Source of the DNA: an uncultured Gemmatimonadaceae bacterium | Lineage (GTDB): Bacteria > Gemmatimonadota > Gemmatimonadetes > Gemmatimonadales > GWC2-71-9 | Assembly (NCBI GenBank): GCA_964465315.1 | Contig: CAYXIK010000008.1 | Location: forward strand, 21,735 to 85,734 | Length of the DNA: 64,000 nucleotides | Reading direction: 5' to 3' | Shown: positions 1-64,000 of the stretch, in pieces | Numbering within the stretch: the first letter of the stretch is position 1 | How the letters are laid out: every line of letters starts with the position of its first letter | Notes under the pieces: generated by a model | Told to the model about the DNA's origin: nothing | The model's database searches: none | Seen by the model: the letters and a program-made list of their open reading frames with translations, nothing else | Made by a program: the position numbers and the translations under genes

Positions 1-436
1 CCAGGTCCTCGCGAGGCACGCTCCCATCCGGGACGTGCACGCATTCGGGCCGGATGTTCACGTGCGCGAACAGGTTCTCCCACATGTACCGACGGTAGCT
101 GTGGGGGCTGTCGGCGGGCATCGGGTAGTACTCGTCCAGGTTGAACGTGACGACCCGCGAGAAATCCACCTCACCCGCCTGGTGCCGCCGGATCAGCTCG
201 CGATAGATCCCGAGCGGAGTGCTCCCGGTGGCGAGGCCGAGCACGCAGCGTCCGTTGGTCGCCGTCGCGTTCGTGATCACCTGGACGATCCGGTCGGCGA
301 GGCGGAGCGCGAGGTCATCGTGGTCGGGAACCACGATCGTCGGGATGCGCTCCCGCTCGCGCAGCGCCCTCCCGTCGGTGGACGCCCGCGCGGGCTCCAT
401 CGGGCGGCGCCCGAACTGGACGTCGTCCTTGATCAT
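1..436 (-). CDS. nagB: Glucosamine-6-phosphate deaminase, partial (runs off window start; not in ORF track)
   Basis: Manual translation from ATG 436: MIKDDVQFGRRP...CVLGLATGSTPLGIYRELIRRHQAGEVDFSRVVTFNLDEYYP...SYRRYMWENLF; contains the NagB motifs GLATGSTP and TFNLDEY. Confidence 0.92.
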   Translation of the reverse strand, partial: MIKDDVQFGRRPMEPARASTDGRALRERERIPTIVVPDHDDLALRLADRIVQVITNATATNGRCVLGLATGSTPLGIYRELIRRHQAGEVDFSRVVTFNLDEYYPMPADSPHSYRRYMWENLFAHVNIRPECVHVPDGSVPREDL

Positions 437-481
437 ACGGAAGAATACGTTCGGCGAAGGCGGCGGGGCAGGTGCGTGTCG

Positions 482-1108
482 CTACACCTTCACCTCGATG
501 GTCGCGCCGCGTTTGTGGCGGATGTACAGCCATGCCATCGGCACCACCATCATCCCGGCCGTGAGAATCGTCAGCGCCAGCAGCACGGCGGCGAGCAACA
601 CGCCACGCTGCGCGGTCGCGGCGGCATCGAACATCGCGGCGTCCTGACGCGCGAGGAGCACCACCATCGCCTGTCGGGCCTGCGTGGCGGCCGCCGGGTC
701 GAGGCTCGACAACCCCGCCGCGACGGTATACGCGAGTTCTCGGTCCTCGGGCTTTTCCATCGCGTTGCCCAGCGAGGCGAGCTGCTCTCGCAGCGCGGCG
801 CGGATGCTGTCGCGTTGCGCCAGCGCCTCGGGACGTCGGTAGGCGGGGTCGGTGCTGGTCATCATCTGGCGCCACACCTCGAGACCTGCGTTGTACCGGT
901 GGAGGGTCTGCGTGGTCCGGGCCCCCCGTTGCACGGTGGCGGCGGCCCGCTTGAGCGAGGCGATCAGGTCGAGCCCGAAGAAGAGCGCGACGACCAGAGT
1001 GACGGCGCTGATGGTCACCGCGATGCCCGGTCGGATGAACGTGTAGTCCTTCATCGCGATCGCGAAGGAGGAACGGGGCATCGAAGGGCGCGGCTCTGAC
1101 GGGGTCAT
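482..1108 (-). CDS. Two-TM membrane protein with a helical extracytoplasmic domain and no cytoplasmic output domain
   Basis: TM1 GIAVTISAVTLVVALFFGLDLIA, helical middle, TM2 GVLLAAVLLALTILTAGMMVVPMAWLYI, 12-aa tail. Start is ATG 1108 (or 1054) because a promoter lies at 1142-1170. Confidence 0.7.
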   Translation of the reverse strand: MTPSEPRPSMPRSSFAIAMKDYTFIRPGIAVTISAVTLVVALFFGLDLIASLKRAAATVQRGARTTQTLHRYNAGLEVWRQMMTSTDPAYRRPEALAQRDSIRAALREQLASLGNAMEKPEDRELAYTVAAGLSSLDPAAATQARQAMVVLLARQDAAMFDAAATAQRGVLLAAVLLALTILTAGMMVVPMAWLYIRHKRGATIEVKV

Positions 1109-1141
1109 GGGACGGTCGTTCCCGAGGACGAGTGAGCGGAG

Positions 1142-1170
1142 AGGGTATCCGCGGCCGGAGGATGTGTCAA
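1142..1170 (-). promoter_or_regulatory. Sigma70-type promoter TTGACA-N17-TACCCT
   Basis: Perfect -35 at 1170-1165, 17-bp spacer, -10 at 1147-1142. Confidence 0.6.
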
Positions 1171-1239
1171 GCAACCCTCGGAACGGAAGAGAGCGGCTGT
1201 TCGGCGGCGTAACGTGGCTGGTGAGAGTCGAGACGCCGA

Positions 1240-2103
1240 TCAGCTGAAGCGGGAGGCGTAGTCGCGCGCAAAATCGCGGATCGTGCGGGGCGGCCGGCCG
1301 AGTAGCCGCTCGGCATTCGGCGAAACGGTGGCGGTCGGTCCTCCCGCCCGCTGGTACGCCGCGATTGCGAGCATCGCATCGATGGTGGTCGTGGCGACAC
1401 CCCGCGCGGTCAGGCGCGCGCGGGCCTCCTCCATCGTGATGGGCCGATAGTCGATCGTTCGTCCGGTCGCCTCCGAGAGCGCGCCCGCGAGGTCCGCGTA
1501 CCCGACGGCTTCGCCGCCGGTGAGAACGTACTTTTGGCCGACGTGCGCCTCCGCATGGAGCAGCACCTCGGCGGCAACCGCCGCGATGTCCCGCGTGTCG
1601 ATGAACGGCACGCGCCCGTCGCCGATGGGCGCGTAGATGACGCCTTCCGCACGCACCGAATCGGCCACGTCACCCAGCCAGTTCTGCATGAACGCGTGTG
1701 GACGCAAGATGGTCCATTGGAGCCGCGTGCTCAGCAGCGCCTGCTCGACCGCCCAATGCTCGCGCGCGATGGTCGACCTGGAGTGGTCAGATGCACCCAG
1801 TGCGGAGAGCTTGACGACGTGCTTGACGCCCAGCTCTTCGGCTGCCCGAAGAACGCCGATCTGGGTCCGCGCGAAATCCGGCTCGTTGCCGGTCAGGAGG
1901 AAGAGTCGATCCGTCCGGTCCAGCGCGACCTTGAGCCCGCGGGTGTCCTCGAGATCGGCGCGCACCCAGGAGACGTTCGGTAACGCACGCGTCTTCCTCA
2001 CGTCGCGGTGCAACGCACGGCTGTCCACCCCCGCGGCCGACAGCAGGCGAACCAGCTCGCTACCGATGGTACCGGTGCTGCCCGTGACCGTGATCAGCAC
2101 CAC
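1240..2103 (-). CDS. NmrA-family / atypical SDR NAD(P)H-binding oxidoreductase
   Basis: Rossmann motif VTGSTGTIG, WTILRPHAFMQN, GDGRVPFIDTRDIA. Confidence 0.88.
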   Translation of the reverse strand: MVLITVTGSTGTIGSELVRLLSAAGVDSRALHRDVRKTRALPNVSWVRADLEDTRGLKVALDRTDRLFLLTGNEPDFARTQIGVLRAAEELGVKHVVKLSALGASDHSRSTIAREHWAVEQALLSTRLQWTILRPHAFMQNWLGDVADSVRAEGVIYAPIGDGRVPFIDTRDIAAVAAEVLLHAEAHVGQKYVLTGGEAVGYADLAGALSEATGRTIDYRPITMEEARARLTARGVATTTIDAMLAIAAYQRAGGPTATVSPNAERLLGRPPRTIRDFARDYASRFS

Positions 2104-2128
2104 GGTCTCACGTTCGGCCGCCGCGTCT

Positions 2129-2284
2129 CTATAGGCCAGCGGCGCGCAGGGCGGCCGGGGGGACGGGCCCCGCTGCCAACAGCAGCTCCGGCCGGAGCGC
2201 GCTCGAGCCTAGGCACCACCAGGCCGCTAAGGCGCGAAGGCGTCGCTCGTACAACTGCGTTGGTAGGTAGACGGTGATGGGCAC
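2129..2284 (-). CDS. Possible 51-aa small ORF (MPITVYLPTQLYERRLRALAAWWCLG...)
   Basis: GTG 2284 to TAG 2129, purine-rich AAGGAAAAGG about 10 nt upstream; no family recognised. Confidence 0.2.
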   Translation of the reverse strand: MPITVYLPTQLYERRLRALAAWWCLGSSALRPELLLAAGPVPPAALRAAGL

Positions 2285-2354
2285 GGGCTGCGAACCTTTT
2301 CCTTAGTAATCAACCTTCTCCATCTATAGTTCCTGCCGCCACCGGTTGTGCATC

Positions 2355-2383
2355 TTGACCCTTTTCCAATTTGGGCGCATATG
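2355..2383 (+). promoter_or_regulatory. Putative sigma70 promoter TTGACC-N17-CATATG for the histidine kinase
   Basis: Located in an AT-rich intergenic stretch about 100 bp before the GTG start. Confidence 0.35.
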
Positions 2384-2480
2384 TACTGCGCGCCCCAAGT
2401 GCCAACGGAATCGTCGACGTGACCGGCGGCCGCGTGCTGCGTCGCCGCCCGGTTGGGGTAGTGCGCGTGTGGGAGCCTCG

Positions 2481-3614
2481 GTGACGGAACCGGAGACATT
2501 CGTCGACGGCAGGCGCGAGATCCTGCGGCAGGCGAGCGTGGCCCTCGGCGGCCGTCCCGTGACGGTCTGGGAGGTCTCCGCGCGCGCTGAGCTCGAGCCG
2601 CAGAGCTCGAGCGACCCGGCGCCTACCCATCACGCCACCAAGTTGGACGTCGATGCCACGCTGCGGCGCTGGAACATCCCCATCGTCCAGGGGAGCCGGT
2701 GGGTGGGGTGCCAAACGCCGGCCGGGCCCTGGGTGGTCGCGCCCGTGCGTACCCGGCCTCCCGCGCCGCCCCCGGAGGGCCGCGAGCGGCGCAGCCGCGA
2801 ACGCCTCACACTCGAGCTCGCCGGCTTGTGCCTCGGTCTCCTGGACCGCCGGGAGCCGGTGCAGGGCCCCGCCCGGGCGGACCCGCTTCAGGACATCACC
2901 ACGCTCCCGGGCATCATCGCTCACGAGCTGTCCAATCCCCTCACTGGCGCCCGCGCCGGCTTGCAGGCCGCCATGGAGTCGCTGGGTCGCTGGACGGAAG
3001 TGGCGGCTGACCGGCGACTCGAGCTGCTCGACGAGCTCGGACAGATCGTCGAGGACATCGACCGCTCGGTCGCGTTCCTCCGAGCGGTCAAAGATCGCGC
3101 GCGCGGGGCGCTGGCGCGTTCGGAGCGATTCGACGCGGTTCGGGTCGTCCGCTCCTGCTGCACGCTCGAGAGCCGGGTGCTGAAGGAGAAGCGGATCCCG
3201 CTCGAGTTCGACTCTACGCTCGAGACGGTGTATCTGAAGGGCGACCCCAACGCGTTCTACGATCTCCTCGTCAATTTGGTCCGCAACGCCGCGGACGCGA
3301 GCGCGGCCCGCCCCGCGCCGATCCGCGTTGGCCTCGCCCATGTGGGGAACGCTCTCCGACTGACCGTACGGGACGAGGGCGCGGGCATCCGCCCCGCGGA
3401 CTTGGATCGGATCTTCGAGCCCGGCTTTACCACCAAAGAGTTCGGGGAGGGGAGTGGCATGGGCCTGGTGGTTGTGCAGAGCGTGGTCCGCAACATGTTC
3501 GCCGGCAACATCGCCGTAGATTCGGCGGTGGGGAAAGGCACCACTGTTTCGGTGACGATCCCGATCCCTCCGCAGCGCTCCGTCGATTGGGTGCCCGAGG
3601 GCAGTCGTCCGTAG
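2481..3614 (+). CDS. Cytoplasmic sensor histidine kinase (HisKA + HATPase_c), orphan
   Basis: H-box IAHELSNPL, N-box NLVRNA, G1 DEGAGI, F-box FEPGFTTK, G2 GSGMGL; GGAG before GTG 2481; no TM segment. Confidence 0.9.
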   Translation: MTEPETFVDGRREILRQASVALGGRPVTVWEVSARAELEPQSSSDPAPTHHATKLDVDATLRRWNIPIVQGSRWVGCQTPAGPWVVAPVRTRPPAPPPEGRERRSRERLTLELAGLCLGLLDRREPVQGPARADPLQDITTLPGIIAHELSNPLTGARAGLQAAMESLGRWTEVAADRRLELLDELGQIVEDIDRSVAFLRAVKDRARGALARSERFDAVRVVRSCCTLESRVLKEKRIPLEFDSTLETVYLKGDPNAFYDLLVNLVRNAADASAARPAPIRVGLAHVGNALRLTVRDEGAGIRPADLDRIFEPGFTTKEFGEGSGMGLVVVQSVVRNMFAGNIAVDSAVGKGTTVSVTIPIPPQRSVDWVPEGSRP

Positions 3615-3639
3615 CGACACGTATTGCCAGGAGATCTTC

Positions 3640-5187
3640 GTGAGACCTTTTCGTCTACTGGCGGCAGCCGCGGCGCTCGCCGCGTCGGCCCCGTGCCCCG
3701 TTCACGCCCAGGAGCTGACCGTCGACACGGCCGGCGCCGGCGTACTCATCGATCAGGCGTTGAACCACTCGCAGGTGATGGAAAATCTCCAATACCTGAC
3801 GGACGTGATCGGTCCCAGGCTCACCGGGTCGGCCGCTGTGCGCCGCGCGAACGATTGGACGCTCGATCGCTTCAAGAGCTACGGGCTGGACGGACGCCTC
3901 GAGGCCTGGACGTTCGGGGGCACCTGGACGCGAGGTCCGATTCGGGTGCGGCTGGTGGCGCCGCGGGCGCACGATGTGACGGCCGCGAGCTGGGCCTGGG
4001 CCCCAGGGACCGGCACGGGAGGAGCCACGTGGACAGGTCCGGTCGTCCGGATCGACGCGACCACCCCGGACAGCTTCGCCATGTACCGAACCCGGGTGAA
4101 GGGCGCGTGGGTTATGACGCGCGCGCCGGCGCCCGTCTGGAATGGCGACGGCCCCGCCATGTCCGCGGCCGACTCGCAGAGCCAGCGGGAGTATTTCCGC
4201 AACGTCTTCACGCCGTTCCGGGACGCGGACTCGCTCACGCGGGCCCGCATGCAGCAGTTCGCGAACGACGTCCCGTTCCTGCTGCAGCGCGCCGGCGCGC
4301 GCGGCATCGTGCTCGACGCCGGCAAGGAGCACGCGCTCCTCAACATGAGCGGCTCGCCGAATCGCATCCTCCCTCTCCCGCAGATCGTGGTAGCGCACGA
4401 GGACTACGCGATGTTCGATCGCCTGCTCCGCGCAGGCACCACACCGCGGCTCGCCGTGAGCGTCACGAACGAGCTCACGCGTGACTCGGTCGCGCAATGG
4501 AACACCGTCGCGGAGATCCGCGGCAGCGAGCGCCCGGGACAGGTGGTGATCGTCGGCGGGCACCTCGACTCCTGGGACCTGGGCACGGGCACCACTGACA
4601 ACGGCACGGGGGCGATGTGCGTGCTCGAAGCGGCGCGCGCGATCGCGCAGTCAGGCTTGAAGCCCAGGCGGACGGTGCGCTTTGTTCTCTTCACGGGTGA
4701 AGAGCAGGGACTCATCGGCTCGCGCAAGTACGCCGAGGCGCACGCCGCCGAAGCCGATTCGATCCAGGCCGTCATCGTGCTCGACAACGGCACGGGCGCA
4801 ATCACGGGACAGGCACTGCAGGGGAGGACGGATCTCGAGGCCCTGTGGCGCGCCCTCCTGGCGCCGGTCGCGAGCCTGGGTGCTGACTCGGTCGTGAACC
4901 GCACCAAGGGCGGCACCGACCATCTCTCGTTCCTGCCGTACGGCGTGCCGGGCTTCAACTTCAACCAGCTCGAGCGCGGTTACAACCACACGCACCACTC
5001 GCAGTCGGACACATACGACATGGTGATCCGGGCCGACCTCACGCAGGCGACGGCCGTGATGGCGGTATCCGCCTACGAGCTCGCGAACCTCTCGGCCCTC
5101 ATCCCGCGGGGCGAGCGGACCCCACCGATGCCGGTGGAAGCGGTGAAGGTCAGCGACAGCTTGTTGGTGAAGGGGAAGCGGCGTTGA
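3640..5187 (+). CDS. Exported M28-family metallopeptidase (carboxypeptidase Q-like, PA insert)
   Basis: Signal peptide; Zn ligands GHLDSWD, DNGTG, GEEQG, TDH, HHSQSD. Confidence 0.9.
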   Translation: MRPFRLLAAAAALAASAPCPVHAQELTVDTAGAGVLIDQALNHSQVMENLQYLTDVIGPRLTGSAAVRRANDWTLDRFKSYGLDGRLEAWTFGGTWTRGPIRVRLVAPRAHDVTAASWAWAPGTGTGGATWTGPVVRIDATTPDSFAMYRTRVKGAWVMTRAPAPVWNGDGPAMSAADSQSQREYFRNVFTPFRDADSLTRARMQQFANDVPFLLQRAGARGIVLDAGKEHALLNMSGSPNRILPLPQIVVAHEDYAMFDRLLRAGTTPRLAVSVTNELTRDSVAQWNTVAEIRGSERPGQVVIVGGHLDSWDLGTGTTDNGTGAMCVLEAARAIAQSGLKPRRTVRFVLFTGEEQGLIGSRKYAEAHAAEADSIQAVIVLDNGTGAITGQALQGRTDLEALWRALLAPVASLGADSVVNRTKGGTDHLSFLPYGVPGFNFNQLERGYNHTHHSQSDTYDMVIRADLTQATAVMAVSAYELANLSALIPRGERTPPMPVEAVKVSDSLLVKGKRR

Positions 5188-5192
5188 GCAAG

Positions 5193-5672
5193 CTATTCGG
5201 CCTCAGCCAGTAGCTTTTCGAGATCGAGCGCCCGCGTATGCATGGCGATTGTGCCGTCGGGCGCCCGCGGCCACTCCCGTTCCGGCCGATCCCGGTACAA
5301 CTCGACTCCATTGCCGTCGGGGTCTCGCAGGTAGATCGCCTCGCTGACGCCGTGATCGGCCGCTCCCTCGAGGGGCACGCCCGCGTTCAGCACGCGTCGC
5401 AACGCGGCGGCCAGGGCCTTACGGTCGGGGAAGAGAATGGCGAAGTGGTACAGCCCAGTCGTTCCAGGCGCGGGCGCGGGCGCGCCTCGCCCGGCCCAGG
5501 TGTTGAGCCCGATGTGGTGGTGGTAGCCCCCCGCCGAGAGGAACACGGCATCCCGCCCGTAGGTGGTCGTGACCTCGAAGCCGAGCACGTCGCGGTAGAA
5601 GGCGAGGGCGCGGTCTAGGTCCGCCACAGTGAGGTGGACGTGGCCGATACGGGTGCTGGGGTGAATGGCCAT
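5193..5672 (-). CDS. VOC/glyoxalase-family protein (CatE-like)
   Basis: MAIHPSTRIGHVHLTVADLDRALAFYRDVLG...YHHHIGLNTW...DHGVSEAIYLRDPDGNGVELY; the true start is far downstream of the 722-aa track ORF. Confidence 0.88.
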   Translation of the reverse strand: MAIHPSTRIGHVHLTVADLDRALAFYRDVLGFEVTTTYGRDAVFLSAGGYHHHIGLNTWAGRGAPAPAPGTTGLYHFAILFPDRKALAAALRRVLNAGVPLEGAADHGVSEAIYLRDPDGNGVELYRDRPEREWPRAPDGTIAMHTRALDLEKLLAEAE

Positions 5673-5717
5673 CAATGTGTGAACGCTCGAGAGTTCCACG
5701 ACGGTTACATTCTTTGC

Positions 5718-7346
5718 ATGAACTCTATTCCTCCGATCCCAGCCCCGGTCAACGAGCCCGTCCTGAGCTATGCGCCCGGTGCTCCCGAGCGGGCGGAGCT
5801 CAAGCGCACGCTCAAAGACCTCTCCAGCCGTCAGCTCGACGTCCCCCTGATCATCGGTGGCCGGGAGGTCCGGACGGGGACCACGACCGATGTCGTCATG
5901 CCGCACTGCCACCACCACGTTCTCGCGAAGGTCCAGCAGGCGGGTCCCGCAGAGGTGCAGGCGGCAATCGCGGCCGCGCTGGACGCCTGGCGTGAATGGT
6001 CCGGATGGGGGTTGGAACGCCGGGCCGCGATCTTTCTCAAGGCCGCGGATCTCCTTGCGACGCGATATCGGCCGATCGTGAACGCGGCGACCATGCTCGG
6101 GCAGTCGAAGACCGCTCATCAGGCGGAGACCGACGCGGCCTGCGAGCTGATCGACTTCTTCCGCTTCAACGTCCACTACGCCGAGCGGATCTACGCCGAG
6201 CAACCGCTCTCCGTGGCGGGCGTATGGAATTACCTCGACTTTCGCCCGCTCGAAGGGTTCGTGTATGCGATCACGCCCTTCAACTTCACGTCCATCGGCG
6301 GGAACCTGCCCACGGCGCCGGCGATCATGGGCAATACCGTGGTGTGGAAACCCGCGGCGACATCGGTGCTCTCGAACTATTTCATCATACGATTGCTGGA
6401 GGAAGCGGGTCTTCCGCCGGGCGTAATCAATTTCGTCCCCGGCCCATCGGCGCAGGTGTCCGAGCGCCTGTTGGCCGACCGGGCCTTCGCCGGTATCCAC
6501 TTTACCGGCTCGACCGAGGTGTTCCAGACCCTGTGGAAGCAGGCGGCCGCGAACCTGACGTCCTACGCGACCTATCCGCGCCTGGTCGGTGAGACGGGAG
6601 GGAAGGACTTCGTGCTGGCGCACGAGAGCGCCGACGCGGACGCGCTCGCGACGGGGCTCGTGCGTGGCGCCTTCGAGTATCAAGGTCAGAAGTGCAGCGC
6701 GGCGTCCCGCGCCTACGTCCCGGACGCAATCTGGCCACAGGTCCGCGATCGGATGCTGGCGATGCTGGCGGAGGTCAAGGTGGGCGACCCCGCGGACTTC
6801 CGCAATTTCATGGGAGCGGTGATCGACCGGAAGGCGTTCGACAAGATCAAGGCCTACATCGATGCCGCGAGGCGCGCGCCGGGGGTGAACGTGCTCTTCG
6901 GCGGCGGTGCGCACGACTCGGACGGCTACTTTATCGAGCCCACCGTGCTCGAGAGCCAGGATCCGACGTACCGCACGATGTGCGAGGAGATCTTCGGCCC
7001 GGTGCTCACCGTGTACGTGTACCAGGCCGCGCGCTGGTCCGAGACGCTCCGCGTGGTGGGCGAAACATCGCCCTACGCCCTCACCGGCGCCGTCTTCGCG
7101 CAGGATCGACGCGCGGTGGAGGAAGCCAAGCAGGCGCTCCGATACGCGGCGGGCAACTTCTATATCAACGACAAGCCCACCGGGGCGGTCGTAGGTCAGC
7201 AACCCTTCGGCGGAGCCCGCGCCAGCGGCACCAACGACAAGGCGGGCAGCCTGTTCAACCTGATTCGCTGGGTGAGCCCGCGGGCGGTCAAGGAGAACTT
7301 CATCCCGCCCCGGAGTTTCACCTACCCGTTCATGGCCGAGTCGTGA
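5718..7346 (+). CDS. pruA: L-glutamate gamma-semialdehyde (P5C) dehydrogenase
   Basis: NEPVLSYAPG, PFNFT, FTGST, GETGGKDF, catalytic GQKCSA, EEIFGP, NFYINDKPTGAVVGQQPFGG. Confidence 0.93.
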   Translation: MNSIPPIPAPVNEPVLSYAPGAPERAELKRTLKDLSSRQLDVPLIIGGREVRTGTTTDVVMPHCHHHVLAKVQQAGPAEVQAAIAAALDAWREWSGWGLERRAAIFLKAADLLATRYRPIVNAATMLGQSKTAHQAETDAACELIDFFRFNVHYAERIYAEQPLSVAGVWNYLDFRPLEGFVYAITPFNFTSIGGNLPTAPAIMGNTVVWKPAATSVLSNYFIIRLLEEAGLPPGVINFVPGPSAQVSERLLADRAFAGIHFTGSTEVFQTLWKQAAANLTSYATYPRLVGETGGKDFVLAHESADADALATGLVRGAFEYQGQKCSAASRAYVPDAIWPQVRDRMLAMLAEVKVGDPADFRNFMGAVIDRKAFDKIKAYIDAARRAPGVNVLFGGGAHDSDGYFIEPTVLESQDPTYRTMCEEIFGPVLTVYVYQAARWSETLRVVGETSPYALTGAVFAQDRRAVEEAKQALRYAAGNFYINDKPTGAVVGQQPFGGARASGTNDKAGSLFNLIRWVSPRAVKENFIPPRSFTYPFMAES

Positions 7347-7939
7347 GCGGGGGGGGCCCACGGCCGCCCATCCTCGTGCTGGTGATGGGCGGCGTCTTCG
7401 TGCTCCTCGTGGCGTCGCTCCTGATCGGATCGCTCACACGCCCTGAATTCCCCCCGTTCGCGCTCACGCGGCCGCGCCCCACGCCGGTGGGTGACTCACT
7501 CGTGGGTCCGGCCACCTATACGGTGGACGCGGCCGCCACGGACCGCTGGCGGACTTTCGATTTCGGACGCAACGCCGCCGTGGACTCGGGTCCGTGGGAC
7601 ATCGCGTTCCGTCGCTTTCATCTGATCACCGCCCCCGGCGGCGGCATCCTTGATCTCGGCACGGTGCCGTTCGACTCGGTGCGCGAGCTCCCGGCGACGG
7701 GCTACCTCCCGAACACCGTCGGGTCCGACACCACCAATCCGGGTGTGGGCAAGTGGTATGCGTACAGCATGCTGAGCCACCTCCTCACGACCAAGCACCA
7801 CGTGTTCGGAGTCCGCACGCCGGCCAAGAAGTACGCCAAGCTCGAGCTGTTGGCCTACTACTGTAAAGACGCCGGGACGGCCTGCATCACCTTCCGGTAC
7901 GCCTACCAGGGCGACGGGAGTCGACGCGTCGCTCCGTAA
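7343..7939 (+). CDS. HmuY-family heme-binding protein with an N-terminal membrane anchor
   Basis: GTG overlaps the pruA stop (GTGA); WDIAFRRFHL, YAKLELLAYYC, ITFRYAY. Confidence 0.72.
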   Translation: MSGGGPRPPILVLVMGGVFVLLVASLLIGSLTRPEFPPFALTRPRPTPVGDSLVGPATYTVDAAATDRWRTFDFGRNAAVDSGPWDIAFRRFHLITAPGGGILDLGTVPFDSVRELPATGYLPNTVGSDTTNPGVGKWYAYSMLSHLLTTKHHVFGVRTPAKKYAKLELLAYYCKDAGTACITFRYAYQGDGSRRVAP

Positions 7940-7947
7940 GCGAAGAA

Positions 7948-7971
7948 CCCCCGGCCTCGGTCGGCCGGGGG
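7948..7971. terminator. GC-rich hairpin between convergent genes
   Basis: CCCCCGGCC / GGCCGGGGG 9-bp stem. Confidence 0.6.
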
Positions 7972-7999
7972 CTCGCGGTGTCGTCTATTGGTTGGCGGC

Positions 8000-8176
8000 T
8001 TACTTCGGCGGCAGGATCTTGAACATCCCCGTGCCGCAGACCGGGCACACGCCCTTCAGCGCGGGACGGCCGTTGGCCATCTTCACCTGCTGGGGATTCG
8101 AAATCTTGCGCTTCGCCTTGCACTTCACGCAGTAGCCCTCATCCGCTGCCATCGGGGCTTTTCCACCCTTCGCCAT
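8000..8176 (-). CDS. 58-aa basic zinc-ribbon protein, DUF5679-like (not in ORF track)
   Basis: MAKGGKAPMAADEGYCVKCKAKRKISNPQQVKMANGRPALKGVCPVCGTGMFKILPPK; two CxxC; GGAGGA RBS upstream. Confidence 0.85.
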   Translation of the reverse strand: MAKGGKAPMAADEGYCVKCKAKRKISNPQQVKMANGRPALKGVCPVCGTGMFKILPPK

Positions 8177-8288
8177 TGCGCGTTCCTCCGTTCGGGGGCA
8201 TGGGCAGGGGGGTGTGCATCACTCGCTGGCGGGGGTAGCTCCCCCGGTTCACCCCCGCCCCGGACGGTGACAACATAATACCCCCTGC

Positions 8289-8531
8289 TTAATTCGTGGG
8301 AGCGGGGCCTGCGGGAGCAGCGTCCGAGAAGCCGTTCCGCTTGTGAGTTCCGTCACAAAACGGTTTGGTCGCCGACCCGCCACAACGGCACAGGACAACG
8401 ACTTCCGCCGGCCGGCCGTCCTTCCGGGGGGGCACCGGTAGCTCCCGGCCGTCGGGGGTGACGATCCGAACCGGACCCTCGACGACGAGGGGCCCATTGG
8501 CCTTGGGCGTGATACGGGTGACGTCGTTCAT
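8289..8531 (-). CDS. CDGSH iron-sulfur domain protein
   Basis: NGPLVVEG...LCRCGGSATKPFCDGTH. Confidence 0.9.
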   Translation of the reverse strand: MNDVTRITPKANGPLVVEGPVRIVTPDGRELPVPPRKDGRPAEVVVLCRCGGSATKPFCDGTHKRNGFSDAAPAGPAPTN

Positions 8532-8745
8532 GCCCAACAATAACGGTCCGGGTGGGCGATCCAAACGGGGGATGCGTCGGGGTGGACATCGCCGGCGAGA
8601 TTGCGCAAACTGCACGCGGCCTGGGAGGAGTCGCTCGGGGCAGAAGGAGGGACCGCACGCCCGACTTCGCCGACGGCGCCCCCAGGCCTTCGTTCCTCCG
8701 TTCTGGAACGGGCGTGCGATGGATAGGGTATCTTCCACCGCGCTC

Positions 8746-10296
8746 ATGAGAACCGTCGGGTTGTTCCGTCTCCGTTTCGTCCTGCCGGTCCCCCTGCCGC
8801 TCCTCGCCCTGGCCTGCGTTTCCGAGCACGGACCACTCACCAACCGCATGGCGCAGTCGGCCACGCCATACCTGGCGCGCGCAGCCAAGCAACCGGTCAG
8901 TTGGCAGCAGTGGAGTCGCGACGCGTTTGCGCTCGCCGCGCGCCTCGACCGGCCCGTTCTCCTTTATATAGGAGCCGATGATTGCCGCTGGTGCGGCGTC
9001 ATGGACCGCGAGGTGTACGGGGACCCGCTGCTCGGCGCCTTGATCGATTCACTCTTCGTTCCGGTGCGCGTCGACCGCGACGAGCGTCCCGACGTGGCGC
9101 AGCGGTTTGCGACGGCGGTGCAGCTCCTCGCCGGCCTCCGCGGCTACCCCATCACCGTTTTCCTGACGCCCGACGGCGCCGCATTCTTCGGCGGCACGTA
9201 TTTCCCGCTCGACGACCCTGTAACCGGCCGCGGTCTGAAGCAGCTCTTGCCCGAAGTGGCGAAGAGCTATCGCGAGCAACGCGCGTCGGTGTTTCGACGG
9301 GCGGAGCTGATCCGGCAACTCTCGCTCGGACGTCCCGCGGCAGCCGGGGCGCTCAAAACGGCGCGGCTGCAATTCGAGACCACCGTCGTCCGGGACGCGG
9401 TTGCGGCGGCCGCCCAGGCTGGCGCCGACCTCGCGACGTTGCGCTACATCCGTGCGGCCGATCTGCTGCTGGCGACGTACGCACGCACGACCGATTCCAG
9501 CTACCTCAACCCGGCGCGAGCCGTGCTCGCCTACATCGCGGATTCGGGCGAAGGTGGGCTCGCCGGGGCCGCGCGCGACGACCCGCCGGAGATTCAACGC
9601 GCTGGGTGGCTCCACGATCTGACCGTGGCGTGGGCCGCCACGGCCGACGCGCGGTATCGCGACGAGTCGCGGGTCGTCGCCCGTCGGCTGGCCGCCGAGG
9701 TAGCCTCCCCGGTGGATCGGACGGTGTTCACAGACCGCGACGCGTACGTGATCAGCTCGGTACTCGACGCAGCCGCCGCGCTCGGCGACTCGGGGACCGT
9801 GGCACGCTCGCGCGCCACCCTCGATACGCTGCTGCGACGCGTGTACGCGCGCGGTCGTCCTGTGCGGCACACGGTAGGCGGCGGCTCGTCGGGGCGCGCC
9901 CTGCTCGACGATCAGGTGCAGGTGGCGTGGGCGTGTCTGGCGGCCCGAGAGGCCACGGGGGCGCGACGCTACCTCGAGATCGCGCAGGACCTGGTGGTGG
10001 TTTTGGAGCGGGATTTCGCCGACTCCACGTCGCCGGGCTACTTCGAGGCGGCGGCGACCGATCCGGCGGCCCCGGCGCTCATCGAGCGGACCAAGCCGGT
10101 GCTGGACGATTTGCTACCGGCGGGTAACGCCACGGCCGGGCGCGTGCTGCTGCGGCTCGCCGGTGCCACGGGGCAGGCGAGCTATCGACGGCGCGCACAG
10201 GCGCTGGTCGATGCGCTCGCGCCGGGCGTTACGGGGGCGGGGTTGCGCGCATCCAGCTATCTCGCGGTTGCGCAGGACCTCCTTCGCAGCCACTGA
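8746..10296 (+). CDS. DUF255/YyaL-like thioredoxin plus alpha/alpha-barrel lipoprotein
   Basis: Lipobox LALAC; TNRMAQSATPYL, CRWCGVMD, VDRDERPDV, GYPITVFLTPDG, FFGGTYFP, LLDDQ. Confidence 0.8.
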   Translation: MRTVGLFRLRFVLPVPLPLLALACVSEHGPLTNRMAQSATPYLARAAKQPVSWQQWSRDAFALAARLDRPVLLYIGADDCRWCGVMDREVYGDPLLGALIDSLFVPVRVDRDERPDVAQRFATAVQLLAGLRGYPITVFLTPDGAAFFGGTYFPLDDPVTGRGLKQLLPEVAKSYREQRASVFRRAELIRQLSLGRPAAAGALKTARLQFETTVVRDAVAAAAQAGADLATLRYIRAADLLLATYARTTDSSYLNPARAVLAYIADSGEGGLAGAARDDPPEIQRAGWLHDLTVAWAATADARYRDESRVVARRLAAEVASPVDRTVFTDRDAYVISSVLDAAAALGDSGTVARSRATLDTLLRRVYARGRPVRHTVGGGSSGRALLDDQVQVAWACLAAREATGARRYLEIAQDLVVVLERDFADSTSPGYFEAAATDPAAPALIERTKPVLDDLLPAGNATAGRVLLRLAGATGQASYRRRAQALVDALAPGVTGAGLRASSYLAVAQDLLRSH

Positions 10297-10393
10297 TTCG
10301 GTTTCTGTCCGCAACACCTCGCTCGCTTCCAAGTCGCTGGGGCGCCGCGTGCTACGCGCGCCGTGGTGACGCTCGAATCCCCTTGCAGGTCCT

Positions 10394-10942
10394 ATGGATG
10401 TAAACGGCGCGCCCTCCGACGTAGAGATCGTCGCCCGGGTCCTCGGCGGGGACACGGAAGCCTTCGGCTTCGTGATCCGCCGGTACGAGGCCGGGCTCCT
10501 GCGGTTCGCGACCCGGATGCTGGGGAGCCGGGACGCCGCCGCGGACGCGGTCGCCGAGGGGTTGGTGCGTGCATACCGCCACCTCGCGAGCTGCCGGGAG
10601 CCAGCCAGGCTACGGACGTGGCTCTACCGGATCGTGACGAACCGGTGCAAGAGCCATCTGGCCCGCCGGTCCGTCGGAGATGTCCCGCTCGACGAGGCGC
10701 CGCCGGTGGCGGATCCGTCCGACGGCGAGGCGGACCTCGAGCGAGCAGAGCAGCTCACCCTGGTGCAACGGGCCCTGACCGGCCTGTCGCCGGACAAGCG
10801 TGAGGCGTTCGTGTTGAAGCACGTCGAAGGGTTGAGCTATGAGGAGATGGCCGCGATCACGGGTGAGCGGATCCCGACGCTCAAGATGCGGGTGCACCGC
10901 GCCCGAGAAGCGTTGTTGAAGGTGCTGGAGGAGAATACATGA
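10394..10942 (+). CDS. ECF sigma factor
   Basis: GDTEAFGFVIRRY, region 2 TWLYRIVTNRCK, region 4 [23 protein letters not shown]...TLKMRVHRAR. Confidence 0.92.
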   Translation: MDVNGAPSDVEIVARVLGGDTEAFGFVIRRYEAGLLRFATRMLGSRDAAADAVAEGLVRAYRHLASCREPARLRTWLYRIVTNRCKSHLARRSVGDVPLDEAPPVADPSDGEADLERAEQLTLVQRALTGLSPDKREAFVLKHVEGLSYEEMAAITGERIPTLKMRVHRAREALLKVLEENT

Positions 10943-11547
10943 TCATGATCGACCCAAGGATTCACCAGGCGTTGGACGGCGAGCTCCCGACGGATGCCCT
11001 GCCGGCCGAGCTGCGTCGAGCCGCGCAGACGGTCCGGGCGGCCGCCGATCTGTTGGCTGCGCCCGTCCGGGGTCCGAGCCTCGAGTCGCGTGTCATGACC
11101 GAGGTCCGCCGCCCGGCGCCGTCGCTACTGCGCCGGGTGGCGAGCTGGCTCGCGACACCCCACGCCGTCACGTTCCGCGTCCGGCCCGTCTGGAGTCTCG
11201 CCTTCGCGACGGGCGCGGCCGTGTTCACCCTGTTCTTCGCCGGCGACGCCGGACCCCGGCTCGGCGAGCATGAGGGCATTGCCCAGTTCGTCGGCCGGTT
11301 TCCGAACGCACGGTCGGTGCACGTGGTCGGAACGTTCAACGACTGGCGGCGCGGCAGCATCGCGCTCGAGGACCTGCACCACGACGGCGTATGGACCGCC
11401 ACCGTGGTCCTGCCGACGGGCACCTACGAATACATGTTCGTGGTAGACGGAGAACGGTGGGTCCCCGATCATCTGGCGGACCGCTTGGTGGCCGACGATT
11501 TCGGCCGGGAGAATTCCGTCGTGATCGTGCGGCCGGTCCATCGATGA
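10939..11547 (+). CDS. Putative anti-sigma factor: N-terminal ASD, one TM, C-terminal CBM48/AMPK-type glycogen-binding domain
   Basis: ATGA overlap with sigma; IHQALDGEL; TM; ARSVHVVGTFNDW...GVWTATVVLPTGTYEYMFVVDGERWVPD...DDFGRENS. Confidence 0.8.
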   Translation: MIMIDPRIHQALDGELPTDALPAELRRAAQTVRAAADLLAAPVRGPSLESRVMTEVRRPAPSLLRRVASWLATPHAVTFRVRPVWSLAFATGAAVFTLFFAGDAGPRLGEHEGIAQFVGRFPNARSVHVVGTFNDWRRGSIALEDLHHDGVWTATVVLPTGTYEYMFVVDGERWVPDHLADRLVADDFGRENSVVIVRPVHR

Positions 11548-12209
11548 GACTTGCGGTTGCACTGGCTCTGCTCGCGGCGCCCCTCGCTGCCCAGTCGGTG
11601 CAGAGCCGGCTGGAGGGCCGGATTCCGAGCGACGCGGTGCCGGTGGTGGACTCGCTCGTCCAGGTCGCGCTCCACGACGGCCTGCCTTCGGAGCCGCTGG
11701 TCCAGAAAGCACTCGAGGGCGGCGCAAAGCAGGTGCCCGGCCCACGCATCGTGGCAGCCGTGCGGGTGAGCCTCGGACAGCTCCGCGAGGCGCGCGACCT
11801 GCTCGTTCGTGCCGGCGATCAGCCGCCGGTGCGACCTGGGGAGGTGACGACCGTTGCCTGGGCGTTGCGCCGGAAGCTGCCCTCCTCCACGGTCGCGCGC
11901 GTCATCGCCGAACTCCCCCATCCGCCGCGGGCGGCAGCGATCCACGCGATCGCGGACCTGGTTGCCCACGGATTTGATCCCGACTCGTCCGCCGGGTTGA
12001 TCATCGATGCGGTCCACAATGGACTGCAGCGCGATCGCCTGTTGGACGTGTCGACGGCGGCGCTGCACGAAGTTCAGCGCGGGCGTACGCGAGACGAGGC
12101 GATCGCCGTCGTCCGGCACCAGCTCCCCAACGTCCCCGGGCCTCCCAAGCCGGAGCGGGGCACCGTGACCCGGGCGCGCCGGCCGGACAGCACGACTACG
12201 CCACGATAA
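11544..12209 (+). CDS. Exported alpha-helical hypothetical protein
   Basis: ATGA overlap; signal peptide MRLAVALALLAAPLAA. Confidence 0.72.
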   Translation: MRLAVALALLAAPLAAQSVQSRLEGRIPSDAVPVVDSLVQVALHDGLPSEPLVQKALEGGAKQVPGPRIVAAVRVSLGQLREARDLLVRAGDQPPVRPGEVTTVAWALRRKLPSSTVARVIAELPHPPRAAAIHAIADLVAHGFDPDSSAGLIIDAVHNGLQRDRLLDVSTAALHEVQRGRTRDEAIAVVRHQLPNVPGPPKPERGTVTRARRPDSTTTPR

Positions 12210-12341
12210 CCGTAGGGTTGCAGTCTGTAACGTCGGAGATGGAAACGGCTTGCGGAACATGCGTGACGCGCGGGGACGGGCGTGGGTCTCAACGGTGAAG
12301 CGGGCCAGGGTGGTCCGCGCTCCCTCCGGAGGTATAGAGAC

Positions 12342-12551
12342 ATGATGCGTCGCACGCTCCTCGCATTGGCGCTGCTCGCCGCTCCCGCGATCGTGATCGC
12401 GCAGCAGCCGTCGCCGATGCAGGGCCAGGCGCCGTCGGCGGATACGTCGAAGGCGATGGCGAAGAAGGGTAAGAAGCACGCTGGGAAGAAGCACGCGGCC
12501 AAACCCGCGGCCAAGCCCGCTGCCAAGGATACCAGCAAGGCCAAGCCGTAA
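12342..12551 (+). CDS. Small exported Lys/Ala/His-rich protein (69 aa)
   Basis: GGAGGT RBS, signal peptide, KKGKKHAGKKHAAKPAAKPAAK. Confidence 0.75.
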   Translation: MMRRTLLALALLAAPAIVIAQQPSPMQGQAPSADTSKAMAKKGKKHAGKKHAAKPAAKPAAKDTSKAKP

Positions 12552-12560
12552 GCGGCTGAG

Positions 12561-13796
12561 CTACGAGGTGTAGTCGGCGTTGATCCGGACGTAGTCCGGC
12601 GTCAGATCGCAGGTCCACACCACCGCCTCCGCGCGACCGAGTCCCAGGTCGACGCGGAGGCGGATCGTTTTCTGCCGAAAGATCGCCCGGGCGGCGCCGG
12701 TGTCCGGGTTGGCTGTGGCGCCTCCGCTCGCGAGCGTCAGCCATGGGTCGTCCGCGGCGGCGGCCTGCAGCGAGAGGCGCTCGACGGCGAGCGGTACGCC
12801 GGCGGTGCCCGCCGCGGCCAGGACGCGACCCCAATTGGGGTCTCCGCCGTAGATCGCGGTCTTGACGAGGGTCGACCGGGCGATCGCCCGACCTACCTCT
12901 CGAGCCGCCGCTTCGCTCACCGCGCCCACGATGTGAATCTCCAGCACCTTGGACGCCCCTTCTCCGTCCGCCACGATCGCGAGCGCCAGCGTGCGCGCTA
13001 CCTCCTGCACCGCCTCCTCGAACGTCTTCCAGACCGCGCCGTCGCGCGACGGATCGACGCCCGAGGCGCCGCTCGCGAGCAAGAGGACGCTGTCGTTCGT
13101 GCTCGTGTCGCCGTCCACCGAGATCGCGTTGAAGCTCCGGTCGGCCACTCGCCGCAGCAGCGGCTGGAGGGTCGCCGGCTCCCCCGCCGCGTCGGTCGTC
13201 AGCACGGCGAGCAACGTGGCCATGTCCGGGTGGATCATGCCCGCTCCCTTCGCGATCCCGCCTACGGTGACCATGCCGGCGGGCGTCTCGAACCGGACCG
13301 CGCAGTGCTTGGGTCGTGTGTCCGTGGTCATAATGGCACGTGCGGCGTCGAGGCCGCCGTCCGCCGCGAGGCGCCCCGCGGCCGTCCGCAGCCCTTCCGC
13401 GACCCGCTCGAGCGGGAGGGGCATCCCGATGACGCCCGTCGAGAGCACGAGCGCCGTGCGGGCCGGGAGTCCGGCCGCCTGTTCGGCGGCTTGGGCCATC
13501 GCGCGCGCGGCGGCGAGCCCCGGCGCCCCCGTGCACGCGTTCGCGACTCGCGCGTTCATCGCGACGGCGCGGATCCGTCCCGGGCGCTCGGCCAGGAGTT
13601 CCGCGTCGTAGGCCACGGGCGCCGCGCGGAGGACGTTCTTCGTGAACACGCCGGCGGTGGCGCAACTGGTGGCGCTGACGAGCAGCGCAACGTCCGGAGC
13701 GCCGTCGCTCTTCAGGCCGGCGTGCGCGGCGGCGGCGGTGAAGCCGCGCGGTGTGGTGACGGAGCCGTCGGGGATGAGCGCGAAGGCGGCGGGCAT
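12561..13796 (-). CDS. argJ: Bifunctional ornithine acetyltransferase / N-acetylglutamate synthase
   Basis: STGVIG, GIAKGAGMIHPDMATLL (autocleavage Thr), DGDTSTND, DPNWGR, YVRINADYTS. Confidence 0.95.
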   Translation of the reverse strand: MPAAFALIPDGSVTTPRGFTAAAAHAGLKSDGAPDVALLVSATSCATAGVFTKNVLRAAPVAYDAELLAERPGRIRAVAMNARVANACTGAPGLAAARAMAQAAEQAAGLPARTALVLSTGVIGMPLPLERVAEGLRTAAGRLAADGGLDAARAIMTTDTRPKHCAVRFETPAGMVTVGGIAKGAGMIHPDMATLLAVLTTDAAGEPATLQPLLRRVADRSFNAISVDGDTSTNDSVLLLASGASGVDPSRDGAVWKTFEEAVQEVARTLALAIVADGEGASKVLEIHIVGAVSEAAAREVGRAIARSTLVKTAIYGGDPNWGRVLAAAGTAGVPLAVERLSLQAAAADDPWLTLASGGATANPDTGAARAIFRQKTIRLRVDLGLGRAEAVVWTCDLTPDYVRINADYTS

Positions 13797-13825
13797 CGGC
13801 GGGGAAGATAGCGGGCGGCTCTCGC

Positions 13826-13854
13826 TTGTGTAACCGCCCGGCGTCTCGTATCAT
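13826..13854 (+). promoter_or_regulatory. Sigma70-type promoter TTGTGT-N17-TATCAT
   Basis: About 30 nt upstream of ATG 13883. Confidence 0.45.
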
Positions 13855-13882
13855 AGCACAACCTTCCCGGGAGGCCCGTTCG

Positions 13883-14998
13883 ATGTCGGAACCGTTCTTG
13901 AGCTCCGACGATTACGACGAACGTGCACATCAGCTCTACAACGAAGCACGATACGACGACGCCATCGACACCCTGAAAGCCGGCCTGGGGCTGTATCCCC
14001 ACGCCGTCGAGCTGCACGTGGGCATGGGCTATGCGCGCCTCGCGCGCGAGGAGTATCTGTGGGCGCGCCGGGCCTTCGAGGAGGCGGTCGGCCTCGACCC
14101 CGAGCACGAGGATGCGCTCGCCGGGCTCGGTGAGGTTCTTCTCAAGTTCGGTGACCGCGCCGGAGCGGTCGCGTGCTTCGATCGCATCGTGGCCCTCGGG
14201 TTTCGAGATGACCACGACCTCATGCTTCAAGTCGGGCGGGCCCTGTTCCGTGAGGGCGTGTTGGACCAGGCCCGGCGCTTCTTCGAAGTGGCCATCACCG
14301 GGCATCCGGACTCGGCGGAGGCCGCCGCGTGCGTGGGCTACGCCGCCCACCGGCTGGCGGACGAGGGCGGCGCGCTCTACTGGCTCCGGCGCGCGCTCGA
14401 GCTGGACCTCGAGCACGCCGAAGCGCGAATCTACCTCGCCAACCTGCTGTACGACCGCGGCGAGTACGAGGCCGCCCTCTTCCACTTGGAGCGCAGTGAG
14501 CCGAGCGACCATTTCGACGGTCTCGCCATCTGGCGGCTGATCGAGCTCAAAAGGAGCGTCTACCGCCTCGCCGACGACGACCCCGAGCTTGTGCCGTGGC
14601 ACCATCGGCTCGACGAACTCGCCGCCGATGCCGCGCCCGATGACCTGCTCCTCGCCGAGATCGAGGCGATGGGGCCCGACGGCCAGATTCGGGACCCTCG
14701 CCAGCTCGAGCTGTTCGGCACGCTCCTCACCGAGCTGCAGGGGATGAAGGCGCGCTCGGGGGGGGAAGTCCATCGCATCAGCATGCTCAACGGCGCGACC
14801 TACGTCGGCACGTGGGAAGAGATCGTACGGCAGATGAAGGACGATGCGGCGGAATGGGCACGCGGCTCGCTCGAGCAGTACATGGCCGCGGTGGCCAATC
14901 GCGGGCGGAAAGAAACCGGGGTCGCGATCCCGGCGACGGATCCGGAGAGCTTCATCAGAGGGAGCGCCGATGCGGGGCTCCTTCGGATTCTCCACTAG
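13883..14998 (+). CDS. TPR-repeat protein with a small uncharacterised C-terminal domain
   Basis: GGAGG RBS; several TPRs (ALAGLGEVLLKFG, ARIYLANLLYDRGEYEAA). Confidence 0.8.
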   Translation: MSEPFLSSDDYDERAHQLYNEARYDDAIDTLKAGLGLYPHAVELHVGMGYARLAREEYLWARRAFEEAVGLDPEHEDALAGLGEVLLKFGDRAGAVACFDRIVALGFRDDHDLMLQVGRALFREGVLDQARRFFEVAITGHPDSAEAAACVGYAAHRLADEGGALYWLRRALELDLEHAEARIYLANLLYDRGEYEAALFHLERSEPSDHFDGLAIWRLIELKRSVYRLADDDPELVPWHHRLDELAADAAPDDLLLAEIEAMGPDGQIRDPRQLELFGTLLTELQGMKARSGGEVHRISMLNGATYVGTWEEIVRQMKDDAAEWARGSLEQYMAAVANRGRKETGVAIPATDPESFIRGSADAGLLRILH

Positions 14999-15082
14999 CC
15001 GCGACAATCCGCTGAGCAGCCGGTAACAGGCCGGGGAAAGGGGAGGAGTGGCTCTTCTCCGGCCGTTTACGCGTTCCTGGCT

Positions 15083-15472
15083 TTACACGGTCGAATGCTT
15101 GAGCTTCACGGCGATCGAAAGTGGCCCGTCCCCTAGAGCGACGAGCGTAATAGCTCCCGCGAACAGCAACCCTTCCAGCTCGATATTCGCGCCGTGTGGC
15201 AGTCTCACCGCCAGGATGGCCACAGCCATCTCCACGGCCATGCAGATGGCCCACAGGCGCGTGAAGATCCCGAGGATGACGCAGGTGGCGCCGATCGTTT
15301 CGATCGCAATGAGGATCACGGCGAACACTGTGGCGAACGGGAACCCGACCTCGTGCAGGAACGTGGCGGTCGCGGGAATGCCATGGTGAAATTTGGTCAA
15401 GCCGTGCAGTAAGAACACGCCGCCCACTGCGAGGCGCATGAAGAATGCCGCGTAGGGGGTGAGTCGGTTCAT
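15083..15472 (-). CDS. DoxX-family membrane protein
   Basis: RLAVGGVFLLHGLTKF, IETIGATCVILGIFTR; GGAGG RBS. Confidence 0.85.
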   Translation of the reverse strand: MNRLTPYAAFFMRLAVGGVFLLHGLTKFHHGIPATATFLHEVGFPFATVFAVILIAIETIGATCVILGIFTRLWAICMAVEMAVAILAVRLPHGANIELEGLLFAGAITLVALGDGPLSIAVKLKHSTV

Positions 15473-15834
15473 GAACCCTCCGGGTGGATGGCTTGGGTCA
15501 CGGGGCCCCGCCGGCGCGCGCCGGTGCGGACTTCGCGCGCCCCGAAGCGTTTGACGATCACGTCGAGACCCCGCTGTGGTAGGGCACCGCCCAGACCCGC
15601 TACGTCGACGAAGCACAGTCCCGCCTCCGGCAAGCCGTGCAGGGCGACGTGCCCGCCGTGGCACACGAGCGCCGCCGAGACCCCTCTCGGCCCGAGCTTC
15701 ACGACCGGCGGGTTCGCCGGATTCAATCCAGCGGCGTTCGCCGCTGCGAGCAGCACGCCGGCGAGCGCCTGGTCGTCGGTGAGGCGGTTCGCGGGGATGC
15801 CTCCCAGATCAGCGAAGACGTGGTCGAACGTCAA
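15469..15834 (-). CDS. AdoMet decarboxylase (SpeD)-fold protein lacking the E-S autocleavage site
   Basis: TTG start overlaps the upstream stop; HVFADLGG...GPRGVSAALVCHGGHVALHGLPEAGLCFVDV aligns by eye with SpeD [28 protein letters not shown]. Confidence 0.68.
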   Translation of the reverse strand: MTFDHVFADLGGIPANRLTDDQALAGVLLAAANAAGLNPANPPVVKLGPRGVSAALVCHGGHVALHGLPEAGLCFVDVAGLGGALPQRGLDVIVKRFGAREVRTGARRRGPVTQAIHPEGS

Positions 15835-16961
15835 CCGCTGCAGCTTGCCTGATAGGTGAGCAGCGGAGCCACGAACGTTCCCCGGATGACTTCGGCGCCC
15901 AGCGGATCGTCGTACAGATCGGTGCGCTGCGCCGTGAACTGATAGCGGCCGCTGATGATCGCCCCACCGCCCGCCGCCGGGGCGTACTGCGTGATGATCA
16001 ACTGTCCCGCGACCTGACTGCTCGACGTGCCGTGCGAGTAGGAGCGGATGCCCGGTGTGGGAAGCGCGCTGAACCACAACGCCCAGGGCCGCTTCGGCTG
16101 GCAGAAGGCGCTGAGTTGACTGATCGTGGTCGTCGCCTCCGCCGGGCTGATCGAATCGATTTCGTACGTACCCGTAGCGATCACCGAGTCGGGCAAGGTG
16201 ATCACGACCTTCTCGTCGATCGTGGAGCCATTGGCCAGCGTGTCGCGCAGTTGAAACGCCAGCTTCCCGTTCAACCGCTGGTAATTGCGCGCTCTGGCCT
16301 GGCCGCCCTGATGCCGCACCGCGGACCCGAGCGCCGTCATGAAGAAGTGCCCGACCTCGGTCGTGTCGGTCAGTGTGAGCACAACGACGAAGCTCGACTC
16401 GGAAACGGTGGTGGTGCCGTCGGTCAGATGCGCGCGGTAGCGGATCGGACCGCCGGTGGCGTGGGCGGTCACCTCGCCGCTCAGGGTGTCGATCGTGATG
16501 ACACTCGGCGTCGTGGAGCTGTCGAATGTGAGCGTCGTCGGACCCGGGGTCCTCTGTTTGATGGCGCGCGGGATCGTGATCGTATCGCCCGGCATCACGA
16601 AGATCGTGTCGAGCAGCAGGCTCAGGTCGAGGGGACGCGATACGACGACGACGGCCCCACTCTGCGCGCCGGCCACCGTGGCGACGACCACCGCCGTGCC
16701 CCGCCCGATCCCCGCGACCTTCCCCGACGTATCGACGGTGGCGACCGTCGGCGGACTGACGCTCCACGTGATGTGACCTGGAGGATGCCGGCTGCCGTCG
16801 CTGTCGAGGATGTACACGGTTCGGGGTGGGAGCGTGTCTCCCACGAAGGTCGAGTCAAGAACCGGGCCGATGATCAAGAACTGCTGGCCGGTGCCGGAGA
16901 CGTTCACGCAAGTCAGGGAGGTGGATGCGACGAGGAGGAGCGCGAACAAGGATCGTTTCAT
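15831..16961 (-). CDS. Lipoprotein with Ig-like (Big_2-type) domains
   Basis: Lipobox SLTC; ITWSVSPPTVATVDTSGKVAGIGRGTAVVVAT. Confidence 0.75.
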   Translation of the reverse strand: MKRSLFALLLVASTSLTCVNVSGTGQQFLIIGPVLDSTFVGDTLPPRTVYILDSDGSRHPPGHITWSVSPPTVATVDTSGKVAGIGRGTAVVVATVAGAQSGAVVVVSRPLDLSLLLDTIFVMPGDTITIPRAIKQRTPGPTTLTFDSSTTPSVITIDTLSGEVTAHATGGPIRYRAHLTDGTTTVSESSFVVVLTLTDTTEVGHFFMTALGSAVRHQGGQARARNYQRLNGKLAFQLRDTLANGSTIDEKVVITLPDSVIATGTYEIDSISPAEATTTISQLSAFCQPKRPWALWFSALPTPGIRSYSHGTSSSQVAGQLIITQYAPAAGGGAIISGRYQFTAQRTDLYDDPLGAEVIRGTFVAPLLTYQASCSG

Positions 16962-17054
16962 AGTCGCCTAAGGTTGAGAGGGTGCGGTCGCGAGCCGCCG
17001 GAAGCCGTGGGTATCCTATGGAACACCGGGAGCGTCCGATTGCTCCGGCCCGGC

Positions 17055-17513
17055 CTAAAACATCGACATTGCGAGGAAGGAACGAAGGTTGTCGTTGGTG
17101 ACCCGGAGCCGGGCCGAGAGCAGGCGCACCACCGACCAGAGCACCTTGTAGGCGATATCGCGGTTGAAATCGAGCAGCAGCTCGAAATCCGAGCGGGCGA
17201 TCGTGAGGAGCGTGCAGGATGTATTGGCGATGGCGTCGGTGGAGCGCTCGGAGCGATCGAAGATCGCCATCTCGCCGAAGCAGGCGCCCGGCTTCAGGAC
17301 GGCGAGGGCCTCCTCCCCGGACCCCGGAATGGTCCGCGAAATGCGCACTTCGCCGTCGGAAATAATGAACAGCCGGTTTCCTGGCTCGCCTTCCTTGAAG
17401 ACATGCTGTCCGACGGCGAACTTTTGCTCCCGGCAAACCTCGGACACCCGGGCGAGCTCTCCGTCGTCCAGGTCTTGGAAGATCGCCGCCTGCTTCAACA
17501 GATTGAGGTTCAC
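17055..17513 (-). CDS. Stand-alone cyclic-nucleotide-binding domain protein
   Basis: VFKEGEPGNRLFIISDGEV, GACFGEMAIFDRSERSTDA; no HTH. Confidence 0.9.
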   Translation of the reverse strand: MNLNLLKQAAIFQDLDDGELARVSEVCREQKFAVGQHVFKEGEPGNRLFIISDGEVRISRTIPGSGEEALAVLKPGACFGEMAIFDRSERSTDAIANTSCTLLTIARSDFELLLDFNRDIAYKVLWSVVRLLSARLRVTNDNLRSFLAMSMF

Positions 17514-17548
17514 GGCACGAAGCTACGGCGCACCGGAGGGAGGGGCAA

Positions 17549-18061
17549 GTGAAACCGTGGGTGACGCCGGCGGATCTGCTTACCGCCCTTCGCCTTCCGC
17601 TCGCGGTAGCGTTTCCATTCGTGCATCGGCCCGCGTGGCAGCTGGCGCTGGTGGGCGCGGTCGCGGCGTCGGATTTCTTCGACGGCATGCTCGCGCGTCG
17701 CTTCGGCGGCTCGCGCACGGGCGCGGTGCTCGATCCGATCGCCGACAAGTTCTTCATGGCGGTGGCGTTTCTGACGGTCGCTCGCAGCGGATTGCTGTAC
17801 CCGCTCGAGATCGCTGGGGTACTGGCCCGGGACATCGTCGCGGCCCTGGGGTACGTGGGAGCGTGGTTGTGGCGCGGGCCCATGGCGTTGCCCGCGCGCG
17901 CCGGCGGCAAGGCCGTGACCGTCCTCCAGTTGCTCACGCTGGTGGCCTGCATCGTGAACTCGCCGCACGTGCGCCCGCTGGCCTGGGCCACCACGGCGGT
18001 GGGTCTCTACGCCATCTGGGACTATGGCCGCGCCGCAGCTCGGGCGAGCGCGCGACGTTGA
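17549..18061 (+). CDS. CDP-alcohol phosphatidyltransferase family protein
   Basis: DFFDGMLARR...GAVLDPIADK signature. Confidence 0.88.
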   Translation: MKPWVTPADLLTALRLPLAVAFPFVHRPAWQLALVGAVAASDFFDGMLARRFGGSRTGAVLDPIADKFFMAVAFLTVARSGLLYPLEIAGVLARDIVAALGYVGAWLWRGPMALPARAGGKAVTVLQLLTLVACIVNSPHVRPLAWATTAVGLYAIWDYGRAAARASARR

Positions 18062-18081
18062 CACCGGAAGGAGGGCACGAC

Positions 18082-18609
18082 ATGCGTAGGGCATGGCTCG
18101 TCGTGCTCCTGCTCGCGGGCGGGACGCCGCTGCTCGGCGCGCAGGAGTTCCATCCGCCGCCCGTGCAACGGTCCGGCGACCACGGGACGAGGTTCGGCCT
18201 GTTCGGCTTTGGCGTACGCGGCGGCGTGGACGCGTCGGGGCGCAAACAGATGGTGTTCGGCGTCACGCTCGACGCCGGCCACCTGTTCGGCTCGCGTTTC
18301 CGCATCCGGCCATCCGGCGAGATCGGCGTGTTCAATGGCGTCAACAGCTACATCGGCAGCATGGAAGCCCTGTATCGCTTCACGCCCGACGATCAGACGG
18401 CGACGCCGTACGCCGGCGGGGGGTTCAGCATCGTGGGGCACGACGCCTGCGGCGCCGACCCCGATTGTCCGGACCTCTGGGTCAACCTCGTCGTGGGCGT
18501 GGAGCTCCACTATCGCTCGACGTTCAACTGGCTGATCGAGTATCACGCGATGGATCACTTCAACCACAGTCGATTCTACGTGGGGTTAACCACGCGGCGG
18601 GGCAACTGA
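18082..18609 (+). CDS. Small outer-membrane beta-barrel protein
   Basis: AAGGAGG RBS, signal peptide, amphipathic strands, PYAGGG. Confidence 0.65.
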   Translation: MRRAWLVVLLLAGGTPLLGAQEFHPPPVQRSGDHGTRFGLFGFGVRGGVDASGRKQMVFGVTLDAGHLFGSRFRIRPSGEIGVFNGVNSYIGSMEALYRFTPDDQTATPYAGGGFSIVGHDACGADPDCPDLWVNLVVGVELHYRSTFNWLIEYHAMDHFNHSRFYVGLTTRRGN

Positions 18610-18610
18610 G

Positions 18611-19021
18611 ATGGCGAGCCGGATCGCCGAGGTCACGATGCGCTGGCGCGAGCGCCTCGTGTTCGAAGCTGGTGCCCCGGGCCGACCGCTCGTGCTCGTG
18701 GACGGAGACGGCACGGTCGCGACGTCCCCCGTCGAGATGCTGCTGGTGGCCGCGGCGACCTGCACGGCGTCGGACGTCGTGCTGATCCTCGAGAAGCAGC
18801 GGGTCGCCTTGCGTTCGCTCGAGGCAAAGGTGCAGGGCACTCGTCGTGAAGAGCAGCCTCGGCGCTACACCGCTCTCCACTTCGTCTTCACCATTGCGGG
18901 AGACGGGGCCGACGAGGTGAAGGCACGCCGCGCGATCGACCTGTCGCTCGAGAAGTACTGCTCCGTGGTGGCGTCGCTCGCCCCCGACATCCGTATCAGC
19001 TACGACGTCCAGCTTCGCTAA
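18611..19021 (+). CDS. OsmC/YhfA-family protein
   Basis: SPVEMLLVAAATCTASDV, RRAIDLSLEKYCSV. Confidence 0.9.
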   Translation: MASRIAEVTMRWRERLVFEAGAPGRPLVLVDGDGTVATSPVEMLLVAAATCTASDVVLILEKQRVALRSLEAKVQGTRREEQPRRYTALHFVFTIAGDGADEVKARRAIDLSLEKYCSVVASLAPDIRISYDVQLR

Positions 19022-19070
19022 GGCGCTCCGCACCGCCACCGGCCTCGCCATCTGCGCCACCGCGCCCGGG

Positions 19071-19496
19071 GTGGGAAGCGCGCAGGCCCCCCCCCGTCTG
19101 CAGGGCCCGGAACTCGCCGCGGCCGCCACAGTTGTTCTCGCGCGGCGTACGTTCTGGGGTCCGGAGCTGGGCGTGGCCTGGCGAGCTGGGGGCCAGGGGC
19201 GCCTCGCCGTGACGGCCGCCGGCGGGAGCTACGAACAGGCCCTGGGCCTTCGCTGCGAGGCGACCGCGCAATTTCTGCTCCGGCCCGGCGAGCGCAGCGG
19301 CGCCGGGCCGTACGCCGGTCTAGGTCTCGCCTTCGTCGGGTCGGAAAGCGCGCGCGGAGCGAGCTATCTGACGGCGCTGCTCGGCCTCGAGTCCGCTCCG
19401 GCGGCCCGCGCCGGCTGGTATGCGGAGCTCGGGTTGGGTGGTGGTGTCCGCTTGGCGTTCGGCCGCCGGTTCCGGCGCTTTCCGCCGGGGGGTTAG
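19071..19496 (+). CDS. Probable beta-barrel hypothetical protein (start uncertain)
   Basis: GPYAGLGLAF, WYAELGLGGGVRLAFG; in-frame signal-like stretch upstream of the GTG. Confidence 0.5.
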   Translation: MGSAQAPPRLQGPELAAAATVVLARRTFWGPELGVAWRAGGQGRLAVTAAGGSYEQALGLRCEATAQFLLRPGERSGAGPYAGLGLAFVGSESARGASYLTALLGLESAPAARAGWYAELGLGGGVRLAFGRRFRRFPPGG

Positions 19497-19557
19497 GGAA
19501 GAAAGGGGCGCCCGTCGCTGAGCCCCTCGACTTCCCCCGACCAGCCGCAGCGGACCG

Positions 19558-19827
19558 TCAGGCCGGGGCGCCCACCGTCGCGTTGCGCCCCACCACCGGT
19601 CGGCAGTAGCGCTCGCCCAGGACTCGGAGCTCCGCGAGCTGGCGCTCATCAAGGCCGTCGTAGCGATCGGCCAGGTAGAGCATCGTGTCGTCAAACCATT
19701 CCTTCTGGTGCTCGGGTCCGGCTTCCAGGACGCCGCAACGCAGAATATGAGAGAACAGCTCGTCGCGGGCCTGCTCGAACAGGGTGGGGGTGGACATTTT
19801 GCGGGGTTCCGAACGCTTCTTGGCCAT
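19558..19827 (-). CDS. Hypothetical protein (about 89 aa)
   Basis: GGAG RBS; globular-looking sequence PTLFEQARDELFSHILRCGV...WFDDTMLYLADRY. Confidence 0.7.
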   Translation of the reverse strand: MAKKRSEPRKMSTPTLFEQARDELFSHILRCGVLEAGPEHQKEWFDDTMLYLADRYDGLDERQLAELRVLGERYCRPVVGRNATVGAPA

Positions 19828-19999
19828 GCGTGGCGTGCTCCTGTCGTCTCTGGGACCGGGGGCGTGGGCGCGAGGCGGCGCGGTCGCCCGGCCGCCGATG
19901 AATCGGCGCCGCAATGTAATAAGCCGCTTTGGGCCGCGCAAAGGGCCGACCACGCAAATCGTGGCGATATTATCATGAACGGGGCAGTGGGGTGCCGTC

Positions 20000-20020
20000 G
20001 GGAGCGGGGAGCGGGAAGCG
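20000..20020 (+). repeat. Heptamer tandem repeat (GGGAGCG)x3, intergenic
   Basis: GGGAGCG GGGAGCG GGAAGCG. Confidence 0.6.
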
Positions 20021-20046
20021 GGACCACGCGTCAGGAAGGTGGGCGT

Positions 20047-20364
20047 ATGGGCGACACGTCAGACGAAGTGTACGGTCCGGAGCGCGCAAAGCGTCTGCTG
20101 GCGCTGCTGCGCGGTCTGGCGGAGCGGATTCAGTCGCTGGACGGAAGCGGGCAACTGCTCGAGCGGGTGCCGGAGCTGCAAAAGCTGCTCGGGAACGCGC
20201 GCAGCGAGCTGTTCCACTATGAAGTGCGACTCACGTACGATACTCCGGAAATCGCGGAGAGCCGGCGCCTCGTCGAGGAGGCGGAGCAGCGGGCGTTGGA
20301 CGCGACGGCCGGTTTCGAGGACGAGGAGGACGACGAACCGTGGCGGAGGGCTCGGGACGAATGA
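20047..20364 (+). CDS. Acidic helical hypothetical protein
   Basis: GGAAGG RBS; ATGA overlap with the dsbA-like gene. Confidence 0.65.
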   Translation: MGDTSDEVYGPERAKRLLALLRGLAERIQSLDGSGQLLERVPELQKLLGNARSELFHYEVRLTYDTPEIAESRRLVEEAEQRALDATAGFEDEEDDEPWRRARDE

Positions 20365-21014
20365 ACCGGTTCTATCTGCTGCTCGTGGCGGTGGCGCTCA
20401 TCGGTGGCGGCATGCTCTGGTACGGATCCCGGCAAGAGGCTGCACCGGCTCCGAACGCGCCGGTTCCGGTCGCGGCCGCGGACGGGTTCCAGGGCTTCAC
20501 CCTGGGCTCGGACTCCGCGAAGGTGGAGGTGACGGAGTACTCCGACTTCGAGTGCCCGTTCTGCGCGTCGTTCGCCACGGTCCAGATGCCGGTGATCCGC
20601 CAGCAGCTGATTGCCACCGGCAAGGTGCGCTGGCGGTATCGCGACTTCCCGTTGCCCACCCACCAGTACTCTCGGTACGCCGCGCTCGCGGCCCAGTGCG
20701 CGGGTGAGCAAGGGAAGTTCTGGGAGATGCACGACCAGCTCTTCGCCAATCACCAGTGGGCCCAAACCGGGAAGAACCCCTCGGCGCTGTTCCGTGATTT
20801 CGCGAAGACCATCGGCCTAGAGGTCGACAAGTACGACGCCTGCATGGACGGCCAGCGATACGCCGGGCGAATTCAGGCGAGCGTGGAGGAGGGGGAGAAA
20901 CAGGGCGTGCGGGGCACGCCCAGCTTTTTCGTGAGCGGCCACCCCTTTCGGGGACGCGCCACCTCCGACGACTTCAAGGCCCTGGTCGACAGTCTGACAA
21001 CAAAGCACAAGTGA
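20361..21014 (+). CDS. DsbA-family thiol-disulfide oxidoreductase
   Basis: N-terminal TM; EYSDFECPFC; RDFPL; cis-Pro GTPSF. Confidence 0.9.
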   Translation: MNRFYLLLVAVALIGGGMLWYGSRQEAAPAPNAPVPVAAADGFQGFTLGSDSAKVEVTEYSDFECPFCASFATVQMPVIRQQLIATGKVRWRYRDFPLPTHQYSRYAALAAQCAGEQGKFWEMHDQLFANHQWAQTGKNPSALFRDFAKTIGLEVDKYDACMDGQRYAGRIQASVEEGEKQGVRGTPSFFVSGHPFRGRATSDDFKALVDSLTTKHK

Positions 21015-21451
21015 TCCGGCGCCAGGCGATCGCGCTCCTCGCGCTCGTGGGGCTTTTGGTCGCCACCTACCTCTGGCTCTACAAGATCGGCGTGCTCGAC
21101 GAGCTCCAGTGCGGCACCGGGAGCTGCGAGTACGTCCAGACCAGCCCGTACGCGGAGATATTCGGCGTCCCCGTCGCGTTCATCGGCGTCGTCGGGTACG
21201 TGGCCCTCTTCCTGGTCGGCCTGGCGGGCGTGCAACCGCGGTTCGCTGCTGACCGGCGCGTAACCGTCCTGATCGCGGTACTCGCCACGATTGGGTTCGC
21301 CTTCACGCTGTATCTCACGGCGATCGAGCTGTTCGTGCTCCACGCGATCTGCCGCTGGTGCATGGGGTCTGCGGTCATCATGACGGCCATCTGGAGTCTC
21401 GCGCTGGCCGGACTGGTCCGCCCGCCGTCGCCCGCCGCGCCCACCCGCTAG
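21011..21451 (+). CDS. Vitamin K epoxide reductase (VKOR) family protein
   Basis: C-x4-C loop (CGTGSC), SPYAEIFGVPVA, active-site CRWC. Confidence 0.92.
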   Translation: MIRRQAIALLALVGLLVATYLWLYKIGVLDELQCGTGSCEYVQTSPYAEIFGVPVAFIGVVGYVALFLVGLAGVQPRFAADRRVTVLIAVLATIGFAFTLYLTAIELFVLHAICRWCMGSAVIMTAIWSLALAGLVRPPSPAAPTR

Positions 21452-21462
21452 GTTTCACGCCG

Positions 21463-23382
21463 ATGACGCCACCCGTGGACGTCCCCGCGAACCGACGCGG
21501 CCGGTATCAACTGACGCTCGCGCTGGCGGCTCTCGGCGTGGTCTACGGCGACATCGGCACGAGCCCGCTGTACGCAATCCGCGAGTCCTTTTACGGCACC
21601 CATGCCATTCCCGTCAGCCCGGCGAACGTGCTCGGCGTCCTCTCGCTGGTGCTTTGGTCCCTGCTGATCGTCGTGACGATCAAGTACCACGTCGTGATCA
21701 TCAGGGCGGACAACAAGGGCGAAGGGGGCGTGCTCGCGCTGATGGCGCTCGTGAACGGCAGCCGTCTGGCGCGGGGGCTCTCGCCGCGACGCGTCATGAT
21801 CGTGCTCGGCATCTTCGGATCGGCTCTCCTGTACGCAGATGGCGCCCTCACACCGGCGATATCCGTGCTGAGCGCCGTGGAGGGGCTCGAGATCGCGACG
21901 CCCGCGCTGGCGTCGTGGGTCATCCCCGTGACGCTCGTGATCCTGATCGGTTTGTTCCTGTTGCAGAGTCGCGGCACCGCCAGGATCGGGGCCATGTTCG
22001 GCCCGGTGATGCTCGTCTGGTTCGCCGCCATAGGGGTGCTCGGACTGAGCGAGATCCTCCGGCAGCCGGGCGTGCTGGCTGCCGTTTCGCCGTTCTACGC
22101 CGTGCGCTTTTTCGCTGAGAACGCGGGGCGGGGCTTTGTGGTGCTGGGCGCCGTTTTCCTCGTCGTCACGGGCGGCGAGGCGCTGTACGCGGATCTGGGT
22201 CACTTCGGGCATCGCGCGATCCAGATTGCCTGGTTCAGCACCGCGTTCCCGTGCCTCCTGCTCAACTATTTCGGGCAGGGCGCACTCATGTTGCGCGACC
22301 CCACGGCCGCGGAGAACCCCTTCTATCATCTCGCGCCGAGCTGGGCGTTGTACCCCCTGATCGCGCTGGCGACCCTGGCGACCATCATCGCGTCGCAGGC
22401 GGTGATCTCGGGAGCGTTCTCCCTCACCCGCCAGGCGGTGCAGCTCGGCTACAGCCCGCGGCTCCAGATAGAGCACACGTCGTCGCGCGAGATCGGCCAG
22501 ATCTACGTTCCCCTGGTCAACTGGGGACTCATGCTGCTCACCTGCGTGCTGGTGCTCGGGTTCCACTTGGTCAACACCGAGCAGCCCACGTCCAGCAACA
22601 TCGCTGGCGCGTACGGCGTGGCTCTCTCGACCCTGATGCTCATTACGACGTTGATGTTCTACGTGATGAGTCGCGAGGTGTGGGGCTGGAGCTTCCTGCG
22701 GGCCGGGAGCGTGGCCGGCCTGTTCTTGTGGGTGGACATCCTGTTCTTCGCCGCGAACATGCTCAAGATTCGTTACGGTGGTTGGGTCCCCCTGGTGATC
22801 GCGGGAGCCATCTTCCTGCTCATGACGACCTGGAAGAACGGCCGCGAGATTCTCGGCAAGCGCATGCAAGAGAAGACGGTCGCGCTCAAGATGCTGCTCG
22901 CCGATCTCGCCGCCGAGCCGCCGCTCCGCGTCCCGGGGACGGCGGTGTTCATGTACGGTACCACCGACGGCACGCCTCCGGCGCTGGTGCACAACCTCGC
23001 GCACAACAAGGTGCTGCATGAGCGGATCGTGTTCCTGACCATGGTGACCGAGGACGTGCCCCACGTCTCGCCCCCAGAGCGCGTGAAGGTAAAGCCGCTC
23101 GGGAAGGGGTTCTACAGCGTGATCGCCCGCTACGGGTTCATGGACGACCCGAACATCGAGGACGTCCTGGCGGCGTGCCAGGTGAAGTCTCTCGATATCC
23201 CGATCACGGGAACGACGTTCTTCCTGGGTCGTGAGACGCTCGTCGCCTCGGAGCGGCCCGGCATGGCCCGGTGGCGCGAGCAACTGTTCGCATTCATGTC
23301 GCGCAACGCCCTGCGGGCTACAGCCTTCTTCAAGATCCCGGCGGACCAGGTGTTCGAGGTCGGGGCGCAGGTGGAGCTCTAA
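21463..23382 (+). CDS. kup: KUP/HAK/KT potassium transporter
   Basis: GVVYGDIGTSPLY, ADNKGEGG, GGEALYADLGHFG, FEVGAQVEL. Confidence 0.95.
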   Translation: MTPPVDVPANRRGRYQLTLALAALGVVYGDIGTSPLYAIRESFYGTHAIPVSPANVLGVLSLVLWSLLIVVTIKYHVVIIRADNKGEGGVLALMALVNGSRLARGLSPRRVMIVLGIFGSALLYADGALTPAISVLSAVEGLEIATPALASWVIPVTLVILIGLFLLQSRGTARIGAMFGPVMLVWFAAIGVLGLSEILRQPGVLAAVSPFYAVRFFAENAGRGFVVLGAVFLVVTGGEALYADLGHFGHRAIQIAWFSTAFPCLLLNYFGQGALMLRDPTAAENPFYHLAPSWALYPLIALATLATIIASQAVISGAFSLTRQAVQLGYSPRLQIEHTSSREIGQIYVPLVNWGLMLLTCVLVLGFHLVNTEQPTSSNIAGAYGVALSTLMLITTLMFYVMSREVWGWSFLRAGSVAGLFLWVDILFFAANMLKIRYGGWVPLVIAGAIFLLMTTWKNGREILGKRMQEKTVALKMLLADLAAEPPLRVPGTAVFMYGTTDGTPPALVHNLAHNKVLHERIVFLTMVTEDVPHVSPPERVKVKPLGKGFYSVIARYGFMDDPNIEDVLAACQVKSLDIPITGTTFFLGRETLVASERPGMARWREQLFAFMSRNALRATAFFKIPADQVFEVGAQVEL

Positions 23383-23481
23383 AGGAGGTTGCGGAGGTTG
23401 AGGAGGTTGGGGGAGGCGGTGTCGCTGACGCCTCAATCTCCCCCGTCCTCCACCAATCTCCCCCAACCTCCCCAACCTGCC
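23383..23481. repeat. Inverted element of 9-mer tandem units (NGGAGGTTG)x3 ... (CAAYCTCCC)n between convergent kup and acs
   Basis: AGGTTGGGGGAG (23404-15) is the perfect reverse complement of CTCCCCCAACCT (23458-69); GAGGCG/CGCCTC inner stem. Confidence 0.75.
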
Positions 23482-23484
23482 GTC

Positions 23485-25431
<1,947 letters not shown>

Positions 25432-25462
25432 GGCTGTTGATTGCGCGGCTGAAGGAGAGGGT

Positions 25463-25493
25463 AAGGTACGCCCCGCTCAAGGGGCGGGGTCAA
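25463..25493 (-). promoter_or_regulatory. Putative acs promoter TTGACC-N19-TACCTT with an internal dyad
   Basis: CCCCGC-N7-GCGGGG dyad starting inside the -35 element. Confidence 0.35.
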
Positions 25494-25661
25494 GGCGGTC
25501 CTTGCAAACTGCGCCCCGACCGTTCGCTCTGCGGTAGCGCCATGCGTGTGGGACCGTACACAACTTTGACAACCGGTTGACCGCCCGCAGGTTAGCTGCA
25601 TGGCACCGGAGTCGCGTAGCCCCCACGCGGCGAACTTCAGGAGCCGACTGTGGAGGAGATG

Positions 25662-25979
25662 ATGACCATGTCCACGCGTCCGAGCGAGAGGATCTTGGCC
25701 GCACCCGAGGAGCTGGGGCTCGATTCCCGTACGGCGTTCCGCCGTGCGGCCACCGAGCTGCTTGAGCAGCTCTCGGAGGGTGCCGGACGCCTGGTGATCG
25801 ACCTGTCGGGCACGCGCCAGATCGACAGCGCGGGGCTCGGAGCGCTGATGCTGATCCAGCGGAAGGCGGCCGAGCGCCGGCTGACCGTGTGCCTGCGCGG
25901 GGCCAACGAGGAGCTGCGCTTCCTGCTGGTATTGACCAAGCTCGACGACCTGTTCGAGTTGGAGACGGGCGCCAGCTGA
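25662..25979 (+). CDS. STAS-domain anti-sigma factor antagonist
   Basis: GGAGG RBS; LVIDLSGTRQIDSAGLGAL with the phosphorylatable Ser. Confidence 0.9.
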   Translation: MTMSTRPSERILAAPEELGLDSRTAFRRAATELLEQLSEGAGRLVIDLSGTRQIDSAGLGALMLIQRKAAERRLTVCLRGANEELRFLLVLTKLDDLFELETGAS

Positions 25980-26024
25980 ACCGCCGGTAGACGGGATGGG
26001 AGACCGCCATATATTGGCCCACCA

Positions 26025-26399
26025 ATGGCGTCCTCCCCTTCCGGCTCGCGGCGCAAGGTGCTGTTCGTCGAGGACGAATCGACGCTGCGGCGCACCTACA
26101 AGCGATTCTTTGCCGGGCGGTACGACGTGGCCTTCGCGGCGAGCGGCAGCGAGGCCCGTAGGCAAATTGATCACTTCTCCCCCGAAGTCCTCGTCCTCGA
26201 TCTCCGGCTGCCCGACACCGACGGGATCACGCTCCTGCAGGAGATCCGGCAGTCACAGCCGTCTCTCCCGGTGATCGTCACGACGTCATACGTCAGCATG
26301 GAGCCGCTGATCAACGTGCTCGACCTCGGGCACTCGGGGTACCTCGTCAAGCCGTTCGACCTGGAAGATCTCGCCGCACGCATCGATGCTCTGGGCTGA
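26025..26399 (+). CDS. Single-domain response regulator
   Basis: VLFVEDE, LVLDLRLPDTDG, VTTS, VKPF. Confidence 0.9.
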   Translation: MASSPSGSRRKVLFVEDESTLRRTYKRFFAGRYDVAFAASGSEARRQIDHFSPEVLVLDLRLPDTDGITLLQEIRQSQPSLPVIVTTSYVSMEPLINVLDLGHSGYLVKPFDLEDLAARIDALG

Positions 26400-27078
26400 A
26401 GGCCTGCGACACGCCTTCAACGAGGGGCGGATCGTCGCGCTGGACGACGTGTCGTTCAGGCTCACGGCGGGGCAAACGCTCGCCATCTTCGGACCGAACG
26501 GCGCGGGCAAGACGACGCTGCTCAAGGTGCTCGCAGGTCTGATCCGACCGCAGGCGGGGTCGGCCCACGTCGCCGGCGGACGGGGCGCGATCGGCTGGAT
26601 CGGGCACCAGTCGCACCTGTACGGTCACCTGAGCGTGCGCGAGAACCTCCTCTTCTGGGCCTCGCTCTACGATGTGCCGCGGGCGCAACGCGGCTCTCGG
26701 GCCACGGATGTGATGGCGCGCCTCGGAATGATGGATCGCGCCGAGCAGCCGGTGTGGTCGCTCTCCCGCGGTCTCGTCCAACGCGCCGCTATCGCCAAAG
26801 CCCTGATCCACGATCCGCAGGTGTTCCTCCTCGATGAGCCGTTCACCGGCCTGGACCTCGCCGCGGCTGCGGAGCTGCGGGCCCTGCTGGGCGCACTCCG
26901 GGGCGCGGGCCGCGTGCTCGTGCTGGCCACCCACAACGTGGATGAAGGCGCGGAGCTCGCGACCGACGTGGCGTTCCAGCTGCGCGGGCGGTTGGTGCAA
27001 TACGCCCCGCGGGGCGGGCGCCGGTCCGCGGAGATCGCCGACGCGTACCGTCGCGCCGTAGCGGGTGCCCATGCGTGA
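26386..27078 (+). CDS. ccmA: Heme exporter ATP-binding subunit
   Basis: GPNGAGKTT, LSRGLVQR, LLDEPFTGLD; followed by ccmB and ccmC. Confidence 0.85.
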   Translation: MLWAEGLRHAFNEGRIVALDDVSFRLTAGQTLAIFGPNGAGKTTLLKVLAGLIRPQAGSAHVAGGRGAIGWIGHQSHLYGHLSVRENLLFWASLYDVPRAQRGSRATDVMARLGMMDRAEQPVWSLSRGLVQRAAIAKALIHDPQVFLLDEPFTGLDLAAAAELRALLGALRGAGRVLVLATHNVDEGAELATDVAFQLRGRLVQYAPRGGRRSAEIADAYRRAVAGAHA

Positions 27079-27751
27079 GCTGTTACGTCAGGCCTGGACG
27101 ATTGCGCTCAAGGACCTGACGCTCGAATTCCGCTCGCGCACGGCGATCGTGTCGGCGGTCGTGTTCACGGCGCTCGTGCTCACCGTATTCAACTTCGGGC
27201 GCGATCCCACGGCTGTGTCGACCATTGATCTGGCGCCGAGCATTCTGTGGGTGACGTTCACGTTCGCCGCGATGCTCGCGCTCAACCGGGCGTTTCAGCT
27301 CGAGCTCGAGAACCAGGCGCTCGAAGGGTTGCTCATCTCGCCGCTCGATCGCCGGAGCCTGTATTGGGGGAAGCTCCTCGCCAATCTGGCGTTCGTGGCC
27401 GTGGTCGAGGCAGTCGGGTTGCCGTTGTTCGTGCTGTTCTTCAACGTTTCGGTGGGACACGTCCTCGTCCCACTCCTGACGGTGATGGCGCTCGCGACGC
27501 TGGGATTCGTCGCGGTGGGGACGCTGTTCAGCGCGATGGTGGTGCGGACGCGATTCGCGGAGCTCATGCTCCCGGTGTTGCTGCTGCCGTTCCTGCTGCT
27601 CCCGCTGACCTACGCCGTTCAGGCGACCGCACGCCTGCTCGCCGATCGTCCCTTGAACGAGGTGGCGGGCTGGCTTAGGTTGCTCGCCGCGTACGACATC
27701 GTGTTTCTCGCGGTGGCCTCCTGGCTTTTTCCGTACACGGTGGACGAATGA
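27071..27751 (+). CDS. ccmB: Heme exporter permease
   Basis: ALKDLTLEFRSR, LAPSILWV, ELMLPVLLLP. Confidence 0.9.
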   Translation: MRELLRQAWTIALKDLTLEFRSRTAIVSAVVFTALVLTVFNFGRDPTAVSTIDLAPSILWVTFTFAAMLALNRAFQLELENQALEGLLISPLDRRSLYWGKLLANLAFVAVVEAVGLPLFVLFFNVSVGHVLVPLLTVMALATLGFVAVGTLFSAMVVRTRFAELMLPVLLLPFLLLPLTYAVQATARLLADRPLNEVAGWLRLLAAYDIVFLAVASWLFPYTVDE

Positions 27752-28413
27752 CGATCGCACAGAAGGGTCGTTGGCTCGTGGCCACTGGGCTGGTCTTGCT
27801 TGGCGGCGTATACGTGCGGGCGCTCGCGTTCACGCCGGTGGAGCGGTTCCAAGGACCGGCACAGAAAATCTTCTACGTGCACGTTCCCGCCGCCGTCACC
27901 ACGGAGCTGGCGGTGATCCTGCTCGGGATCGCGGGCGTCTTTTATCTGTTCCTTAAGGATCCGCGGCTCGACCGGTTCGCGGAAGCGTCGGCGGAGGTCG
28001 GCACCGTGTTCGCAGGGATCGTCCTCACGACCGGTCCGATCTGGGGGAAGCCGATTTGGGGCACGTGGTGGACCTGGGACGCCAGGCTCACGAGCACGTT
28101 GTTCCTGTTCTTTCTGCTCGTCGGCTATCAGGTGCTGCGCGGGGCGGTCACGGACGGGGGCCTGCGGGCGCGCTACTCGGCCGTCCTCGGAATTTGCGCG
28201 GTCATCCTGGTCGGGTTCGTCCATCTGAGCGTGTACCTCTTTCCCACGCTCCATCCGCAGCCGATCGTCCTGAAGCCGAGCAAGCCCTCCCTGCCGGGCG
28301 AGATGCTGCTCACGTTGGTGCTGTCGTTCGGAGTGTTCTTGCTTCTCTACGTCGGTTTCGTCATGCAGCGATACGCCATCGCAACACGGCGGGCGGAGGC
28401 CTTCCATGGGTGA
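27748..28413 (+). CDS. ccmC: Cytochrome c biogenesis protein CcmC
   Basis: IFYVHVP; WWD domain WGKPIWGTWWTWDARLT. Confidence 0.92.
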   Translation: MTIAQKGRWLVATGLVLLGGVYVRALAFTPVERFQGPAQKIFYVHVPAAVTTELAVILLGIAGVFYLFLKDPRLDRFAEASAEVGTVFAGIVLTTGPIWGKPIWGTWWTWDARLTSTLFLFFLLVGYQVLRGAVTDGGLRARYSAVLGICAVILVGFVHLSVYLFPTLHPQPIVLKPSKPSLPGEMLLTLVLSFGVFLLLYVGFVMQRYAIATRRAEAFHG

Positions 28414-28519
28414 CCAAGTCCCGCAAAACGCCGGCTACCTCATGGCGGCCTACATCCTGGTCCCGACGATCCTGATTGCGTACGCCGTGTCCTTGTACCG
28501 TCGCAGTAAGAGTCTCTAG
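28406..28519 (+). CDS. ccmD: CcmD-like small single-TM protein, 37 aa (not in ORF track)
   Basis: MGDQVPQNAGYLMAAYILVPTILIAYAVSLYRRSKSL; GGAGG RBS; overlaps the ccmC end; hydrophobic core then basic tail. Confidence 0.75.
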   Translation: MGDQVPQNAGYLMAAYILVPTILIAYAVSLYRRSKSL

Positions 28520-29100
28520 GCGTCACGCTTCTCGGCAAACAACTCCGCGCGCGCCTCGGAAAGACGCGCCAGGCCGTCGGGCACCTGCGTCGCCCACAGG
28601 TGCAGCGCTTCGTCGGCGGCGCGGAGGTCTCCCGCCAGGAAGAGGGCCTGGGCGTTGAGCCTGAGCGCTTCGGCCCCGCCGCCGGCCGCGTAGGCGCGGG
28701 CGAATCGTGCAGCCGCGTCCGCTGGGCGCCCGCTGCGGCGATACAGGTCGCCGGCCGCGAGCGCGGCGTCGGGGCGCTCCTCGAGCGCGAGGACCTGCTC
28801 GTACGCCGCCAACGCGTCCTGCTGGCGGAACACCATCTGGCACGCCTCGCCCAACAGCATCCACGCGTCGGGATTCTCAGGAAAGCGTACCGAGGCCTCC
28901 TGGGCCGCGGCGAGCGCGCCCCAGCGGTCTTCGATCGAGCGCCGCAACCGCACGAGCGCGGAGTACGCTTCAGCGAACGTGGGCGTGAGCGTGCATCCGA
29001 GCCGCAGCCACGCGGCGGCGCGCCTGGGCGCGTCGCGCTGACATGCGGCGGCTCGCCGCACGGTGAACCGCGTGAGCGCGGAGCGCAGAGAACGCAGCAT
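28516..29100 (-). CDS. TPR-repeat protein
   Basis: PDAWMLLGEA...ALAAYEQVLALE; head-to-head with hemD. Confidence 0.7.
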   Translation of the reverse strand: MLRSLRSALTRFTVRRAAACQRDAPRRAAAWLRLGCTLTPTFAEAYSALVRLRRSIEDRWGALAAAQEASVRFPENPDAWMLLGEACQMVFRQQDALAAYEQVLALEERPDAALAAGDLYRRSGRPADAAARFARAYAAGGGAEALRLNAQALFLAGDLRAADEALHLWATQVPDGLARLSEARAELFAEKRDA

Positions 29101-29101
29101 G

Positions 29102-29120
29102 ATAGATTGCAACAATCTAT
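29102..29120. promoter_or_regulatory. AT-rich perfect palindrome ATAGATTG-caa-CAATCTAT between divergent start codons
   Basis: 8-bp arms; each arm contains a TAGATT -10-like hexamer on its own strand. Confidence 0.6.
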
Positions 29121-29931
29121 GTCACGCGCGTCGCAGCCGCCCGGATCCGGGCGTCCGCTCCTCGGCCGGCGCATCGCCGTGACTCGCGCGCGCGAGCAGG
29201 CCGCCGAACTCGTGCGACAGCTCGAGGCGCTCGGCGCCGAGGTCGTGTCCGCTCCGGCGATTCGGATCGAAGCGCTGAGCGACCTCGAGCCGTTGCGGCG
29301 CGCCCTCGCAGGTCTCGCCGAGTATCGCTGGGTCGTATTCACGAGCCAGAACGCCGTCGAGGTCGTCTTCGAGCGGCTCGAGCAGTGGGGTTTGTCGGAT
29401 CGCGAATTCGCGGGGCGGCGCGTTGCGGCCATCGGACCGGCGACGGCCGACGCCCTGGCCGCCAGGGGCGTGCGCGTGGACGTGCTGCCCGAAGGCTACG
29501 TTGCCGAGTCACTCGTCGCGGCGATGGCCGCGCAGGGCGACTTGCGCGGAGCGCGCGTCCTCGTGCCCAGGGCCGCGATCGCCCGCGATGCGTTACCCGA
29601 GGGGCTGCGGGCCCATGGGGCCGTGGTGGACGTGATTCCGGTCTATCGCACACTCCCCGCGCTCGGGGACGGTGCCGCGCTCGCAGACGAGATCTTGGCG
29701 GGCCGCGTCGACGTCGTCACGTTCACCGCGTCCTCGACCGTGCGGTACTTCGTCGAGTCCGTGGGTCGCGAGGCCGCGGCCTCCGGGCGATTCCGCGGAG
29801 CGGTGATCGGGCCGATTACCGCCGCTACCGCACGGGAGTACGGTATCCCCGTCGAGATCGAAGCCCTGGAATACACGACGAGCGGTCTCGTGGACGCGCT
29901 CGTGCGGCACTTCGGGGGCGGGGTTGCGTGA
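29119..29931 (+). CDS. hemD: Uroporphyrinogen-III synthase
   Basis: LLGRRIAVTRAREQA, VVFTSQNAV, AAIGPATA, VTFTASSTV. Confidence 0.92.
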   Translation: MSRASQPPGSGRPLLGRRIAVTRAREQAAELVRQLEALGAEVVSAPAIRIEALSDLEPLRRALAGLAEYRWVVFTSQNAVEVVFERLEQWGLSDREFAGRRVAAIGPATADALAARGVRVDVLPEGYVAESLVAAMAAQGDLRGARVLVPRAAIARDALPEGLRAHGAVVDVIPVYRTLPALGDGAALADEILAGRVDVVTFTASSTVRYFVESVGREAAASGRFRGAVIGPITAATAREYGIPVEIEALEYTTSGLVDALVRHFGGGVA

Positions 29932-30851
29932 GCCGCGGCCTCAGGTTGGGCACCCGCGGCAGCGAGCTCGCGCTGTGGCAGGCCGAGTGGGTGAAGTCCG
30001 CCCTCGCCCGCACCGGCATCGCGGCCGAATTGGAAATCATCAAGACCCAGGGCGACGCCGACGTCGACCGCCCACTGCACATGCTCGAGGGCAAGGGCTT
30101 CTTCACCAAGGAAATCGAGCAAGCCCTGATTGAGGGCCGCATCGATGTCGCGGTGCACTCTCTCAAGGACCTGCCGACCGCGCTGCCGGCCGGGCTGGCG
30201 CTCGGGGCGGTGCCCCCACGCGCGGATCCGGTGGACGTGCTGGTCACCCGAGCCCCTGCGGTCGCGTCGCTCGCGGTATTGGGGTCGGGCGTGCGGATCG
30301 GGACGTCGAGCTTGCGGCGGACGGCGCAGATCCGCTACCTGCGGGCCGACCTGGACATCGTCCCACTGCGCGGCAACGTCCCGACACGCGTGCGCAAAGT
30401 GCAGGAGGGACGGGATGGCCTCGAGGCGGCGCTCCTCGCGCATGCGGGACTCGAGCGGCTCGGACTCGCCGGCCACGGCGTCCGGCTGGATCCGCTGGAA
30501 GTGATGCCCGCCCCCGGACAGGGCGCGCTCGGGCTCGAGGTGCGCGAGGACGACCGCAGGGTCCGAACGGCCCTCGCGCCGCTCGAAGACGCGGCCAGCG
30601 CGCGAGCGGTAACGGCTGAGCGTAGCCTGCTGGCGGCGCTCGAGGGAGGCTGTCAGGCGCCGGTGGCCGCGTACTGCGGGACCGTGGAGCCGGGAGCCGT
30701 GAACAGGTTGTATGGGCGGGTGACCGCGCAGGACGGGTCCGTGCAGATCACCGCGTCGGCTGAGATCGACGAGCGTGAGCCTGGCGCCGCTGGGGTGCGC
30801 GTAGCGGACTTGCTCCGCGCCCACGGCGCGTCGAGATTGCTCGGCCGATGA
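29928..30851 (+). CDS. hemC: Porphobilinogen deaminase
   Basis: GTRGSELALWQA, GFFTKEIE, VHSLKDLP, LRGNVPTR, LEGGCQAP (cofactor Cys). Confidence 0.95.
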   Translation: MSRGLRLGTRGSELALWQAEWVKSALARTGIAAELEIIKTQGDADVDRPLHMLEGKGFFTKEIEQALIEGRIDVAVHSLKDLPTALPAGLALGAVPPRADPVDVLVTRAPAVASLAVLGSGVRIGTSSLRRTAQIRYLRADLDIVPLRGNVPTRVRKVQEGRDGLEAALLAHAGLERLGLAGHGVRLDPLEVMPAPGQGALGLEVREDDRRVRTALAPLEDAASARAVTAERSLLAALEGGCQAPVAAYCGTVEPGAVNRLYGRVTAQDGSVQITASAEIDEREPGAAGVRVADLLRAHGASRLLGR

Positions 30852-31819
30852 GCCAATACCCCACTCGCCGGATGCGCCGGCTGCGTCGCACGTCGGCCCT
30901 GCGCCGGTTGGTGCAGGAGACGCATCTCGTGCCCTCGCAGCTCGTGTGGCCCCTCTTCGCGTGCCACGGGGATGGCGTGCGGAGCGAGGTGGCGACCTTG
31001 CCCGGGGTGTACCAAACGTCGGTCGATGAGCTGGTCAAAGACGCCGAGCGGGCACAGCGCCTCGGGCTCGGGGGAATCATCCTGTTCGGCCTTCCAGCGG
31101 CCAAGGACAGCACGGGCTCGGAGGCGTACGACGAGCAGGGCATCGTGCAGGAGGCCACCCGGGCGGTGAAGCAGGCGGTGCCGGAGCTACTCGTGATCGG
31201 CGACGCGTGCCTGTGCGAGTACACCGATCATGGCCACTGTGGCGTCGTGCACGACGGCGAGGTGGACAACGACGCGTCGGTGTATTTGCTGGGCAAGGTG
31301 GCCGTGACGCAGGCGCGCGCCGGGATCGACATGGTGGCGCCGAGCGACATGATGGACGGTCGGGTGGCGGGCATTCGCAAGGCGCTCGACGCCGCGGGGT
31401 TCTCCCACGTCCCGATCATGTCGTACGCGGCGAAGATGGCGTCGGCGTTTTACGGACCGTTCCGCGAGGCGGCGGGCTCGACGCCGCAGTTCGGTGATCG
31501 CCAATCTTACCAGATGCAGGGGACCAATGGCGACGAGGCGATGAAGGAGATCCAGCTCGATGTCGCCGAAGGCGCGGACATCGTCCTGGTGAAGCCGGCA
31601 CTGCCGTGCCTCGATCTCATCCGTCGCGCCAAGCGGCAATTCGGCTCACCGCTGGCCGCATATCAGGTGAGCGGCGAGTATGTGATGATCAAGGCGGCCG
31701 CGGCCCGCGGCATGCTCGACGAGGAGCGCGCCATGTGGGAAACGTTGTACGCCGTCCGCCGGGCCGGGGCGGACATCATCCTCACGTATTTCGCGCCTAC
31801 TGTCGCCGAGCTGCTCTAG
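30848..31819 (+). CDS. hemB: Porphobilinogen synthase (Zn-type)
   Basis: CLCEYTDHGHCG, APSDMMDGRV, YAAKMASAFYGPFR, VKPA. Confidence 0.96.
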   Translation: MSQYPTRRMRRLRRTSALRRLVQETHLVPSQLVWPLFACHGDGVRSEVATLPGVYQTSVDELVKDAERAQRLGLGGIILFGLPAAKDSTGSEAYDEQGIVQEATRAVKQAVPELLVIGDACLCEYTDHGHCGVVHDGEVDNDASVYLLGKVAVTQARAGIDMVAPSDMMDGRVAGIRKALDAAGFSHVPIMSYAAKMASAFYGPFREAAGSTPQFGDRQSYQMQGTNGDEAMKEIQLDVAEGADIVLVKPALPCLDLIRRAKRQFGSPLAAYQVSGEYVMIKAAAARGMLDEERAMWETLYAVRRAGADIILTYFAPTVAELL

Positions 31820-32499
31820 CGACGGGGCAGCAGCACCGCCTTCCACAGCGCACCAGCGACACTGGCTCCGATCAGCGGGCCGATCCAATACACCGCGTGC
31901 GCGTCCCACTGCCCGGCGATCACCGCAGGCCCGAGGGCCCGGGCCGGGTTCATGACGGCCCCGGTCAGGCTCCCACCTACTAAGACGTCGACGAAGATCG
32001 CGAGGCCGATGCCGAACCCCGCGATCTTCGGCGCCTCGGACGACACCGCCGTCCCGAAGACGGCGCTTACCAGGAAGAACGTGAGCAGCGCTTCGATCCA
32101 GACGCCCTGCATGAATGTCATTTCGCTCGCGAGCCGCGGCGTGCCCACGAGCGCGGTGGCGACGGCGACGTGCGGGAACAGCGCCTTCACGAGAGCGGCG
32201 CCGGCGATGGCGCCGAGCAGCTGGGCCACGATGTACGGCCCGACCAGTCGGCCGTCGAACCTGTTCGCGATCCACAGGCCCACACTGACGGCGGGGTTCA
32301 TGTGACCGCCGGAGATGCTCATCGTCATCGACACGATGATTGCCATGCCGACGCCATGAGCCAGGGCCACGCCCAGGGGACCAATGCCGCCCGTCGTTGG
32401 TCCGTTGGCGATGAACGCCACCACGCTGCCGGCGCCAAGGAACACGAACAGCAGGGTGCCGACGAACTCGGCCGTGAGCGGCCGGAGCTGCTGAGGCAT
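31816..32499 (-). CDS. MIP/aquaporin family channel
   Basis: AEFVGT, GGHMNPAVS, MNPARALGP. Confidence 0.93.
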   Translation of the reverse strand: MPQQLRPLTAEFVGTLLFVFLGAGSVVAFIANGPTTGGIGPLGVALAHGVGMAIIVSMTMSISGGHMNPAVSVGLWIANRFDGRLVGPYIVAQLLGAIAGAALVKALFPHVAVATALVGTPRLASEMTFMQGVWIEALLTFFLVSAVFGTAVSSEAPKIAGFGIGLAIFVDVLVGGSLTGAVMNPARALGPAVIAGQWDAHAVYWIGPLIGASVAGALWKAVLLPRR

Positions 32500-32543
32500 C
32501 ACGAGGTCCTCGAGGTTGTGGGCCGCGGGCAATCTAGCCCGCG

Positions 32544-33788
32544 CTACGGTCGCCGCAACACGACCGCCGCGTTGATGCCACCGAAGCCGAACGAGTTGGT
32601 GAGGACGACGTCGGGCGACGCATCGCGCCCTTCACCGCGCAGGCAGTCGAGATCGCAGGCGGGGTCGGGCCGCTCCAGGTTGATCGTGGGGGGGAGCCAG
32701 CGCCGCTCCATGGCGAGCGCGCAGATCGCCGCCTCGATCGCTCCGCTCGCGCCGAGCGCGTGGCCATAGTAACCCTTGGTGCCGCTGACGCTGAGCCGGT
32801 ACGCGTGGTCTCCGAACACCTGCTTGATGGCGGCGGTTTCGGTCGAATCGTTGAGCGGCGTGGACGAGCCGTGCGCGTTGATGTACCCCACTTCGGGGGG
32901 CGCCACGTGTGCGTCCGCCAGGGCCAGCTGCATGGCGCGGGCGGCCTGGCGGCCGTCGGGGCGGGGGGCGGTCATGTGGTACGCGTCGTTCGTGAACCCG
33001 TAGCCCACCAGCTCGGCGTAGATCTTCGCCCCACGCGCGACCGCCCGACTTCGCTCCTCGAGCACCAGGACCGCGGCGCCCTCGCCCATCACGAAGCCAT
33101 CCCGATCCTCATCGAACGGTCGCGACGCATGGGCCGGGTCGTCGTTCCGCGTACTCATAGCGCGGATCACGCTGAACGCGGCATACGTCATCGGGGCTAA
33201 CGGCGCCTCGGCGCCTCCGGCCAGCATCACGTCGGCGCGGCCCGCGCGGATCGTGTGGAACGCTTCTCCCACGGCGATCGTGCCCGACGCGCAGCTCATG
33301 GCGTTGGTGGAATTCGGTCCGGTGAATCCGAACTCGATGGCGATGTTGCAGCTCGCGGCCCCGGGGAACACGGCCAGAGCGAGCGCGGGATCGAGCCCGC
33401 GCGGTCCTTCCGCGCGGAACCTCGCCACCTGCGACTCGGCGAAGGCCACGCCCCCGAGCGCGGAGCCCATCATCGCGCCCACCTGATCCCGGTCTTCGCG
33501 CGCCGGGTCGAGCGCCGCGTCGGCGAGTGCAAACCGCGCGCTCGTCACCGCGAGCTGGGAAAACCGGTCGAGCCGCTTCGCCCGCTTCGCGTCGAGATGA
33601 TCCTGCGGGCGAAAGTCGGGGATCTCGGCGGCGATGCGACTGCGGAACGGGGTCGGGTCGAAGCGGGTGATCTCGCGCACGGCCGAGGCGCGGGCCGCGA
33701 GCCCCGCCCACAGACCCTCCGCGGCCGTGCCGATCGGCGTCACCGCCCCGACGCCCGTGATCACCACTCGCCGTAATCCGTTTTTCAT
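32544..33788 (-). CDS. Beta-ketoacyl-ACP synthase (FabF/KS-alpha-like), catalytically intact
   Basis: RRVVITG, SCASG (Cys), NAHGSSTPLND, KGYYGHALGA, NSFGFGG. Confidence 0.92.
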   Translation of the reverse strand: MKNGLRRVVITGVGAVTPIGTAAEGLWAGLAARASAVREITRFDPTPFRSRIAAEIPDFRPQDHLDAKRAKRLDRFSQLAVTSARFALADAALDPAREDRDQVGAMMGSALGGVAFAESQVARFRAEGPRGLDPALALAVFPGAASCNIAIEFGFTGPNSTNAMSCASGTIAVGEAFHTIRAGRADVMLAGGAEAPLAPMTYAAFSVIRAMSTRNDDPAHASRPFDEDRDGFVMGEGAAVLVLEERSRAVARGAKIYAELVGYGFTNDAYHMTAPRPDGRQAARAMQLALADAHVAPPEVGYINAHGSSTPLNDSTETAAIKQVFGDHAYRLSVSGTKGYYGHALGASGAIEAAICALAMERRWLPPTINLERPDPACDLDCLRGEGRDASPDVVLTNSFGFGGINAAVVLRRP

Positions 33789-34261
33789 CCTCGCGCTCTC
33801 CCCTCCTGCTCGATGACCCGCTTTATCCCCGACAGCGTTCGCTTCGCGATCCCGCGGATGAACACCGGTCCGATCACGAGACGTGCCGCGAGCGAGCCGA
33901 TGATCGGCCACGCGGGGCCGGTCCACTCATGCTCGATCGTCACATCGACACCGTGCGGTTGCGCCACGAGCCGCCAGCGGACGTCCATACCGCGCGTGAT
34001 ACCCCAGACATGGCGGTAGCGGATCTCGTGCGCGCCGGGATCCACAATCATGTTCGACACCCACCGTGCCGGATAGCGGATCACGCCGAACGGGCGCCAG
34101 GCCGCCATCTCCACGCTTCCCCCTCCCGTGCCGTCGGTCCCGTGAAGGAACCGAACCCAACGATAGTGCGGCAAAATCCGCGGCCACCGTTCGACGTTCG
34201 CTGCGACCTCGAAGACGCGCCCGATTGGCGCGCGGATGGTGATCCGGTCGACGGTCCGCAT
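33785..34261 (-). CDS. SRPBCC/START-family polyketide cyclase-like protein
   Basis: ITIRAPIGRVFEVAANVERWPRILPHY, IRYRHV, GMDVRWRL. Confidence 0.8.
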   Translation of the reverse strand: MRTVDRITIRAPIGRVFEVAANVERWPRILPHYRWVRFLHGTDGTGGGSVEMAAWRPFGVIRYPARWVSNMIVDPGAHEIRYRHVWGITRGMDVRWRLVAQPHGVDVTIEHEWTGPAWPIIGSLAARLVIGPVFIRGIAKRTLSGIKRVIEQEGRARG

Positions 34262-34263
34262 GG

Positions 34264-34956
34264 TCAGGCTGCCGGCTCCCACGCCGCCACGATACGGAAG
34301 CCTGCCCGATGGCGCGCCCGCGCGGGCACGCCCGCCTGGGAGAGCAGGGCGTCGAACTCGGCCCGCGTGTAGCCCCGCCGGAGCGATACAACGGCATCGT
34401 GCCGCGTCAGACCGCCCATCGCGAGCCCGAAACACGCGGCCCACACGCCGGCCATGGCGACGCGCGAGCGGCGGAGATCGGCGAGCACCACCACCCGACG
34501 GGCGACGCGATCGAACTCGCTCACCCAGCGTGCGGCCGTCGCACAGGGCACGTGGTGCAGCACCTGGCTCGCCACGATCACGTCCACCGAGCGGGACGCG
34601 AGCGGCAGCGCGCCGCCATCCGCCAGGATCGACGCGAGCGGCACGTCGCGCTCGGCAACGCGGGCGAGCCGCGCCGCGGTCCTGTTGCGCTCGACCCCCA
34701 CGAGACGAAGTGTGATCCCATGCCTCCGGGCCGCGCGGGCGGCGGCGCGGGGGATGTCGCCGAATCCCGTGCCGACGTCGAGCAGCGTCCAGTGCTTGGC
34801 TCCCCCGGCTGTGCCCCGCGCAAAGAACGGCGTGAGCTCCCGCACCACCGCCCGCGTCCCACCGAAGAGCGTGTTCAGTCGTGCGATGTCGCGCAGCTCG
34901 CGGTCCACGGCCCGTGGGTCGGCCCGCGGATCGTCCAGCAGCTCCGTGCCGATCAT
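34264..34956 (-). CDS. Class I SAM-dependent methyltransferase
   Basis: ELLDDP...LRDIARLNTLFGG, LLDVGTGFGD, SQVLHH, DLRRS. Confidence 0.85.
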   Translation of the reverse strand: MIGTELLDDPRADPRAVDRELRDIARLNTLFGGTRAVVRELTPFFARGTAGGAKHWTLLDVGTGFGDIPRAAARAARRHGITLRLVGVERNRTAARLARVAERDVPLASILADGGALPLASRSVDVIVASQVLHHVPCATAARWVSEFDRVARRVVVLADLRRSRVAMAGVWAACFGLAMGGLTRHDAVVSLRRGYTRAEFDALLSQAGVPARARHRAGFRIVAAWEPAA

Positions 34957-35435
34957 GTGTCCGCGAGACCCGTGTAGCTGCTCCGGTAATACAGCAGCGG
35001 CCGGCGGTCGGACACGCTGCCGCCCGTGACCAGGCCGAAGAACACCGTGTGGTCTCCGCCCGGCGCCTCGGCCTGCTTTTCACATTCGATGCTCGCCACT
35101 GTGCCCTCGATGATGGGAAGGGCATGCCCCGAGTCCCGATAGGGGACTCCGTCGAAACGGTCGGAATGCTCCGCCGCGAAACGTCGCGACAGCGCTTCCT
35201 GATCGTCGGCCAGCACGTTCAACACGAACCGCGAGGCCGCCCGTAACGCCGGGTGCATGTCGTTCGCCTGGTCGATCGACACGAGCACGAGGGGCGGGTG
35301 GAGCGAGACCGAGGCCACGGAGCTCGCGGTCATGCCGATGGGACGGCCCGCGGGGTCGCGCGTGGTCACGACGGTGACGCCGGTGGCAAAACGGCCGAGC
35401 AGCTGACGAAACAGAGCGGGATTGACGCCGGGCAT
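34953..35435 (-). CDS. Flavin reductase family protein
   Basis: FRQLLGRFATGVTVVT, GMTASSVASVSLHPPLV, GGDHTVF, PLLYY. Confidence 0.92.
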   Translation of the reverse strand: MPGVNPALFRQLLGRFATGVTVVTTRDPAGRPIGMTASSVASVSLHPPLVLVSIDQANDMHPALRAASRFVLNVLADDQEALSRRFAAEHSDRFDGVPYRDSGHALPIIEGTVASIECEKQAEAPGGDHTVFFGLVTGGSVSDRRPLLYYRSSYTGLADT

Positions 35436-35439
35436 CCCG

Positions 35440-36651
35440 TCACCAGAGGAGTTGGGCGAGGACGCGCGGAGCGAGCACACGACCCGCGGGCACCGTATTC
35501 CCGGCCGCGCTGACCAGAAGATCCGCGAGGTCGGAACGCCGCGCCAGGCGACGGACGACGCGGTTGGTGAGCGCGGGCCAGCCGACGCCCACGCCGATCA
35601 GGCGCTCGAGCATCCACTTCCCGAGGAATGCGCGCCTTCGCGCCCGTGCGTAGGGCCGGAGCATCCCGGCCGTGACTGGTGCACGGGCCCCGCGCGCGAG
35701 CACTGGAACCAGGCAGTCCGCCGCGAGCTCGGCGCCGCGTAGTGCGGTATGAATGCCCTGTCCGGTGAACGGGTCGAAGAAGTCCGCGGCATCGCCCACG
35801 AGCAGCGCTCCACCTCCTGGCGCGACGGCCGTACGCGACCACTGTCCGAACGGGCCGGTCGCGAGAACGCCCCGCACCAGGCGATGGGGGTCAAACCTGC
35901 CGGCGAGTCCCGGAAACCGGTCGAGTTCGGCGAAGAAGTCGTGGCGGTGGTCCCGTCGCAACTGGCGCACCGGCACCACCAATGCAACAGTCGTGATCCC
36001 GTCGCCCACCGGGCCAAGCCCCACGTACCCCCGATTGCTCACGTGCAGCTCTCCCATGCCGTCGACGCCGGCCACGTCCGCCACGTGCGCCGTGAAGGCC
36101 ACGCGCCGCGGTGGCGCGGTGCGCACCAGGCCGAGTCGCCGCGCGACGAAAGAGTGAAGCCCGTCGGCTCCAATGGTGACCCGAGCCCGACATACAGCAC
36201 GCGCGCCGGTTGCGGACCGCGCGACGACTCCGGCGACGGCGCCGCCCTCCGACACCAGCTCATCGACCATGACCCGCTCGTGCACCACGGCTCCGGCGCG
36301 GGCCGCGGCCGCGACGAGGATCGAGTCGAACGTCGTGCGGGGCAGAGCGAAGCTGTACGGTCGCGGGGCATCGAGGAACCGGCCGCACATGGCTGCCCCG
36401 TCGGGCGCGACCACCTTCATTCCGTAGAGCTTTGCGTGTGGCGCGCCTTCGACGGCGCCGAGGATGTCCTCTCCCAAGCGCTCGAGGATCGCCGTCGTGG
36501 CTGGGCTCAGGTATTCGGAGCAGGGCTTGTCGCGAGGGAATCGGGCGCGGTCGAGGACTAGTACTCGTCCACCGGCCCGAGCGAGAAGCAGCGCGCTGGT
36601 CGCGCCGGCGGGGCCCGCTCCGACCACCACCGCATCCCAACCGTCCGTCAT
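35440..36651 (-). CDS. FAD-dependent oxidoreductase (geranylgeranyl-reductase/halogenase-like superfamily)
   Basis: VVGAGPAG, FPRDKPCSEY, IGADG, LVGDAADFFDPFTGQGI. Confidence 0.88.
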   Translation of the reverse strand: MTDGWDAVVVGAGPAGATSALLLARAGGRVLVLDRARFPRDKPCSEYLSPATTAILERLGEDILGAVEGAPHAKLYGMKVVAPDGAAMCGRFLDAPRPYSFALPRTTFDSILVAAAARAGAVVHERVMVDELVSEGGAVAGVVARSATGARAVCRARVTIGADGLHSFVARRLGLVRTAPPRRVAFTAHVADVAGVDGMGELHVSNRGYVGLGPVGDGITTVALVVPVRQLRRDHRHDFFAELDRFPGLAGRFDPHRLVRGVLATGPFGQWSRTAVAPGGGALLVGDAADFFDPFTGQGIHTALRGAELAADCLVPVLARGARAPVTAGMLRPYARARRRAFLGKWMLERLIGVGVGWPALTNRVVRRLARRSDLADLLVSAAGNTVPAGRVLAPRVLAQLLW

Positions 36652-36688
36652 ACGATCCGCCGAAGCGGGCAGCCCCGCACTACGATCA

Positions 36689-37372
36689 TCACCGTGGCGC
36701 GTGCGCTCCGATTGCCGCCACGGCGGCACCCACGAGGGTGGCTGCGAAGTTCACGCCGTCGTTGTCGAGCCATCGCACTCCCATCATGAGCCGTACCGGC
36801 TCATGACACACCGTATTCCCGCGCTCGAATCGCGCGTCACACGCGGGGCACGCGTACTTGCCCTGGAGCGTCGCGCCCAGGACCGAGTCCGCAAGCATGC
36901 CCGCGGCGCCAGCAACCACCAGGAGTGAAAACCCCGGGGCCACGCCCCGGGGTGAAAGCGAGACTGCGAGCCCGGCAATCAGCGCAGCCCCCGCCACGCC
37001 GCCAAGCGTCCCGAGCAGCGTGATACCCCCTGAGGTGCCGCGGGTCACGCGCCGCCAGGTCGTCGCGAGGCGAGGTGGGATGGGGGAAAACGCTCCGATC
37101 TCCGTGGACCACGTGTCGGCCGCCGCGGCGGCGATGGCTCCCGCTGCCGCGGCCCAGGATCCGAGCAATGCGGCGACTGCGGCGACGCCGCCGTTCGCGA
37201 GCACCTGCCTCGCGGTGCGGTGCGGGGAGCGACGCTCGGCCAGCTGCGTGAGGATGCTACCGGAAAGAAAAAAGGCCGCGAGCACCGCCAGCCCCGGCCA
37301 ACCCCACCCCCACGTGACTCCGATCCCCACGGCGCAGGCCGCCACCAGCCCGCCCGGGGTGAGCCATCTCAC
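36689..37372 (-). CDS. DUF92-family membrane protein
   Basis: RTARQVLANG, AADTWSTEIG, GTSGGITLLGT, DSVLGATLQ, NDGVNF. Confidence 0.85.
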   Translation of the reverse strand: MRWLTPGGLVAACAVGIGVTWGWGWPGLAVLAAFFLSGSILTQLAERRSPHRTARQVLANGGVAAVAALLGSWAAAAGAIAAAAADTWSTEIGAFSPIPPRLATTWRRVTRGTSGGITLLGTLGGVAGAALIAGLAVSLSPRGVAPGFSLLVVAGAAGMLADSVLGATLQGKYACPACDARFERGNTVCHEPVRLMMGVRWLDNDGVNFAATLVGAAVAAIGAHAPR

Positions 37373-37593
37373 TCGTCGAACAGCTCGTTCAAGATGCGGC
37401 GTTTCAGCTCGGGAGGCGCGCCCTGTGCCCGGCACCGGGCCTGGAGGAATTGCAAGAACAGCTTTTCGAAATCGAAGTGCTCGCCGCAGGGAGGACACTC
37501 GACCAGATGCTCGCGGATGTCCCGCTCCACCTCGGGCGTGAGCTCGCGATCGAGGTACTCGTAGAGGTGCTCTTTGCACTCCCGACAATTCAT
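37369..37593 (-). CDS. Zinc-binding (ZAS) cytoplasmic anti-sigma factor, RsrA/RshA-like
   Basis: C...[10 protein letters not shown]...HLVECPPC (HxxxCxxC); no TM. Confidence 0.88.
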
Positions 37594-38213
37594 TTCGAGC
37601 TCCCCTTGATGTACCCCATGCCGACCGCGTAATCGTACAGCTTCTGCTGGAGCAGCCGGCGGGCCCGAAATAGCCGGGATTTCACCGTCCCCACCGGCAC
37701 CTCCAAGACTCGCGCGATCTCCTCGTACGACAATCCCTCCACGTCGCTCAACACCACGGTCTCCCGGAATTGTTCCGGGAGAGTGTCTATGGCGCGTAGG
37801 ACCTCGTCGTCCACGATGCGATCGAAGAACGTCCCCTGGGGGTCGTCGTCCTGGACCTCCTGAAAGACGGAGAACGGCTCGATAGCGTCGATATCGACGG
37901 TCTCGGGGTGCCGCGTGCGCCGGCGGTATTCATTAATGAAGGCGTGACGCAGAATCGTGAGAAGCCACCCCTTGGCATTGGTCCCTCGCTCGAACTGATG
38001 CCAGGCCCGATACGCCTTGAGCATCGTTTCCTGCACCAGGTCGTCGGCCTCGGCAGGGTTCCCGGTGAGGCGGAGCGCGACCCGGTACAGACTGTCGAGG
38101 TGGACCAGCGCCTCGCGCTCGAAGCTCGCGCGCTTCTCGGCTTCGGCTGCGGAGCCCCCCGGCGCAGGGGGGGCGGGCGGGGCAGGAGGGACCGGCGGGT
38201 TGGGGGGCGTCAT
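37590..38213 (-). CDS. ECF sigma factor, SigR/SigH-like
   Basis: [47 protein letters not shown]. Confidence 0.92.
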
Positions 38214-38222
38214 GGCGTGCCG

Positions 38223-38249
38223 TAACCTCTCCCCACTCGCCTGGGTTTC
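38223..38249 (-). promoter_or_regulatory. SigR/SigH-type promoter GAAAC-N18-GTTA just upstream of the sigma ATG
   Basis: Resembles the GGAA(T/C)-N18-GTT consensus; -10 ends 9 nt before ATG 38213. Confidence 0.55.
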
Positions 38250-38284
38250 GCAATGGGCCTCGGAAGTGCTAGGTTTCGCGCGCC

Positions 38285-38890
38285 GTGGTCCACAGTATCG
38301 TGCCACTCGCCGTCCTCGAGGCGGTCAAGAACCTCGACACACCGGTCGAGGACGGGCTATCGGAATTCGCCGAAGAGCTCCTGTCGAAGCGTCTCGGCCT
38401 TTCTCCGACCGTCGCCATGCAACTCCGCGAATACGAAGTGATGGTGCGGCGCAACGCCGCCCCCGACCCGTCGCATGTGGAGGCGCTGTTGCGGCTCGTG
38501 GGGCGCCGTCCCGACGCGGACCTGGTGTTCGCGGACGCCGGACGCCGCGCCGCCCGGCGCGGGGTGCGCGGCCTGTTCACCGTTACGCGCCTGGCTGCCC
38601 GCGCCATCCCCCGGGCGTTTGGATACGTGGCCGCGCGGCGGGCCGCTCGCGCCGTTTTCGGGGGGGAGCTGAACCGGGAGAGCCAGATCCCCGTGGCGCG
38701 GGTGAGGGATCCACTGGCCCTCAACGCGACGCCGGACGGCGCCGCCTGCGGGCTGTATGGCGCCGGGTTCACCGAGCTCCTGCGGCTGCTCGTGGGCTTC
38801 GAGGGTGCCATGCTTCATGTGTCCTGCCGGGCGACGGGAGGCACCGCTTGCGAGTGGCGCGGCGCGCCGCCCGATCCGAGACATCACTGA
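38285..38890 (+). CDS. Hypothetical protein with a C-terminal V4R-like Cys-containing domain
   Basis: [14 protein letters not shown]...[14 protein letters not shown]. Confidence 0.65.
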
Positions 38891-40071
38891 TGCCCCTGCT
38901 CGACGGCTTCGAATTCTCCGCGCTGGGGGAAGCGCTCGCCGCCCTCGGGGCCGACGGCTGGCTGCTGTACGACTTCCGCAAAGTGAATCCGATCGCCGGG
39001 CGCATCCTCGGGGACACGGGGATGGGGACCCGGCGGCTCTTTGTTCTCCTGCCACGTGCCGGCCGCCCGGTGGCCGTGGCCCACCGTATCGAGCTGCAGG
39101 CCCTGGCGGACTTTCCGGGGGAGGTGCGGCCGTATGGCTCGTGGCGCGAGCTGCACGAGCACCTCAAGGGGATTGTGCGGGGTCGCACTCTCGCGATCGA
39201 GACCTCCGCGCTCGATCAGGTGCCCTACCTCGATCGCGTGCCGCATGGCGTGATCCAACTGCTCGAGTCGTTCGGTGCGCGCCTCGTGACCTCGGCCCCG
39301 CTGGTGTCCCGGTTCGCGGCGCACTGGTCGGCGGCCGAGCTCGCCGGTCATCGCCGGGCCGCGGGTGCCCTGGCGGCCATCGCGCGTGACACCTTCGCGT
39401 GGGTCGGGAGCGAGATGACCCGCGGCGCCGAGGTGCGGGAGACCGGCGTCAAACAGCGGGTGCTGGACGCCATCGAGCGCGCGGGGCTCTGGACCAATGA
39501 GGGACCCATCGCCGCGTTCGGCCCCACCACCGCGATGCCCCACTACGAGCCGCACCCGGGGGCGGATCGGCGGCTGGCGACGGGCGACGTGGTGCTGCTC
39601 GACCTGTGGGCAGGGCCCGGTCGGGGGTCAGTCTTCGCCGACCAGACATGGATGGGGTTCGCCGGACGCGCTCCCGAGGCCGAGGTGCGCCGTGTGTGGC
39701 AGACCGTGAAGGGAGCGCGGGACGCCGCCGTTCGTTACCTGCGGGAGCACTGGCGCCGCAACGGCGCAATCACGGGCGCCCAGGTCGACGACGCGGCGCG
39801 CACCGTGGTCCGCGACGCAGGGTTCGCCGAATATTTCGTACACCGCACGGGGCACTCGATCGACCGCGATCTCCACGGCTCCGGGCCTCATATCGATAAT
39901 TTCGAGACGGAGGACGCCCGCGCGCTGGTGCCCGGCGTCGGGTTCTCCGTTGAGCCCGGTGTCTACCTCCCGGGACGCTTCGGCATGCGGAGCGAGATCA
40001 ACGTGTACATCGACACCTCCGGACCCGAAGTGAATCCTCCAATGCCGCAGGACGAGCTGTTTCTGATCTAG
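38890..40071 (+). CDS. M24-family (Xaa-Pro) aminopeptidase
   Basis: TGATG coupling; AMPHYEP, LLDLW, ADQTW, HRTGHSI, SVEPGVY, RSE. Confidence 0.9.
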   Translation: MPLLDGFEFSALGEALAALGADGWLLYDFRKVNPIAGRILGDTGMGTRRLFVLLPRAGRPVAVAHRIELQALADFPGEVRPYGSWRELHEHLKGIVRGRTLAIETSALDQVPYLDRVPHGVIQLLESFGARLVTSAPLVSRFAAHWSAAELAGHRRAAGALAAIARDTFAWVGSEMTRGAEVRETGVKQRVLDAIERAGLWTNEGPIAAFGPTTAMPHYEPHPGADRRLATGDVVLLDLWAGPGRGSVFADQTWMGFAGRAPEAEVRRVWQTVKGARDAAVRYLREHWRRNGAITGAQVDDAARTVVRDAGFAEYFVHRTGHSIDRDLHGSGPHIDNFETEDARALVPGVGFSVEPGVYLPGRFGMRSEINVYIDTSGPEVNPPMPQDELFLI

Positions 40072-40084
40072 CGCTCCTTGCTAT

Positions 40085-40903
40085 TCACAAGACGGCGAGC
40101 ACCAGCGCCGCCCAGACGGCCCCCCCCACGGCGACGTGCGCGGCTTGGAGGGGTTGGGGCAGTGCCTGCAACACCATGGCGGCGGCTACCATGACTTGCG
40201 TGGTCACGATGGCAACCACGCACCACGCAGCGCGCGTTTTCGTCCGCAACCCCCACCACCAGACATATCCGAAGAGCGCGTAGGCGAGCAGGCGATGCGT
40301 CCATTGCACGTACTGGAGATAGTTCCCCGCGGGTACGAGCTGGCCATTGCAGAGCGGGAACCCGAGGCACGCGCTGGCGGCGCCCAAGTTGGCCGTGAGC
40401 GCGCCGAACAATACGGTCACGAACCCGAGTGCCAGTGCCACCAATCCCGTGCGCGAGCCCGGGGTCACTCGAGTCCCCTTCGCGATCACGATCAGCGTCG
40501 CGAGCAGGAGCATCGCCGTGCCTAGGTGGAGAATCACGGTCCACGGCGGCAGACGCAGCTTCACGGTCACGGCGCCGAGCAGGACTTGGGTGACGAGCAA
40601 AGCAAGCGCGACGTACGGCGTCTTGCCGAGAACGTAGCGCTCCCCGCTCCCCGCTCCTCGTCGCAACCACCACGCGTAACCCGCGAGTCCGGCCACGAGC
40701 ACGCTCACCGCGGCCGCCGCCAACCGATGACCGTACTCGATCATCGTCGGGACGTCGAGCGGCGGGAGCAGCTTGCCATTGCACAACGGCCAATGCTCGC
40801 CGCATCCCAGACCGGAGCCGGTGATCCGGACGATGGCCCCGAGGATGACGAGCAGATAGGTGAACGTGGCCGCGGTCCACGCCAGCTGGGTGAAGCGTTT
40901 CAT
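40085..40903 (-). CDS. ctaA: Heme A synthase (COX15/CtaA family)
   Basis: GAIVRITGSGLGCGEHWPLCNG, EYGHR, HLGTA, ACLGFPLCNG, QWTHR, HVAVG. Confidence 0.85.
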   Translation of the reverse strand: MKRFTQLAWTAATFTYLLVILGAIVRITGSGLGCGEHWPLCNGKLLPPLDVPTMIEYGHRLAAAAVSVLVAGLAGYAWWLRRGAGSGERYVLGKTPYVALALLVTQVLLGAVTVKLRLPPWTVILHLGTAMLLLATLIVIAKGTRVTPGSRTGLVALALGFVTVLFGALTANLGAASACLGFPLCNGQLVPAGNYLQYVQWTHRLLAYALFGYVWWWGLRTKTRAAWCVVAIVTTQVMVAAAMVLQALPQPLQAAHVAVGGAVWAALVLAVL

Positions 40904-40932
40904 GGGGGCCGAAATGTATATTCCGGCCGCGC

Positions 40933-42327
40933 ATGTCCGCCTCCCCTCCTTCCGCTCCCTCACCGGCTCCCGACCGCTGGGGCGATCGGCTACCTCGCCA
41001 GCTCGGCCTGTGGAGCGCCGTCGCGGTCCTCATCGGCTCGACCATCGGCAGCGGGATTTTTCGGACTCCGGCGATCATCGCCGGGCGTGTGCCCGAGCCG
41101 CTCCCGATGTTCGGCGTCTGGATTCTGGGCGGCCTGCTCGCGTTGTGCGGCGCGCTCACGTATGCGGAGCTCGCCGCGCTGTTTCCGCGCTCGGGCGGCG
41201 TCTATGTCTACATCCGCGAGGCATTCGGCCGGCTGCCGGCGTTTCTCTTCGGTTGGACGGAGCTGCTTCTGATCCGGGCCTCCGCGCTCGGGGCCATCGC
41301 CACGCCGTTCGCGGAGTACCTGCTGCGCTCCTTGGGCCTCGATCCCAAGGTCGAGCCGAACGCCACCTACGTCCATTACGTCGCGGCGGGTGCGATCGTC
41401 TTCACGGCGGCGCTGAACTACGTGGGCGTGCGCTGGAGCTCGCTCATCTTGAACCTCACGACGGGTGCCAAGTACGGGGCGCTCCTCCTGCTCGTACTAC
41501 TGGCCTTCCTCGTAGGGCAGGGCGACTTCGGTCACTTCGCGGCCGGAGGGACGGGGCCGGTGAACGCAGGCTTGTTTGGTCTCGCCCTCGTGTCCGTGCT
41601 ATGGGCATATGACGGATGGGGTGACCTGTCCTTCGTCGGTGGCGAGGTGAAGGACCCCGAGCGCAACATGCCTCGCGCCCTTATCCTCGGCACCACGGCG
41701 ATCATCGGCATCTACCTGCTCGTCAACGCGGCGTATCTGTACTTGATCCCGATTGGACAGGTGGCACGTTCCCCGCTCGTCGCGGCCGACGCGGCACAGC
41801 TGATCGTCGGGCGGGTGGGGGTCGGGCTCGTGGCGGTCGTGGTCATGGTCGCCACGTTCAGCACGCTCCTCGGCTCGATCCTGACCTCGCCGCGCATTTT
41901 CTTCGCGATGGCGGACGACGGGTTGCTCTTCAAGCGGGTGGCGCGGGTGCACCCGCGGTTCCAGACGCCGTCCGTTTCGATCGTGGTGACCGGTCTCCTG
42001 GGCGTAGTGTGGGTGCTGCTCCTCAACTTCGATCAGCTCGCCGAGCAGTTCGTGGTCGCGATCTTCCCGTTTTATGCGCTCGCGGCGGCGGCAGTGTTCG
42101 TGCTCCGTCGCCGGCAGCCCGACCGGCCGCGTCCGGTGCGCGTGTGGGGATATCCGGTGGTGCCCCTTCTGTTCGTGGTGGCGACGTTCATCATTCTTGG
42201 AAACGCGCTCCGGGAGCATCCGGTCGGAACCGGGATCGACTTCTTGGGCATCCTGCTTGGCGTGCCGGTCTACCTTGCGGCGTTCGGTTCGCGCGCGAGC
42301 GCCGGCGGGAAGCGGGCGAGGATGTGA
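40933..42327 (+). CDS. APC-family amino acid permease
   Basis: IGSTIGSGIF, GALTYAELA, SGGVYVY, WAYDGW, GEVKDPERN. Confidence 0.92.
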   Translation: MSASPPSAPSPAPDRWGDRLPRQLGLWSAVAVLIGSTIGSGIFRTPAIIAGRVPEPLPMFGVWILGGLLALCGALTYAELAALFPRSGGVYVYIREAFGRLPAFLFGWTELLLIRASALGAIATPFAEYLLRSLGLDPKVEPNATYVHYVAAGAIVFTAALNYVGVRWSSLILNLTTGAKYGALLLLVLLAFLVGQGDFGHFAAGGTGPVNAGLFGLALVSVLWAYDGWGDLSFVGGEVKDPERNMPRALILGTTAIIGIYLLVNAAYLYLIPIGQVARSPLVAADAAQLIVGRVGVGLVAVVVMVATFSTLLGSILTSPRIFFAMADDGLLFKRVARVHPRFQTPSVSIVVTGLLGVVWVLLLNFDQLAEQFVVAIFPFYALAAAAVFVLRRRQPDRPRPVRVWGYPVVPLLFVVATFIILGNALREHPVGTGIDFLGILLGVPVYLAAFGSRASAGGKRARM

Positions 42328-42350
42328 CCCAAGTGTGACATTTTCTCGGA

Positions 42351-42379
42351 TTGACGTCTTTTCCCGCTGCAGGCATGTT
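42351..42379 (+). promoter_or_regulatory. Sigma70-type promoter TTGACG-N17-CATGTT, preceded by TGTGAC direct repeats
   Basis: -35 at 42351-56, -10 at 42374-79; TGTGAC at 42323 and 42334. Confidence 0.5.
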
Positions 42380-42424
42380 TACCCCGCCCTAAGACGTCCC
42401 CTCAGATTCTCGGAGATCCTTCGG

Positions 42425-45400
42425 ATGAAACGCTTTGTGTGGTCGATCGGCGCTCTCGCCGCGGTCATGGTGTTCGTGACCGGCCGTCCCGCTTCGGCGC
42501 AGGGGGTCTCGTCGTCGGCCGTGGCGGGTCGCATCACGGACGAGTCGGGACAGCCCGTCGCCTCCGGTTTGCTCACGCTGACCAACGGTTCCACGGGACA
42601 GCGGTACTCGGCGCGTACACGCGACGACGGGCTCTACTCCTTCGAGAACGTGGACGTGGGCGGCCCATATACAATGGCAGCACGCGCCCTCGGGTTCGAG
42701 CCCAAGACGTCGACGCCCTTCAACCTGCAGTTGGGGCAGCGTTTCACGCTCGACCTGAGCCTCAAGCGGGCCGCCGTTGAGCTCGCCGGAGTGATCGTCG
42801 AGACGTCGTCAAATCCATTGCTCTCGGCGGCGCGGACCGGAGCGCAAACGCTGATCTCGGATTCGGCGTTGCGAAGGCTTCCAACGTTGAACCGGGCGTT
42901 CAACGACTTCGTCAACACGGCACCCCAGATCGTGAAGACGCCGGGCGGCGGCACGTCGTTCACGGGCCAAAACGACCGGTTCAATAACATCCAGATCGAC
43001 GGCACCGTGAACAACGACCTCTTTGCCCTGGGCGCGAGCAATCAAATACCGGGCGGCGGGGTCAACGCACGCCCGCTCTCGATCGAGGCGGTGAAGGAGT
43101 ACCAGGTGCTGGTCGCGCCGTTCGACGTGCGGCAGGGCGGCTTCGTGGGTGGGCTCATCAACGCGGTCACCAAGTCCGGCACCAATGAGTTCCACGGCTC
43201 CGTGTTCGGATACCTGCAGAACGAAAACTTCGTCGGCTCCGATACCAACGGCGTCTCGGTACCCGTGGCGGATTATCAGCAGCAGCAGTACGGCTTCTCG
43301 CTTGGTGGCCCGATCATCCGGGATCGGCTGCACTTCTTCGTCACCGGCGACTTCCGCCACGACAACCGTCCGTTTGCGACGAGCATCCAGCTGGGACCGA
43401 GCGGTGATACGACCGGCGTCGGGATCACGCAGGCACGGTTCGATTCGGTTCAGAACATTCTCTTGAACCAGTACGGCATCAGCGCCGGTGACTTTCGGGC
43501 CCCGCAGATCAACAACCCGGAGACCAACCTGTTTGGAAAGCTGGATCTCGAGTTGAGCACCAACAGTCATATCGAGCTGTCCGGGACGTTGGTGAATGTG
43601 AATCAGGACAAGCTGATTCATACGTATCGGTTGGGATTCATACAGCCGCCATCGCTGTCCAACCTCAGGGATGGCTACGAGCTCTCAGGGAGCGGGTACT
43701 ACGTGAAGGACGAGACCCGCACGCTGCGAGGGAAGTGGACCACGAACTTTGGGCCGCGGTACTCGAACGAGCTGATCGTGGGGCGGACGACGATCGGAGA
43801 CAACCGGCCGCCCCGCAGCAACCACCCGCTCATTCTCGTCGGCGGCAACTCCCCCGGCACCTACATCGCCGCGGGCGGCGAGCGCTTCTCGCAGGCGAAC
43901 TCGCTCGATCAGCGGGTGGTGGAAGTCACGGACAACCTGACCTTTCCGGTGGGTGAGCATCTCCTGACGCTCGGCACGCACAACGAGTTCATCCACTTCC
44001 GGAATGTCTTCTTCCCGTTATCCGTTGGTGTGTGGAATTTCGCGAACCCTGCGGCACTCGCCGCCGGTACGCCGAACGAGTACGCTCGGGCCCTGCCCGG
44101 GCCACTCCGCCCCGACGGCCCAGTGGCGGACTTCAACGTGACGCAAGTCGGGTTCTATGGGCAGGACCGCTTCTCACCGGCCCCGAATCTCACGGTGACC
44201 GCGGGACTCCGGATCGACGTGCCGTCCCTGCCCGCACCGGCGTTCAACACCGCCCTCGACACAGGGGTTGTGTTCCCGGCGCTCGGCACCGGGGTCGATA
44301 CGCGGTCCTCACCGAGCGGAAACATTCTGTGGTCTCCGCGCCTCGGCTTCAACTACGATGTAAACGGTCGACAGGAGACGATTCTGCGGGGCGGCATCGG
44401 GATATTCAGTGGCCGCCCGCCGTACGTTTGGGTGTCAAACGCGTACGGCAACACAGGGCTCGAGCAGCAGACGCTGTTCTGTAACGGTGCGGCGTCCGCG
44501 GCCAACAACGGGTCTCTGGTGGACACCGTGCCCGCGTTCACGGTGGACCCGAACAACCAACCGACCAAGTGCGGCGGGACCAACCAGGTCGGGCCGAGTG
44601 CCGCCGCGAGCTCGATCGTGACCTACGATCCGAACTTCAGGTTCCCGCAGGCCTTTAAACTCGCGCTCGGCGCGGATCGCGCCCTGCCGTGGAACCTGTT
44701 CGCGACCGTGGACTTCGTGTACACCAAGGCAATCAATCAGTACTACCTGCAGGACATCAACCTGCAGGGCATCCAAGGAGCCTCGTTCGGTGAGGCTGGC
44801 CGCCCGCTGTACGGCACCATCAACCCCGCGACCGGCTCGGCGAGCGTATTACGTGTCACCAACCGCGCGAACGACGTCGTCCTGAACAAGAACGTAAGCA
44901 AGGATCAGTCGACGTCGCTGGCCTTTCAGGTCCAGAAGCGATTCAGCAACGGCATCGAGTTTATCGCGGCGTACACGTACTCCCACTCGCTCGACATCAT
45001 GTCGATGACGTCCGACATCACGAGCTCGAACTTCCAGTTCGGGGCGTTGGATGGAACGATTGAAAACCGAAACCTGCGCACGTCCTCGTTCGATCGGCCT
45101 CACAAGGTCTCGATCAGTGGCACCGTGAACGGGCCATTCGGCTCTCGGTTCTCGCTGATCTACAACGGGTTATCCGGGACACCGTTTACCTATGTGGTCA
45201 GCGGGGACGCGAACGCCGACGGTGTATTCGGCAACGACCTCGTGTACGTGCCCAAGAACCGGGCGGACATCACGATGGACGGGAACGGTGGCTCCGTGGC
45301 GGGGTTCGGCACCGCGGCACAGCAGGATTCGGTCTACAACCTCCTCAACTCGTACATCAGCAACGAGCCGTGCCTGGCCAACAACCGTGGGCGGCTGCAG

Positions 45401-45718
45401 CCGCGGAACGCCTGCCGCAACCCATGGCAGAACTACCTGAATGCCCGGCTGAGCTGGGCGATCCCAACCCTGTCCGGCCACACCCTCGAGATCACGGCCG
45501 ACATGCTCAACGTCCTGAACTTTATCAACTCCGGTTGGGGCCTGATCCGGCAGACAGGGACCGGCTTCGAGGAGCAGAACTTGATCCAGCAGACCGGGTA
45601 CGATGCGGCGAATGGGCGGGGGATCTACGCCCTCGCTATTCCGGTGAAGAACGCGGTGACGCTCAACAGCATCGGCTCGCGGTGGGTCTTCCAGCTGGGG
45701 ACGCGCTACACGTTCTGA
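42425..45718 (+). CDS. TonB-dependent receptor (Oar-like, N-terminal carboxypeptidase-regulatory-like domain)
   Basis: Signal peptide; plug NNIQIDG...NDLF, FDVRQGGF.GG.INAVTKSGTN; C-terminal QLGTRYTF. Confidence 0.92.
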   Translation: MKRFVWSIGALAAVMVFVTGRPASAQGVSSSAVAGRITDESGQPVASGLLTLTNGSTGQRYSARTRDDGLYSFENVDVGGPYTMAARALGFEPKTSTPFNLQLGQRFTLDLSLKRAAVELAGVIVETSSNPLLSAARTGAQTLISDSALRRLPTLNRAFNDFVNTAPQIVKTPGGGTSFTGQNDRFNNIQIDGTVNNDLFALGASNQIPGGGVNARPLSIEAVKEYQVLVAPFDVRQGGFVGGLINAVTKSGTNEFHGSVFGYLQNENFVGSDTNGVSVPVADYQQQQYGFSLGGPIIRDRLHFFVTGDFRHDNRPFATSIQLGPSGDTTGVGITQARFDSVQNILLNQYGISAGDFRAPQINNPETNLFGKLDLELSTNSHIELSGTLVNVNQDKLIHTYRLGFIQPPSLSNLRDGYELSGSGYYVKDETRTLRGKWTTNFGPRYSNELIVGRTTIGDNRPPRSNHPLILVGGNSPGTYIAAGGERFSQANSLDQRVVEVTDNLTFPVGEHLLTLGTHNEFIHFRNVFFPLSVGVWNFANPAALAAGTPNEYARALPGPLRPDGPVADFNVTQVGFYGQDRFSPAPNLTVTAGLRIDVPSLPAPAFNTALDTGVVFPALGTGVDTRSSPSGNILWSPRLGFNYDVNGRQETILRGGIGIFSGRPPYVWVSNAYGNTGLEQQTLFCNGAASAANNGSLVDTVPAFTVDPNNQPTKCGGTNQVGPSAAASSIVTYDPNFRFPQAFKLALGADRALPWNLFATVDFVYTKAINQYYLQDINLQGIQGASFGEAGRPLYGTINPATGSASVLRVTNRANDVVLNKNVSKDQSTSLAFQVQKRFSNGIEFIAAYTYSHSLDIMSMTSDITSSNFQFGALDGTIENRNLRTSSFDRPHKVSISGTVNGPFGSRFSLIYNGLSGTPFTYVVSGDANADGVFGNDLVYVPKNRADITMDGNGGSVAGFGTAAQQDSVYNLLNSYISNEPCLANNRGRLQPRNACRNPWQNYLNARLSWAIPTLSGHTLEITADMLNVLNFINSGWGLIRQTGTGFEEQNLIQQTGYDAANGRGIYALAIPVKNAVTLNSIGSRWVFQLGTRYTF

Positions 45719-45743
45719 GCTGGCAAGTCTTGTGAATAAAGCA

Positions 45744-45769
45744 GGGGCCGGGAAGTGATTCCCGGCCCC
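45744..45769. terminator. Intrinsic terminator, probably bidirectional
   Basis: GGGGCCGGGAA-gtga-TTCCCGGCCCC, flanked by AAAGCA and TTTGCTGTTT. Confidence 0.8.
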
Positions 45770-45791
45770 TTTGCTGTTTCGTGTTAGGGCC

Positions 45792-46883
45792 TCACGTCCG
45801 CGCCTTCCGCCACAGCCACACGCCCGCCGCGCCGAACAACAGATTCGGCACCCACGCGGCGAACGCCGGCGGCAGCGCCCCGCCCGCGCCCACCGCCTTG
45901 GACAGCTGGAACATGAGCAGATCCACGAACGTCGTGGCCAGGCACACCGCGACGCCCCACGCGGTCCCGCTCCGCGGCGTGGAGATTGCTAGCGGCGCCC
46001 CGAACAGGGCGATGATGATGCAGGCGAACGGCACGGACAGCTTGAGCGCCCGCTCCACGCGAAGCTTTTTGGTGTCGGAGCCCGAGCGCGACAACGCGTC
46101 GATGTAGCGCCCCAGCTCCGCGTAGCGCATCTCGTCCGGCGCCTTCGGCTCGGCGAGCAGCGCCGTCGGCGTCTCGCGCAACGCTTGGGACTTGAGGCCA
46201 TCGAAGCGGAACGTCGGCTCCCGGCCCGGACCAAGCAGGTACCGCACGGCGCCCTTGGTGAGCGTCCAGCCACGCGTCGCCCGCGCCGTGTCGTACGTGG
46301 CCCGCTGCGCGGCGACGAGAATCGTGGGGTACGCCTCCCCCGTGCCTTCCCGCTCCATGATCGGATCACGCATCTCGGCGCCGTTGGTCTTGAGCTCGAG
46401 CGAGCGGATCGAATACACCCATCCCCCGTCCGCGCGATACACGAACGGGCTGAACCGGGAGCCCGTGTTGCTCGGCGCCTTCTCCCCGAGCAACTCGGCG
46501 CGGCGGGCAGAGGTCACCGGGGCGAGCTCCGTGAGCCCGAGATCCAGGACTACCGCCGCCAGCGACGCGAGCAACAACGGGCGCACGATGCGATGGAAGG
46601 AAATGCCGGACGCCTTCGCGGCCGTCAGCTCCGAATGGCGCCCCAGCGCCCCGACCGTGAACACCACGCCGAAGAGCACGGCCACCGGGAGCACGAGCGA
46701 AATCGTCTCCGGGAGATAAAAGAGGTACGAGGAGGCGACCCGCACCTTCGACACTCCGCGACCGAGGTAGGTGTCCAGCTTGTCCGTGAGGTCGATGACC
46801 ATCACGAGAAACGGGAAGCCGAGCGCTGCGAGCAGGAAGACTTTGGTCCACTCGCGCACCAGATAGCGGTCGAGCGTGCTCAC
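45792..46883 (-). CDS. lptG: LPS export permease LptG (YjgP/Q family)
   Basis: GTG overlaps the lptF stop; LDRYL, SELTAAKASGIS, KLSVPFAC, AAWVPNLLF. Confidence 0.85.
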   Translation of the reverse strand: MSTLDRYLVREWTKVFLLAALGFPFLVMVIDLTDKLDTYLGRGVSKVRVASSYLFYLPETISLVLPVAVLFGVVFTVGALGRHSELTAAKASGISFHRIVRPLLLASLAAVVLDLGLTELAPVTSARRAELLGEKAPSNTGSRFSPFVYRADGGWVYSIRSLELKTNGAEMRDPIMEREGTGEAYPTILVAAQRATYDTARATRGWTLTKGAVRYLLGPGREPTFRFDGLKSQALRETPTALLAEPKAPDEMRYAELGRYIDALSRSGSDTKKLRVERALKLSVPFACIIIALFGAPLAISTPRSGTAWGVAVCLATTFVDLLMFQLSKAVGAGGALPPAFAAWVPNLLFGAAGVWLWRKART

Positions 46884-48460
46884 CGTTCCCCGCCGCTCGC
46901 GGTTCGCACGCCGAGCAGGGAACGGGGCCAGCGGATGACCGCCCGCGCGGCCTCCGCGACATCGCTCCAATCCCCACCGTGGGGAGAATTCCCCGGCTTC
47001 CGGAGGCGCCACAACCCGATCAAGCCGACCGCGGCAAACAGCAGATTCGGCGTCCACATCGCGAAAAACGGAGATATGATCAGCCGGTTGCCCAGCTCCT
47101 CCCCGCCGATCAACCCGACGTAGTACACGCTGAACACCGCGACGCTCAGTCCGATCACGAGCCCCACGCCGCCGCGCTGGAAGCGGAGGGCGATCGGGGC
47201 GCCGAGCAGCGCGAACACGAGGCAGGCGGTGGCGATGGCGAATTTCTTCTGGATCTCCACCTCGTACGTCGCTACGCGCGAGAGCGCGCCGTGCAGACGT
47301 TGGTCTTCGCCGACGCCGGCGCCCGGCGTGATGTACACGGCGGGCGGCTGAGGCTGAGGCGGGCGCGCGATTCCCGCTGAGGGAGGGGGCGCCTGAGGCA
47401 GGTGGCGGGGCTCCATGCGGGGACGGGGCGAGGCGGGCGGCCTCGGTTGCTGCGGCGCCTGAGCGCTGGCCGCGCGCGGGAGGAGCCACGCGCCGATGCG
47501 CCGCAGGGCGCGGCAGTACGCGCCGACCGGCGTCGTATCGGGATCGGACCGGCCCGGGACGCGCACGATGGGTACCAGGCCCGTCAGCCGGCGCAGGTCG
47601 TTTTCGATCGCGAGTCGCGTGTCGTCCGCGGCGCGCTCGGCGTCGCGGCGCGCATCGCCGGCGGCGAGCCGCATCTCGCACGTGGACATCTCACGGTCGC
47701 TTTTGTAGGTGTCATTCTCCGTGCGTTGCAGGGTGTTGCCGACTCCCGTCACCCGCATGCGATTCGTGTGGAAGAACGTCCGGTTGAACTGGGACGGATC
47801 CGTGCGGCTCACTTCCTCGATCGCCCCGTCCAGGAGCGTCAAGAAGAGATCCCGTCCGCCGGAGGCGTACGCCATGCGCCCGCTGTCCGCCGTGACGATG
47901 CGCCGACGCTCGGCGTTGCCCAGATCGTAGATCGTCACGTCCTTGAGCTTGTTCGAGCTGCCGTCGATGCGCGCCGCGCGCAGAAAGAACTGACCCGACA
48001 CGACCTCGTTGATCACTTGCTCCTTGAGCGTCAGCGACGGCTTCTTCCGTTGGATATCCACCTGCAGCGTGCGCAGCTCGTGGTTCGTGCGGGGCAGGAG
48101 CTGGTCGTTCCACAGGAACGACAGCACGGCGACGCCGGCGGCGCCGCCCAGCACTGGCGTGACGAGCCGCAACATGCTCACGCCCCCGGCCTGCAGCGCG
48201 GTGATCTCGTTGTCGCCGGCGAGCCGCGTAAACACGTGTAGCACCGCTACGAGCACGGCCATCGGCAGCGTCACGGCGATGATGAACGGCAGGGACAGCA
48301 CGAAAACCTCGATGATCACGCCGGTCGGCAGGCCCTTCCCGAGCAGGCTCGAGAGCTGCTTGGCGACCTGTTGGATGAGCATGAGCGAGGTGAGCGCCGT
48401 CAGGGCGAACCCGAGCGGCGCGAGATGCTGGCGCAGGAGATACCGGTTGATGGTGCGCAC
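46880..48460 (-). CDS. lptF: LPS export permease LptF with a Pro-rich insertion
   Basis: INRYL, LAGDNEITALQAGGVS, KKFAIATAC, AMWTPN; GTG 48460 preferred because ATG 48475 overlaps the -10 box. Confidence 0.85.
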   Translation of the reverse strand: MRTINRYLLRQHLAPLGFALTALTSLMLIQQVAKQLSSLLGKGLPTGVIIEVFVLSLPFIIAVTLPMAVLVAVLHVFTRLAGDNEITALQAGGVSMLRLVTPVLGGAAGVAVLSFLWNDQLLPRTNHELRTLQVDIQRKKPSLTLKEQVINEVVSGQFFLRAARIDGSSNKLKDVTIYDLGNAERRRIVTADSGRMAYASGGRDLFLTLLDGAIEEVSRTDPSQFNRTFFHTNRMRVTGVGNTLQRTENDTYKSDREMSTCEMRLAAGDARRDAERAADDTRLAIENDLRRLTGLVPIVRVPGRSDPDTTPVGAYCRALRRIGAWLLPRAASAQAPQQPRPPASPRPRMEPRHLPQAPPPSAGIARPPQPQPPAVYITPGAGVGEDQRLHGALSRVATYEVEIQKKFAIATACLVFALLGAPIALRFQRGGVGLVIGLSVAVFSVYYVGLIGGEELGNRLIISPFFAMWTPNLLFAAVGLIGLWRLRKPGNSPHGGDWSDVAEAARAVIRWPRSLLGVRTASGGER

Positions 48461-48473
48461 GATCGGTGGCGCC

Positions 48474-48502
48474 ATTATATTCGGAAGCTCAAGTCCCTAC
48501 AA
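48474..48502 (-). promoter_or_regulatory. Sigma70 promoter TTGTAG-N17-TATAAT for lptFG
   Basis: Perfect -10 at 48479-48474. Confidence 0.6.
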
Positions 48503-48517
48503 GACATCACTACCCCC

Positions 48518-49441
48518 GTGACCACTCGAAAGAGCCGCGTAAGGCGCCCCCCCCTGGCCGCCTGCCTCGCGCTCGCCGTTGCCTGCACGGCAAAGAGCGG
48601 GGCCGTCCGGCCCCATGAGTTCGGCGGGCAGCGCGCCTTTGGCTACCTCGAGCGTCAGATGCAGTTCGGCCCGCGCATTCCTGGCACCCCCGCCCACGAG
48701 CGCACCGGAGACTGGATCCTCGAGCGGCTCCGCGCCATGGCGGATACGGTGGTCGTGCAGTCCATCACCCACGTCACGCGCCGGGGCCAGACCCTGCACC
48801 TGCGCAACTTCCTCGCGCGGTTCCGGCCCGCCGCCACCGACCACGTCCTCCTCCTCGCCCATTGGGACACGCGCCCGCACGCGGACCAAAGTCCGAACCT
48901 GGGGCAGCAGCGCTTACCCGTTCCCGGGGCCAACGACGGCGCCTCGGGCGTCGCGGTCCTTCTCGGCGTGGCGGACGCGCTCAAAGCCAAGGCGCCCGGG
49001 ATGGGCGTCGATCTCCTGTTCGTCGACGGCGAGGACTACGGCGACTTCGCGACCGACACGAACGACGTCCTCGTCGGTTCCCGATACTTCGCCGCCCACC
49101 AGCCCCCGGGCTATCCGCCTCTCTTCGCCGTGCTGTTCGATATGGTGGCCGACAAGGACCAGCAGTTTTACTACGAAGCCAACTCAGAGGCGTTCGCTCC
49201 GGAAGTCGTCGATCGGGTCTGGCACGTTGCGGCGGATCTGGGCTACAGTCGCGTCTTCATCCCCGGCGTGAAGCACAACCTGACCGACGATCACGTCGCG
49301 CTGCAGAAGGCGGGCATCCACGCGATCGATGTCGTGGACTTCGACTACCCGTACTGGCATACGACGGACGATACGATCGACAAGGTGAGTGCCGCTTCCC
49401 TCCAGGTCGTCGGTGACGTGGCGGTGGCCTTGGTCCGCTGA
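48518..49441 (+). CDS. M28-family lipoprotein (glutaminyl cyclase-like)
   Basis: Lipobox LAVAC; AHWDTR, GANDGASG, DGED, DMV, WHTTDD. Confidence 0.88.
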   Translation: MTTRKSRVRRPPLAACLALAVACTAKSGAVRPHEFGGQRAFGYLERQMQFGPRIPGTPAHERTGDWILERLRAMADTVVVQSITHVTRRGQTLHLRNFLARFRPAATDHVLLLAHWDTRPHADQSPNLGQQRLPVPGANDGASGVAVLLGVADALKAKAPGMGVDLLFVDGEDYGDFATDTNDVLVGSRYFAAHQPPGYPPLFAVLFDMVADKDQQFYYEANSEAFAPEVVDRVWHVAADLGYSRVFIPGVKHNLTDDHVALQKAGIHAIDVVDFDYPYWHTTDDTIDKVSAASLQVVGDVAVALVR

Positions 49442-49444
49442 GTG

Positions 49445-49541
49445 GGTGCGTAGTGCGCGGTGCGCGGTTTTTCCCGTGCTGCGCCACCGACGTCAATTGG
49501 ATGCATGCCACCGGCGGATACCGCGCACTACGCACCGCGCA
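49445..49541. repeat. Inverted element built from heptamer units (GTGCGYR)x3
   Basis: GGTGCGTAGTGCGCGGT (49445-61) is the perfect reverse complement of ACCGCGCACTACGCACC (49520-36). Confidence 0.8.
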
Positions 49542-49619
49542 TCCCGGGCGCGATTCCGGCCCCCATCGCGGGAATTCGTTCTCGTCACATGTGGGTCGCT
49601 GGATTACCGTCCGCTCGCC

Positions 49620-50030
49620 ATGGACGACCGCCGCGCCGCCCTTCTACTCGCCTGCCTCACGCTCGCGGGCGCCGGCGTGCGCCTCGCGCTCGCGCCGTCC
49701 ACGGAGGCCGCGCCGGGCGACGTCCGATTGGTCGCGTTGGACACACCACCAGCGAACGGACTCCGCGCCACTGCGCGCAACGCCGCGCGGCTCGCGCGCC
49801 CGCTCTTGCCAGGCGAACGCGTCGACCTCGACCGAGCCGACGTGACGGAGATCACGCGCCTGCCGCGAATCGGGCCCGCCTTCGCTCAGCGGATCGTCGC
49901 CTGGCGCGAGCAACACGGTTCCTTCGGCGGGCTTGCGCGATTCGACAGCGTGCCGGGCGTCGGTCCGAAGCTCCTCGACGCCCTCCGACCCTACGTGATG
50001 TTTTCGGGGGTATCGGCGCCCGCGCCTTGA
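49620..50030 (+). CDS. comEA: ComEA-family helix-hairpin-helix DNA-binding protein
   Basis: N-terminal anchor; VDLDRAD...LPRIGP...FDSVPGVGPK. Confidence 0.8.
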   Translation: MDDRRAALLLACLTLAGAGVRLALAPSTEAAPGDVRLVALDTPPANGLRATARNAARLARPLLPGERVDLDRADVTEITRLPRIGPAFAQRIVAWREQHGSFGGLARFDSVPGVGPKLLDALRPYVMFSGVSAPAP

Positions 50031-50054
50031 CTTCCCTTCGCCGCCACGTATGTT
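50027..50054 (+). promoter_or_regulatory. Putative sigma70 promoter TTGACT-N16-TATGTT for pilBTC
   Basis: Overlaps the comEA stop and abuts ATG 50055. Confidence 0.4.
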
Positions 50055-51787
<1,733 letters not shown>

Positions 51788-51791
<4 letters not shown>

Positions 51792-52951
51792 CGGCTGGCG
51801 CGTCGCAAGGGCTCAATCTCCGCTCCCTGCTCGAGGAGATGATCGAGAAGGACGCTTCGGACCTGCACATCGTCGCGGGTGAGCGTCCCAAACTCCGCGT
51901 CGACGGGGACATCGTGAACGCGGGCGTCGACGCCGTCCTCACGCCAAAGGACACACTCTCGATCGCCTACTCGGTCCTCACCGAGAACCAGAAGAAGCGG
52001 TTCGAGACCGAGAACGAGCTCGATTTCTCGTTCGGGATCCAGAACCTCGCGCGCTTCCGCGGCAACTGCTTCAAGCAGCGCGGGTGCGTGTCGCTCGTCA
52101 TCCGGCAAATCCCGTTCAACGTGCGGACCTTCGAGGAACTGGGGCTGCCGCCGGTCGTGGCCAAGCTGGCCGAGAAGCCGCGCGGGCTCGTCCTCGTGAC
52201 AGGGCCCACCGGGTCAGGCAAGAGCACGACCCTCGCCGCGATGGTCGACAAGATCAACAAGGAGCTGAAGGGCCACATCATCACGGTGGAGGACCCGATC
52301 GAGTTCATCCACCGCCATCAGGCCTGCATCGTCAACCAGCGGGAGATCGGGACCGACACGAACAGCTTCGCGTCGGCGCTCAAGTATGCGCTGCGGCAAG
52401 ACCCGGACGTGGTGCTCATCGGCGAGATGCGGGACCTCGAGACGATCGCCGCCGCCCTCACCATCGCGGAGACGGGGCATCTCGCCTTCGCGACGCTCCA
52501 CACCAACTCGGCGATGGAGAGCATCAACCGCATCATCGACGTCTTCCCGTCGCACCAGCAGGCCCAGGTGCGCGCGCAGCTGTCGTTCGTGCTGGAAGGC
52601 GTCATTACCCAGACGCTCCTCCAGAAGATCAAGGGTCGCGGCCGGGTGATGGCGGCCGAGATCCTGGTGATGACCCCAGCAGTCCGCGCGCTGATCCGCG
52701 ACGAGAAGATCGAGCAGATCCCGTCGATGATGCAGGCGGGCAAGAAGCACGGGATGCAGACTCTGAACGACGCGCTCTATCAGCTGTACGTGGGCCGCGA
52801 GGTCACGAAGGACGAATGCCTGCGCGTGACATCGACGCCGAACGAGTTCCTGCGGATGATCGGCGAGCAGCCCATGGACGAAAAGGACGTGCTGTCGCCG
52901 ACCGCGGCGCCGCAGCAACCCGGCGCCGGCAAGGTCGCGGCTCGTCGTTAA
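51788..52951 (+). CDS. pilT: Type IV pilus retraction ATPase
   Basis: ASDLH, GPTGSGKST, TVEDPIE, ALRQDPD, AETGH, ATLHT. Confidence 0.95.
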
Positions 52952-52972
52952 GCGCCCGGAAGGGAGTGAGCC

Positions 52973-54178
52973 ATGCCGGTCTTTCAGTACACCGCCCGCA
53001 CGCTCAAAGGCGATCTGGTCAACGACAAGATCGACCTGCCGACGCGGGACGACGTCATCGCGCACCTGCGCAAGAACCGCATGGTGGTGGTGCAGGTCCG
53101 GGCGGCGCCGAAGGAGTTCAAGCTCAGCCTGAAGTTCGGCGGCGGCGTCCGGACCCGCGACGTCGTCGTCTTCACGCGCCAGTTCGCCACCATGATCAAC
53201 GCCGGCTTGCCCTTGGTGCAGGCCCTCGACATCCTGGCGCAGCAGACCGAGAACAAGATCCTGGCCGACGTCACCCGCCAGGTGGTGTACGACGTGGAGA
53301 GCGGCCAGACGCTCGCCGACGCCCTCCGCAAGCACCCGAAGGCGTTCAGCGACCTGTACGTCAACATGGTCGCGGCGGGTGAAGCGGGCGGTATCCTCGA
53401 CACCATTCTCGTCCGGCTCGCCGAGTTCCTCGAGAAAAACGACGCCATCGTACGCAAGGTGAAGGGCGCGATGATCTACCCAGGCGTCATTCTCTCGGTG
53501 GCGGTCATCGCCGTATCAGTGCTGCTGATTTTCGTGATTCCGACCTTCCAGAACATGTTCGCCTCCGTCAACCTGCAGCTGCCCCTGCCGACACGGATCG
53601 TGATCGGCGCGAGCAGCGTGCTGAAGAGCTACTGGTGGGCCATCCTCGGGGTCATCGGGTTCGCCGTCTTCGGCGTCAATCGGTACTACAAGACCGCGGC
53701 GGGCCGTCTCCAGATCGACACGCTGCTGCTCAAGATGCCGGTGCTGGGCGATGTGCTTCGCAAGGCCGCCGTGTCGCGCTTCACGCGGACGCTCGGGACC
53801 CTGATCTCGTCGGGCGTGTCCATCCTCGACGGCCTGGAGATCACGGCGCGCACCGCCGGGAACATGGTGATCCACAATGCAGTGATGGAGTCCCGCGCGT
53901 CCATCGCGGGTGGCGAAACCATCTCGGCCCCGCTCGCCAAGTCCAAAGTGTTCCCGCCGATGGTGATCTCCATGATCTCCGTGGGCGAGCAGACCGGCGG
54001 TATGGACGAGATGCTGTCGAAGATCGCTGACTTCTACGACGACGAGGTGGACGCCGCCGTGAGCGCCCTGCTGTCGCTCATGGAGCCGGTCATGATCGTC
54101 GTGCTGGGCGTGATCGTCGGCGGTATGGTGGTAGCCATGTATCTGCCGATCTTCGACATGGTGAACGCGGTGCAGTAG
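52973..54178 (+). CDS. pilC: Type IV pilus platform protein (GspF family)
   Basis: FTRQFATMINAGLPL, AGEAGGILD, GAMIYP, GEQTG, MYLPIF. Confidence 0.95.
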   Translation: MPVFQYTARTLKGDLVNDKIDLPTRDDVIAHLRKNRMVVVQVRAAPKEFKLSLKFGGGVRTRDVVVFTRQFATMINAGLPLVQALDILAQQTENKILADVTRQVVYDVESGQTLADALRKHPKAFSDLYVNMVAAGEAGGILDTILVRLAEFLEKNDAIVRKVKGAMIYPGVILSVAVIAVSVLLIFVIPTFQNMFASVNLQLPLPTRIVIGASSVLKSYWWAILGVIGFAVFGVNRYYKTAAGRLQIDTLLLKMPVLGDVLRKAAVSRFTRTLGTLISSGVSILDGLEITARTAGNMVIHNAVMESRASIAGGETISAPLAKSKVFPPMVISMISVGEQTGGMDEMLSKIADFYDDEVDAAVSALLSLMEPVMIVVLGVIVGGMVVAMYLPIFDMVNAVQ

Positions 54179-54203
54179 CGGGTCCGGGCAGACGTCAGCA
54201 GTG

Positions 54204-54231
54204 GATGGCCTCCCCGCAGGGGGAGGCCGTC
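54204..54231. terminator. Hairpin between convergent pilC and glycosidase genes
   Basis: GATGGCCTCCCC-gcag-GGGGAGGCCGTC. Confidence 0.7.
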
Positions 54232-54236
54232 GCGCA

Positions 54237-57200
54237 TCAGGGTCCCGTGTGAGGTGGGGCCCCACGACCGCTTTCGTCGATCGCCGAGATGACGTCCTTG
54301 AGGGGGGTCTTGCGGAGCTCGACGCCGAACGCCGGTAGCGCGCGCTCGATCACGTCGCCGAACCGGCGGGCGGCGTCGGTGAGCCGTTGGGCGAACAAGT
54401 CGTGCACGGCGATCTGCTGCGCGGTGGGCGCGAAATCGGCTCCGTTCTCGGAGACGTCCGACTGCAGCGCTGCGAGCCTGCCGTAGAGCTGCATCGGCGA
54501 GCGGAACGCATCCTCCCGCGCGCCCGTCAAGTGCACGTCGAAAAGGACACCCTCCACACCGAGGGCGCGCGCGTCGAGCGAGTCGGCCAGCGCGGCGATG
54601 CGCTTGGCGTTCGAGTCCCCAACCACCGCGGAGTCGCCGCGCAGCTGCCCGACGAGGTCACGCAGCTGCTTCCGGACCCATTCGAGCCGGTTGATCATCC
54701 GGGCGACACTGTCCTGCTCGCCCCGGATCGCCAGCGCCAGCCGCGTTTGCGCCTGCACATCGCTGTCCGTCCCCGTTGTATTGGGGTCCTTGAGGACCGT
54801 GAGAGGTTGCGTAAGCGTGACCGCGGAGTTCGCCCGGCTCCCCGTGTCGGCGACCGTCAGGCGCACGGTGTAGGTGCCGGGAGGCGCGAGCGGACCCCGG
54901 AGCGACAGGTCCAGGTCCCAGGTCACGAGCGGACGCGTACCGTCGGACCCGACCCGGACGAACGCCTTGCCCGGCGGCGGGGTCCGAAGCTTGGGCACCG
55001 TGGGGGACGCGTAGCGCAGGTCCCACCACACCCGGTTCAAGCCTGGCCGCCGCTCTCCCTCGAGCGTGCGCACGGTATCCCCCGTCGGGCCGAGGATGAC
55101 GATTCTGGCCGGCTTCAGCCGGTGCGCGGTGTCGGGCGGCGTGCTCGTATCCGCCACCGACGGTGACACGTAGTACGTCAGGTCCGCGCCGTACGGAACC
55201 GTGTCGGGCTCCACCGCGCTGTTCGGCGCGCTCGCGACGCCCTGTTGTGGCCGGTACCGGTACGCCTGGCGGGGCGTGAAGAGGAAGGCCTTCGCGGCCA
55301 GTGTCACGGGCTCGAGCTGCTCGAGCGGCGATATGTCCTCCAGGATCCACGCGCCCCGTCCATAGGTGGCGACCACGAGGTCGCGGGCGTGGGGCTGCAC
55401 CGTCAGCCAGGAGACCGGCGCGTGGGGTAGGTTGGTCTGCAACGGCAGCCAATGCGCGCCATCGTCGATCGTCACGTATACGCCGCTTTCGGTACCCGCG
55501 TAGAGCATGCCGGCTCGGCTCGGATCCTCGCGGACCACGTGTACGAACCCGAGGGGAGAGCGGGGCAGGGCATCCGAGATTCGCTTCCAGGTCTTGCCGA
55601 AGTCGGTCGTCTTGTAGATGTACGGGTCGAGGTCGTCGAGCTCGTGCAGGTCCGCCGAGAGGTACGCGGTTCCCGGGTTGAAGCGCGACGGCTCGATGTT
55701 CGAGATCTTGGCCCACGGCGCGAGCTTGGGGATGCCCGCAGTGACGTTCACCCATGTACCGCCGCCGTCACGGGTGACGTGCACGAGGCCGTCGTTCGAG
55801 CCCGCCCAGATCACGCCCGATTGCACCGGAGACTCGGCCAGGGCGAACAGCGTGGCCCCGTCGAAGGTCATGAGGTTGTCGGTCGTGACGCCGCCCGAGC
55901 TCTGCTGGTGCGTGGTGTCGTTCCGCGTGAGGTCCGGGCTGATCACCTTCCAGCTCGCCCCGCCGTCGGTCGTTACATGCACGTACTGGCTGCCGACGTA
56001 CACGCGGGCGTGGTCGTGCGGCGAGATGGCGATCGGGAACGTCCAGTTCCAGCGGTACTTCAGATCGGCCGGCCGCCAGCCGTACGCGGCCTCCGGCCAA
56101 ACGCGCACGTTCCGGGCGTGGTCCGTTCGCACGTCGTACACCTCGAGGCCTCCGTCGTAGCAACCCGACCAGACCGTCGTGTTGGTGACCGTGTCGGGGA
56201 TGCCGAAGCCGCTCTCGCAGCCGCCCACGTGCCCCCATTGGCCCTCCGATGCCCCGCCCGACAAGCTCCGGCTCGGCATGCGGTACGACGTACCGTCCTG
56301 CCGGTTGCCGTACAAGTTGTAGGGGACGCGAGTGTCGGTATGCACGTGGTACAGCTGGGCGATGGGCAGCACGACCCGCGTGAACGTCTTGCCCCGATTG
56401 AGCGTGATGCTCGCGCCCCCATCGTGCGCGATCATGAAGCGGTCGGGGTTCAGCGGGTCGATCCAGACGTCGTGATTGTCACCGCCACCGTGGAAATCCG
56501 ACCGACCGAGCGAGCGGCCGCCATCCCGGGAAATGCTGAAGCGGACGGAGACGAAGTACAGGCGGTCCTCGTCGTCCGGCGCCACGGCGAAGCGGACGTA
56601 GTACGGCGCGCGCTCGGCCATGTTGTGATCCCGGCTCACGAGGCGCCACGTGACGCCCCGATCGTCGCTCCTGTAGAGCGCCGGATCCTGATCCTCGATC
56701 AGCGCGTACACGGTATTCGGGTTCGAGACGGCGACCGCGACGGCGATCTTGCCCACCGTGTGCTGCGCGTCGGGCAGTCCGCGTCCGGCGAGGCGCGTCC
56801 AGGTCACGCCGCCGTCGCGCGAGACCCAGAGGCCGCTGCCCGGTCCGCCGCTCTGGAGATGCCACGTCTTGACCTCGAACTGCCACATCCCCGCAAAGAC
56901 GGTGTTGGGATCGCCCGGATCCATGGCGAGGTCGGAGCACCCGGTGTTGGGATCCACGAACAGCACCCGCGCCCAGGTCTTCCCGCCGTCTGCCGTGCGG
57001 TACACCCCGCGATCCTGGGCCGGACCGTAGGCCCGCCCCAGGGCGCACACGAGCACCACCTCGGGGTTCGTCGGGTCGATCACGATGCGCGCGATTCGAC
57101 CCGTGGCGTCGAGCCCCATGTGGCGCCAACTGCGGCCGCCGTCCGTCGATCGGTAGACGCCGTTGCCGAGCGCCGTCGTCGACCGGATGAAGAACGTTTC

Positions 57201-57515
57201 GCCGGTGCCCGCCCACAGCACGTTGCGCGCCGAGGGCGCGATAGCGAGGGCGCCGATCGCCTGCGCCGGCGCGCTGTCGAACACCGCCCGCCAGTGTACC
57301 CCGCCGTCTTCCGTCTTCCAGATTCCGCCGGACGCGGCGCCAACGTAGGCCACCAGAGAATTGCCGGGCTCCCCCACGACGGCGATCGCGCGGTTCCCTT
57401 CGGGGCCGACGAAGCGGTAGCGGAGACGCGTCCACAGCGTGGTGTCAAGCTGTTGGGCGCCGAGGCCGGCGGCGAGCAGCGCGTGCATCGCGAAGACGAT
57501 ATGAAACCGGATCAT
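54237..57515 (-). CDS. Large exported BNR/Asp-box (VPS10-like) beta-propeller glycosyl hydrolase
   Basis: Signal peptide; many S/TxDGGxxW Asp-boxes (TEDGGVHW, STDGGRSW, SRDGGVTW, TTDFGKTW). Confidence 0.88.
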   Translation of the reverse strand: MIRFHIVFAMHALLAAGLGAQQLDTTLWTRLRYRFVGPEGNRAIAVVGEPGNSLVAYVGAASGGIWKTEDGGVHWRAVFDSAPAQAIGALAIAPSARNVLWAGTGETFFIRSTTALGNGVYRSTDGGRSWRHMGLDATGRIARIVIDPTNPEVVLVCALGRAYGPAQDRGVYRTADGGKTWARVLFVDPNTGCSDLAMDPGDPNTVFAGMWQFEVKTWHLQSGGPGSGLWVSRDGGVTWTRLAGRGLPDAQHTVGKIAVAVAVSNPNTVYALIEDQDPALYRSDDRGVTWRLVSRDHNMAERAPYYVRFAVAPDDEDRLYFVSVRFSISRDGGRSLGRSDFHGGGDNHDVWIDPLNPDRFMIAHDGGASITLNRGKTFTRVVLPIAQLYHVHTDTRVPYNLYGNRQDGTSYRMPSRSLSGGASEGQWGHVGGCESGFGIPDTVTNTTVWSGCYDGGLEVYDVRTDHARNVRVWPEAAYGWRPADLKYRWNWTFPIAISPHDHARVYVGSQYVHVTTDGGASWKVISPDLTRNDTTHQQSSGGVTTDNLMTFDGATLFALAESPVQSGVIWAGSNDGLVHVTRDGGGTWVNVTAGIPKLAPWAKISNIEPSRFNPGTAYLSADLHELDDLDPYIYKTTDFGKTWKRISDALPRSPLGFVHVVREDPSRAGMLYAGTESGVYVTIDDGAHWLPLQTNLPHAPVSWLTVQPHARDLVVATYGRGAWILEDISPLEQLEPVTLAAKAFLFTPRQAYRYRPQQGVASAPNSAVEPDTVPYGADLTYYVSPSVADTSTPPDTAHRLKPARIVILGPTGDTVRTLEGERRPGLNRVWWDLRYASPTVPKLRTPPPGKAFVRVGSDGTRPLVTWDLDLSLRGPLAPPGTYTVRLTVADTGSRANSAVTLTQPLTVLKDPNTTGTDSDVQAQTRLALAIRGEQDSVARMINRLEWVRKQLRDLVGQLRGDSAVVGDSNAKRIAALADSLDARALGVEGVLFDVHLTGAREDAFRSPMQLYGRLAALQSDVSENGADFAPTAQQIAVHDLFAQRLTDAARRFGDVIERALPAFGVELRKTPLKDVISAIDESGRGAPPHTGP

Positions 57516-57624
57516 GAGTGACTGCGCCTGGGCGGAAGGTCGGCTAAGAATGGCGGCCGGCTCGCCCACGCGCGAGAGGCGGCCAGGGGTGGCTGGGACG
57601 CGGGCGGCCAGTACATTCGGGCGG

Positions 57625-58300
57625 ATGAGCGTTTCCGACCATCGGGAGCCGACACCGGCCCGCACCGGCACTCTGCGCCACGACGCTCCGCCCATGCGCC
57701 TGTACCATGAGGCCAAGACGTTCGGCGCGTGGGACCCACGGAGTCTGGATCTGCGGCGCCCTGGCGGAAGAGGGGCACCACACCGAGTTCTTCCGACGCG
57801 TGCTAGACGAAGTGTGCCACCAATCCGGCGACCTCCAACGCTACCAGACACCGAGCTTCCGCCGGTTGTTTGCCGAGCACGTACCAGCGGCCATGCACCT
57901 GCTGCTCACCGATCCCTCCCCCGTCGCTCAGGGCGAGGCGCTCGTCGCGTACAGCCTGGTCGGCGAGGGTGTCCTCGGCGACGCAGGCTATCATTTGTTC
58001 GAGACCGCGTTCGCGGGCGGCCAATTGATGCCAGGGTTCCGCGATGGCCTCGCGCGCTCTCAGGCCGATGAGGCCCGACACGTGGCGTACGGCCTGTTCC
58101 TGCTGTCCCGCCTCGTGGCCGCTGATCCCCACGTGTGGATCGCGGTAAGCCGGCGCATGGAGGAGCCGCTGCCGCCCACGCTTGACGTGATCGCCGCGCT
58201 CCGGGCGCACCACGTTCCCGAGCGGCTCCGCACGGGCGGCAAGATGCGGCTGACGTTTCTGGCCACGCGCGGCAAGATCATCGTGCAGCCGTCGGAATGA
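57625..58300 (+). pseudogene. R2-like ligand-binding oxidase (R2lox) with an internal deletion and frameshift near 57755-57765
   Basis: One frame gives PPMRLYHEAKTFGAWDPRSLDL (R2lox N-terminus); another frame resumes at EEGHHTEFFRR...VGEGVLGDAGY...DEARH; about 60-70 codons are missing between them. Confidence 0.78.
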
Positions 58301-58314
58301 CGGCAGGTGGCGAC

Positions 58315-58932
58315 CTAGGGGACGGAGGGCGCGGGCGGCGGCTGGTTGGGATCCGCGCCCGCCAGATTCGGAAGCTCGAGCCACTGCCGCGGAAAGCGCG
58401 GTAGGAACTTCACGTGGCGGTTCACCACCGCCTGCACGCGTCGCCACCAGCATACGATCGGGCCGCGGGTGTGGCCCACGCTGACCACCGCGAAGGGAAT
58501 CGAGTCCGCCACCACGGTGCGCAGGTCGGGCTGGCTGAGCGAGCACAGGTCCTCCGGCGTCTTCACACCGAAGCTCGAGTCCGGTCCCGCCCAGACGTGG
58601 TTGTGCCAGACCGCTAGCGTCCCGGGCGCGCACGGCAGTGGCTCGACGTGATCCGCCGCGGAGCTCACCACGTCAGGCATCACGAACTCGCGCACCAGCG
58701 CCGTATCACCAGCTGTCGTCCCGTGGAGGCATAGCACCACTTCGCGATCGAGGCCCGCTGCGAGCAGGCTGATCCGGCGGAGCAGCGAGGGGGCGATAAC
58801 CAGGCGCTTGAGGGGTTGGGACGCGAGGATCGCCGAGTCGGCCGGGGTGAGGGCGGCCTGAGCCGCCGCGATGCTCGGCAGCAGCAGCGCTACGACCATC
58901 TGCCAGACCGAGACCCGAGGCGCGAGCGGCAT
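58315..58932 (-). CDS. Exported protein with a JAB/MPN+ (JAMM)-like motif
   Basis: Signal peptide; LVIAPSLLRRI...REVVLCLHG; LAVWHNH; SLSQPD. Confidence 0.62.
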   Translation of the reverse strand: MPLAPRVSVWQMVVALLLPSIAAAQAALTPADSAILASQPLKRLVIAPSLLRRISLLAAGLDREVVLCLHGTTAGDTALVREFVMPDVVSSAADHVEPLPCAPGTLAVWHNHVWAGPDSSFGVKTPEDLCSLSQPDLRTVVADSIPFAVVSVGHTRGPIVCWWRRVQAVVNRHVKFLPRFPRQWLELPNLAGADPNQPPPAPSVP

Positions 58933-59117
58933 ATCGTAGGATAGCGAACTCCGAGCGGTGCCGCGCTCTTGCACTTTGCCACATCAATCCCAATACTTAC
59001 GCCCGGCGCCCGCGGTCACGAGATCCCGAGTACGAATCAATAAGTCGTTGCTAATATTACCCTTATGAAGCTGGGCCTGCCCGCTTCCCGGCGGGGCCCG
59101 CTTGCAAGGAGAGCGGT

Positions 59118-60779
59118 GTGAGCTGGCTCGGGGGCGGCTCGCGGGGATCGGCGATCCCAACTCCACAGAGTCTGTTGCGGTCGGTGTACGCCGGGCGGCT
59201 GTGTGTGGCCACCGCGATCTACCTGGCTGCGACGTTCAAGTTCTCGGTCGTGGCGCCCCTCGACCTGCTCGTCACGTCGTTCCTGCTCGTGACCGCGGTG
59301 CTCGTCACGATCGCCTCCTACTGGCACACGCACATTCGGAATCGCTCTCCCGGCCGGACGTTCCTGTACGGGCAAGCGCTGTTCGACGTCGCGCTCATTA
59401 CTGCCGTCGTGCACATCACCGGCGGTCCGCAGAGCGACCTGACTCCGCTGTACGTCCCCCTCATCGCCGTCACTGCCGTGCTGATGCCGCCGGCAAGCAC
59501 GGGGCTCATCACGGCGCTCGTCGGGCTGGTCTACTTCGCCGACGTGCTCTTTGGGCACCGGACGCCAATGACGGCGCAGATCGCGCTCCAGCTGCTCGTG
59601 TTCGTGGCGGTGGCGGCGGTGACGGCGTACTTCGCGAGCCGCGTCTCCGTGATGGGGGCGGAGCGGGAGGCGCTGGCGGGCGAGCTCCGGCAGGCGCGGC
59701 TCGAGGCCTCCGACGTGCTGCGCAACATCCCGACGGGCGTCGTCACGGTGGACCAGAGCGGCCACCTCTTGTACTGCAACCCCGCCGCGGAGCAGATCCT
59801 CGGCTTCAAGGAGCGTGGCTGGCGAGGCCGACCTATCATGCCGGAGTTCGCGCGGATCGCGCCCGAGTTCTGGGCCGCCATCACGGCGACCGCCAGGCGA
59901 GGCGTGCGGGCGATGCGGGTCGAAGCGACGGTACGCCGCCCGGATCGGACGTTCACGATCGGCGTCACCACGACCACGCTCGAGGTCGAGCCGGATGGCG
60001 AGCCGAGAGTGACGGCGATCTTCACCGACATCTCGGACTCGAAGCGGCTCGAAGAGCTGCACTTGCGCGCCGAGCGGCTCGAGGCGGTGGCCGAGCTCTC
60101 GTCGAGCCTGGCCCACGAAATCAAGAACCCGCTCGCCTCCATCCGCTCGTCGGTGGAGCAGTTGGGGCGCGCCAAACGGGTCAACGCCGACGAGAAGTTC
60201 CTCACGTCGCTCATCGTGCGCGAGAGCGATCGCCTGTCGCGGCTGTTGTCGGAGTTTCTCGACTTCTCACGCGTGCGCGCCACCGAGTGCCGGCCGCTCG
60301 ACCTGCGGGACGTGGCCGCCGCCGCTATCCGCTTGGTGCGCGAGCATCCCGACTGCCCGGACGACGCGGTCATCGATCTCCGGGGGGACGCCGCGCCCAT
60401 GGAAGGAGACGAGGACCTGCTCCATCGCGTCGTCTCGAACCTCGTGCTCAACGCCGTCCAGGCCACGGGGAAGGGGGCGCGCGTCGAAGTCACGGTCGGT
60501 CGGCCCGCGTCCCAGGAGCTGCCCGGCGGCGCCGGGATCGAAAACCCTGTGTCGCTCGCGGTGAGCGACAACGGGCCGGGCATTCCCGAGGGCCTGCGGG
60601 CGCGCCTGTTCGAGCCGTTCGTGACGGGGCGGGTCGGCGGCACCGGGCTCGGCCTCGCGATCGTGCAGCGCGCGGTGGACGCGCACCGCGGGTTGGTCCT
60701 CGTCGATTCCACTCCGGGGAAGGGAACGACCTTCACCGTGTACCTCCCAGCCGCCCGAAGGAAAGAGGAAGCCGCATGA
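59118..60779 (+). CDS. pilS: PilS-like membrane sensor histidine kinase with PAS domain
   Basis: About 6 TMs, PAS (NIPTGVVTVD...CNPAAEQILG), LAHEIKNPL, GTGLGL. Confidence 0.8.
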   Translation: MSWLGGGSRGSAIPTPQSLLRSVYAGRLCVATAIYLAATFKFSVVAPLDLLVTSFLLVTAVLVTIASYWHTHIRNRSPGRTFLYGQALFDVALITAVVHITGGPQSDLTPLYVPLIAVTAVLMPPASTGLITALVGLVYFADVLFGHRTPMTAQIALQLLVFVAVAAVTAYFASRVSVMGAEREALAGELRQARLEASDVLRNIPTGVVTVDQSGHLLYCNPAAEQILGFKERGWRGRPIMPEFARIAPEFWAAITATARRGVRAMRVEATVRRPDRTFTIGVTTTTLEVEPDGEPRVTAIFTDISDSKRLEELHLRAERLEAVAELSSSLAHEIKNPLASIRSSVEQLGRAKRVNADEKFLTSLIVRESDRLSRLLSEFLDFSRVRATECRPLDLRDVAAAAIRLVREHPDCPDDAVIDLRGDAAPMEGDEDLLHRVVSNLVLNAVQATGKGARVEVTVGRPASQELPGGAGIENPVSLAVSDNGPGIPEGLRARLFEPFVTGRVGGTGLGLAIVQRAVDAHRGLVLVDSTPGKGTTFTVYLPAARRKEEAA

Positions 60780-62149
60780 GCCAGCAGCCTTCGATTCTGG
60801 TCGTCGACGACGAGATGGGGATCCTCGACGTGCTGCGGATCCTCCTCAAGGGCGAAGGATTCGAAGTCACCACCGCGCAGGGGGGGAAAGCCGGGCTCGA
60901 GGCCTTGAAGGGCAGCCCGCCCGACATCGTCCTCACCGACATCAAGATGCCGGGCGTGTCGGGGACGGAGATCCTCGCGGCCGTCCGCGAGCAGGATCCC
61001 GAGACGCCGGTGATCCTCATGACTGCTCAAGCCTCGCTCCAAAGCGCGATTCAGGCGGTGAACCAGGGTGCCTTCTACTACATCCAGAAGCCGTTCTCGA
61101 ACGACGACCTGGTGGCCATCTGCCGCCGCGCCGCCGAGCAGCGACTGCTGAAGGCCGAGAACAAGCAGTTGAAACAGGAGATCCGCCGCCGCGAGCGCTC
61201 CGGTCTCGTCAAGCCTCTGGGGAAGTCGCGGACGTTCCTCGAAGTCCTGAAGCTCGCCGAGCAGGTGGCCCCGACCGAGAGCACGGTGCTCATCCAGGGA
61301 GAATCGGGCACCGGGAAGGAGGTGATCGCGCGCTACATCCACGAGCTCTCGGCGCGATCGGACGGCGGGTTCTTCTCGCTCAACTGCGGCGCGCTGCCGG
61401 AGAGCCTGCTCGAGTCGGAGCTGTTCGGGCACGTCAAGGGATCGTTCACCGGCGCGGTGCGCGACAAGCAGGGCCTGTTCGCTGCCGCGCGGGGCGGCAC
61501 GTTCTTCCTCGATGAGATCGGCGAGATGTCGGCCGCGACGCAAGTGAAGCTGCTGCGCGTCCTGCAGGAGCGCGAAGCGATCCCCGTCGGCGGCACCGAG
61601 GCCATTCCGGTGGACGTCCGCGTCGTGGCCGCCACGAACCGGGATCTCGAGGACGACATCAAGCGCGGCCGCTTCCGGACCGATCTGTACTACCGGCTCA
61701 ACGTGATCGCCATCCATCTCCCCCCGTTGCGGGACCGGCGGGACGACATCCAGATCCTCTGGGAGGAGTTCCTCGGCCGCATCGCCAAGGAGCGCGGCGA
61801 GCCGCCCAAGACCCTCACCGAAGGGGCGAAGGGCTCGCTCCTCGCCTACGACTGGCCCGGCAACGTCCGCGAGCTCGAAAACGCGCTCGAGCGCGCCGTG
61901 GTGCTCTCGAAGAGCACCAGCATCGATCTCTCGGCCCTGCCGGACAAGCTGACCGAGCCGCGCGCCGAGCCGCTCGTGGCCGAGCGGGCCCATCCCAACC
62001 CCACGCTCGACGTCATCGAGCGCGCCTACATCACGTGGGTGTTGCAGACCGAGGGCGGCAACAAGACCCGGGCGGCCGAAGTGCTCGGGATCGACCCTTC
62101 CACCCTGTATCGCAAGCTGAGCCGATACGAGGGCGATGCGACCGGCTGA
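60776..62149 (+). CDS. pilR: PilR-like sigma54-dependent response regulator (REC-AAA+-HTH)
   Basis: [41 protein letters not shown], Fis-type HTH. Confidence 0.85.
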
Positions 62150-62861
62150 CGCGGCCCCGCCCCCCGTCGATCAGGTCGGGGCCGCGACGCTCGAGCGCAT
62201 GGCCGCGGCCCCCCGGTACAACCGATGGATGTTCGAGCGCCTGCGCCCCTGGGTGGGGCGCCGCGTGCTCGAGGTCGGCGCCGGGATCGGCAACATGTCC
62301 GCGTTCCTCGTCGATCGGGAGCGGCTCGTGCTGGCCGACACGGAGCCACACTACCTGGCCCGGCTGCGCGAGCGCTTCGACGATCGGCCGAACGTGCGCG
62401 TGGTAGAGCTCCGCCTACCGGCGTTCGATCCCCAGCTCGTCGCGGAGCGGATGGACACCGTCATTTGCCTCAACGTGCTCGAGCACATCGAGGACGACCG
62501 CGCGTCGCTCTTCGCCATGCGCCAGCTGCTCGATCCCGGCGGGCGGCTCGTGCTCCTCGTGCCCGCCCTGCGGCCTCTGTACGGCACTCTGGACCAGGCG
62601 CTCGGTCACTTTCGCCGGTATGTCCCCACCGAGCTTAGGAGCATGGTCGAGGAGTCGGGTTTTCGCGTCCGTCATCTCGAGTACTTCAATCTGGCGGGCG
62701 TGCCCGGGTGGTGGCTCGCGAGCCGCGTCCTTCGACGGCGCCTCATTCCGACCGGGGCGCTCCGCTGGTACGAGGCGCTGGTGCCACTGTTTCGATTGGA
62801 GCGATGGCTGCCGCGGCGTGTGGGACAGTCGCTGATCGCGATCGGCCAGGTGCCCGCGTGA
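62136..62861 (+). CDS. Class I SAM-dependent methyltransferase
   Basis: VLEVGAGIG, NVLEHIEDD, LDPGGRL. Confidence 0.88.
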   Translation: MRPADAAPPPVDQVGAATLERMAAAPRYNRWMFERLRPWVGRRVLEVGAGIGNMSAFLVDRERLVLADTEPHYLARLRERFDDRPNVRVVELRLPAFDPQLVAERMDTVICLNVLEHIEDDRASLFAMRQLLDPGGRLVLLVPALRPLYGTLDQALGHFRRYVPTELRSMVEESGFRVRHLEYFNLAGVPGWWLASRVLRRRLIPTGALRWYEALVPLFRLERWLPRRVGQSLIAIGQVPA

Positions 62862-63592
62862 CGTCCCCATCGCTACGGCCCGCGGACGACCTTTTGCTCT
62901 CCGTAATCATCCCGGCGTACAACGAGGCGGGGACCATTGAGGCGGTGCTGCGGCGCCTGCGGCAGGTGCCGCTTCGGCTCGAGGTGGTCGCGGTGGACGA
63001 CGCCTCGACCGACGGAACGGGCGCTCTCCTCGACCGGCTCGCGAGCGACGGGCTCGCGCAACTGGTCATCCACCACCGCGCGAACCGCGGGAAGGGCGCC
63101 GCGCTGCGCAGTGGCATTGCGGCGGCCACCGGGCACGTGATCGTCCCCCAGGACGCTGATCTCGAGTACGACCCCATGGACCTGCCCCGCTTGCTGGGAC
63201 CGATCGCGGAGGGTCGGGCCGATGCCGTGTACGGCTCTCGCTTTCAAGGCGGGCCGCATCGCGTGCTCTTTTTTTGGCACGCGGTCGGCAACAATCTGCT
63301 CACGCTCGTCTCCAACATGTTCACGAACCTGAACCTCACGGACATGGAGACGTGCTACAAGTTGGTCCGGGCGGACGTGATGAAGCGGCTCTCGCTGACG
63401 GCCGAGCGGTTCGGGATCGAAGTCGAGCTGACGGCACGGCTGGCGCAGGCGGGCGCGCGCATCTGGGAGCTGCCGATCTCCTACAGCGGCCGGACCTACG
63501 CCGAGGGAAAAAAGATCACGTGGCGGGACGGGCTGGCAGCGCTGTTTCACATCCTGCGCTATAACGTGTTGCCATCTCGGCGCAAGGCGTGA
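62858..63592 (+). CDS. GT2 glycosyltransferase, DPM1-like (polyprenol-phosphate sugar synthase type)
   Basis: IIPAYNE, VDDASTD, NRGKGAA, QDADLEYDP, YGSRF, DMETCYK, FGIEVELT. Confidence 0.9.
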   Translation: MTSPSLRPADDLLLSVIIPAYNEAGTIEAVLRRLRQVPLRLEVVAVDDASTDGTGALLDRLASDGLAQLVIHHRANRGKGAALRSGIAAATGHVIVPQDADLEYDPMDLPRLLGPIAEGRADAVYGSRFQGGPHRVLFFWHAVGNNLLTLVSNMFTNLNLTDMETCYKLVRADVMKRLSLTAERFGIEVELTARLAQAGARIWELPISYSGRTYAEGKKITWRDGLAALFHILRYNVLPSRRKA

Positions 63593-64000
63593 GCGCCAGG
63601 CGCCTCTACGCCGCGGTGGCCGCCGGCGCCCTGGTCTTCTACTTCGGAGCGCTGGGGAATCGCTTCGCGCTCGACGACAACCACATCATCGCGTTCAACG
63701 CCCTGGTGCATCACATCGGTGGCATGTGGCGCACGTTCGCGGCGCCCTACTGGCCGCCCGAGGTAGGCGGCGGGCTCTACCGACCCTTACCGATCGCGTC
63801 CTACACCCTCGACTGGTCGCTCAGCGGCGGCGCGCCTTGGTGGTTCCATCTCGTGAATCTTGCCTGGCACGCCGGCGCGAGCGTCGCTGTGGCGTTCTTG
63901 GCGAGGCACTTGAGTGGCGACCGCGCCGCGTGGACCGCCGGCCTGCTCTTCGCGGTCCATCCGGTCCACGTCGAAGCCGTCGCCAACATCGTCGGACGGG
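63589..64000 (+). CDS. TMTC-like GT-C glycosyltransferase, partial (runs off window; not in ORF track)
   Basis: Manual translation from GTG 63589: MSARRLYAAVAAGALVFYFGALGNRFALDDNHII...LYRPLPIASY...FHLVNLAWH...LLFAVHPVHVEAVANIVGR; contains the DD, YRP, H.VN...H and F.VHP.H.EAV motifs. Confidence 0.82.
   Translation, partial: MSARRLYAAVAAGALVFYFGALGNRFALDDNHIIAFNALVHHIGGMWRTFAAPYWPPEVGGGLYRPLPIASYTLDWSLSGGAPWWFHLVNLAWHAGASVAVAFLARHLSGDRAAWTAGLLFAVHPVHVEAVANIVGR

Follow-up and report, generated by a model that had tools for sequence, protein, structure and literature searches.

In the 64-kb window, by which we mean the whole stretch of Gemmatimonadales DNA analyzed here, a short gene encodes a protein that resembles S-adenosylmethionine decarboxylase (AdoMetDC, SpeD) and lacks the serine from which the pyruvoyl cofactor of this enzyme is formed. 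This raises the question of whether such a gene is maintained, which chemistry is left to its product, and what the protein could do if it does not decarboxylate AdoMet.

An intact SpeD-like gene with a TTG start

The gene has the following position in the window:
15469..15834, minus strand: serine-less SpeD/AdoMetDC-fold gene, 121 aa, TTG start, TGA stop (based on ORF translation, PF02675, AlphaFold model and dN/dS)

Translation of positions 15469-15834 on the minus strand gave 121 amino acids and a stop, beginning with (L/M)TFDHVFADLGG, continuing through VSAALVCHGGHVALHGLPEAGLCFVDVAGLGG and ending in HPEGS. No interruption was encountered, so that the initial annotation of an intact 121-aa ORF holds. 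The GC3 of 0.83 against a GC2 of 0.52 is typical of real genes in this window, which has a GC content of 68%. The TTG start is supported by the homologues, because these begin at the same position, where they carry ATG, GTG or TTG. A scan of positions 14900-18200 for promoters and terminators gave nothing informative.

The AdoMetDC fold is kept and the residues for pyruvoyl formation are lost

The profile AdoMet_dc (PF02675) matched the SpeD-like protein over its entire length (profile positions 1-107 of 107) with 62.5 bits (cut-off 25; E 5.6e-17). Against TIGR03330, the NCBI equivalog model of the enzyme, the protein scored 55.3, which is below the cut-off of 75.65. Its AlphaFold (AF2) model reached a pLDDT of 94.9, and the best Foldseek match of this model was the T. 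maritima AdoMetDC 1tmi_A (TM 0.85, rmsd 1.1 Å), followed by 2iii and 1vr7. The structural match to AdoMetDC, on which the first assignment of this ORF depended, is therefore present.

By sequence, the closest solved relative is the Aquifex aeolicus SpeD (2iii, E 1e-7). In this alignment, the hairpin segment of the SpeD-like protein is placed against LVCHGGHVALHGLPE, and TCG of the enzyme against GLG. Alignments to 2iii, 1tlu and 1tmi define the numbering, in which residue n of the SpeD-like protein equals residue n+2 of the T. maritima enzyme. According to the 2iii alignment, the Glu-Ser pair of the enzyme corresponds to Gly60-Gly61 and the catalytic Cys83 to Leu81. The codons concerned are:
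15649..15663, minus strand: Cys58-His59-Gly60-Gly61-His62, hairpin tip, x-x-Glu-Ser-His in the enzyme; Gly61 replaces T. maritima Ser63
15613..15615, minus strand: Cys74, invariant in the window clade; Ala in the aligned canonical sequences, Leu in the sister clade
15592..15594, minus strand: Leu81, site of the T. maritima catalytic Cys83 (TCG aligned with GLG)

The replacement of Glu-Ser by Gly-Gly, read initially from the ORF itself, was confirmed in the 2iii alignment. The proposed AdoMetDC fold devoid of the pyruvoyl-forming Ser was likewise borne out by PF02675, the model and Foldseek, and the catalytic Cys has to be added to the missing residues. His64, His68 and the VD Asp of the enzyme are kept as His62, His66 and Asp77. 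Residue roles that go beyond these alignments are as reported for the T. maritima enzyme (Toms et al. 2004; Bale and Ealick 2010). Since the pyruvoyl-forming Ser, the Glu preceding it and the catalytic Cys are all lost in this branch, the SpeD-like protein is predicted to be incapable of pyruvoyl-dependent decarboxylation. The structure 1tmi itself carries an entry title that describes an S63A non-processing mutant.

Conservation and selection in the serine-less lineage

We subsequently determined residue frequencies among the 120 closest protein-cluster representatives, referred to as the window clade. Within the C-H-G-G-H segment, Cys58 and Gly61 are invariant (each 120/120), and Gly60 (117/120), His62 (115/120) and His59 (105/120) are nearly so or frequent. 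Cys74 is again present in 120/120 members, and the processing His (T. maritima His68) is found as His66 in 115/120. The position equivalent to Cys83 is occupied by L, V, M, I or P, and never by Cys. The equivalents of T. maritima Ser55 and Glu72 are not conserved; that of Glu72, which binds the AdoMet ribose, is kept in only 61 of the 120 members. C-H-G-G-H was also found in 41 species-level Gemmatimonadales genomes (loci L005-L045), a set obtained with scan patterns that favor the clade of the window and in which cultured Gemmatimonadota were not specifically sampled.

These results allowed us to reject a degenerate single copy, since the motif is kept throughout the closest clusters, at the frequencies given above, and in the 41 close species genomes. 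The median dN/dS across homologues is 0.20 for the SpeD-like gene, 0.15 for ArgJ and 0.22 for the CDP-alcohol transferase described below. The SpeD-like gene thus evolves at a level similar to that of housekeeping genes nearby, indicating purifying selection. That the protein is dead for AdoMetDC chemistry is, for a prediction from sequence, well founded, because the loss of Ser and Cys is clade-wide, the gene is under purifying selection, the structural match is present and the altered motif is shared by the relatives.

In a neighbor-joining tree, all serine-less sequences cluster together and are separated from the E-S-H enzymes; the latter do not form a single clade. Every named serine-less relative is a metagenome-assembled genome with a name beginning in Gemmatimonad. 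By these comparisons, the SpeD-like family is a Gemmatimonadota-specific branch of the class 1b SpeD fold. In a sister clade, Ser63 is replaced by Cys in 115 of 116 clusters and is kept as Ser in the remaining one, and both the Cys58 and the Cys74 position are occupied by Leu. Deep serine-less relatives that lack Cys58 read GVDGH, GPGGH, TAEAH or AHRGH. His62, His66, Asp77 and Arg96 are kept across all serine-less clades, and the Cys83 equivalent is absent in every one of them. In the aligned canonical sequences, the Cys58 position is hydrophobic (Leu/Ile/Val) and the Cys74 position is Ala. Overall, we are highly confident that the SpeD-like protein is a conserved, non-pyruvoyl protein of the SpeD fold.

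The genomic neighborhood contains membrane, lipid and cNMP genes

The genes next to the SpeD-like gene are:
15083..15472, minus strand: DoxX-family membrane protein, 129 aa (PF07681, 59.5 bits); its ATG overlaps the SpeD-like stop (ATGA); dN/dS 0.28
15831..16961, minus strand: Ig-like secreted or lipoprotein-like protein, 376 aa; TTGA overlap between its stop and the start of the SpeD-like gene; dN/dS 0.57
17055..17513, minus strand: stand-alone cyclic-nucleotide-binding domain protein, 152 aa (PF00027, 80 bits); dN/dS 0.06; first gene of the same-strand cluster
17549..18061, plus strand: PgsA-like CDP-alcohol phosphatidyltransferase, 170 aa (PF01066, 65 bits; pgsA model TIGR00560, 52.8 bits, below cut-off)

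The same-strand order is thus cNMP-binding protein, variable lipoprotein, SpeD-like protein and DoxX, with the CDP-alcohol transferase gene divergent. The TTG codon at which the SpeD-like gene starts (15834-15832) and the stop codon of the 376-aa ORF (TGA, 15833-15831) overlap, as do the SpeD-like stop codon (TGA, 15471-15469) and the DoxX ATG (15472-15470).

Context was surveyed in 103 related loci. The most deeply conserved neighbor is the CDP-alcohol transferase; in almost all loci whose flanks are long enough, it is found upstream in divergent orientation. Across all clades, most loci also have the cNMP-binding gene on the upstream side (63-99% identity). A membrane-protein gene follows downstream in most loci, and its start mostly overlaps the SpeD-like stop (ATGA). 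This gene encodes DoxX in 43/43 window-clade loci, including the two close metagenome loci L001 and L002, and a membrane protein of about 510 aa in 52 sister-clade loci. The latter had no match in Pfam, NCBIfam or the PDB sequences. The idea that DoxX is a remnant of this larger protein was rejected, since the two are not homologous (hhalign probability 2.8%). In some deep relatives, namely L003 and the P0137 contig, no gene follows on the same strand, and the membrane partner is therefore not universal. A GalU-like NTP_transferase is encoded in 14 loci.

The initial annotation had stressed translational coupling on both sides. Both overlaps exist, and the one with DoxX recurs in its clade, but coupling to the lipoprotein is not conserved: this gene is absent in L012, L017, L040 and L044 and is a lineage-specific, fast-evolving insert (33-90% identity across loci). 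Its description as Ig-like is borderline as well, the Big_2 match of 22.4 bits being just below the Pfam cut-off of 22.8. As the protein is variable, missing from four loci and evolves with a dN/dS of 0.57, we rejected it as a functional partner.

The block of OsmC, CDP-alcohol transferase, cNMP-binding, SpeD-like, TPR and ArgJ genes is syntenic across the order, and part of the conserved context may therefore reflect inherited gene order instead of functional coupling. Soil and root metatranscriptome contigs from relatives span the SpeD-like/DoxX junction, which is weak evidence for transcription of this region. A role in anti-phage defense as a Pycsar-like cNMP effector was dismissed, because the similarity is that of a generic cNMP domain and the locus belongs to the syntenic core rather than to an island. 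The SpeD-DoxX fusion P0031 was discarded as evidence for an interaction, since it results from a single in-frame deletion at the junction.

Comparison with known AdoMetDC-fold proteins

In fold and length, the SpeD-like protein is the same as class 1b AdoMetDC (SpeD; PF02675, TIGR03330; 1tlu/1tmi, 2iii), but it has Gly-Gly for Glu62-Ser63, Leu for Cys83 and no speE neighbor. With Glu-Ser, Cys83 and other such residues replaced, neither a pyruvoyl cofactor nor AdoMetDC activity is predicted to be possible. Foldseek also matched the model to human spermine synthase (3c6k, TMq 0.54) and the T. brucei prozyme (5tvm_B), and these two show that the fold has been put to non-catalytic use before. In human spermine synthase, the N-terminal domain shares with our protein an AdoMetDC-like fold without pyruvoyl chemistry; this domain is reported to serve dimerization (Wu et al. 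2008). It belongs to a eukaryotic aminopropyltransferase, however, and its structural match is far weaker than that to class 1b SpeD. The trypanosomatid prozyme (5tvm chain B) is, like the SpeD-like protein, a dead AdoMetDC paralogue that keeps the fold (PMC5201418), but this eukaryotic protein belongs to class 2, consists of two domains and has an active partner that is known, whereas the SpeD-like protein is of class 1b, half this size and found in a non-polyamine context.

Bacterial precedents differ in other ways. SpeD-SpeDC fusions are known from Victivallis vadensis and Desulfobacter latus (Li et al. 2023, PMC10407285), and their degraded C-terminal SpeD domain is likewise SpeD-derived, has lost active-site residues and is non-self-cleaving. 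These domains are fused to an active SpeD within polyamine metabolism, whereas the SpeD-like proteins are a stand-alone family with a conserved motif of their own. SpeD paralogues have also been recruited beyond AdoMet decarboxylation as pyruvoyl-dependent Orn/Arg decarboxylases in bacteria, archaea and phages (PMC10407285, PMC9992855), but all of these keep the self-processing Ser and the pyruvoyl, in contrast to Gly61 here. In gene arrangement, the locus resembles GlnK-AmtB and SbtB-SbtA, where a gene for a small alpha/beta protein lies beside a membrane-protein gene and a nucleotide-sensing element is involved. PII-like proteins were among the weak Foldseek matches of the model (E > 0.05), but there is no homology to GlnK or SbtB, and the likeness would be one of logic only.

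A prozyme-like role is very unlikely

The initial annotation had suggested a prozyme-like activator or a binder of SAM or polyamines. In such a scenario, the dead paralogue would form heterodimers with a class 1b SpeD of the canonical type, whose gene would lie elsewhere in the genome, and raise or tune its activity. The SpeD-like protein is indeed a paralogue that is catalytically dead but whose dimer-forming fold is intact, the trypanosomatid prozyme is a real precedent (PMC5201418), and the Victivallis vadensis fusion places a degraded SpeD domain beside an active one (PMC10407285). But the 64-kb window and the 103 related loci (about 1 Mb) contain neither a second AdoMet_dc ORF nor a spermidine-synthase-like ORF, and likewise no canonical speD or speE. 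In these loci, the SpeD-like gene never lies beside polyamine genes and always beside lipid, cNMP or membrane genes. The Glu that contacts the AdoMet ribose is not conserved in the window clade, and the lineage has a long history of diversification (Cys, Gly or Ala at the Ser site) in which nothing points to co-evolution with a partner. A search with P0156, the closest canonical SpeD sequence, returned sphingomonads and one unclassified bacterium as the only named relatives and no Gemmatimonadota name, which is uninformative on Gemmatimonadota themselves; a look-up of the clusters of 10 canonical or fusion representatives yielded no taxon names. Our literature searches on polyamines or speD in Gemmatimonadetes brought up nothing beyond a citation of Hosoya et al. 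2006. We therefore consider a prozyme-like function very unlikely, and the suggested binding of SAM or polyamines is likewise unsupported.

Possible functions of the SpeD-like protein

The real job of the family is probably linked to membrane proteins rather than to polyamines. Tentatively, we favor a role in an envelope, lipid or redox module, in which the non-pyruvoyl protein would bind a ligand or act as an adapter. The dimeric half-sandwich would be kept and the pocket remodeled, with His62, His66 and Asp77 joined by the clade-specific Cys58, His59 and Cys74. The protein could then assist, without catalysis of its own, the membrane protein encoded by the overlapping downstream gene, either by binding a ligand or as an adapter subunit; this membrane protein is DoxX in the window clade and the unrelated protein of about 510 aa in most sister-clade loci, and the cNMP-binding protein may supply the signal input. 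In its logic, the system would come closest to GlnK-AmtB and SbtB-SbtA, in which a soluble regulator of small size is encoded together with the membrane protein that it targets, and not to a polyamine prozyme. As a mechanism, an adapter or regulator is a conjecture about which we have some doubt, as is the putative link of the protein to DoxX, the cNMP-binding protein and the transferase, which gene context suggests. The strict retention of His62, His66 and Asp77 and the sister-clade Cys at the Ser site look more like an active site than a scaffold and count against an adapter, as does the missing membrane partner in L003 and on the P0137 contig.

Alternatively, Cys58, Cys74, His59, His62 and His66 could form a thiol-redox or metal-binding site that exchanges electrons or metal with a DoxX-type membrane oxidoreductase. 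The two Cys residues are more conserved than the histidines, C-H-G-G-H and DoxX occur together in all 43 window-clade loci, DoxX resembles HvfX/MauE-type redox maturation proteins, and thiol-redox genes (OsmC, VKOR, DsbA-like, DsbH-like) are plentiful in the syntenic block. But both Cys residues probably face the core on the helix side at a distance of about 16 Å, as judged from strand pairing in the model and not from coordinates. Moreover, the aligned canonical sequences carry a hydrophobic residue (Leu/Ile/Val) at the first and Ala at the second of these positions, Leu is found in both places in the sister clade, and P0128/L003 combines C-H-G-G-H with the absence of DoxX, which leaves this explanation rather unlikely. 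It is similarly improbable that the protein is still an enzyme with a new chemistry, either by cysteinolysis at Cys58, comparable to PrdA/GrdE and with the pyruvoyl shifted by three residues, or by cofactor-independent catalysis through His62, His66 and Asp77 on a head-group or nucleotide-linked substrate provided by the neighboring CDP-alcohol transferase or NTP-transferase. We know of no AdoMetDC-fold protein that works without a Ser-derived pyruvoyl, and this weighs against either version. Gly occupies the Ser position in 120/120 window-clade members, so that Cys is not found at the cleavage site itself and is located three residues upstream, at a site that is buried and hydrophobic in the aligned canonical sequences; furthermore, several deep relatives lack Cys58 and all serine-less clades lack the Cys83 equivalent. 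On the other hand, the invariant Cys58 of the window clade lies within one turn of position 61 in the model, His62, His66, Asp77 and Arg96 persist in all serine-less clades, the sister clade retains a nucleophile at the Ser63 site (Cys in 115/116 clusters, Ser in one), the conserved neighbors are biosynthetic enzymes, and formation of pyruvoyl from Cys is established in proline and glycine reductases (PMC11229817).

Extended to the whole family, such a chemistry would make these proteins an undescribed functional class of the AdoMetDC fold, which we regard as quite unlikely. The sister-clade Cys would be converted to pyruvoyl by cysteinolysis or serve as a catalytic thiol, a head-group or nucleotide-linked substrate would be tied to the adjacent CDP-alcohol transferase, and the window clade would represent a register-shifted Cys58 version or a dead regulatory derivative of the same envelope pathway. 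If true, cysteinolysis in the sister clade would be the first case outside the PrdA/GrdE reductases. A functionless, decaying relic, to which the loss of catalytic residues could point, is hardly credible, as conservation already refutes it: intact ORFs are present in 41 close species genomes and at least 120 protein clusters, the dN/dS is 0.20, clade-specific motifs are invariant, the start/stop overlaps with the downstream gene are conserved and the structural model is confident.

Implications

Public records label hundreds of protein clusters from abundant soil Gemmatimonadota as 'S-adenosylmethionine decarboxylase', although the defining residues are absent. Spermidine synthesis inferred from these SpeD-like genes is therefore probably wrong. 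After loss of the Ser, one branch of a pyruvoyl-enzyme fold carries Cys and another Gly at this site, both under selection and at the same genomic position. This makes the family well suited to tracing how self-processing enzymes turn into pseudoenzymes or take on a new chemistry. Its pairing with a PgsA-like transferase, a very strongly conserved, stand-alone cNMP-binding protein and membrane proteins points to an uncharacterized envelope or signaling module in a poorly studied phylum.

The SpeD-like ORF is intact and lacks the residues for pyruvoyl formation

The SpeD-like ORF (window 15469-15834, minus strand) runs over 121 codons without interruption, and both translational overlaps described in the initial annotation were recovered: its TTG start and the TGA of the 376-aa ORF upstream share bases (TTGA), as do its TGA stop and the ATG of the DoxX ORF downstream (ATGA). 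Homologues share this start position, using ATG, GTG, or TTG there. The codon-position GC content (GC3 0.83, GC2 0.52) is as expected for a genuine gene in a sequence of 68% GC.

The protein matches the whole Pfam AdoMet_dc profile with 62.5 bits (cut-off 25; E 5.6e-17). In the alignment with SpeD of Aquifex aeolicus (2iii) and Thermotoga maritima (1tlu, 1tmi), LVCHGGHVALHGLPE stands opposite a 14-residue stretch of these enzymes and GLG opposite their TCG. With the offset of +2 to the T. maritima numbering, Glu62-Ser63 correspond to Gly60-Gly61 and Cys83 to Leu81, and His64, His68, and Glu72 are present as His62, His66, and Glu70. The Gly-Gly reported earlier in place of the Glu-Ser pair was therefore correct and, if anything, an understatement, since the catalytic Cys is lost as well. 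An AlphaFold2 model, built with an alignment of 33 sequences as input, was confident (mean pLDDT 94.9, pTM 0.86). Compared against the PDB with Foldseek, it ranked class 1b AdoMetDC enzymes on top (1tmi_A, TM 0.85, rmsd 1.1 Å; then 2iii and 1vr7), followed after a large gap by human spermine synthase (3c6k), plant and human AdoMetDC, and the T. brucei prozyme, so the AdoMetDC fold proposed from the sequence is borne out. The predicted pocket and Cys geometry derives from strand pairing only.

Conservation and selection within the window's clade

The window protein shares 68-91% identity with the 120 closest protein clusters, and all named members of these clusters are Gemmatimonadetes or Gemmatimonadales MAGs. 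Cys58 and Gly61 occur in every one of them, within the motif C-[HNDRYQ]-[GRD]-G, whose next residue is His or, in rare cases, Leu; C74, D77, and R96 are likewise found in 120/120 clusters, H62 and H66 in 115/120, and E70 in only 61/120. The Ser is thus missing from the homologues too, and not from a single degenerate copy. A scan with one genome per species detected the SpeD-like gene in 46 Gemmatimonadota genomes, 41 of which carry the motif of the window's clade (loci L005-L045). Judged by its sequences, this clade cannot self-process at the Ser position.

Median pairwise dN/dS (Nei-Gojobori, 44 loci); dS is compressed in high-GC genomes, so only the relative values are trustworthy
cNMP-binding gene: 0.06
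TPR gene: 0.13
ArgJ: 0.15
SpeD-like gene: 0.20
CDP-alcohol transferase: 0.22
OsmC: 0.24
DoxX: 0.28
Lipoprotein: 0.57

With the motif clade-wide and a dN/dS of 0.20, relic status is ruled out: the SpeD-like gene is a functional protein-coding gene. All sampled words (100%) of the window DNA were present in four rock-metagenome runs. Soil and root metatranscriptome contigs from related organisms span the SpeD-like/DoxX junction and cover the cNMP gene more deeply, but such coverage is a weak sign of expression, as it may stem from DNA carry-over. The cNMP gene was the most deeply covered of the stretch in root metatranscriptome run X27.

A wider serine-less family with a cysteine-bearing sister clade

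Searched exhaustively, 1.84 billion representatives yielded 250 relatives at E <= 0.001. Among the best 150 of these, which were aligned, roughly the first 40 and scattered later ones lack the Ser, and canonical E-S-H ... T-C-G sequences start at about E 1e-11. In a neighbor-joining tree without support values, the serine-less sequences all clustered together and separately from the canonical ones; the latter did not form one clade. In the first half of the serine-less group, where Gly mostly occupies the Ser position, are the window's clade and loosely related sequences; the second half is a large sister clade (loci L004 and L046-L101, for instance L048:4697-5026 and L051:3939-4289; proteins P0143 and P0329-P0444), for which a profile search found more than 646 clusters. 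Its named clusters are all from Gemmatimonadaceae or Gemmatimonadota and all labelled 'S-adenosylmethionine decarboxylase'. Among the best 116 of the more than 646 clusters, 115 have Cys at the Ser position (D-G-C-H) and one has Ser. H66, D77, R96, D20, H5, and D9 do not vary among these 116, H62 occurs in 115 of them, Leu, Thr, or Pro takes the place of Cys83, and Glu72 varies.

PrdA and GrdE are known to generate their pyruvoyl group from Cys (cysteinolysis), and the decarboxylase-type examples treated in the same work rely on Ser (PMC11229817). Given this precedent and the Cys at the Ser site, the sister clade may still self-process and is a candidate for a naturally occurring AdoMetDC-fold protein of the cysteinolysis or thiol-dependent type.

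NCBI and JGI records from both serine-less clades (P0023, P0052, P0058, P0096, P0369, P0373, P0375, and others) carry the names 'S-adenosylmethionine decarboxylase' or 'S-adenosylmethionine/arginine decarboxylase-like enzyme'. Members so named lack the defining Ser and Cys and score under the TIGR03330 cut-off; on these sequence features, both clades are probably systematically over-annotated as AdoMetDC. The window protein, although homologous to class 1b SpeD, lacks both the Ser and the Cys and falls short of the equivalog score, three features that define the enzyme, and should not be classed as AdoMetDC.

On an unrelated 684-kb contig, a cluster of four AdoMet_dc-domain genes surrounds a spermine-synthase-like gene and adjoins an ABC exporter (L104:4049-8891). 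Two of the four also have weak or faint SET-domain matches, one being P0142 (437 aa, G-S-H motif). The arrangement has the appearance of an unusual cluster for a polyamine or natural product.

Genomic context

We compared 103 loci by tblastn with the window proteins and by our own gene calls and clustering. Among the neighboring genes in the window are:

15831-16961, minus strand, Ig-like secreted/lipoprotein gene, between the cNMP and SpeD-like genes
17055-17513, minus strand, stand-alone cyclic-nucleotide-binding protein (152 aa) without output domain
18611-19021, OsmC, correspondence by position
20340-21014, DsbA-like CPFC protein, correspondence by position
~21011-21451, VKOR-like ORF, correspondence by position
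beyond ArgJ, DsbH-like thioredoxin

In the window's clade, a PgsA-like CDP-alcohol phosphatidyltransferase gene on the opposite strand is followed by the cNMP-binding gene, in 10 loci by a GalU-like NTP_transferase gene, and then by the Ig-like lipoprotein (missing from L012, L017, L040, and L044), SpeD-like, and DoxX genes. The sister clades have the divergent CDP-alcohol transferase gene, optional cNMP-binding and NTP_transferase genes, and the SpeD-like gene, directly after which most loci (52) encode a protein of ~510-550 aa. The CDP-alcohol transferase still adjoins the SpeD-like locus at 34-43% identity between the clades, and the cNMP-binding gene is 63-99% identical across loci; retained across the clades, the former and, often, the latter are deep features. 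The start/stop overlap of the SpeD-like gene with a downstream membrane-protein gene is also recurrent. No polyamine genes were found in any of the 103 loci, and no second AdoMet_dc ORF in the window or related loci.

Several neighbors deserve separate mention. The cNMP-binding protein is extremely conserved (88-99% identity within the order, 63-74% in sister clades). The Ig-like lipoprotein gene evolves fast (33-90% identity, dN/dS 0.57 on the relative scale), and its product has the profile of a variable surface protein inside a conserved operon. A GalU-like sugar-phosphate nucleotidyltransferase gene precedes the SpeD-like gene in 14 loci (e.g., L016, L018, L041, L043, L068), with the CDP-alcohol transferase or cNMP gene on its other side, and overlaps the SpeD-like start in L102 (L102:7150-8004). 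The pairing of a nucleotidyltransferase with a CDP-alcohol transferase is suggestive of a pathway to a CDP-activated head group.

The ~510-550-aa protein (L102:8410-10068; also L090 and L061) combines several membrane passes in its N-terminal part with a soluble region of ~300 aa, and in most cases its start codon overlaps the stop of the SpeD-like gene (ATGA). It had no match among Pfam, NCBIfam, and PDB sequences, and direct comparison ruled out kinship with DoxX. Many Asp, Trp, His, and Glu residues of its soluble domain are invariant. In one metagenomic protein, P0031 (212 aa), the SpeD-like part is fused in frame to a DoxX part without its first ~35 residues, corresponding to a deletion across the ATGA junction. 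As the only instance, it is probably a variant or assembly artefact and not evidence of interaction.

Possible functions of the SpeD-like protein

Non-catalytic uses of the AdoMetDC fold include the trypanosomatid prozyme (PMC5201418), the degraded C-terminal SpeD domain of some SpeD-SpeDC fusions (PMC10407285), and the N-terminal domain of spermine synthase. All of these act within polyamine metabolism, whereas the window family stands in a lipid/cNMP/membrane context; the SpeD literature searched makes no mention of a stand-alone, phylum-wide serine-less family in such a context. The initial annotation had suggested a prozyme-like regulator or a polyamine/SAM-binding protein. A prozyme-like role now appears very improbable, and the SAM-binding version of that suggestion is at odds with the poor conservation of E70, the counterpart of T. 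maritima Glu72, the residue that contacts the ribose of AdoMet.

Thiol-redox genes abound in the syntenic block next to the operon: OsmC, VKOR-like, and DsbA-like genes, which in the window (18611-21451) correspond by position to the families of loci L001 and L002, and a DsbH-like one beyond ArgJ. A link of this block with the invariant Cys residues and DoxX is possible. In view of the invariance of C58 and C74, and of the C-H-G-G-H motif accompanying the DoxX partner throughout the window's clade, we keep a thiol-redox or metal role together with DoxX as an alternative, albeit an unlikely one. There is a similarly small chance that Cys58 or the His/His/Asp set would support a new enzymatic chemistry.

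The SpeD-fold protein is conserved, folded, and devoid of the pyruvoyl machinery, and its operon is non-polyamine and membrane/lipid-flavored. Tentatively, we favor a role as a non-catalytic ligand-binding or adapter subunit of the membrane protein encoded directly downstream, to which the cNMP-binding protein would perhaps provide a signal input.

Follow-up and report, generated by a model that had tools for sequence, protein, structure and literature searches.

Sequon-directed O-glycosylation in the Bacteroidota is regarded as unique to that phylum, and its transferase, core flippase, and ligase have not yet been identified (PMC12871550). The system acts on the sequon D-(S/T)-(A/I/L/V/M/T) and is represented by the LFG locus of Bacteroides fragilis and by Tannerella, Porphyromonas, and Flavobacterium. 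Its glycan consists of a Man-linked core and a species-specific outer part on Ser/Thr, and loci of the LFG type are organized as metG-wzx-glycosyltransferases. We examined this sequon in a 64-kb stretch of DNA (the window) whose nearest genomes are Gemmatimonadales MAGs and whose source, a soil bacterium, lies outside the Bacteroidota. An initial annotation, made from the letters of the DNA alone, had proposed that exported proteins in the window are enriched in Asp-Ser/Thr dipeptides and that the lineage may run an analogous periplasmic O-glycosylation system. No relevant literature linking Gemmatimonadota to O-glycosylation or glycoproteins was found.

Sequon enrichment in exported proteins of the window

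The following proteins of the window carry Asp-Ser/Thr sites, which are called canonical when they conform to D-[ST]-[AILMTV].

15831 to 16961, minus strand: focal protein, a probable lipoprotein of 376 aa with an invariant Cys17, tandem Ig-like (Big_2) domains, and a C-terminal beta domain; 12 D-S/T sites, 9 canonical
3640 to 5187, plus strand: exported M28 peptidase; 10 D-S/T sites, 6 canonical
7343 to 7939, plus strand: HmuY-like protein, N-terminally anchored or exported; 4 D-S/T sites, 3 canonical
8746 to 10296, plus strand: lipoprotein with a DUF255/thioredoxin domain; 6 D-S/T sites, 3 canonical
11544 to 12209, plus strand: exported protein with no family assigned, in which a signal peptide appears only if the upstream ATG at 11544 is the start; 2 canonical sequons
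12342 to 12551, plus strand: small exported K/A-rich protein; both of its 2 Asp residues are followed by Thr, in each case as DTS, which is noncanonical at position +1
20361 to 21014, plus strand: membrane-anchored DsbA-like thioredoxin; 2 canonical sequons
42425 to 45718, plus strand: outer-membrane protein with CarboxypepD_reg and a beta-barrel; 8 D-S/T sites, 5 canonical
48518 to 49441, plus strand: M28-family lipoprotein; 4 D-S/T sites, 2 canonical
54237 to 57515, minus strand: exported BNR/Sortilin-Vps10-type protein; 15 D-S/T sites, 10 canonical, with 10/15 within residues 771 to 978, where the C-terminal cluster noted initially (PDTVP, ADTST, PDTAH, GDTVR, QDSVA, GDSAV, and ADSLD) was located
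58315 to 58932, minus strand: exported protein initially labeled JAB-like, a label for which Pfam gave no match; 4 D-S/T sites, 3 canonical

The hand counts behind the proposal were all reproduced exactly. Asp is followed by Ser/Thr in 12/19 cases in the focal lipoprotein, 10/30 in the M28 peptidase, 15/83 in the BNR protein, 4/10 in the protein at 58315, and 2/2 in the small K/A-rich protein; the cytoplasmic counts were likewise recovered (PilB, 1/34; PilT, 2/19; PruA, 1/25; HemB, 1/21). Tests within the window used 11 exported and 39 cytoplasmic proteins. Expected counts came from within-protein shuffles, which remove composition, and ratios are observed over expected. The sequon tested was D-[ST]-[AILMTV], with D[ST][other], E/N-[ST]-x, [ST]D, and the reversed tripeptide as controls.

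Exported proteins contained 64 D[ST] dipeptides versus 38.2 expected (z = 4.9), and Asp was followed by Ser/Thr in 23.3% of cases in exported versus 8.0% in cytoplasmic proteins (Fisher P = 1.6e-9). The proposed preference for A, L, V, I, or T as the next residue was borne out, with 41 D[ST][AILMTV] tripeptides versus 15.1 expected (2.7-fold; z = 6.6), and D[ST][other] was found 23 times versus 23.0 expected. The ratios of the other controls in exported proteins were 0.73 for E[ST], 0.98 for [ST]D, and 1.15 for the reversed motif; overall, the E, N, and reversed controls in the window ranged from 0.3 to 1.5 with |z| of about 2 or less, without enrichment. The 39 cytoplasmic proteins had 21 sequons versus 24.4 expected (0.86). 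The initial annotation had cautioned that the lipoprotein is rich in Ser/Thr overall and had named a lack of excess after correction for Ser/Thr content as evidence against the idea. The enrichment survived this correction in silico, and the focal protein is not its source, with 32 sequons versus 13.2 expected (z = 5.6) once that protein was left out.

Lineage distribution, site anatomy, and conservation

The comparison of exported with cytoplasmic proteins was replicated with an automatic pipeline on related MAG loci, 80 soil contigs, and 300 kb of Gemmatirosa kalamazoonensis, a cultured member of the Gemmatimonadota. The related MAG loci gave sequon ratios of 2.84 and 3.22 for exported versus 1.36 and 0.99 for cytoplasmic proteins, and exported cluster representatives from the soil contigs had 70 sequons versus 25.0 expected (2.8-fold; z = 9.6). 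For G. kalamazoonensis, the exported count was 151 versus 85.4 (1.8-fold; z = 7.8) and the cytoplasmic ratio was 0.74. Across the Gemmatimonadales samples, many loci of which are syntenic relatives and not independent samples, the sequon excess was about 1.8- to 3.2-fold, with D[ST][other] at 0.5 to 1.0. In a nonredundant set of 138 exported proteins, 260 sequons were found versus 127.8 expected (z = 11.8), a ratio of 2.03 versus 0.82 for cytoplasmic proteins. This enrichment was spread widely, with a per-protein median ratio of 1.67 and a ratio of 1.61 once the top 10% of proteins were removed.

Six comparison genomes were run through the same pipeline. There was no excess in the sampled Alphaproteobacteria and Acidobacteriota (Indioceanicola, 0.72; Sphingobium, 0.97; Granulicella, 1.00), and an apparent enrichment in small Granulicella proteins (1.9-fold; n = 12) dropped to 1.28 and was not significant at twice the data. 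In the three Bacteroidota samples the sequon was depleted in exported proteins (0.45 to 0.61), also with a species-level amino acid expectation and for small proteins. The Bacteroidota thus failed as a positive control for enrichment, which the known system neither predicts by itself nor shows as a rule, and our comparison with that phylum is therefore based on sequon anatomy instead. The enrichment in Gemmatimonadales depends on compartment, on lineage, and on the residue at the third position of the Bacteroidota sequon.

We regard as extremely improbable any artefactual origin of this enrichment, whether through composition, regional heterogeneity, gene calling, or misclassified signal peptides. 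Such an origin might be suspected because the focal protein is S/T rich and because genes and signal peptides were called by home-made heuristics with some plain errors, such as a miscalled FabF classed as exported. However, misclassification can only dilute the contrast between exported and cytoplasmic proteins. Shuffling within proteins takes out composition, the signal persists without the focal protein and without the top 10% of proteins, and the same pipeline yields about 1 or less in the six other genomes. Regional composition bias is ruled out, since it would also affect D[ST][other] and the reversed tripeptide, and neither is enriched. Mutational or codon bias is ruled out by the cytoplasmic proteins of the same genomes, which lack the signal.

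In the exported nonredundant set, the residues favored at position +1 were I (1.99), L (1.97), V (1.79), T (1.48), and A (1.31), and those disfavored were D/E (0.21), Q (0.29), R (0.40), N (0.45), and P (0.55). Ser was favored over Thr at the sequon, though Thr is commoner overall, and Asp was strict, with neither Glu nor Asn substituting for it. None of these preferences was present in the cytoplasmic proteins of the set. The sites are also conserved. Retention in exported orthologue clusters was 0.885 for the sequon versus 0.05 to 0.42 for control tripeptides, with no matching excess for the sequon in cytoplasmic clusters. Between the window and orthologues at 39 to 72% identity, 40/60 sequons were retained versus 9 to 35%. 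Individual proteins differ: canonical sites were all retained in HmuY-like orthologues about 71% identical (6/6) and nearly so in those of the DsbA-like thioredoxin (5/6), and site positions in the DUF255/thioredoxin lipoprotein were kept in 0/6 cases in orthologues 55% identical. The focal Ig-like lipoprotein belongs to a family of 286 homologues with a median of 10 sequons each. Eight of its sites are kept in 32 to 37 of 37 homologues, while most other Asp residues vary; at the conserved sites Ser and Thr swap, and position +1 drifts within V/L/M/T/A/I. Together with the specificity for compartment, lineage, and third position, this conservation supports an analogous O-linked modification system.

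An alternative reading is that the sites serve structure or folding. An Asp cap might, for instance, precede a beta-strand whose first residues are Ser/Thr and a hydrophobic one, an arrangement that would be favored in the beta-rich exported proteins of this lineage without any covalent modification. The AF2 model of the focal protein (pLDDT, 82) is all beta, with Foldseek matches to LigA Big_2, S-layer proteins, and cadherins, and its Pfam Big_2 match is slightly under threshold. Most sites in this model fall in loops or at the first or last residues of strands, and several of them at a strand start or end would suit a structural role. Two focal sites, GDTL and GDTI, appear to coincide with the conserved, family-wide G-x-T-x-x-L motif of Big_2 domains, and the major pilin has a sequon-like FADSV at a conserved position. 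In polytopic membrane proteins, predicted periplasmic loops showed no excess (0.65 versus 1.22 for cytoplasmic loops), which is weak evidence against glycosylation and is given little weight because the topology rule is crude. However, no excess is seen in the beta-rich exported proteins of the sampled Bacteroidota, Alphaproteobacteria, and Acidobacteriota, TonB-type barrels and proteins with Ig-like repeats among them. Neither Asn nor Glu can replace Asp, the reversed tripeptide is not enriched, and the drift at position +1 suits an allowed set of residues better than a packing constraint. The signal also crosses unrelated folds, among them peptidases, thioredoxins, a barrel, a BNR propeller, and pilins. 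A purely structural origin is quite improbable in our view.

Candidate glycosyltransferases in the type IV pilus cluster

The initial annotation had placed candidate enzymes at 62858 to 64000. Genes of a suitable kind, for a GT2 and a GT-C/TPR protein, are indeed present there, inside a type IV pilus cluster.

49620 to 54178, plus strand: type IV pilus genes for ComEA-like, PilB, PilT, and PilC proteins; synteny in related contigs L043 and L046
59184 to 62149, plus strand: PilS-like sensor kinase (Pfam 6TM_PilS, HisKA, HATPase_c) and PilR-like sigma-54 activator (Sigma54_activat, Response_reg)
62136 to 62861, plus strand: class I SAM-dependent methyltransferase (Pfam Methyltransf_12/23/25/11), upstream of the glycosyltransferases
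62894 to 63592, plus strand: GT2 of the polyprenyl-phosphate-sugar synthase type (Dpm1/GtrB/AglJ-like; Pfam Glycos_transf_2, 1.8e-33)
63589 to 64000, plus strand: 5' part (137 codons) of a gene for a GT-C-fold glycosyltransferase of 501 aa with C-terminal TPR; its N terminus is identical to that of the full-length protein P0123

The pilSR pair lies directly upstream of the methyltransferase, GT2, and GT-C genes, whose order is the same in the inspected related contigs L030, L043, and L046. The top NCBIfam matches of the GT2 orthologue in L030 were AglJ (2.3e-31), dolichyl-P-hexose transferase, and PpgS, all under equivalog cutoffs. The AF2 model of P0123 (pLDDT, 82.5; pTM, 0.84) is a polytopic GT-C fold, with best Foldseek matches to ArnT, STT3, AglB, Pmt1/2, PglB, and ALG9/12 (probability up to 1.0; TM, 0.3 to 0.45). 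A sequence-profile search of the PDB with the GT-C protein matched only the TPR part; the fold was seen via the structure model. In this family the DD at residues 29 and 30 is invariant and forms the acidic motif of the first periplasmic loop, and the C-terminal TPR matches the OGT TPR (2.5e-6). The paralogues occur 2 to 5 in tandem. TMTC_DUF1736 matches 20/28 of them, all under the gathering score (best E-value, 5e-4), and PMT_2 matches 2/28 under the curated threshold (2.6e-6).

Because the GT2 and GT-C genes are located in the pilus cluster, they may glycosylate pilins only. There is about an even chance that what they glycosylate is either a surface glycopolymer or the pilins of the type IV pilus, with no connection to the proteome-wide sequon. 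In the gene maps of L030, L043, and L046 they are flanked by pilSR on one side and by pilA and the minor pilin genes on the other, and pilins turned up in many further contigs of the 80 from soil. Glycosyltransferase genes next to pilin genes are usual in pilin-specific systems such as those of Pseudomonas aeruginosa TfpO and TfpW. Among the NCBIfam matches of the candidate genes is a weak one to a family for "cell surface glycopolymer formation". When the sampled control and Gemmatirosa megaplasmid loci were searched with a GT-C family profile, no homologue appeared; its absence from the sampled megaplasmids favors a role apart from the sequon. Plasmids searched by tblastn, with the GT-C fragment or a full-length paralogue as the query, yielded nothing useful. 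However, the pilins themselves carry the same sequon, as D-S-V/I or D-S/T-L; the tandem paralogues with TPR, which are protein-binding modules, suggest several protein substrates; and JGI annotates relatives of the GT-C proteins as protein O-mannosyltransferases.

Proposed system and comparison with known systems

We consider it fairly likely that D-S/T-hydrophobic in exported Gemmatimonadales proteins is the acceptor sequon of a general periplasmic O-linked glycosylation. The statistical signature and its conservation are shown, whereas the glycan nature of the modification and the identity of its enzyme are inferred. A second phylum probably coats its periplasmic and surface proteins with sugar in the Bacteroidota way. 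The analogous system proposed initially is partly supported, through the sequence signature (compartment, lineage, +1 specificity, and conservation), but the enzymes named for it may act on pilins only. Both positive and purifying selection act on the tripeptide Asp-(Ser/Thr)-(Ile/Leu/Val/Thr/Ala/Met) where it occurs in lipoproteins and Sec-exported proteins. After export of the target proteins, a periplasm-facing membrane glycosyltransferase would recognize D-S/T-hydrophobic on loops and strand edges and move a sugar from a polyprenyl-phosphate-linked donor onto the Ser/Thr hydroxyl. The GT2 and GT-C/TPR genes at the right edge of the window encode the kind of enzyme that could perform this transfer. 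The recognition logic would be that of Bacteroidota general O-glycosylation, and homology is possible.

The statistics indicate selection of D-S/T-hydrophobic with the hydroxyl required but are silent on the attached group. The tripeptide could instead reflect another lineage-specific periplasmic factor, such as a non-glycan modification (phosphoethanolamine, phosphocholine, phosphoglycerol, acylation, or phosphorylation) or a protease, chaperone, or sorting signal. This is unlikely, as the window encodes machinery of the polyprenyl-P-sugar and GT-C type, a phosphoform transferase was not noticed in it, and Bacteroidota O-glycosylation is the sole known user of the exact tripeptide, Ser preference, and +1 order (PMC12871550).

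If glycosylation is correct, a second phylum with far denser use of the Bacteroidota sequon would widen the range of bacterial general glycosylation, and genes common to sequon-positive lineages would offer a comparative-genomics handle on the missing Bacteroidota transferase. Modeling and expression of exported proteins from the abundant, little-cultured soil Gemmatimonadota would also change. The opposite sign of selection, with enrichment in Gemmatimonadales and depletion in Bacteroidota surface proteins, is an evolutionary contrast open to testing.

Gemmatimonadota are usually placed beside the FCB group, which contains the Bacteroidota. It is quite unlikely that the two systems share ancestry, with a polyprenyl-phosphate-sugar synthase supplying TMTC-like GT-C/TPR transferases; if they did, this would suggest what class of enzyme the Bacteroidota O-glycosyltransferase belongs to, and the system would predate the phylum. 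The likeness to the Bacteroidota system comprises the identical tripeptide, strict Asp without Glu or Asn, a slight Ser preference, restriction to noncytoplasmic proteins, and a +1 position that favors L/I/V/T/A and disfavors charged residues, Gln, Asn, and Pro (PMC12871550). Unlike in the depleted Bacteroidota samples, the Gemmatimonadales sequon is 2- to 3-fold enriched, with 6 to 13 copies in one 375-aa protein. Gemmatimonadales outer-membrane barrels and pilins carry the sequon, whereas their Porphyromonas gingivalis counterparts are without glycosylation (PMC8729774).

As in three-component periplasmic systems (GtrB-type synthase, flippase, and GT-C), the gene for a putative synthase, the GT2, adjoins those for polytopic GT-C-fold proteins with an N-terminal DD; the GT2 matches dolichyl/polyprenyl-phosphate hexose synthases best, although under cutoff. 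Unlike in those systems, the inspected contigs L030, L043, and L046 contain no GtrA, SMR, or MATE flippase gene. The architecture of a transmembrane domain plus TPR resembles that of animal TMTC O-mannosyltransferases (PMC11127046, PMC7801869), with all family matches under curated thresholds. TMTC enzymes recognize folded cadherin domains, whereas the candidate acceptor in Gemmatimonadales is a linear sequon.

The glycosyltransferase genes lie beside the major pilin gene, as in the pilin systems of P. aeruginosa (the oligosaccharyltransferase TfpO/PilO and the GT-C arabinosyltransferase TfpW) and Neisseria (PglL). In these the transferase is a membrane enzyme that uses a polyprenyl-linked donor. 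Unlike in the PglL/PilO systems, no Wzy_C-type O-oligosaccharyltransferase was found in the window or among membrane proteins adjoining the pilins, and there are several tandem GT-C/TPR paralogues. Pilin systems use the pilin C terminus or low-complexity Ala/Pro/Ser regions, whereas the candidate acceptor motif in Gemmatimonadales occurs proteome-wide in exported proteins.

Asp-Ser/Thr tripeptides in exported proteins of the window

Genes in the 64-kb window (68% G+C) were called with a self-trained codon model, and Asp-Ser/Thr dipeptides were counted in each product. The initial annotation had reported from hand counts that exported proteins are enriched in this dipeptide, and our recount reproduced every one of its values exactly.

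Asp residues followed by Ser or Thr, out of all Asp residues
Focal lipoprotein, 15831-16961, minus strand: 12/19
M28 peptidase, exported: 10/30
BNR protein, exported: 15/83
Protein 58315, exported: 4/10
Small K/A-rich protein, exported: 2/2
PilB, cytoplasmic: 1/34
PilT, cytoplasmic: 2/19
PruA, cytoplasmic: 1/25
HemB, cytoplasmic: 1/21

The C-terminal cluster of such sites listed for the BNR protein was located at residues 771 to 978. Automatic start choice would misfile two genes, 11544-12209 and 48518-49441, as cytoplasmic; a signal peptide or lipobox appears only from starts 11544 (upstream of the best-scoring start, 11598) and 48518 (downstream of the best-scoring start, 48425), respectively.

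Expected counts were obtained by shuffling residues within each protein, using the mature parts of the 11 exported window proteins, which removes the caveat that some are rich in Ser and Thr. D[ST] was observed 64 times versus 38.2 expected (z 4.9). The tripeptide D[ST][AILMTV], the O-glycosylation sequon of Bacteroidota, was observed 41 times versus 15.1 (2.7-fold, z 6.6), while D[ST] followed by any other residue was at expectation (23 versus 23.0). The tripeptide, which is the defining form of the Bacteroidota sequon, therefore accounts for the whole excess. The excess survived correction for Ser/Thr content, a check proposed with the original counts, also when the focal protein was left out (32 versus 13.2, z 5.6). 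No enrichment was found in the exported window proteins for the control patterns E[ST] (0.73), N[ST] (0.86), [ST]D (0.98), and the reversed tripeptide (1.15), nor for the sequon in 39 cytoplasmic window proteins (21 versus 24.4 expected) or in the membrane proteins of the window (ratio, 0.74). The controls rule out an artefact, which we regard as hardly conceivable. A structural motif that carries no modification is a rather improbable explanation; one argument against it is that neither Asn nor Glu can stand in for Asp.

Distribution of the excess and anatomy of the sites

The relatives of the focal protein in reference genomes are all from Gemmatimonadales metagenome-assembled genomes (87 to 39% identity). 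The window and further samples were processed with a uniform pipeline of self-trained gene calling, within-protein shuffles, and a heuristic signal-peptide, lipobox, and transmembrane classifier, whose occasional misclassifications can only dilute the contrast between exported and cytoplasmic proteins. Exported versus cytoplasmic sequon ratios were 2.48 (z 7.0) versus 0.75 in the window, 2.84 versus 1.36 in close relatives (L001-4), and 3.22 versus 0.99 in distant relatives (L005-7), with many of the compared loci related to each other. In 80 soil-metagenome contigs, with one representative per 50%-identity cluster, exported proteins contained 70 sequons versus 25.0 expected (2.8-fold, z 9.6; cytoplasmic, 1.20), and D[ST] followed by other residues was down to 0.49. 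Gemmatirosa kalamazoonensis, a cultured and independent member of the phylum represented by 300 kb from two megaplasmids, had 151 exported sequons versus 85.4 (1.77-fold, z 7.8; cytoplasmic, 0.74). A pooled nonredundant set of 138 exported proteins (40,869 residues) gave 260 versus 127.8 (z 11.8; cytoplasmic, 0.82). The excess was broad, with a median per-protein ratio of 1.67 (1.61 without the most enriched tenth of proteins), and was present alike in signal peptidase I substrates, lipoproteins, and N-terminally anchored proteins. Polytopic membrane proteins, by a crude topology prediction, had no excess in their periplasmic loops (0.65 versus 1.22 in cytoplasmic loops). D-[AG]-[AILMTV] was also 1.3 to 1.4 times the shuffle expectation in Gemmatimonadales cytoplasmic proteins (z up to 5; the window, L008-L013, and others) and above expectation in some protein classes of other phyla, which is a general tripeptide bias.

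At 390 D-S/T sites in exported Gemmatimonadales proteins, the residue after Ser/Thr (+1) was preferentially I (1.99), L (1.97), V (1.79), T (1.48), A (1.31), or M (1.13), which bears out the initial remark that A, L, V, I, or T often follows. Under-represented were D (0.21), E (0.21), Q (0.29), R (0.40), N (0.45), Y (0.46), and P (0.55). Ser was used more than Thr (222 versus 168) despite the higher overall frequency of Thr. None of these +1 or Ser preferences occurred in cytoplasmic proteins. Asp was followed by Ser/Thr in 15.7% of exported versus 7.9% of cytoplasmic cases (p = 1.5e-17), and D-S/T by AILMTV in 66.7% versus 43.5% (p = 1e-7).

With the same pipeline, exported sequons were not in excess in Indioceanicola (Alphaproteobacteria, 64% G+C; 0.72), Sphingobium (Alphaproteobacteria; 0.97), or Granulicella tundricola (Acidobacteriota, 200 kb; 1.00). 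The excess is therefore specific to the Gemmatimonadales lineage rather than something that exported or beta-rich proteins show in general, and this specificity is a second point against an unmodified structural motif. Contrary to expectation, all three Bacteroidota samples, chosen as positive controls, were depleted: Hymenobacter (L014-L016), 0.54; Persicobacter (L022-L024), 0.45; and Parabacteroides (L026-L028), 0.61 (cytoplasmic, 1.05). Enrichment was thus not taken as diagnostic of the known system. The depletion was strongest in proteins of at least 450 residues and remained when expectation was taken from species-level amino acid frequencies. Exported sequon density was 5.7 to 7.9 per 1,000 residues in Gemmatimonadales versus 1.4 to 2.5 in every other sample. 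Veith and colleagues (PMC8729774) suggested that "negative selection" acts on outer-membrane barrels, T9SS cargo, and surface lipoproteins of P. gingivalis, and the depletion is in line with this. The depletion contradicts the statement that the sequon is "enriched mainly in Bacteroidota" (PMC12871550).

Conservation of sites and the focal protein family

In exported orthologue pairs of the soil contigs (35 to 75% identity), 88.5% of sequons were matched by a sequon in the partner protein versus 5 to 42% for control tripeptides, a comparison resting on six exported clusters in which pilins weigh heavily. In cytoplasmic clusters, retention was 53%, like that of the controls. Between window proteins and their orthologues (39 to 72% identity), 40/60 sequons were retained versus 9 to 35% of controls, unevenly so: 6/6 in an HmuY-like protein, 27/36 in the focal protein, and 0/6 in a DUF255 lipoprotein.

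The focal protein, with an N-terminal signal sequence and an invariant Cys17, is a probable lipoprotein. It matches Pfam Big_2 at a borderline level, and its GDTL and GDTI appear to overlap the G-x-T-x-x-L motif of the Big_2 consensus. Its AlphaFold model is all-beta (mean pLDDT 82, pTM 0.73), and Foldseek retrieved tandem Ig-like proteins, namely, Leptospira LigA, Bacillus/Geobacillus S-layer proteins, and cadherins. In the DSSP string of the model, sequons lie in loops (D41, D157, D198, D257), at strand starts (D117/T118, D125/T126), at a strand end (D268/S269), and inside short strands (D35, D239).

The family has 286 detectable members, all of about 375 to 385 residues. Eight sites carry the sequon in 32 to 37 of 37 diverse members (48 to 87% identity), with Phe or Ser also allowed at +1 for two sites. 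Ser and Thr swap at conserved sites, and site 35 reads DSV in 17 members, DSL in 8, DSM in 5, DST in 4, DSA in 2, and DSI in 1. The two D-S/T sites with a noncanonical +1 residue were not conserved among the 37 members, and five of the seven other Asp residues vary. Full-length homologues have 6 to 13 sequons (median, 10; n = 117). The acceptor rule of an enzyme would predict that +1 drifts, here from Ala to Met and Thr, while Asp and the hydroxyl stay the same; a packing constraint would predict this less well, and the drift thus also counts against a purely structural motif. That a different modification, or a recognition factor, acts on the tripeptide is possible but unlikely.

The family also has an invariant RTDLYxDPLG motif (residues 345 to 354) and an invariant C-terminal Cys373 (focal-family alignment A2), neither with a family annotation. 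The focal gene overlaps the next downstream gene (15469-15834) by 4 bases, and the latter overlaps a DoxX-like membrane protein gene (15083-15472). These overlaps, and a gene order kept in L005-L007, suggest that 15083-16961 is one operon.

Candidate glycosyltransferases and comparison with the Bacteroidota system

The initial annotation had placed candidate enzymes at 62858-64000, and the genes there are of a suitable kind.

Genes at the right end of the window and the pilus cluster
62136-62861: class I methyltransferase
62894-63592: GT2 (Glycos_transf_2, 1.8e-33)
63589 onward: membrane protein, first 137 codons, cut by the window end
49620-64000 (also L030, L043, L046, and others in L029-L108): pilus cluster of ComEA-like, PilB, PilT, PilC, PilS, PilR, methyltransferase, GT2, GT-C/TPR array, pilA, and minor pilins

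The best NCBIfam matches of a GT2 orthologue, all below cutoff, were AglJ, dolichyl-phosphate hexose transferase, and polyprenyl-phospho-GalNAc synthase; the enzyme appears to be of the Dpm1/GtrB type, which would charge polyprenyl phosphate with one sugar. Database protein P0123 (501 residues), with an identical N terminus, is the full-length form of the truncated product. Its model (pLDDT 82.5, pTM 0.84) most resembles ArnT, STT3, AglB, Pmt1/Pmt2, PglB, and ALG9/12, all pointing to a GT-C fold, and its last roughly 100 residues are TPR-like. TMTC_DUF1736 matched 20/28 GT-C/TPR paralogues weakly, and PMT_2 matched 2/28. A DD pair at residues 29 and 30 is invariant in the family, and several relatives of P0123 carry the JGI label "protein O-mannosyl-transferase." The family also has an invariant CxxC pair (C465 and C468; alignment A3), and two near-invariant ADS[L/I/F] in its C-terminal TPR part; conserved sequons thus occur in the putative transferase as well. 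GT2 and GT-C/TPR products are credible periplasmic protein glycosyltransferases by analogy with three-component glycosylation logic (PMC11127046).

In the 80 related contigs, between two and five GT-C/TPR paralogues come in tandem after the GT2 gene; they belong to at least three subfamilies by N terminus (FALDD, FVEDD, and VFYDDG). Where gene maps were inspected, a major pilin and minor pilins follow, pilB, pilT, pilC, pilS, and pilR lie upstream of the glycosyltransferase genes as in the window, and no flippase gene was seen. FA-DS(V/I)-KY is retained in the major pilin, and minor pilins have 1 to 3 sequons each. We found no earlier description of an array of TMTC-like enzymes beside pilins. 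This location argues for a possible pilin-specific role at least as strongly as for a general system, which qualifies the proposed assignment of these enzymes. On a Hymenobacter volaticus plasmid, a GT39 family protein and a DUF2723 protein (L016:5673-7250 and L016:37527-39809) are likewise GT-C enzymes, in a phylum whose O-glycosyltransferase awaits identification. The animal protein O-mannosyltransferase TMEM260 belongs to the DUF2723 family.

We consider it fairly probable, judging from sequence patterns, that the tripeptide is the acceptor sequon of general O-linked glycosylation in Gemmatimonadales, working like that of Bacteroidota. The initial suggestion of an analogous system gains from a sequon excess that is lineage specific and survives composition correction and from the conservation of the sites; the opposite sign in Bacteroidota and the unenriched periplasmic loops weaken it. 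No link between Gemmatimonadota and protein O-glycosylation was found in the open literature and preprints, and a 2025 review describes the sequon-directed system as unique to Bacteroidota, its transferase undiscovered (PMC12871550). In Bacteroidota glycoproteomes, Asp is all but obligatory, Ser is slightly preferred, and +1 is L/I/V/T/A/S/M, while N/E/Q/P/D stay below 1% (PMC12871550); all three features are shared by the Gemmatimonadales sites. If mass spectrometry confirms the modification, the candidate enzyme class could help to find the missing Bacteroidota transferase, and the same sequon logic would operate in another phylum, much more densely and on protein classes in which Bacteroidota avoid sequons. 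The proposed system would differ from the known one in that the sequon is depleted in exported proteins of the three Bacteroidota samples but enriched in those of Gemmatimonadales.

Follow-up and report, generated by a model that had tools for sequence, protein, structure and literature searches.

A conserved four-gene ketosynthase cassette, headed in one Gemmatimonadota lineage by an RsrA-type sigma/anti-sigma pair

The srsABC operon of Streptomyces is an alkylresorcinol/alkylquinone operon encoding a methyltransferase, an oxidoreductase and a condensing enzyme. DarB is FabH-like and condenses two chains head to head, unlike a FabF-like ketosynthase (KS). Alkylresorcinol operons run in the order methyltransferase, FAD oxidoreductase, type III polyketide synthase (PKS) (PMC10896814, PMC6836626), and the G. 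maris oxidoreductase carries an FPRxKxC motif that recurs in the flavoprotein described below. The dialkylresorcinol systems DarAB and BrtCD rely on a ketosynthase plus an aromatase to turn fatty-acid intermediates into a resorcinol lipid; some of these clusters lack an ACP and take acyl-ACP from primary metabolism, and such borrowing by KS clusters is an accepted precedent, as in brt and microcarbonin (PMC6836626). Type II PKS systems encode a KS of the KAS I/II fold together with helix-grip aromatase/cyclases (ARO/CYCs) of the mono- or didomain type (TcmN, WhiE-ORFVI, ZhuI, BexL). On the regulatory side, the pairs SigR-RsrA (Streptomyces) and SigH-RshA (Mycobacterium) consist of an ECF sigma factor encoded, by overlapping genes, with a small soluble ZAS anti-sigma factor that has an HxxxCxxC motif and an N-terminal Cys.

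The window analyzed here comprises 64,000 nucleotides from an uncultured Gemmatimonadaceae bacterium; the source sample was a rock metagenome. Gemmatimonadota MAGs account for all of its best 80 genome matches, in agreement with the phylum assumed in the first-pass annotation. Gene calls and a domain search place nine co-oriented genes on the minus strand, from position 38213 down to 31816. An ECF sigma factor gene (38213-37590; ATG start, 207 aa; Sigma70_r2 and r4_2) overlaps by 4 bp the gene for a small soluble ZAS anti-sigma factor of the RsrA type (37593-37369; 74 aa; zf-HC2), the stop codon of which is overlapped, again by 4 bp, by a GTG-initiated gene for a DUF92 integral membrane protein (37372-36689; 227 aa; PF01940, 193 bits). 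After a gap of 37 bp, these are followed by a geranylgeranyl-reductase (GGR)-like FAD flavoprotein (36651-35440; 403 aa; FAD_binding_3) and, 4 bp further, an HpaC/StyB-like flavin reductase (35435-34953; 160 aa; PF01613, 152 bits), which overlaps by 4 bp with a class I SAM methyltransferase gene (34956-34264; 230 aa; Methyltransf_11/25). The next gene, at a distance of 2 bp, encodes an SRPBCC protein homologous to ARO/CYCs (34261-33785; 158 aa; Polyketide_cyc), and its stop codon shares a 4-bp ATGA overlap with a FabF-like KS gene (33788-32544; 414 aa; N- and C-terminal ketoacyl-synt domains). A MIP-family aquaporin gene (32499-31816; 227 aa; PF00230, 192 bits), 44 bp downstream of the KS gene, is probably co-transcribed with the operon. 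All gene calls, coordinates, overlaps and gaps of the first-pass annotation were reproduced, as was its observation that no ACP, chain-length factor, fabG or fabD gene adjoins the operon; no ACP, fabG, fabD or second KS gene is found elsewhere in the window either. A tblastn search of ∼1.5 Mb of related loci, in which ∼20 kb is visible per genome, with E. coli ACP and the window KS as queries returned no ACP or second KS either. GC content does not vary across the cluster, and terminator-like hairpins in the operon region occur at chance frequency only, every one inside genes.

The same annotation had grouped eight of these genes into one operon. A synteny check across phyla shows that the eight are not conserved as a single unit and reduces them to a core of four genes, encoding the methyltransferase, the flavoprotein, the SRPBCC protein and the KS; the sigma/anti-sigma pair, DUF92, the flavin reductase and the aquaporin are found in Gemmatimonadota only. 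This core, the functional unit, is an uncharacterized cassette whose genes stay linked in hundreds of soil bacteria belonging to several phyla. The earlier interpretation of the operon is partly supported. The KS gene lies directly downstream of the SRPBCC gene at all 79 Gemmatimonadota species loci and all 66 metagenome loci of other lineages (145/145). The flavoprotein gene adjoins the SRPBCC gene at 56/56 Gemmatimonadota loci and 50/54 loci of other lineages, and the methyltransferase gene accompanies the cassette at 43/56 and 31/33, respectively. The cassette turns up in settings independent of one another (among them Limnocylindrales and a planctomycete-like MAG), the closed genome CP070792.1 and a 4.03-Mb contig carry it as well, the overlap of SRPBCC stop and KS start recurs in the window and six of seven distant loci, and natural fusions join the SRPBCC protein to the methyltransferase (P0132 and P0237) or to the FAD protein (P0245).

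At most loci in other phyla, including Limnocylindrales, the order is methyltransferase, flavoprotein, SRPBCC-KS, unlike in the window, where the flavoprotein gene is followed by those for the flavin reductase and the methyltransferase. In hidABC (cyanobacteria), mtr-fdo-t3pks (Planctomycetota) and srsABC, a methyltransferase and an FAD oxidoreductase with the GGR-like FPRxKxC motif are likewise encoded directly upstream of the condensing enzyme, and primary metabolism supplies the fatty acyl primers; the condensing enzyme there is a type III PKS, whereas the cassette has an ARO/CYC-like SRPBCC protein and a FabF-clade KS in that position. The likeness to type III PKS phenolic-lipid operons proposed earlier holds for gene order. 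The cassette methyltransferase and flavoprotein themselves are only remotely similar to the type III PKS-linked pair of G. maris, aligning in fragments at only ∼25-32% identity, so that the link is an analogy of layout and not of demonstrated orthology.

Among the additional genes, DUF92, whose relatives we take to be polyprenyl-phosphate kinases, is present in Gemmatimonadota loci, including those without the sigma/anti-sigma pair. The flavin reductase, which also matches NCBIfam reductase-component models, is encoded at 46/56 Gemmatimonadota loci and the aquaporin follows the KS at 47/63, while none of the three occurs at the 80 loci of other lineages. In some of these other lineages a ferredoxin gene neighbours the cassette.

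A thiol-redox sigma/anti-sigma pair stands in front of the cassette only in the lineage of the window: the sigma factor gene lies upstream at 25/44 Gemmatimonadota loci versus 0/80 loci of other lineages, and the pair is missing from many cassette-bearing relatives. The designation of the anti-sigma factor as an RsrA-type ZAS protein proved correct, as it exceeds the cut-off of TIGR03988 (antisig_RsrA; 66.4 versus 62.5) and 35 of 35 relatives retain H29-x3-C33-x2-C36 and Cys3. The sigma factor is SigR/SigH-like, its best NCBIfam match being TIGR02947 (SigH_actino) at 175 bits, below the cut-off of 251. The window pair thus differs from SigR-RsrA and SigH-RshA in this score and in phylum (to our knowledge, no mycothiol is known from the phylum of the window), and also in that biosynthetic genes are fused directly to it. 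A further difference concerns the promoter. The strict SigR motif (GGAAT-N16-19-GTT, with N18 in the described systems) is absent upstream of the window sigma gene, where we find instead a candidate ECF-type promoter, GAAAC-N18-GTT (38224-38249, minus strand), 10 nt upstream of the sigma ATG. As this element overlaps an SD-like GGAGAGG, it is at most a putative promoter; close relatives have GGAAC-N18-GTT, or GGAAC-N17 then CCTT, at the same position. The sigma/anti-sigma pair is probably autoregulated. Flanked by DUF92 ahead and the aquaporin behind, the cassette in the lineage of the window is fused to this pair, and oxidation of the thiols of the zinc-binding anti-sigma factor would free the sigma factor and switch on the whole unit.

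The window KS has the invariant residues Cys166, His306, His343 and Lys338 and the NSFGFGG motif, as FabF does, and it passes the fabF equivalog model TIGR03150 (529, cut-off 493.75), a score that five of the six KSs examined from other phyla do not reach. It is 48-49% identical to the FabFs of Synechocystis, B. subtilis and Listeria (sequences read from PDB alignments) and approximately 42% identical to an E. coli FabF sequence. Across phyla, cassette KSs share 46-65% identity with each other and 37-50% with four housekeeping FabFs (from Cyanobacteria, Firmicutes and Proteobacteria), which are 50-59% identical among themselves. In a neighbour-joining tree, the cassette KSs form a clade apart from these four FabFs in 300/300 bootstraps, uniting Gemmatimonadota with Chloroflexota and others across the organismal phylogeny. 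Signature residues of this clade (A110, L111, F141, A144, S165, S308) fall on FabF pocket positions (G107, I108, I138, M141, A162, T305). A profile of the clade scores FabFs ∼100 bits above actinorhodin KS-alpha. The earlier suggestion of a FabF-like KS plus cyclase replacing a type III PKS agrees with the layout in other phyla. By sequence, the KS lies far nearer to FabF than to the KS-alpha of polyketide synthases.

Judged by profile and predicted structure, the SRPBCC protein is genuinely homologous to the ARO/CYCs of type II PKS systems. Although no NCBIfam model matches it, the family profile retrieves from the PDB the BexL N-domain (5e-21), WhiE (7e-12) and TcmN (4e-9), with the RatA/COQ10-like CC1736 at 6e-4, and the top Foldseek matches of its AF2 model (pLDDT 91) are TcmN, ZhuI and WhiE (TM 0.75-0.83). 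Family-invariant residues include W26, P64, W67, H84, G91 and W96, and H32, Y33, R34, R56 and H111 are nearly invariant. Tyr33 corresponds to the Tyr35 of TcmN/WhiE. The equivalent of the catalytic Arg69 of TcmN/WhiE/BexL, which TcmN-type cyclases need, is missing, on the other hand: the window protein has Met there and most members have Gln. The cassette further differs from type II PKS systems in lacking a chain-length factor, a dedicated ACP and a ketoreductase. Some SRPBCC members are named COQ10 by JGI.

The flavoprotein matches the NCBIfam model GG-red-SF best (143.5, below the cut-off of 158.8), with weak matches to MenJ and UbiH-family models, and its PDB neighbours are FADH2 halogenases and archaeal GGR. 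GxGPAG, PRxKxCxE, GADGxxS and GDAAxxxDPFTGxG are invariant in cassette members; a WxWxIP motif is absent. The window methyltransferase is PRK06202-like (142 bits, cut-off 243) and shows no CMAS match in the Pfam/NCBIfam domain search, and methyltransferases of cassettes from other phyla match Ubie_methyltran.

The cassette probably makes a tailored polyketide-type lipid. In full, we propose, with a probability of about 0.5, that it is an accessory biosynthetic cassette without its own carrier protein, which therefore draws on the fatty-acid synthase of the cell and makes a ketide-derived lipid, under redox control in the lineage of the window. We infer that the homodimeric KS (Cys166/His306/His343) would load a fatty acyl chain from acyl-ACP and condense it with malonyl-ACP, and that the unreduced beta-keto or poly-beta-keto product would enter the helix-grip pocket of the SRPBCC protein (His32, Tyr33, Arg34, Arg56, His84, His111), which may direct cyclization, dehydration or release. 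The product would be an alkyl chain bearing a head group of ketide origin, with a phenolic, pyrone or quinol-type lipid as the likeliest outcome. Hydroxylation or reduction by the flavoprotein, which would be served by the flavin reductase in the window and by the neighbouring ferredoxin in some other lineages, would precede a final methylation by the methyltransferase, and these tailoring steps would mirror those of the hidABC/srsABC alkylresorcinol operons.

Instead of an aromatic compound, the cassette might yield a membrane fatty acid of the branched, keto or hydroxy type, if a specialized FabF paralogue elongates an unusual acyl-ACP once, the SRPBCC protein acts as an acyl-chain binder or dehydratase, the flavoprotein either reduces a C=C bond or introduces one, and methylation falls to the methyltransferase. 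The closeness of the KS to FabF rather than KS-alpha, together with the missing chain-length factor, argues for such a single FabF-type condensation over iterative polyketide extension; the usual reaction of GGR-family enzymes is hydrogenation of C=C bonds, and the flavoproteins share an invariant Cys motif, PRxKxCxE; the SRPBCC protein lacks the cyclase Arg, and strong purifying selection with wide vertical presence in Gemmatimonadales suggests a core membrane component. We nevertheless consider this unlikely, given that the methyltransferase falls outside the cyclopropane/mycolic-acid synthase group, whose members methylate acyl double bonds, that the closest relatives of the SRPBCC protein in sequence and structure are polyketide ARO/CYCs and not lipid-transfer START proteins, and that gene order parallels alkylresorcinol operons.

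Still less probable is that the KS is simply the housekeeping FabF, amid an accessory set that is unrelated or loosely linked and syntenic by happenstance. The fabF score of the window copy would agree with this, and so would the pace of KS evolution, which is as slow as that of hemB (for example, 97% versus 93%, and 91% versus 89%), as might be expected of an essential housekeeping enzyme; the missing second KS is uninformative, because only ∼20 kb is visible per genome. Against it stand the separate clade, which cuts across organismal phylogeny, the sub-threshold fabF scores of most members from other phyla, and the location of the KS gene, always beside that of the SRPBCC protein and never beside acpP, whatever the wider context. 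Very unlikely, finally, is a role in menaquinone modification by a UbiE/MenG-like methyltransferase and a MenJ/GGR-like flavoprotein, with the SRPBCC protein as a COQ10-like quinone chaperone and the KS as a passenger. The Ubie_methyltran, MenJ and UbiH-family matches, the COQ10 names and the presumed polyprenyl-phosphate kinase kinship of DUF92 all point in this direction, but no gene accompanies that of the SRPBCC protein more constantly than the supposed passenger (145/145 loci), the profile of the SRPBCC family favours ARO/CYCs over CC1736, and no prenyltransferase, men or ubi gene is found in the cassette in the window or at distant loci.

Divergently oriented from the operon, a gene on the plus strand (38285-38890) encodes a conserved 201-aa protein without a Pfam match at 1e-5, the C-terminus of which weakly resembles V4R (E = 0.005, 17 bits, under the cut-off). 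This gene is a constant neighbour of the operon head, present at 36/44 Gemmatimonadota loci, including those that lack the sigma/anti-sigma pair.

The gene-by-gene operon description of the first-pass annotation was closely reproduced by ORF listing, start-codon inspection, and Pfam and NCBIfam scans. On the minus strand, an ECF sigma factor gene (38213-37590) overlaps by 4 bp with an anti-sigma factor gene (37593-37369), which in turn shares 4 bp with a DUF92 gene starting with GTG (37372-36689). After a gap of 37 bp follow the genes for an FAD protein, hereafter the flavoprotein (36651-35440), and, 4 bp further on, a flavin reductase (35435-34953), the latter overlapping by 4 bp with a methyltransferase gene (34956-34264). 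A SRPBCC protein is encoded 2 bp downstream (34261-33785), joined by an ATGA overlap to a ketosynthase (KS) gene (33788-32544), and a gap of 44 bp separates the KS gene from that of a MIP aquaporin (32499-31816). Given 4-bp overlaps that run from the sigma factor to DUF92 and only short gaps beyond it, these genes likely form one transcription unit. GC content is even over the region, and terminator-like hairpins occur at a chance-level number, all of them inside genes. The source is a Gemmatimonadota organism in a rock metagenome, and the sequencing runs that contain the window are all DNA. The lone RNA run shares 4% of words with the window and is uninformative on co-transcription; its short contigs (<90% identity) map only to conserved stretches of the KS gene.

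The operon lies between hemB/hemC/hemD and ccm genes on one flank and genes encoding a conserved 201-aa protein, an M24 peptidase, and CtaA on the other. The 201-aa protein (38285-38890, plus strand) is divergently oriented from the operon head and was found within 6 kb upstream at 36 of 44 Gemmatimonadota loci; it is also kept at loci without sigma and anti-sigma factor genes, and the M24 peptidase gene always follows it. It has a Cys-rich C-terminus and only a weak match to the small-molecule-binding V4R domain (E=0.005), and may act together with the operon as a ligand sensor.

As the most pathway-specific protein, the SRPBCC protein was used as a probe for related loci. Its family, marked by the signatures WPxxLPHYR and GxTRGMxVxW, comprises 598 clusters at 50% identity and thousands at 90%. 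The best 80 species-genome matches for the SRPBCC alignment were all from Gemmatimonadota. Searching these 80 loci with the window proteins by tblastn, with denominators that vary per gene, placed the KS directly downstream of SRPBCC in 79/79 and the flavoprotein upstream in 56/56, with flavin reductase in 46/56, methyltransferase in 43/56, and aquaporin downstream in 47/63. Within 6 kb upstream, the anti-sigma factor was detected in 27 of 44 loci, the sigma factor in 25, and DUF92 in at least 24.

Several layouts are found within this phylum, including the window type and the window type minus the methyltransferase. Six loci (L046, L051, L053, L065, L080, and L174) are headed by DUF92, without sigma or anti-sigma factor. 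In a further layout, found in Gemmatimonadaceae (L082, 2937-5417; L173, contig_15483 of ERZ25039523, 4980-7441), the operon begins with a lone ZAS protein, which is 49-50% identical to the window anti-sigma factor and has no sigma factor gene beside it, and a B12-binding radical SAM enzyme is inserted between DUF92 and the flavoprotein. Divergent Gemmatimonadota lineages (L015, L061, L079, and others) carry only flavoprotein/methyltransferase, SRPBCC, and KS. Judged from gene content, the SRPBCC-KS pair is less readily lost than the tailoring genes. In a Gemmatimonadales subclade that has lost the methyltransferase (L012, L017, L018, L022, L023, L025, L027, L031, L033, and others), about 6 bp lie between the flavin reductase stop and the start of SRPBCC. 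L174 (CAVSUI010000003.1) has its methyltransferase gene broken into two short ORFs, and the flavoprotein is apparently truncated or frameshifted in L015 (CP070792.1) and L173.

Loci outside the Gemmatimonadota were reached by a profile of distant SRPBCC members, followed by a metagenome scan seeded with those members. The profile-found contigs stem from Limnocylindrales (Chloroflexota), Baltobacteraceae-type, and other organisms, and their surroundings are otherwise unrelated. Methyltransferase, flavoprotein, SRPBCC, and KS occur in that order in L087, L089, and L091, flavoprotein, SRPBCC, and KS in L088, and SRPBCC and KS alone in L090 and L092. The metagenome scan added 80 loci, with the KS directly downstream of SRPBCC in 66/66, the flavoprotein directly upstream in 50/54, and the methyltransferase upstream in 31/33; homologues of flavin reductase, DUF92, anti-sigma factor, aquaporin, or ACP were found in none of the 80. 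As in the window, the SRPBCC stop overlaps the KS start in most distant loci. Natural fusions also occur, joining methyltransferase and SRPBCC (P0132 and P0237, 403 and 408 aa) or flavoprotein and SRPBCC (P0245, 520 aa), and these hint that the partners assemble into a complex. A cytochrome P450 fragment precedes the SRPBCC part of another family member (P0211, 306 aa).

Based on the synteny counts, the fusions, and the SRPBCC/KS overlap across lineages, the functional unit is a four-gene cassette of methyltransferase, flavoprotein, SRPBCC, and KS, with the SRPBCC-KS pair as its invariant heart, while the sigma and anti-sigma factors, DUF92, flavin reductase, and aquaporin are additions within Gemmatimonadota. 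Thus, of the eight genes annotated as a set, the cassette core is syntenic and co-conserved across phyla, whereas sigma/anti-sigma factor, DUF92, and flavin reductase are confined to Gemmatimonadota. The cassette has stayed intact at 590 or more GTDB species-representative loci and on hundreds of metagenome contigs.

Neighboring genes differ between lineages. Downstream of the cassette in L089, an unassigned metagenome contig (11139-15068), lie an EgtB-like gene (DinB_2 and FGE-sulfatase), GCS2, and an ECF sigma/RskA pair, that is, ergothioneine-type thiol genes adjoin the cassette in another lineage. In one lineage (L090 and L091, approximately 9670-15300), genes for an ABC ATPase, a large FtsX/MacB-type permease, and an AttH-like protein come after the KS gene, in L091 only together with a thiolase gene; this set may encode an export system for the product.

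The SRPBCC protein had been likened to type II PKS aromatase/cyclases, and both profile and structure searches bear this out. TcmN, BexL, and WhiE came up already with a single query sequence, and the family profile matched the BexL N-terminal domain (E=5e-21), WhiE-ORFVI (7e-12), TcmN (4e-9), and ZhuI (7e-8), as against only 6e-4 for the RatA/COQ10-like CC1736. The AlphaFold model (pLDDT 91) retrieved the same aromatase/cyclases as first Foldseek matches (TM 0.75-0.83). Both the helix-grip fold and sequence homology to TcmN/WhiE/BexL are therefore present; no curated NCBIfam model was found for the protein. The pocket roles of Tyr35 and Arg69 are known from structural work on TcmN, where Arg69 is essential. 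Of this pair, the Tyr is kept (invariant Tyr33, equivalent to Tyr35 of TcmN/WhiE) but the Arg is lost: the Arg69 position is occupied by Met in the window protein and by Gln in the family consensus and most members, whereas BexL and WhiE keep Arg. The family has conserved polar residues of its own (His32, Arg34, Arg56, His84, and His111). Because the Arg69 equivalent is missing, we do not file the protein as a TcmN-type cyclase but class it, by homology, as a polyketide cyclase homologue with a catalytic-looking pocket.

The KS keeps Cys166, His306, and His343, the Cys-His-His triad, as well as Lys338, and scores 529 on TIGR03150 (fabF; cut-off 493.75). The KS of L088 is also above this cut-off, and the other five of the six cassette KSs from other phyla are below it, at 445-481. 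In comparison with solved structures, the window KS is nearer to FabF (Synechocystis, 424 bits; B. subtilis, 423) than to actinorhodin KS-alpha (322) or FabB (about 225), and a profile built on nine cassette KSs left the ranking FabF > KS-alpha > FabB unchanged. These scores would suit a housekeeping FabF that merely happens to lie in the operon. However, in a neighbor-joining tree with only four FabFs, from Cyanobacteria, Firmicutes, and Proteobacteria, as references (the E. coli sequence being provisional), the cassette KSs were apart from the FabFs in 300/300 bootstraps. Cassette KSs share 46-65% identity among themselves across phyla and 37-50% with these four housekeeping FabFs, which have 50-59% mutual identity across phyla. 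Moreover, the cassette clade mixes Gemmatimonadota and Chloroflexota-type sequences, so that organismal phylogeny offers no explanation. At six positions, all cassette KSs have one residue (A110, L111, F141, A144, S165, and S308 in window numbering) where FabFs invariably have another (G107, I108, I138, M141, A162, and T305). I108 is a known acyl-pocket residue, and A162 directly precedes the catalytic Cys. The KS belongs to the FabF family in a broad sense but lies outside the housekeeping group tested, and its being the housekeeping FabF is improbable.

The best family for the flavoprotein is geranylgeranyl-reductase-like (TIGR02032, 143.5, just under the cut-off of 158.8). Its sequence neighbors in the PDB are FADH2-dependent halogenases (top) and an archaeal lipid reductase. 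These matches and the adjacent flavin reductase suggested an FADH2 halogenase, a reading that was rejected because the WxWxIP motif is absent, as is WxWxxP, and the GGR-type Cys motif PRxKxC is invariant in the cassette flavoproteins, which have GxGPAG, PRxKxCxE, GADGxxS, and GDAAxxxDPFTGxG in common. The neighboring electron donor is of two kinds: Gemmatimonadota loci encode a flavin reductase, and L090, L091, and L163 encode a small ferredoxin.

The methyltransferase is a class I enzyme (Methyltransf_11/25). No supporting NCBIfam matches were obtained for BioC-like (biotin), cyclopropane-synthase-type, or mycofactocin methyltransferase readings. Methyltransferases from other phyla also match the UbiE/COQ5 model, and DUF92 is presumably linked to polyprenyl-phosphate kinases (VTE6). 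Both features would fit quinone tailoring by the cassette. This reading is nevertheless very improbable; the 64-kb window contains no UbiA prenyltransferase gene.

Published alkylresorcinol operons, cyanobacterial hidABC and 58 planctomycete operons, consist of methyltransferase, FAD oxidoreductase, and type III PKS genes, in agreement with the first-pass statement that such tailoring enzymes occur beside type III PKS phenolic-lipid genes (PMC10896814, PMC6836626). The PKS yields an alkylresorcinol, which is afterwards methylated and hydroxylated (PMC10896814, PMC6836626). Like in hidABC/srsABC, methyltransferase and then flavoprotein are located directly upstream in L087, L089, L091, and most metagenome loci, with SRPBCC-KS occupying the position of the PKS. 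In the window, the order differs (flavoprotein, flavin reductase, methyltransferase) and, unlike hidABC/srsABC, neither the window nor the related loci contain a Chal_sti_synt-type gene. Likeness to the type III PKS-linked methyltransferase and FAD oxidoreductase of G. maris is remote, with 25-32% identity in fragmentary alignments to machine-read supplement DNA with indels.

The cassette resembles a type II PKS in its pairing of KS and cyclase, but in stripped-down form, without chain-length factor (CLF), ACP, or catalytic Arg. Across more than 160 loci, the KS stands alone, and neither another KS-like gene nor an ACP was found, so the KS-alpha/CLF pair and dedicated ACP of type II PKSs are absent. 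ACP, fabG, and fabD had been described as not adjacent; in fact none of these, nor a CLF, second KS, or type III PKS, occurs anywhere in the 64-kb window, and no acpP or fab genes were found in it or in any related locus fetched. Since type III PKS, CLF, ACP, and the catalytic Arg are all missing, the cassette belongs neither to the type III PKS phenolic-lipid operons nor to the type II PKSs. There is accepted precedent in brt for ketosynthase/aromatase clusters that lack an ACP and take acyl-ACP from primary metabolism instead (PMC6836626). Full-text searches covering SRPBCC with ketosynthase/FabF, Gemmatimonadota type II PKS, and DUF92 with geranylgeranyl reductase turned up no description of the combination.

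We propose that the cassette makes a ketide-derived, tailored lipid. The KS would take acyl-ACP and malonyl-ACP from the cell's own pool, the SRPBCC protein would capture the unreduced (poly)ketoacyl product for cyclization, dehydration, or release, and the reductant-dependent flavoprotein and the methyltransferase would tailor it. We hold the probability of this general model at about 0.5, because the KS is FabF-like and the CLF and cyclase Arg are missing, features that argue against an iterative polyketide reading. They would suit instead a non-aromatic fatty-acid modification; given the homology of the SRPBCC protein to aromatase/cyclases, we consider this alternative unlikely. Under the ketide-derived lipid model, the product may be a phenolic, pyrone, or quinol-type lipid, for which the alkylresorcinol-like gene order is the strongest argument. 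More tentatively, SRPBCC-KS could be a minimal 'proto type II PKS', in which a homodimeric KS and a single-domain cyclase homologue build an aromatic or pyrone lipid head group on the FAS ACP; it is equally tentative that such a system would need neither a CLF nor a dedicated carrier protein.

The intact retention of the cassette, together with the slow evolution of the KS, at the pace of hemB, makes it very likely that a physiologically important molecule is encoded. Gemmatimonadota, Limnocylindria (Chloroflexota), and Eremiobacterota abound in soil and rock but have rarely been cultured and, to our knowledge, next to nothing is known of their lipids and small molecules. If KS and cyclase do make a phenolic or quinone-type lipid, this would reveal a new way in which enzymes build such lipids and inform the origin of aromatic polyketide synthases from fatty-acid synthases. 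A proto type II PKS would add a third bacterial phenolic-lipid route beside type III PKS and DarAB. It would also be an extant link between fatty-acid synthases and aromatic polyketide synthases, and would count among the core traits of Gemmatimonadales, Limnocylindria, and relatives. The small size of the cassette (about 3.5 kb) makes it readily testable by heterologous expression.

The annotation of the anti-sigma factor as an RsrA-type ZAS protein is upheld: it passes TIGR03988 (RsrA equivalog; 66.4, cut-off 62.5), and its H29-x3-C33-x2-C36 motif and C3 are conserved in 35/35 relatives. The sigma factor had been called SigR-like; by profile it resembles SigH/SigR but stays under the family cut-off (TIGR02947, 175 bits versus 251), passing only the general sigma70-ECF model. 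The strict SigR promoter GGAAT-N18-GTT is absent upstream of the operon, with three matches in the window, none near the operon, versus 2.5 expected by chance. GAAAC-N18-GTT is present at 38249-38224, 10 nt upstream of the sigma factor ATG, and in close relatives GGAAC-N18-GTT occupies the equivalent position, followed by a conserved element. As it overlaps a SD-like sequence, a possible ribosome-binding site, we regard it only as a candidate promoter. We infer that in the window lineage oxidation of the anti-sigma factor would raise expression of the whole set, which would concern roughly half of the Gemmatimonadota loci. Should the product be a phenolic or quinone-type lipid, a membrane antioxidant or redox lipid would thereby be placed under the direct control of a thiol-stress switch.

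Thiol-redox/peroxide-related genes on the plus strand of the window encode a DsbH/DUF255 thioredoxin-like protein (8347-10296), OsmC (18590-19021), and a DsbA-like thioredoxin (20223-21014), with the strict SigR motif at none of them. A second ECF sigma factor gene (190 aa) overlaps that of a 226-aa protein with an AMPK1_CBM/CBM48 glycogen-binding-type domain (10370-11547, plus strand), which would be an unusual candidate anti-sigma partner. On the minus strand, a 378-aa ORF (15831-16967) has a coding-type GC3 of 0.85 and no Pfam match at 1e-5. Finally, the type II/IV secretion ATPase and platform genes (50031-54178, plus strand) have a third-position GC of 0.93, markedly higher than the rest, and an overall GC of 0.64-0.65, below the rest of the window.
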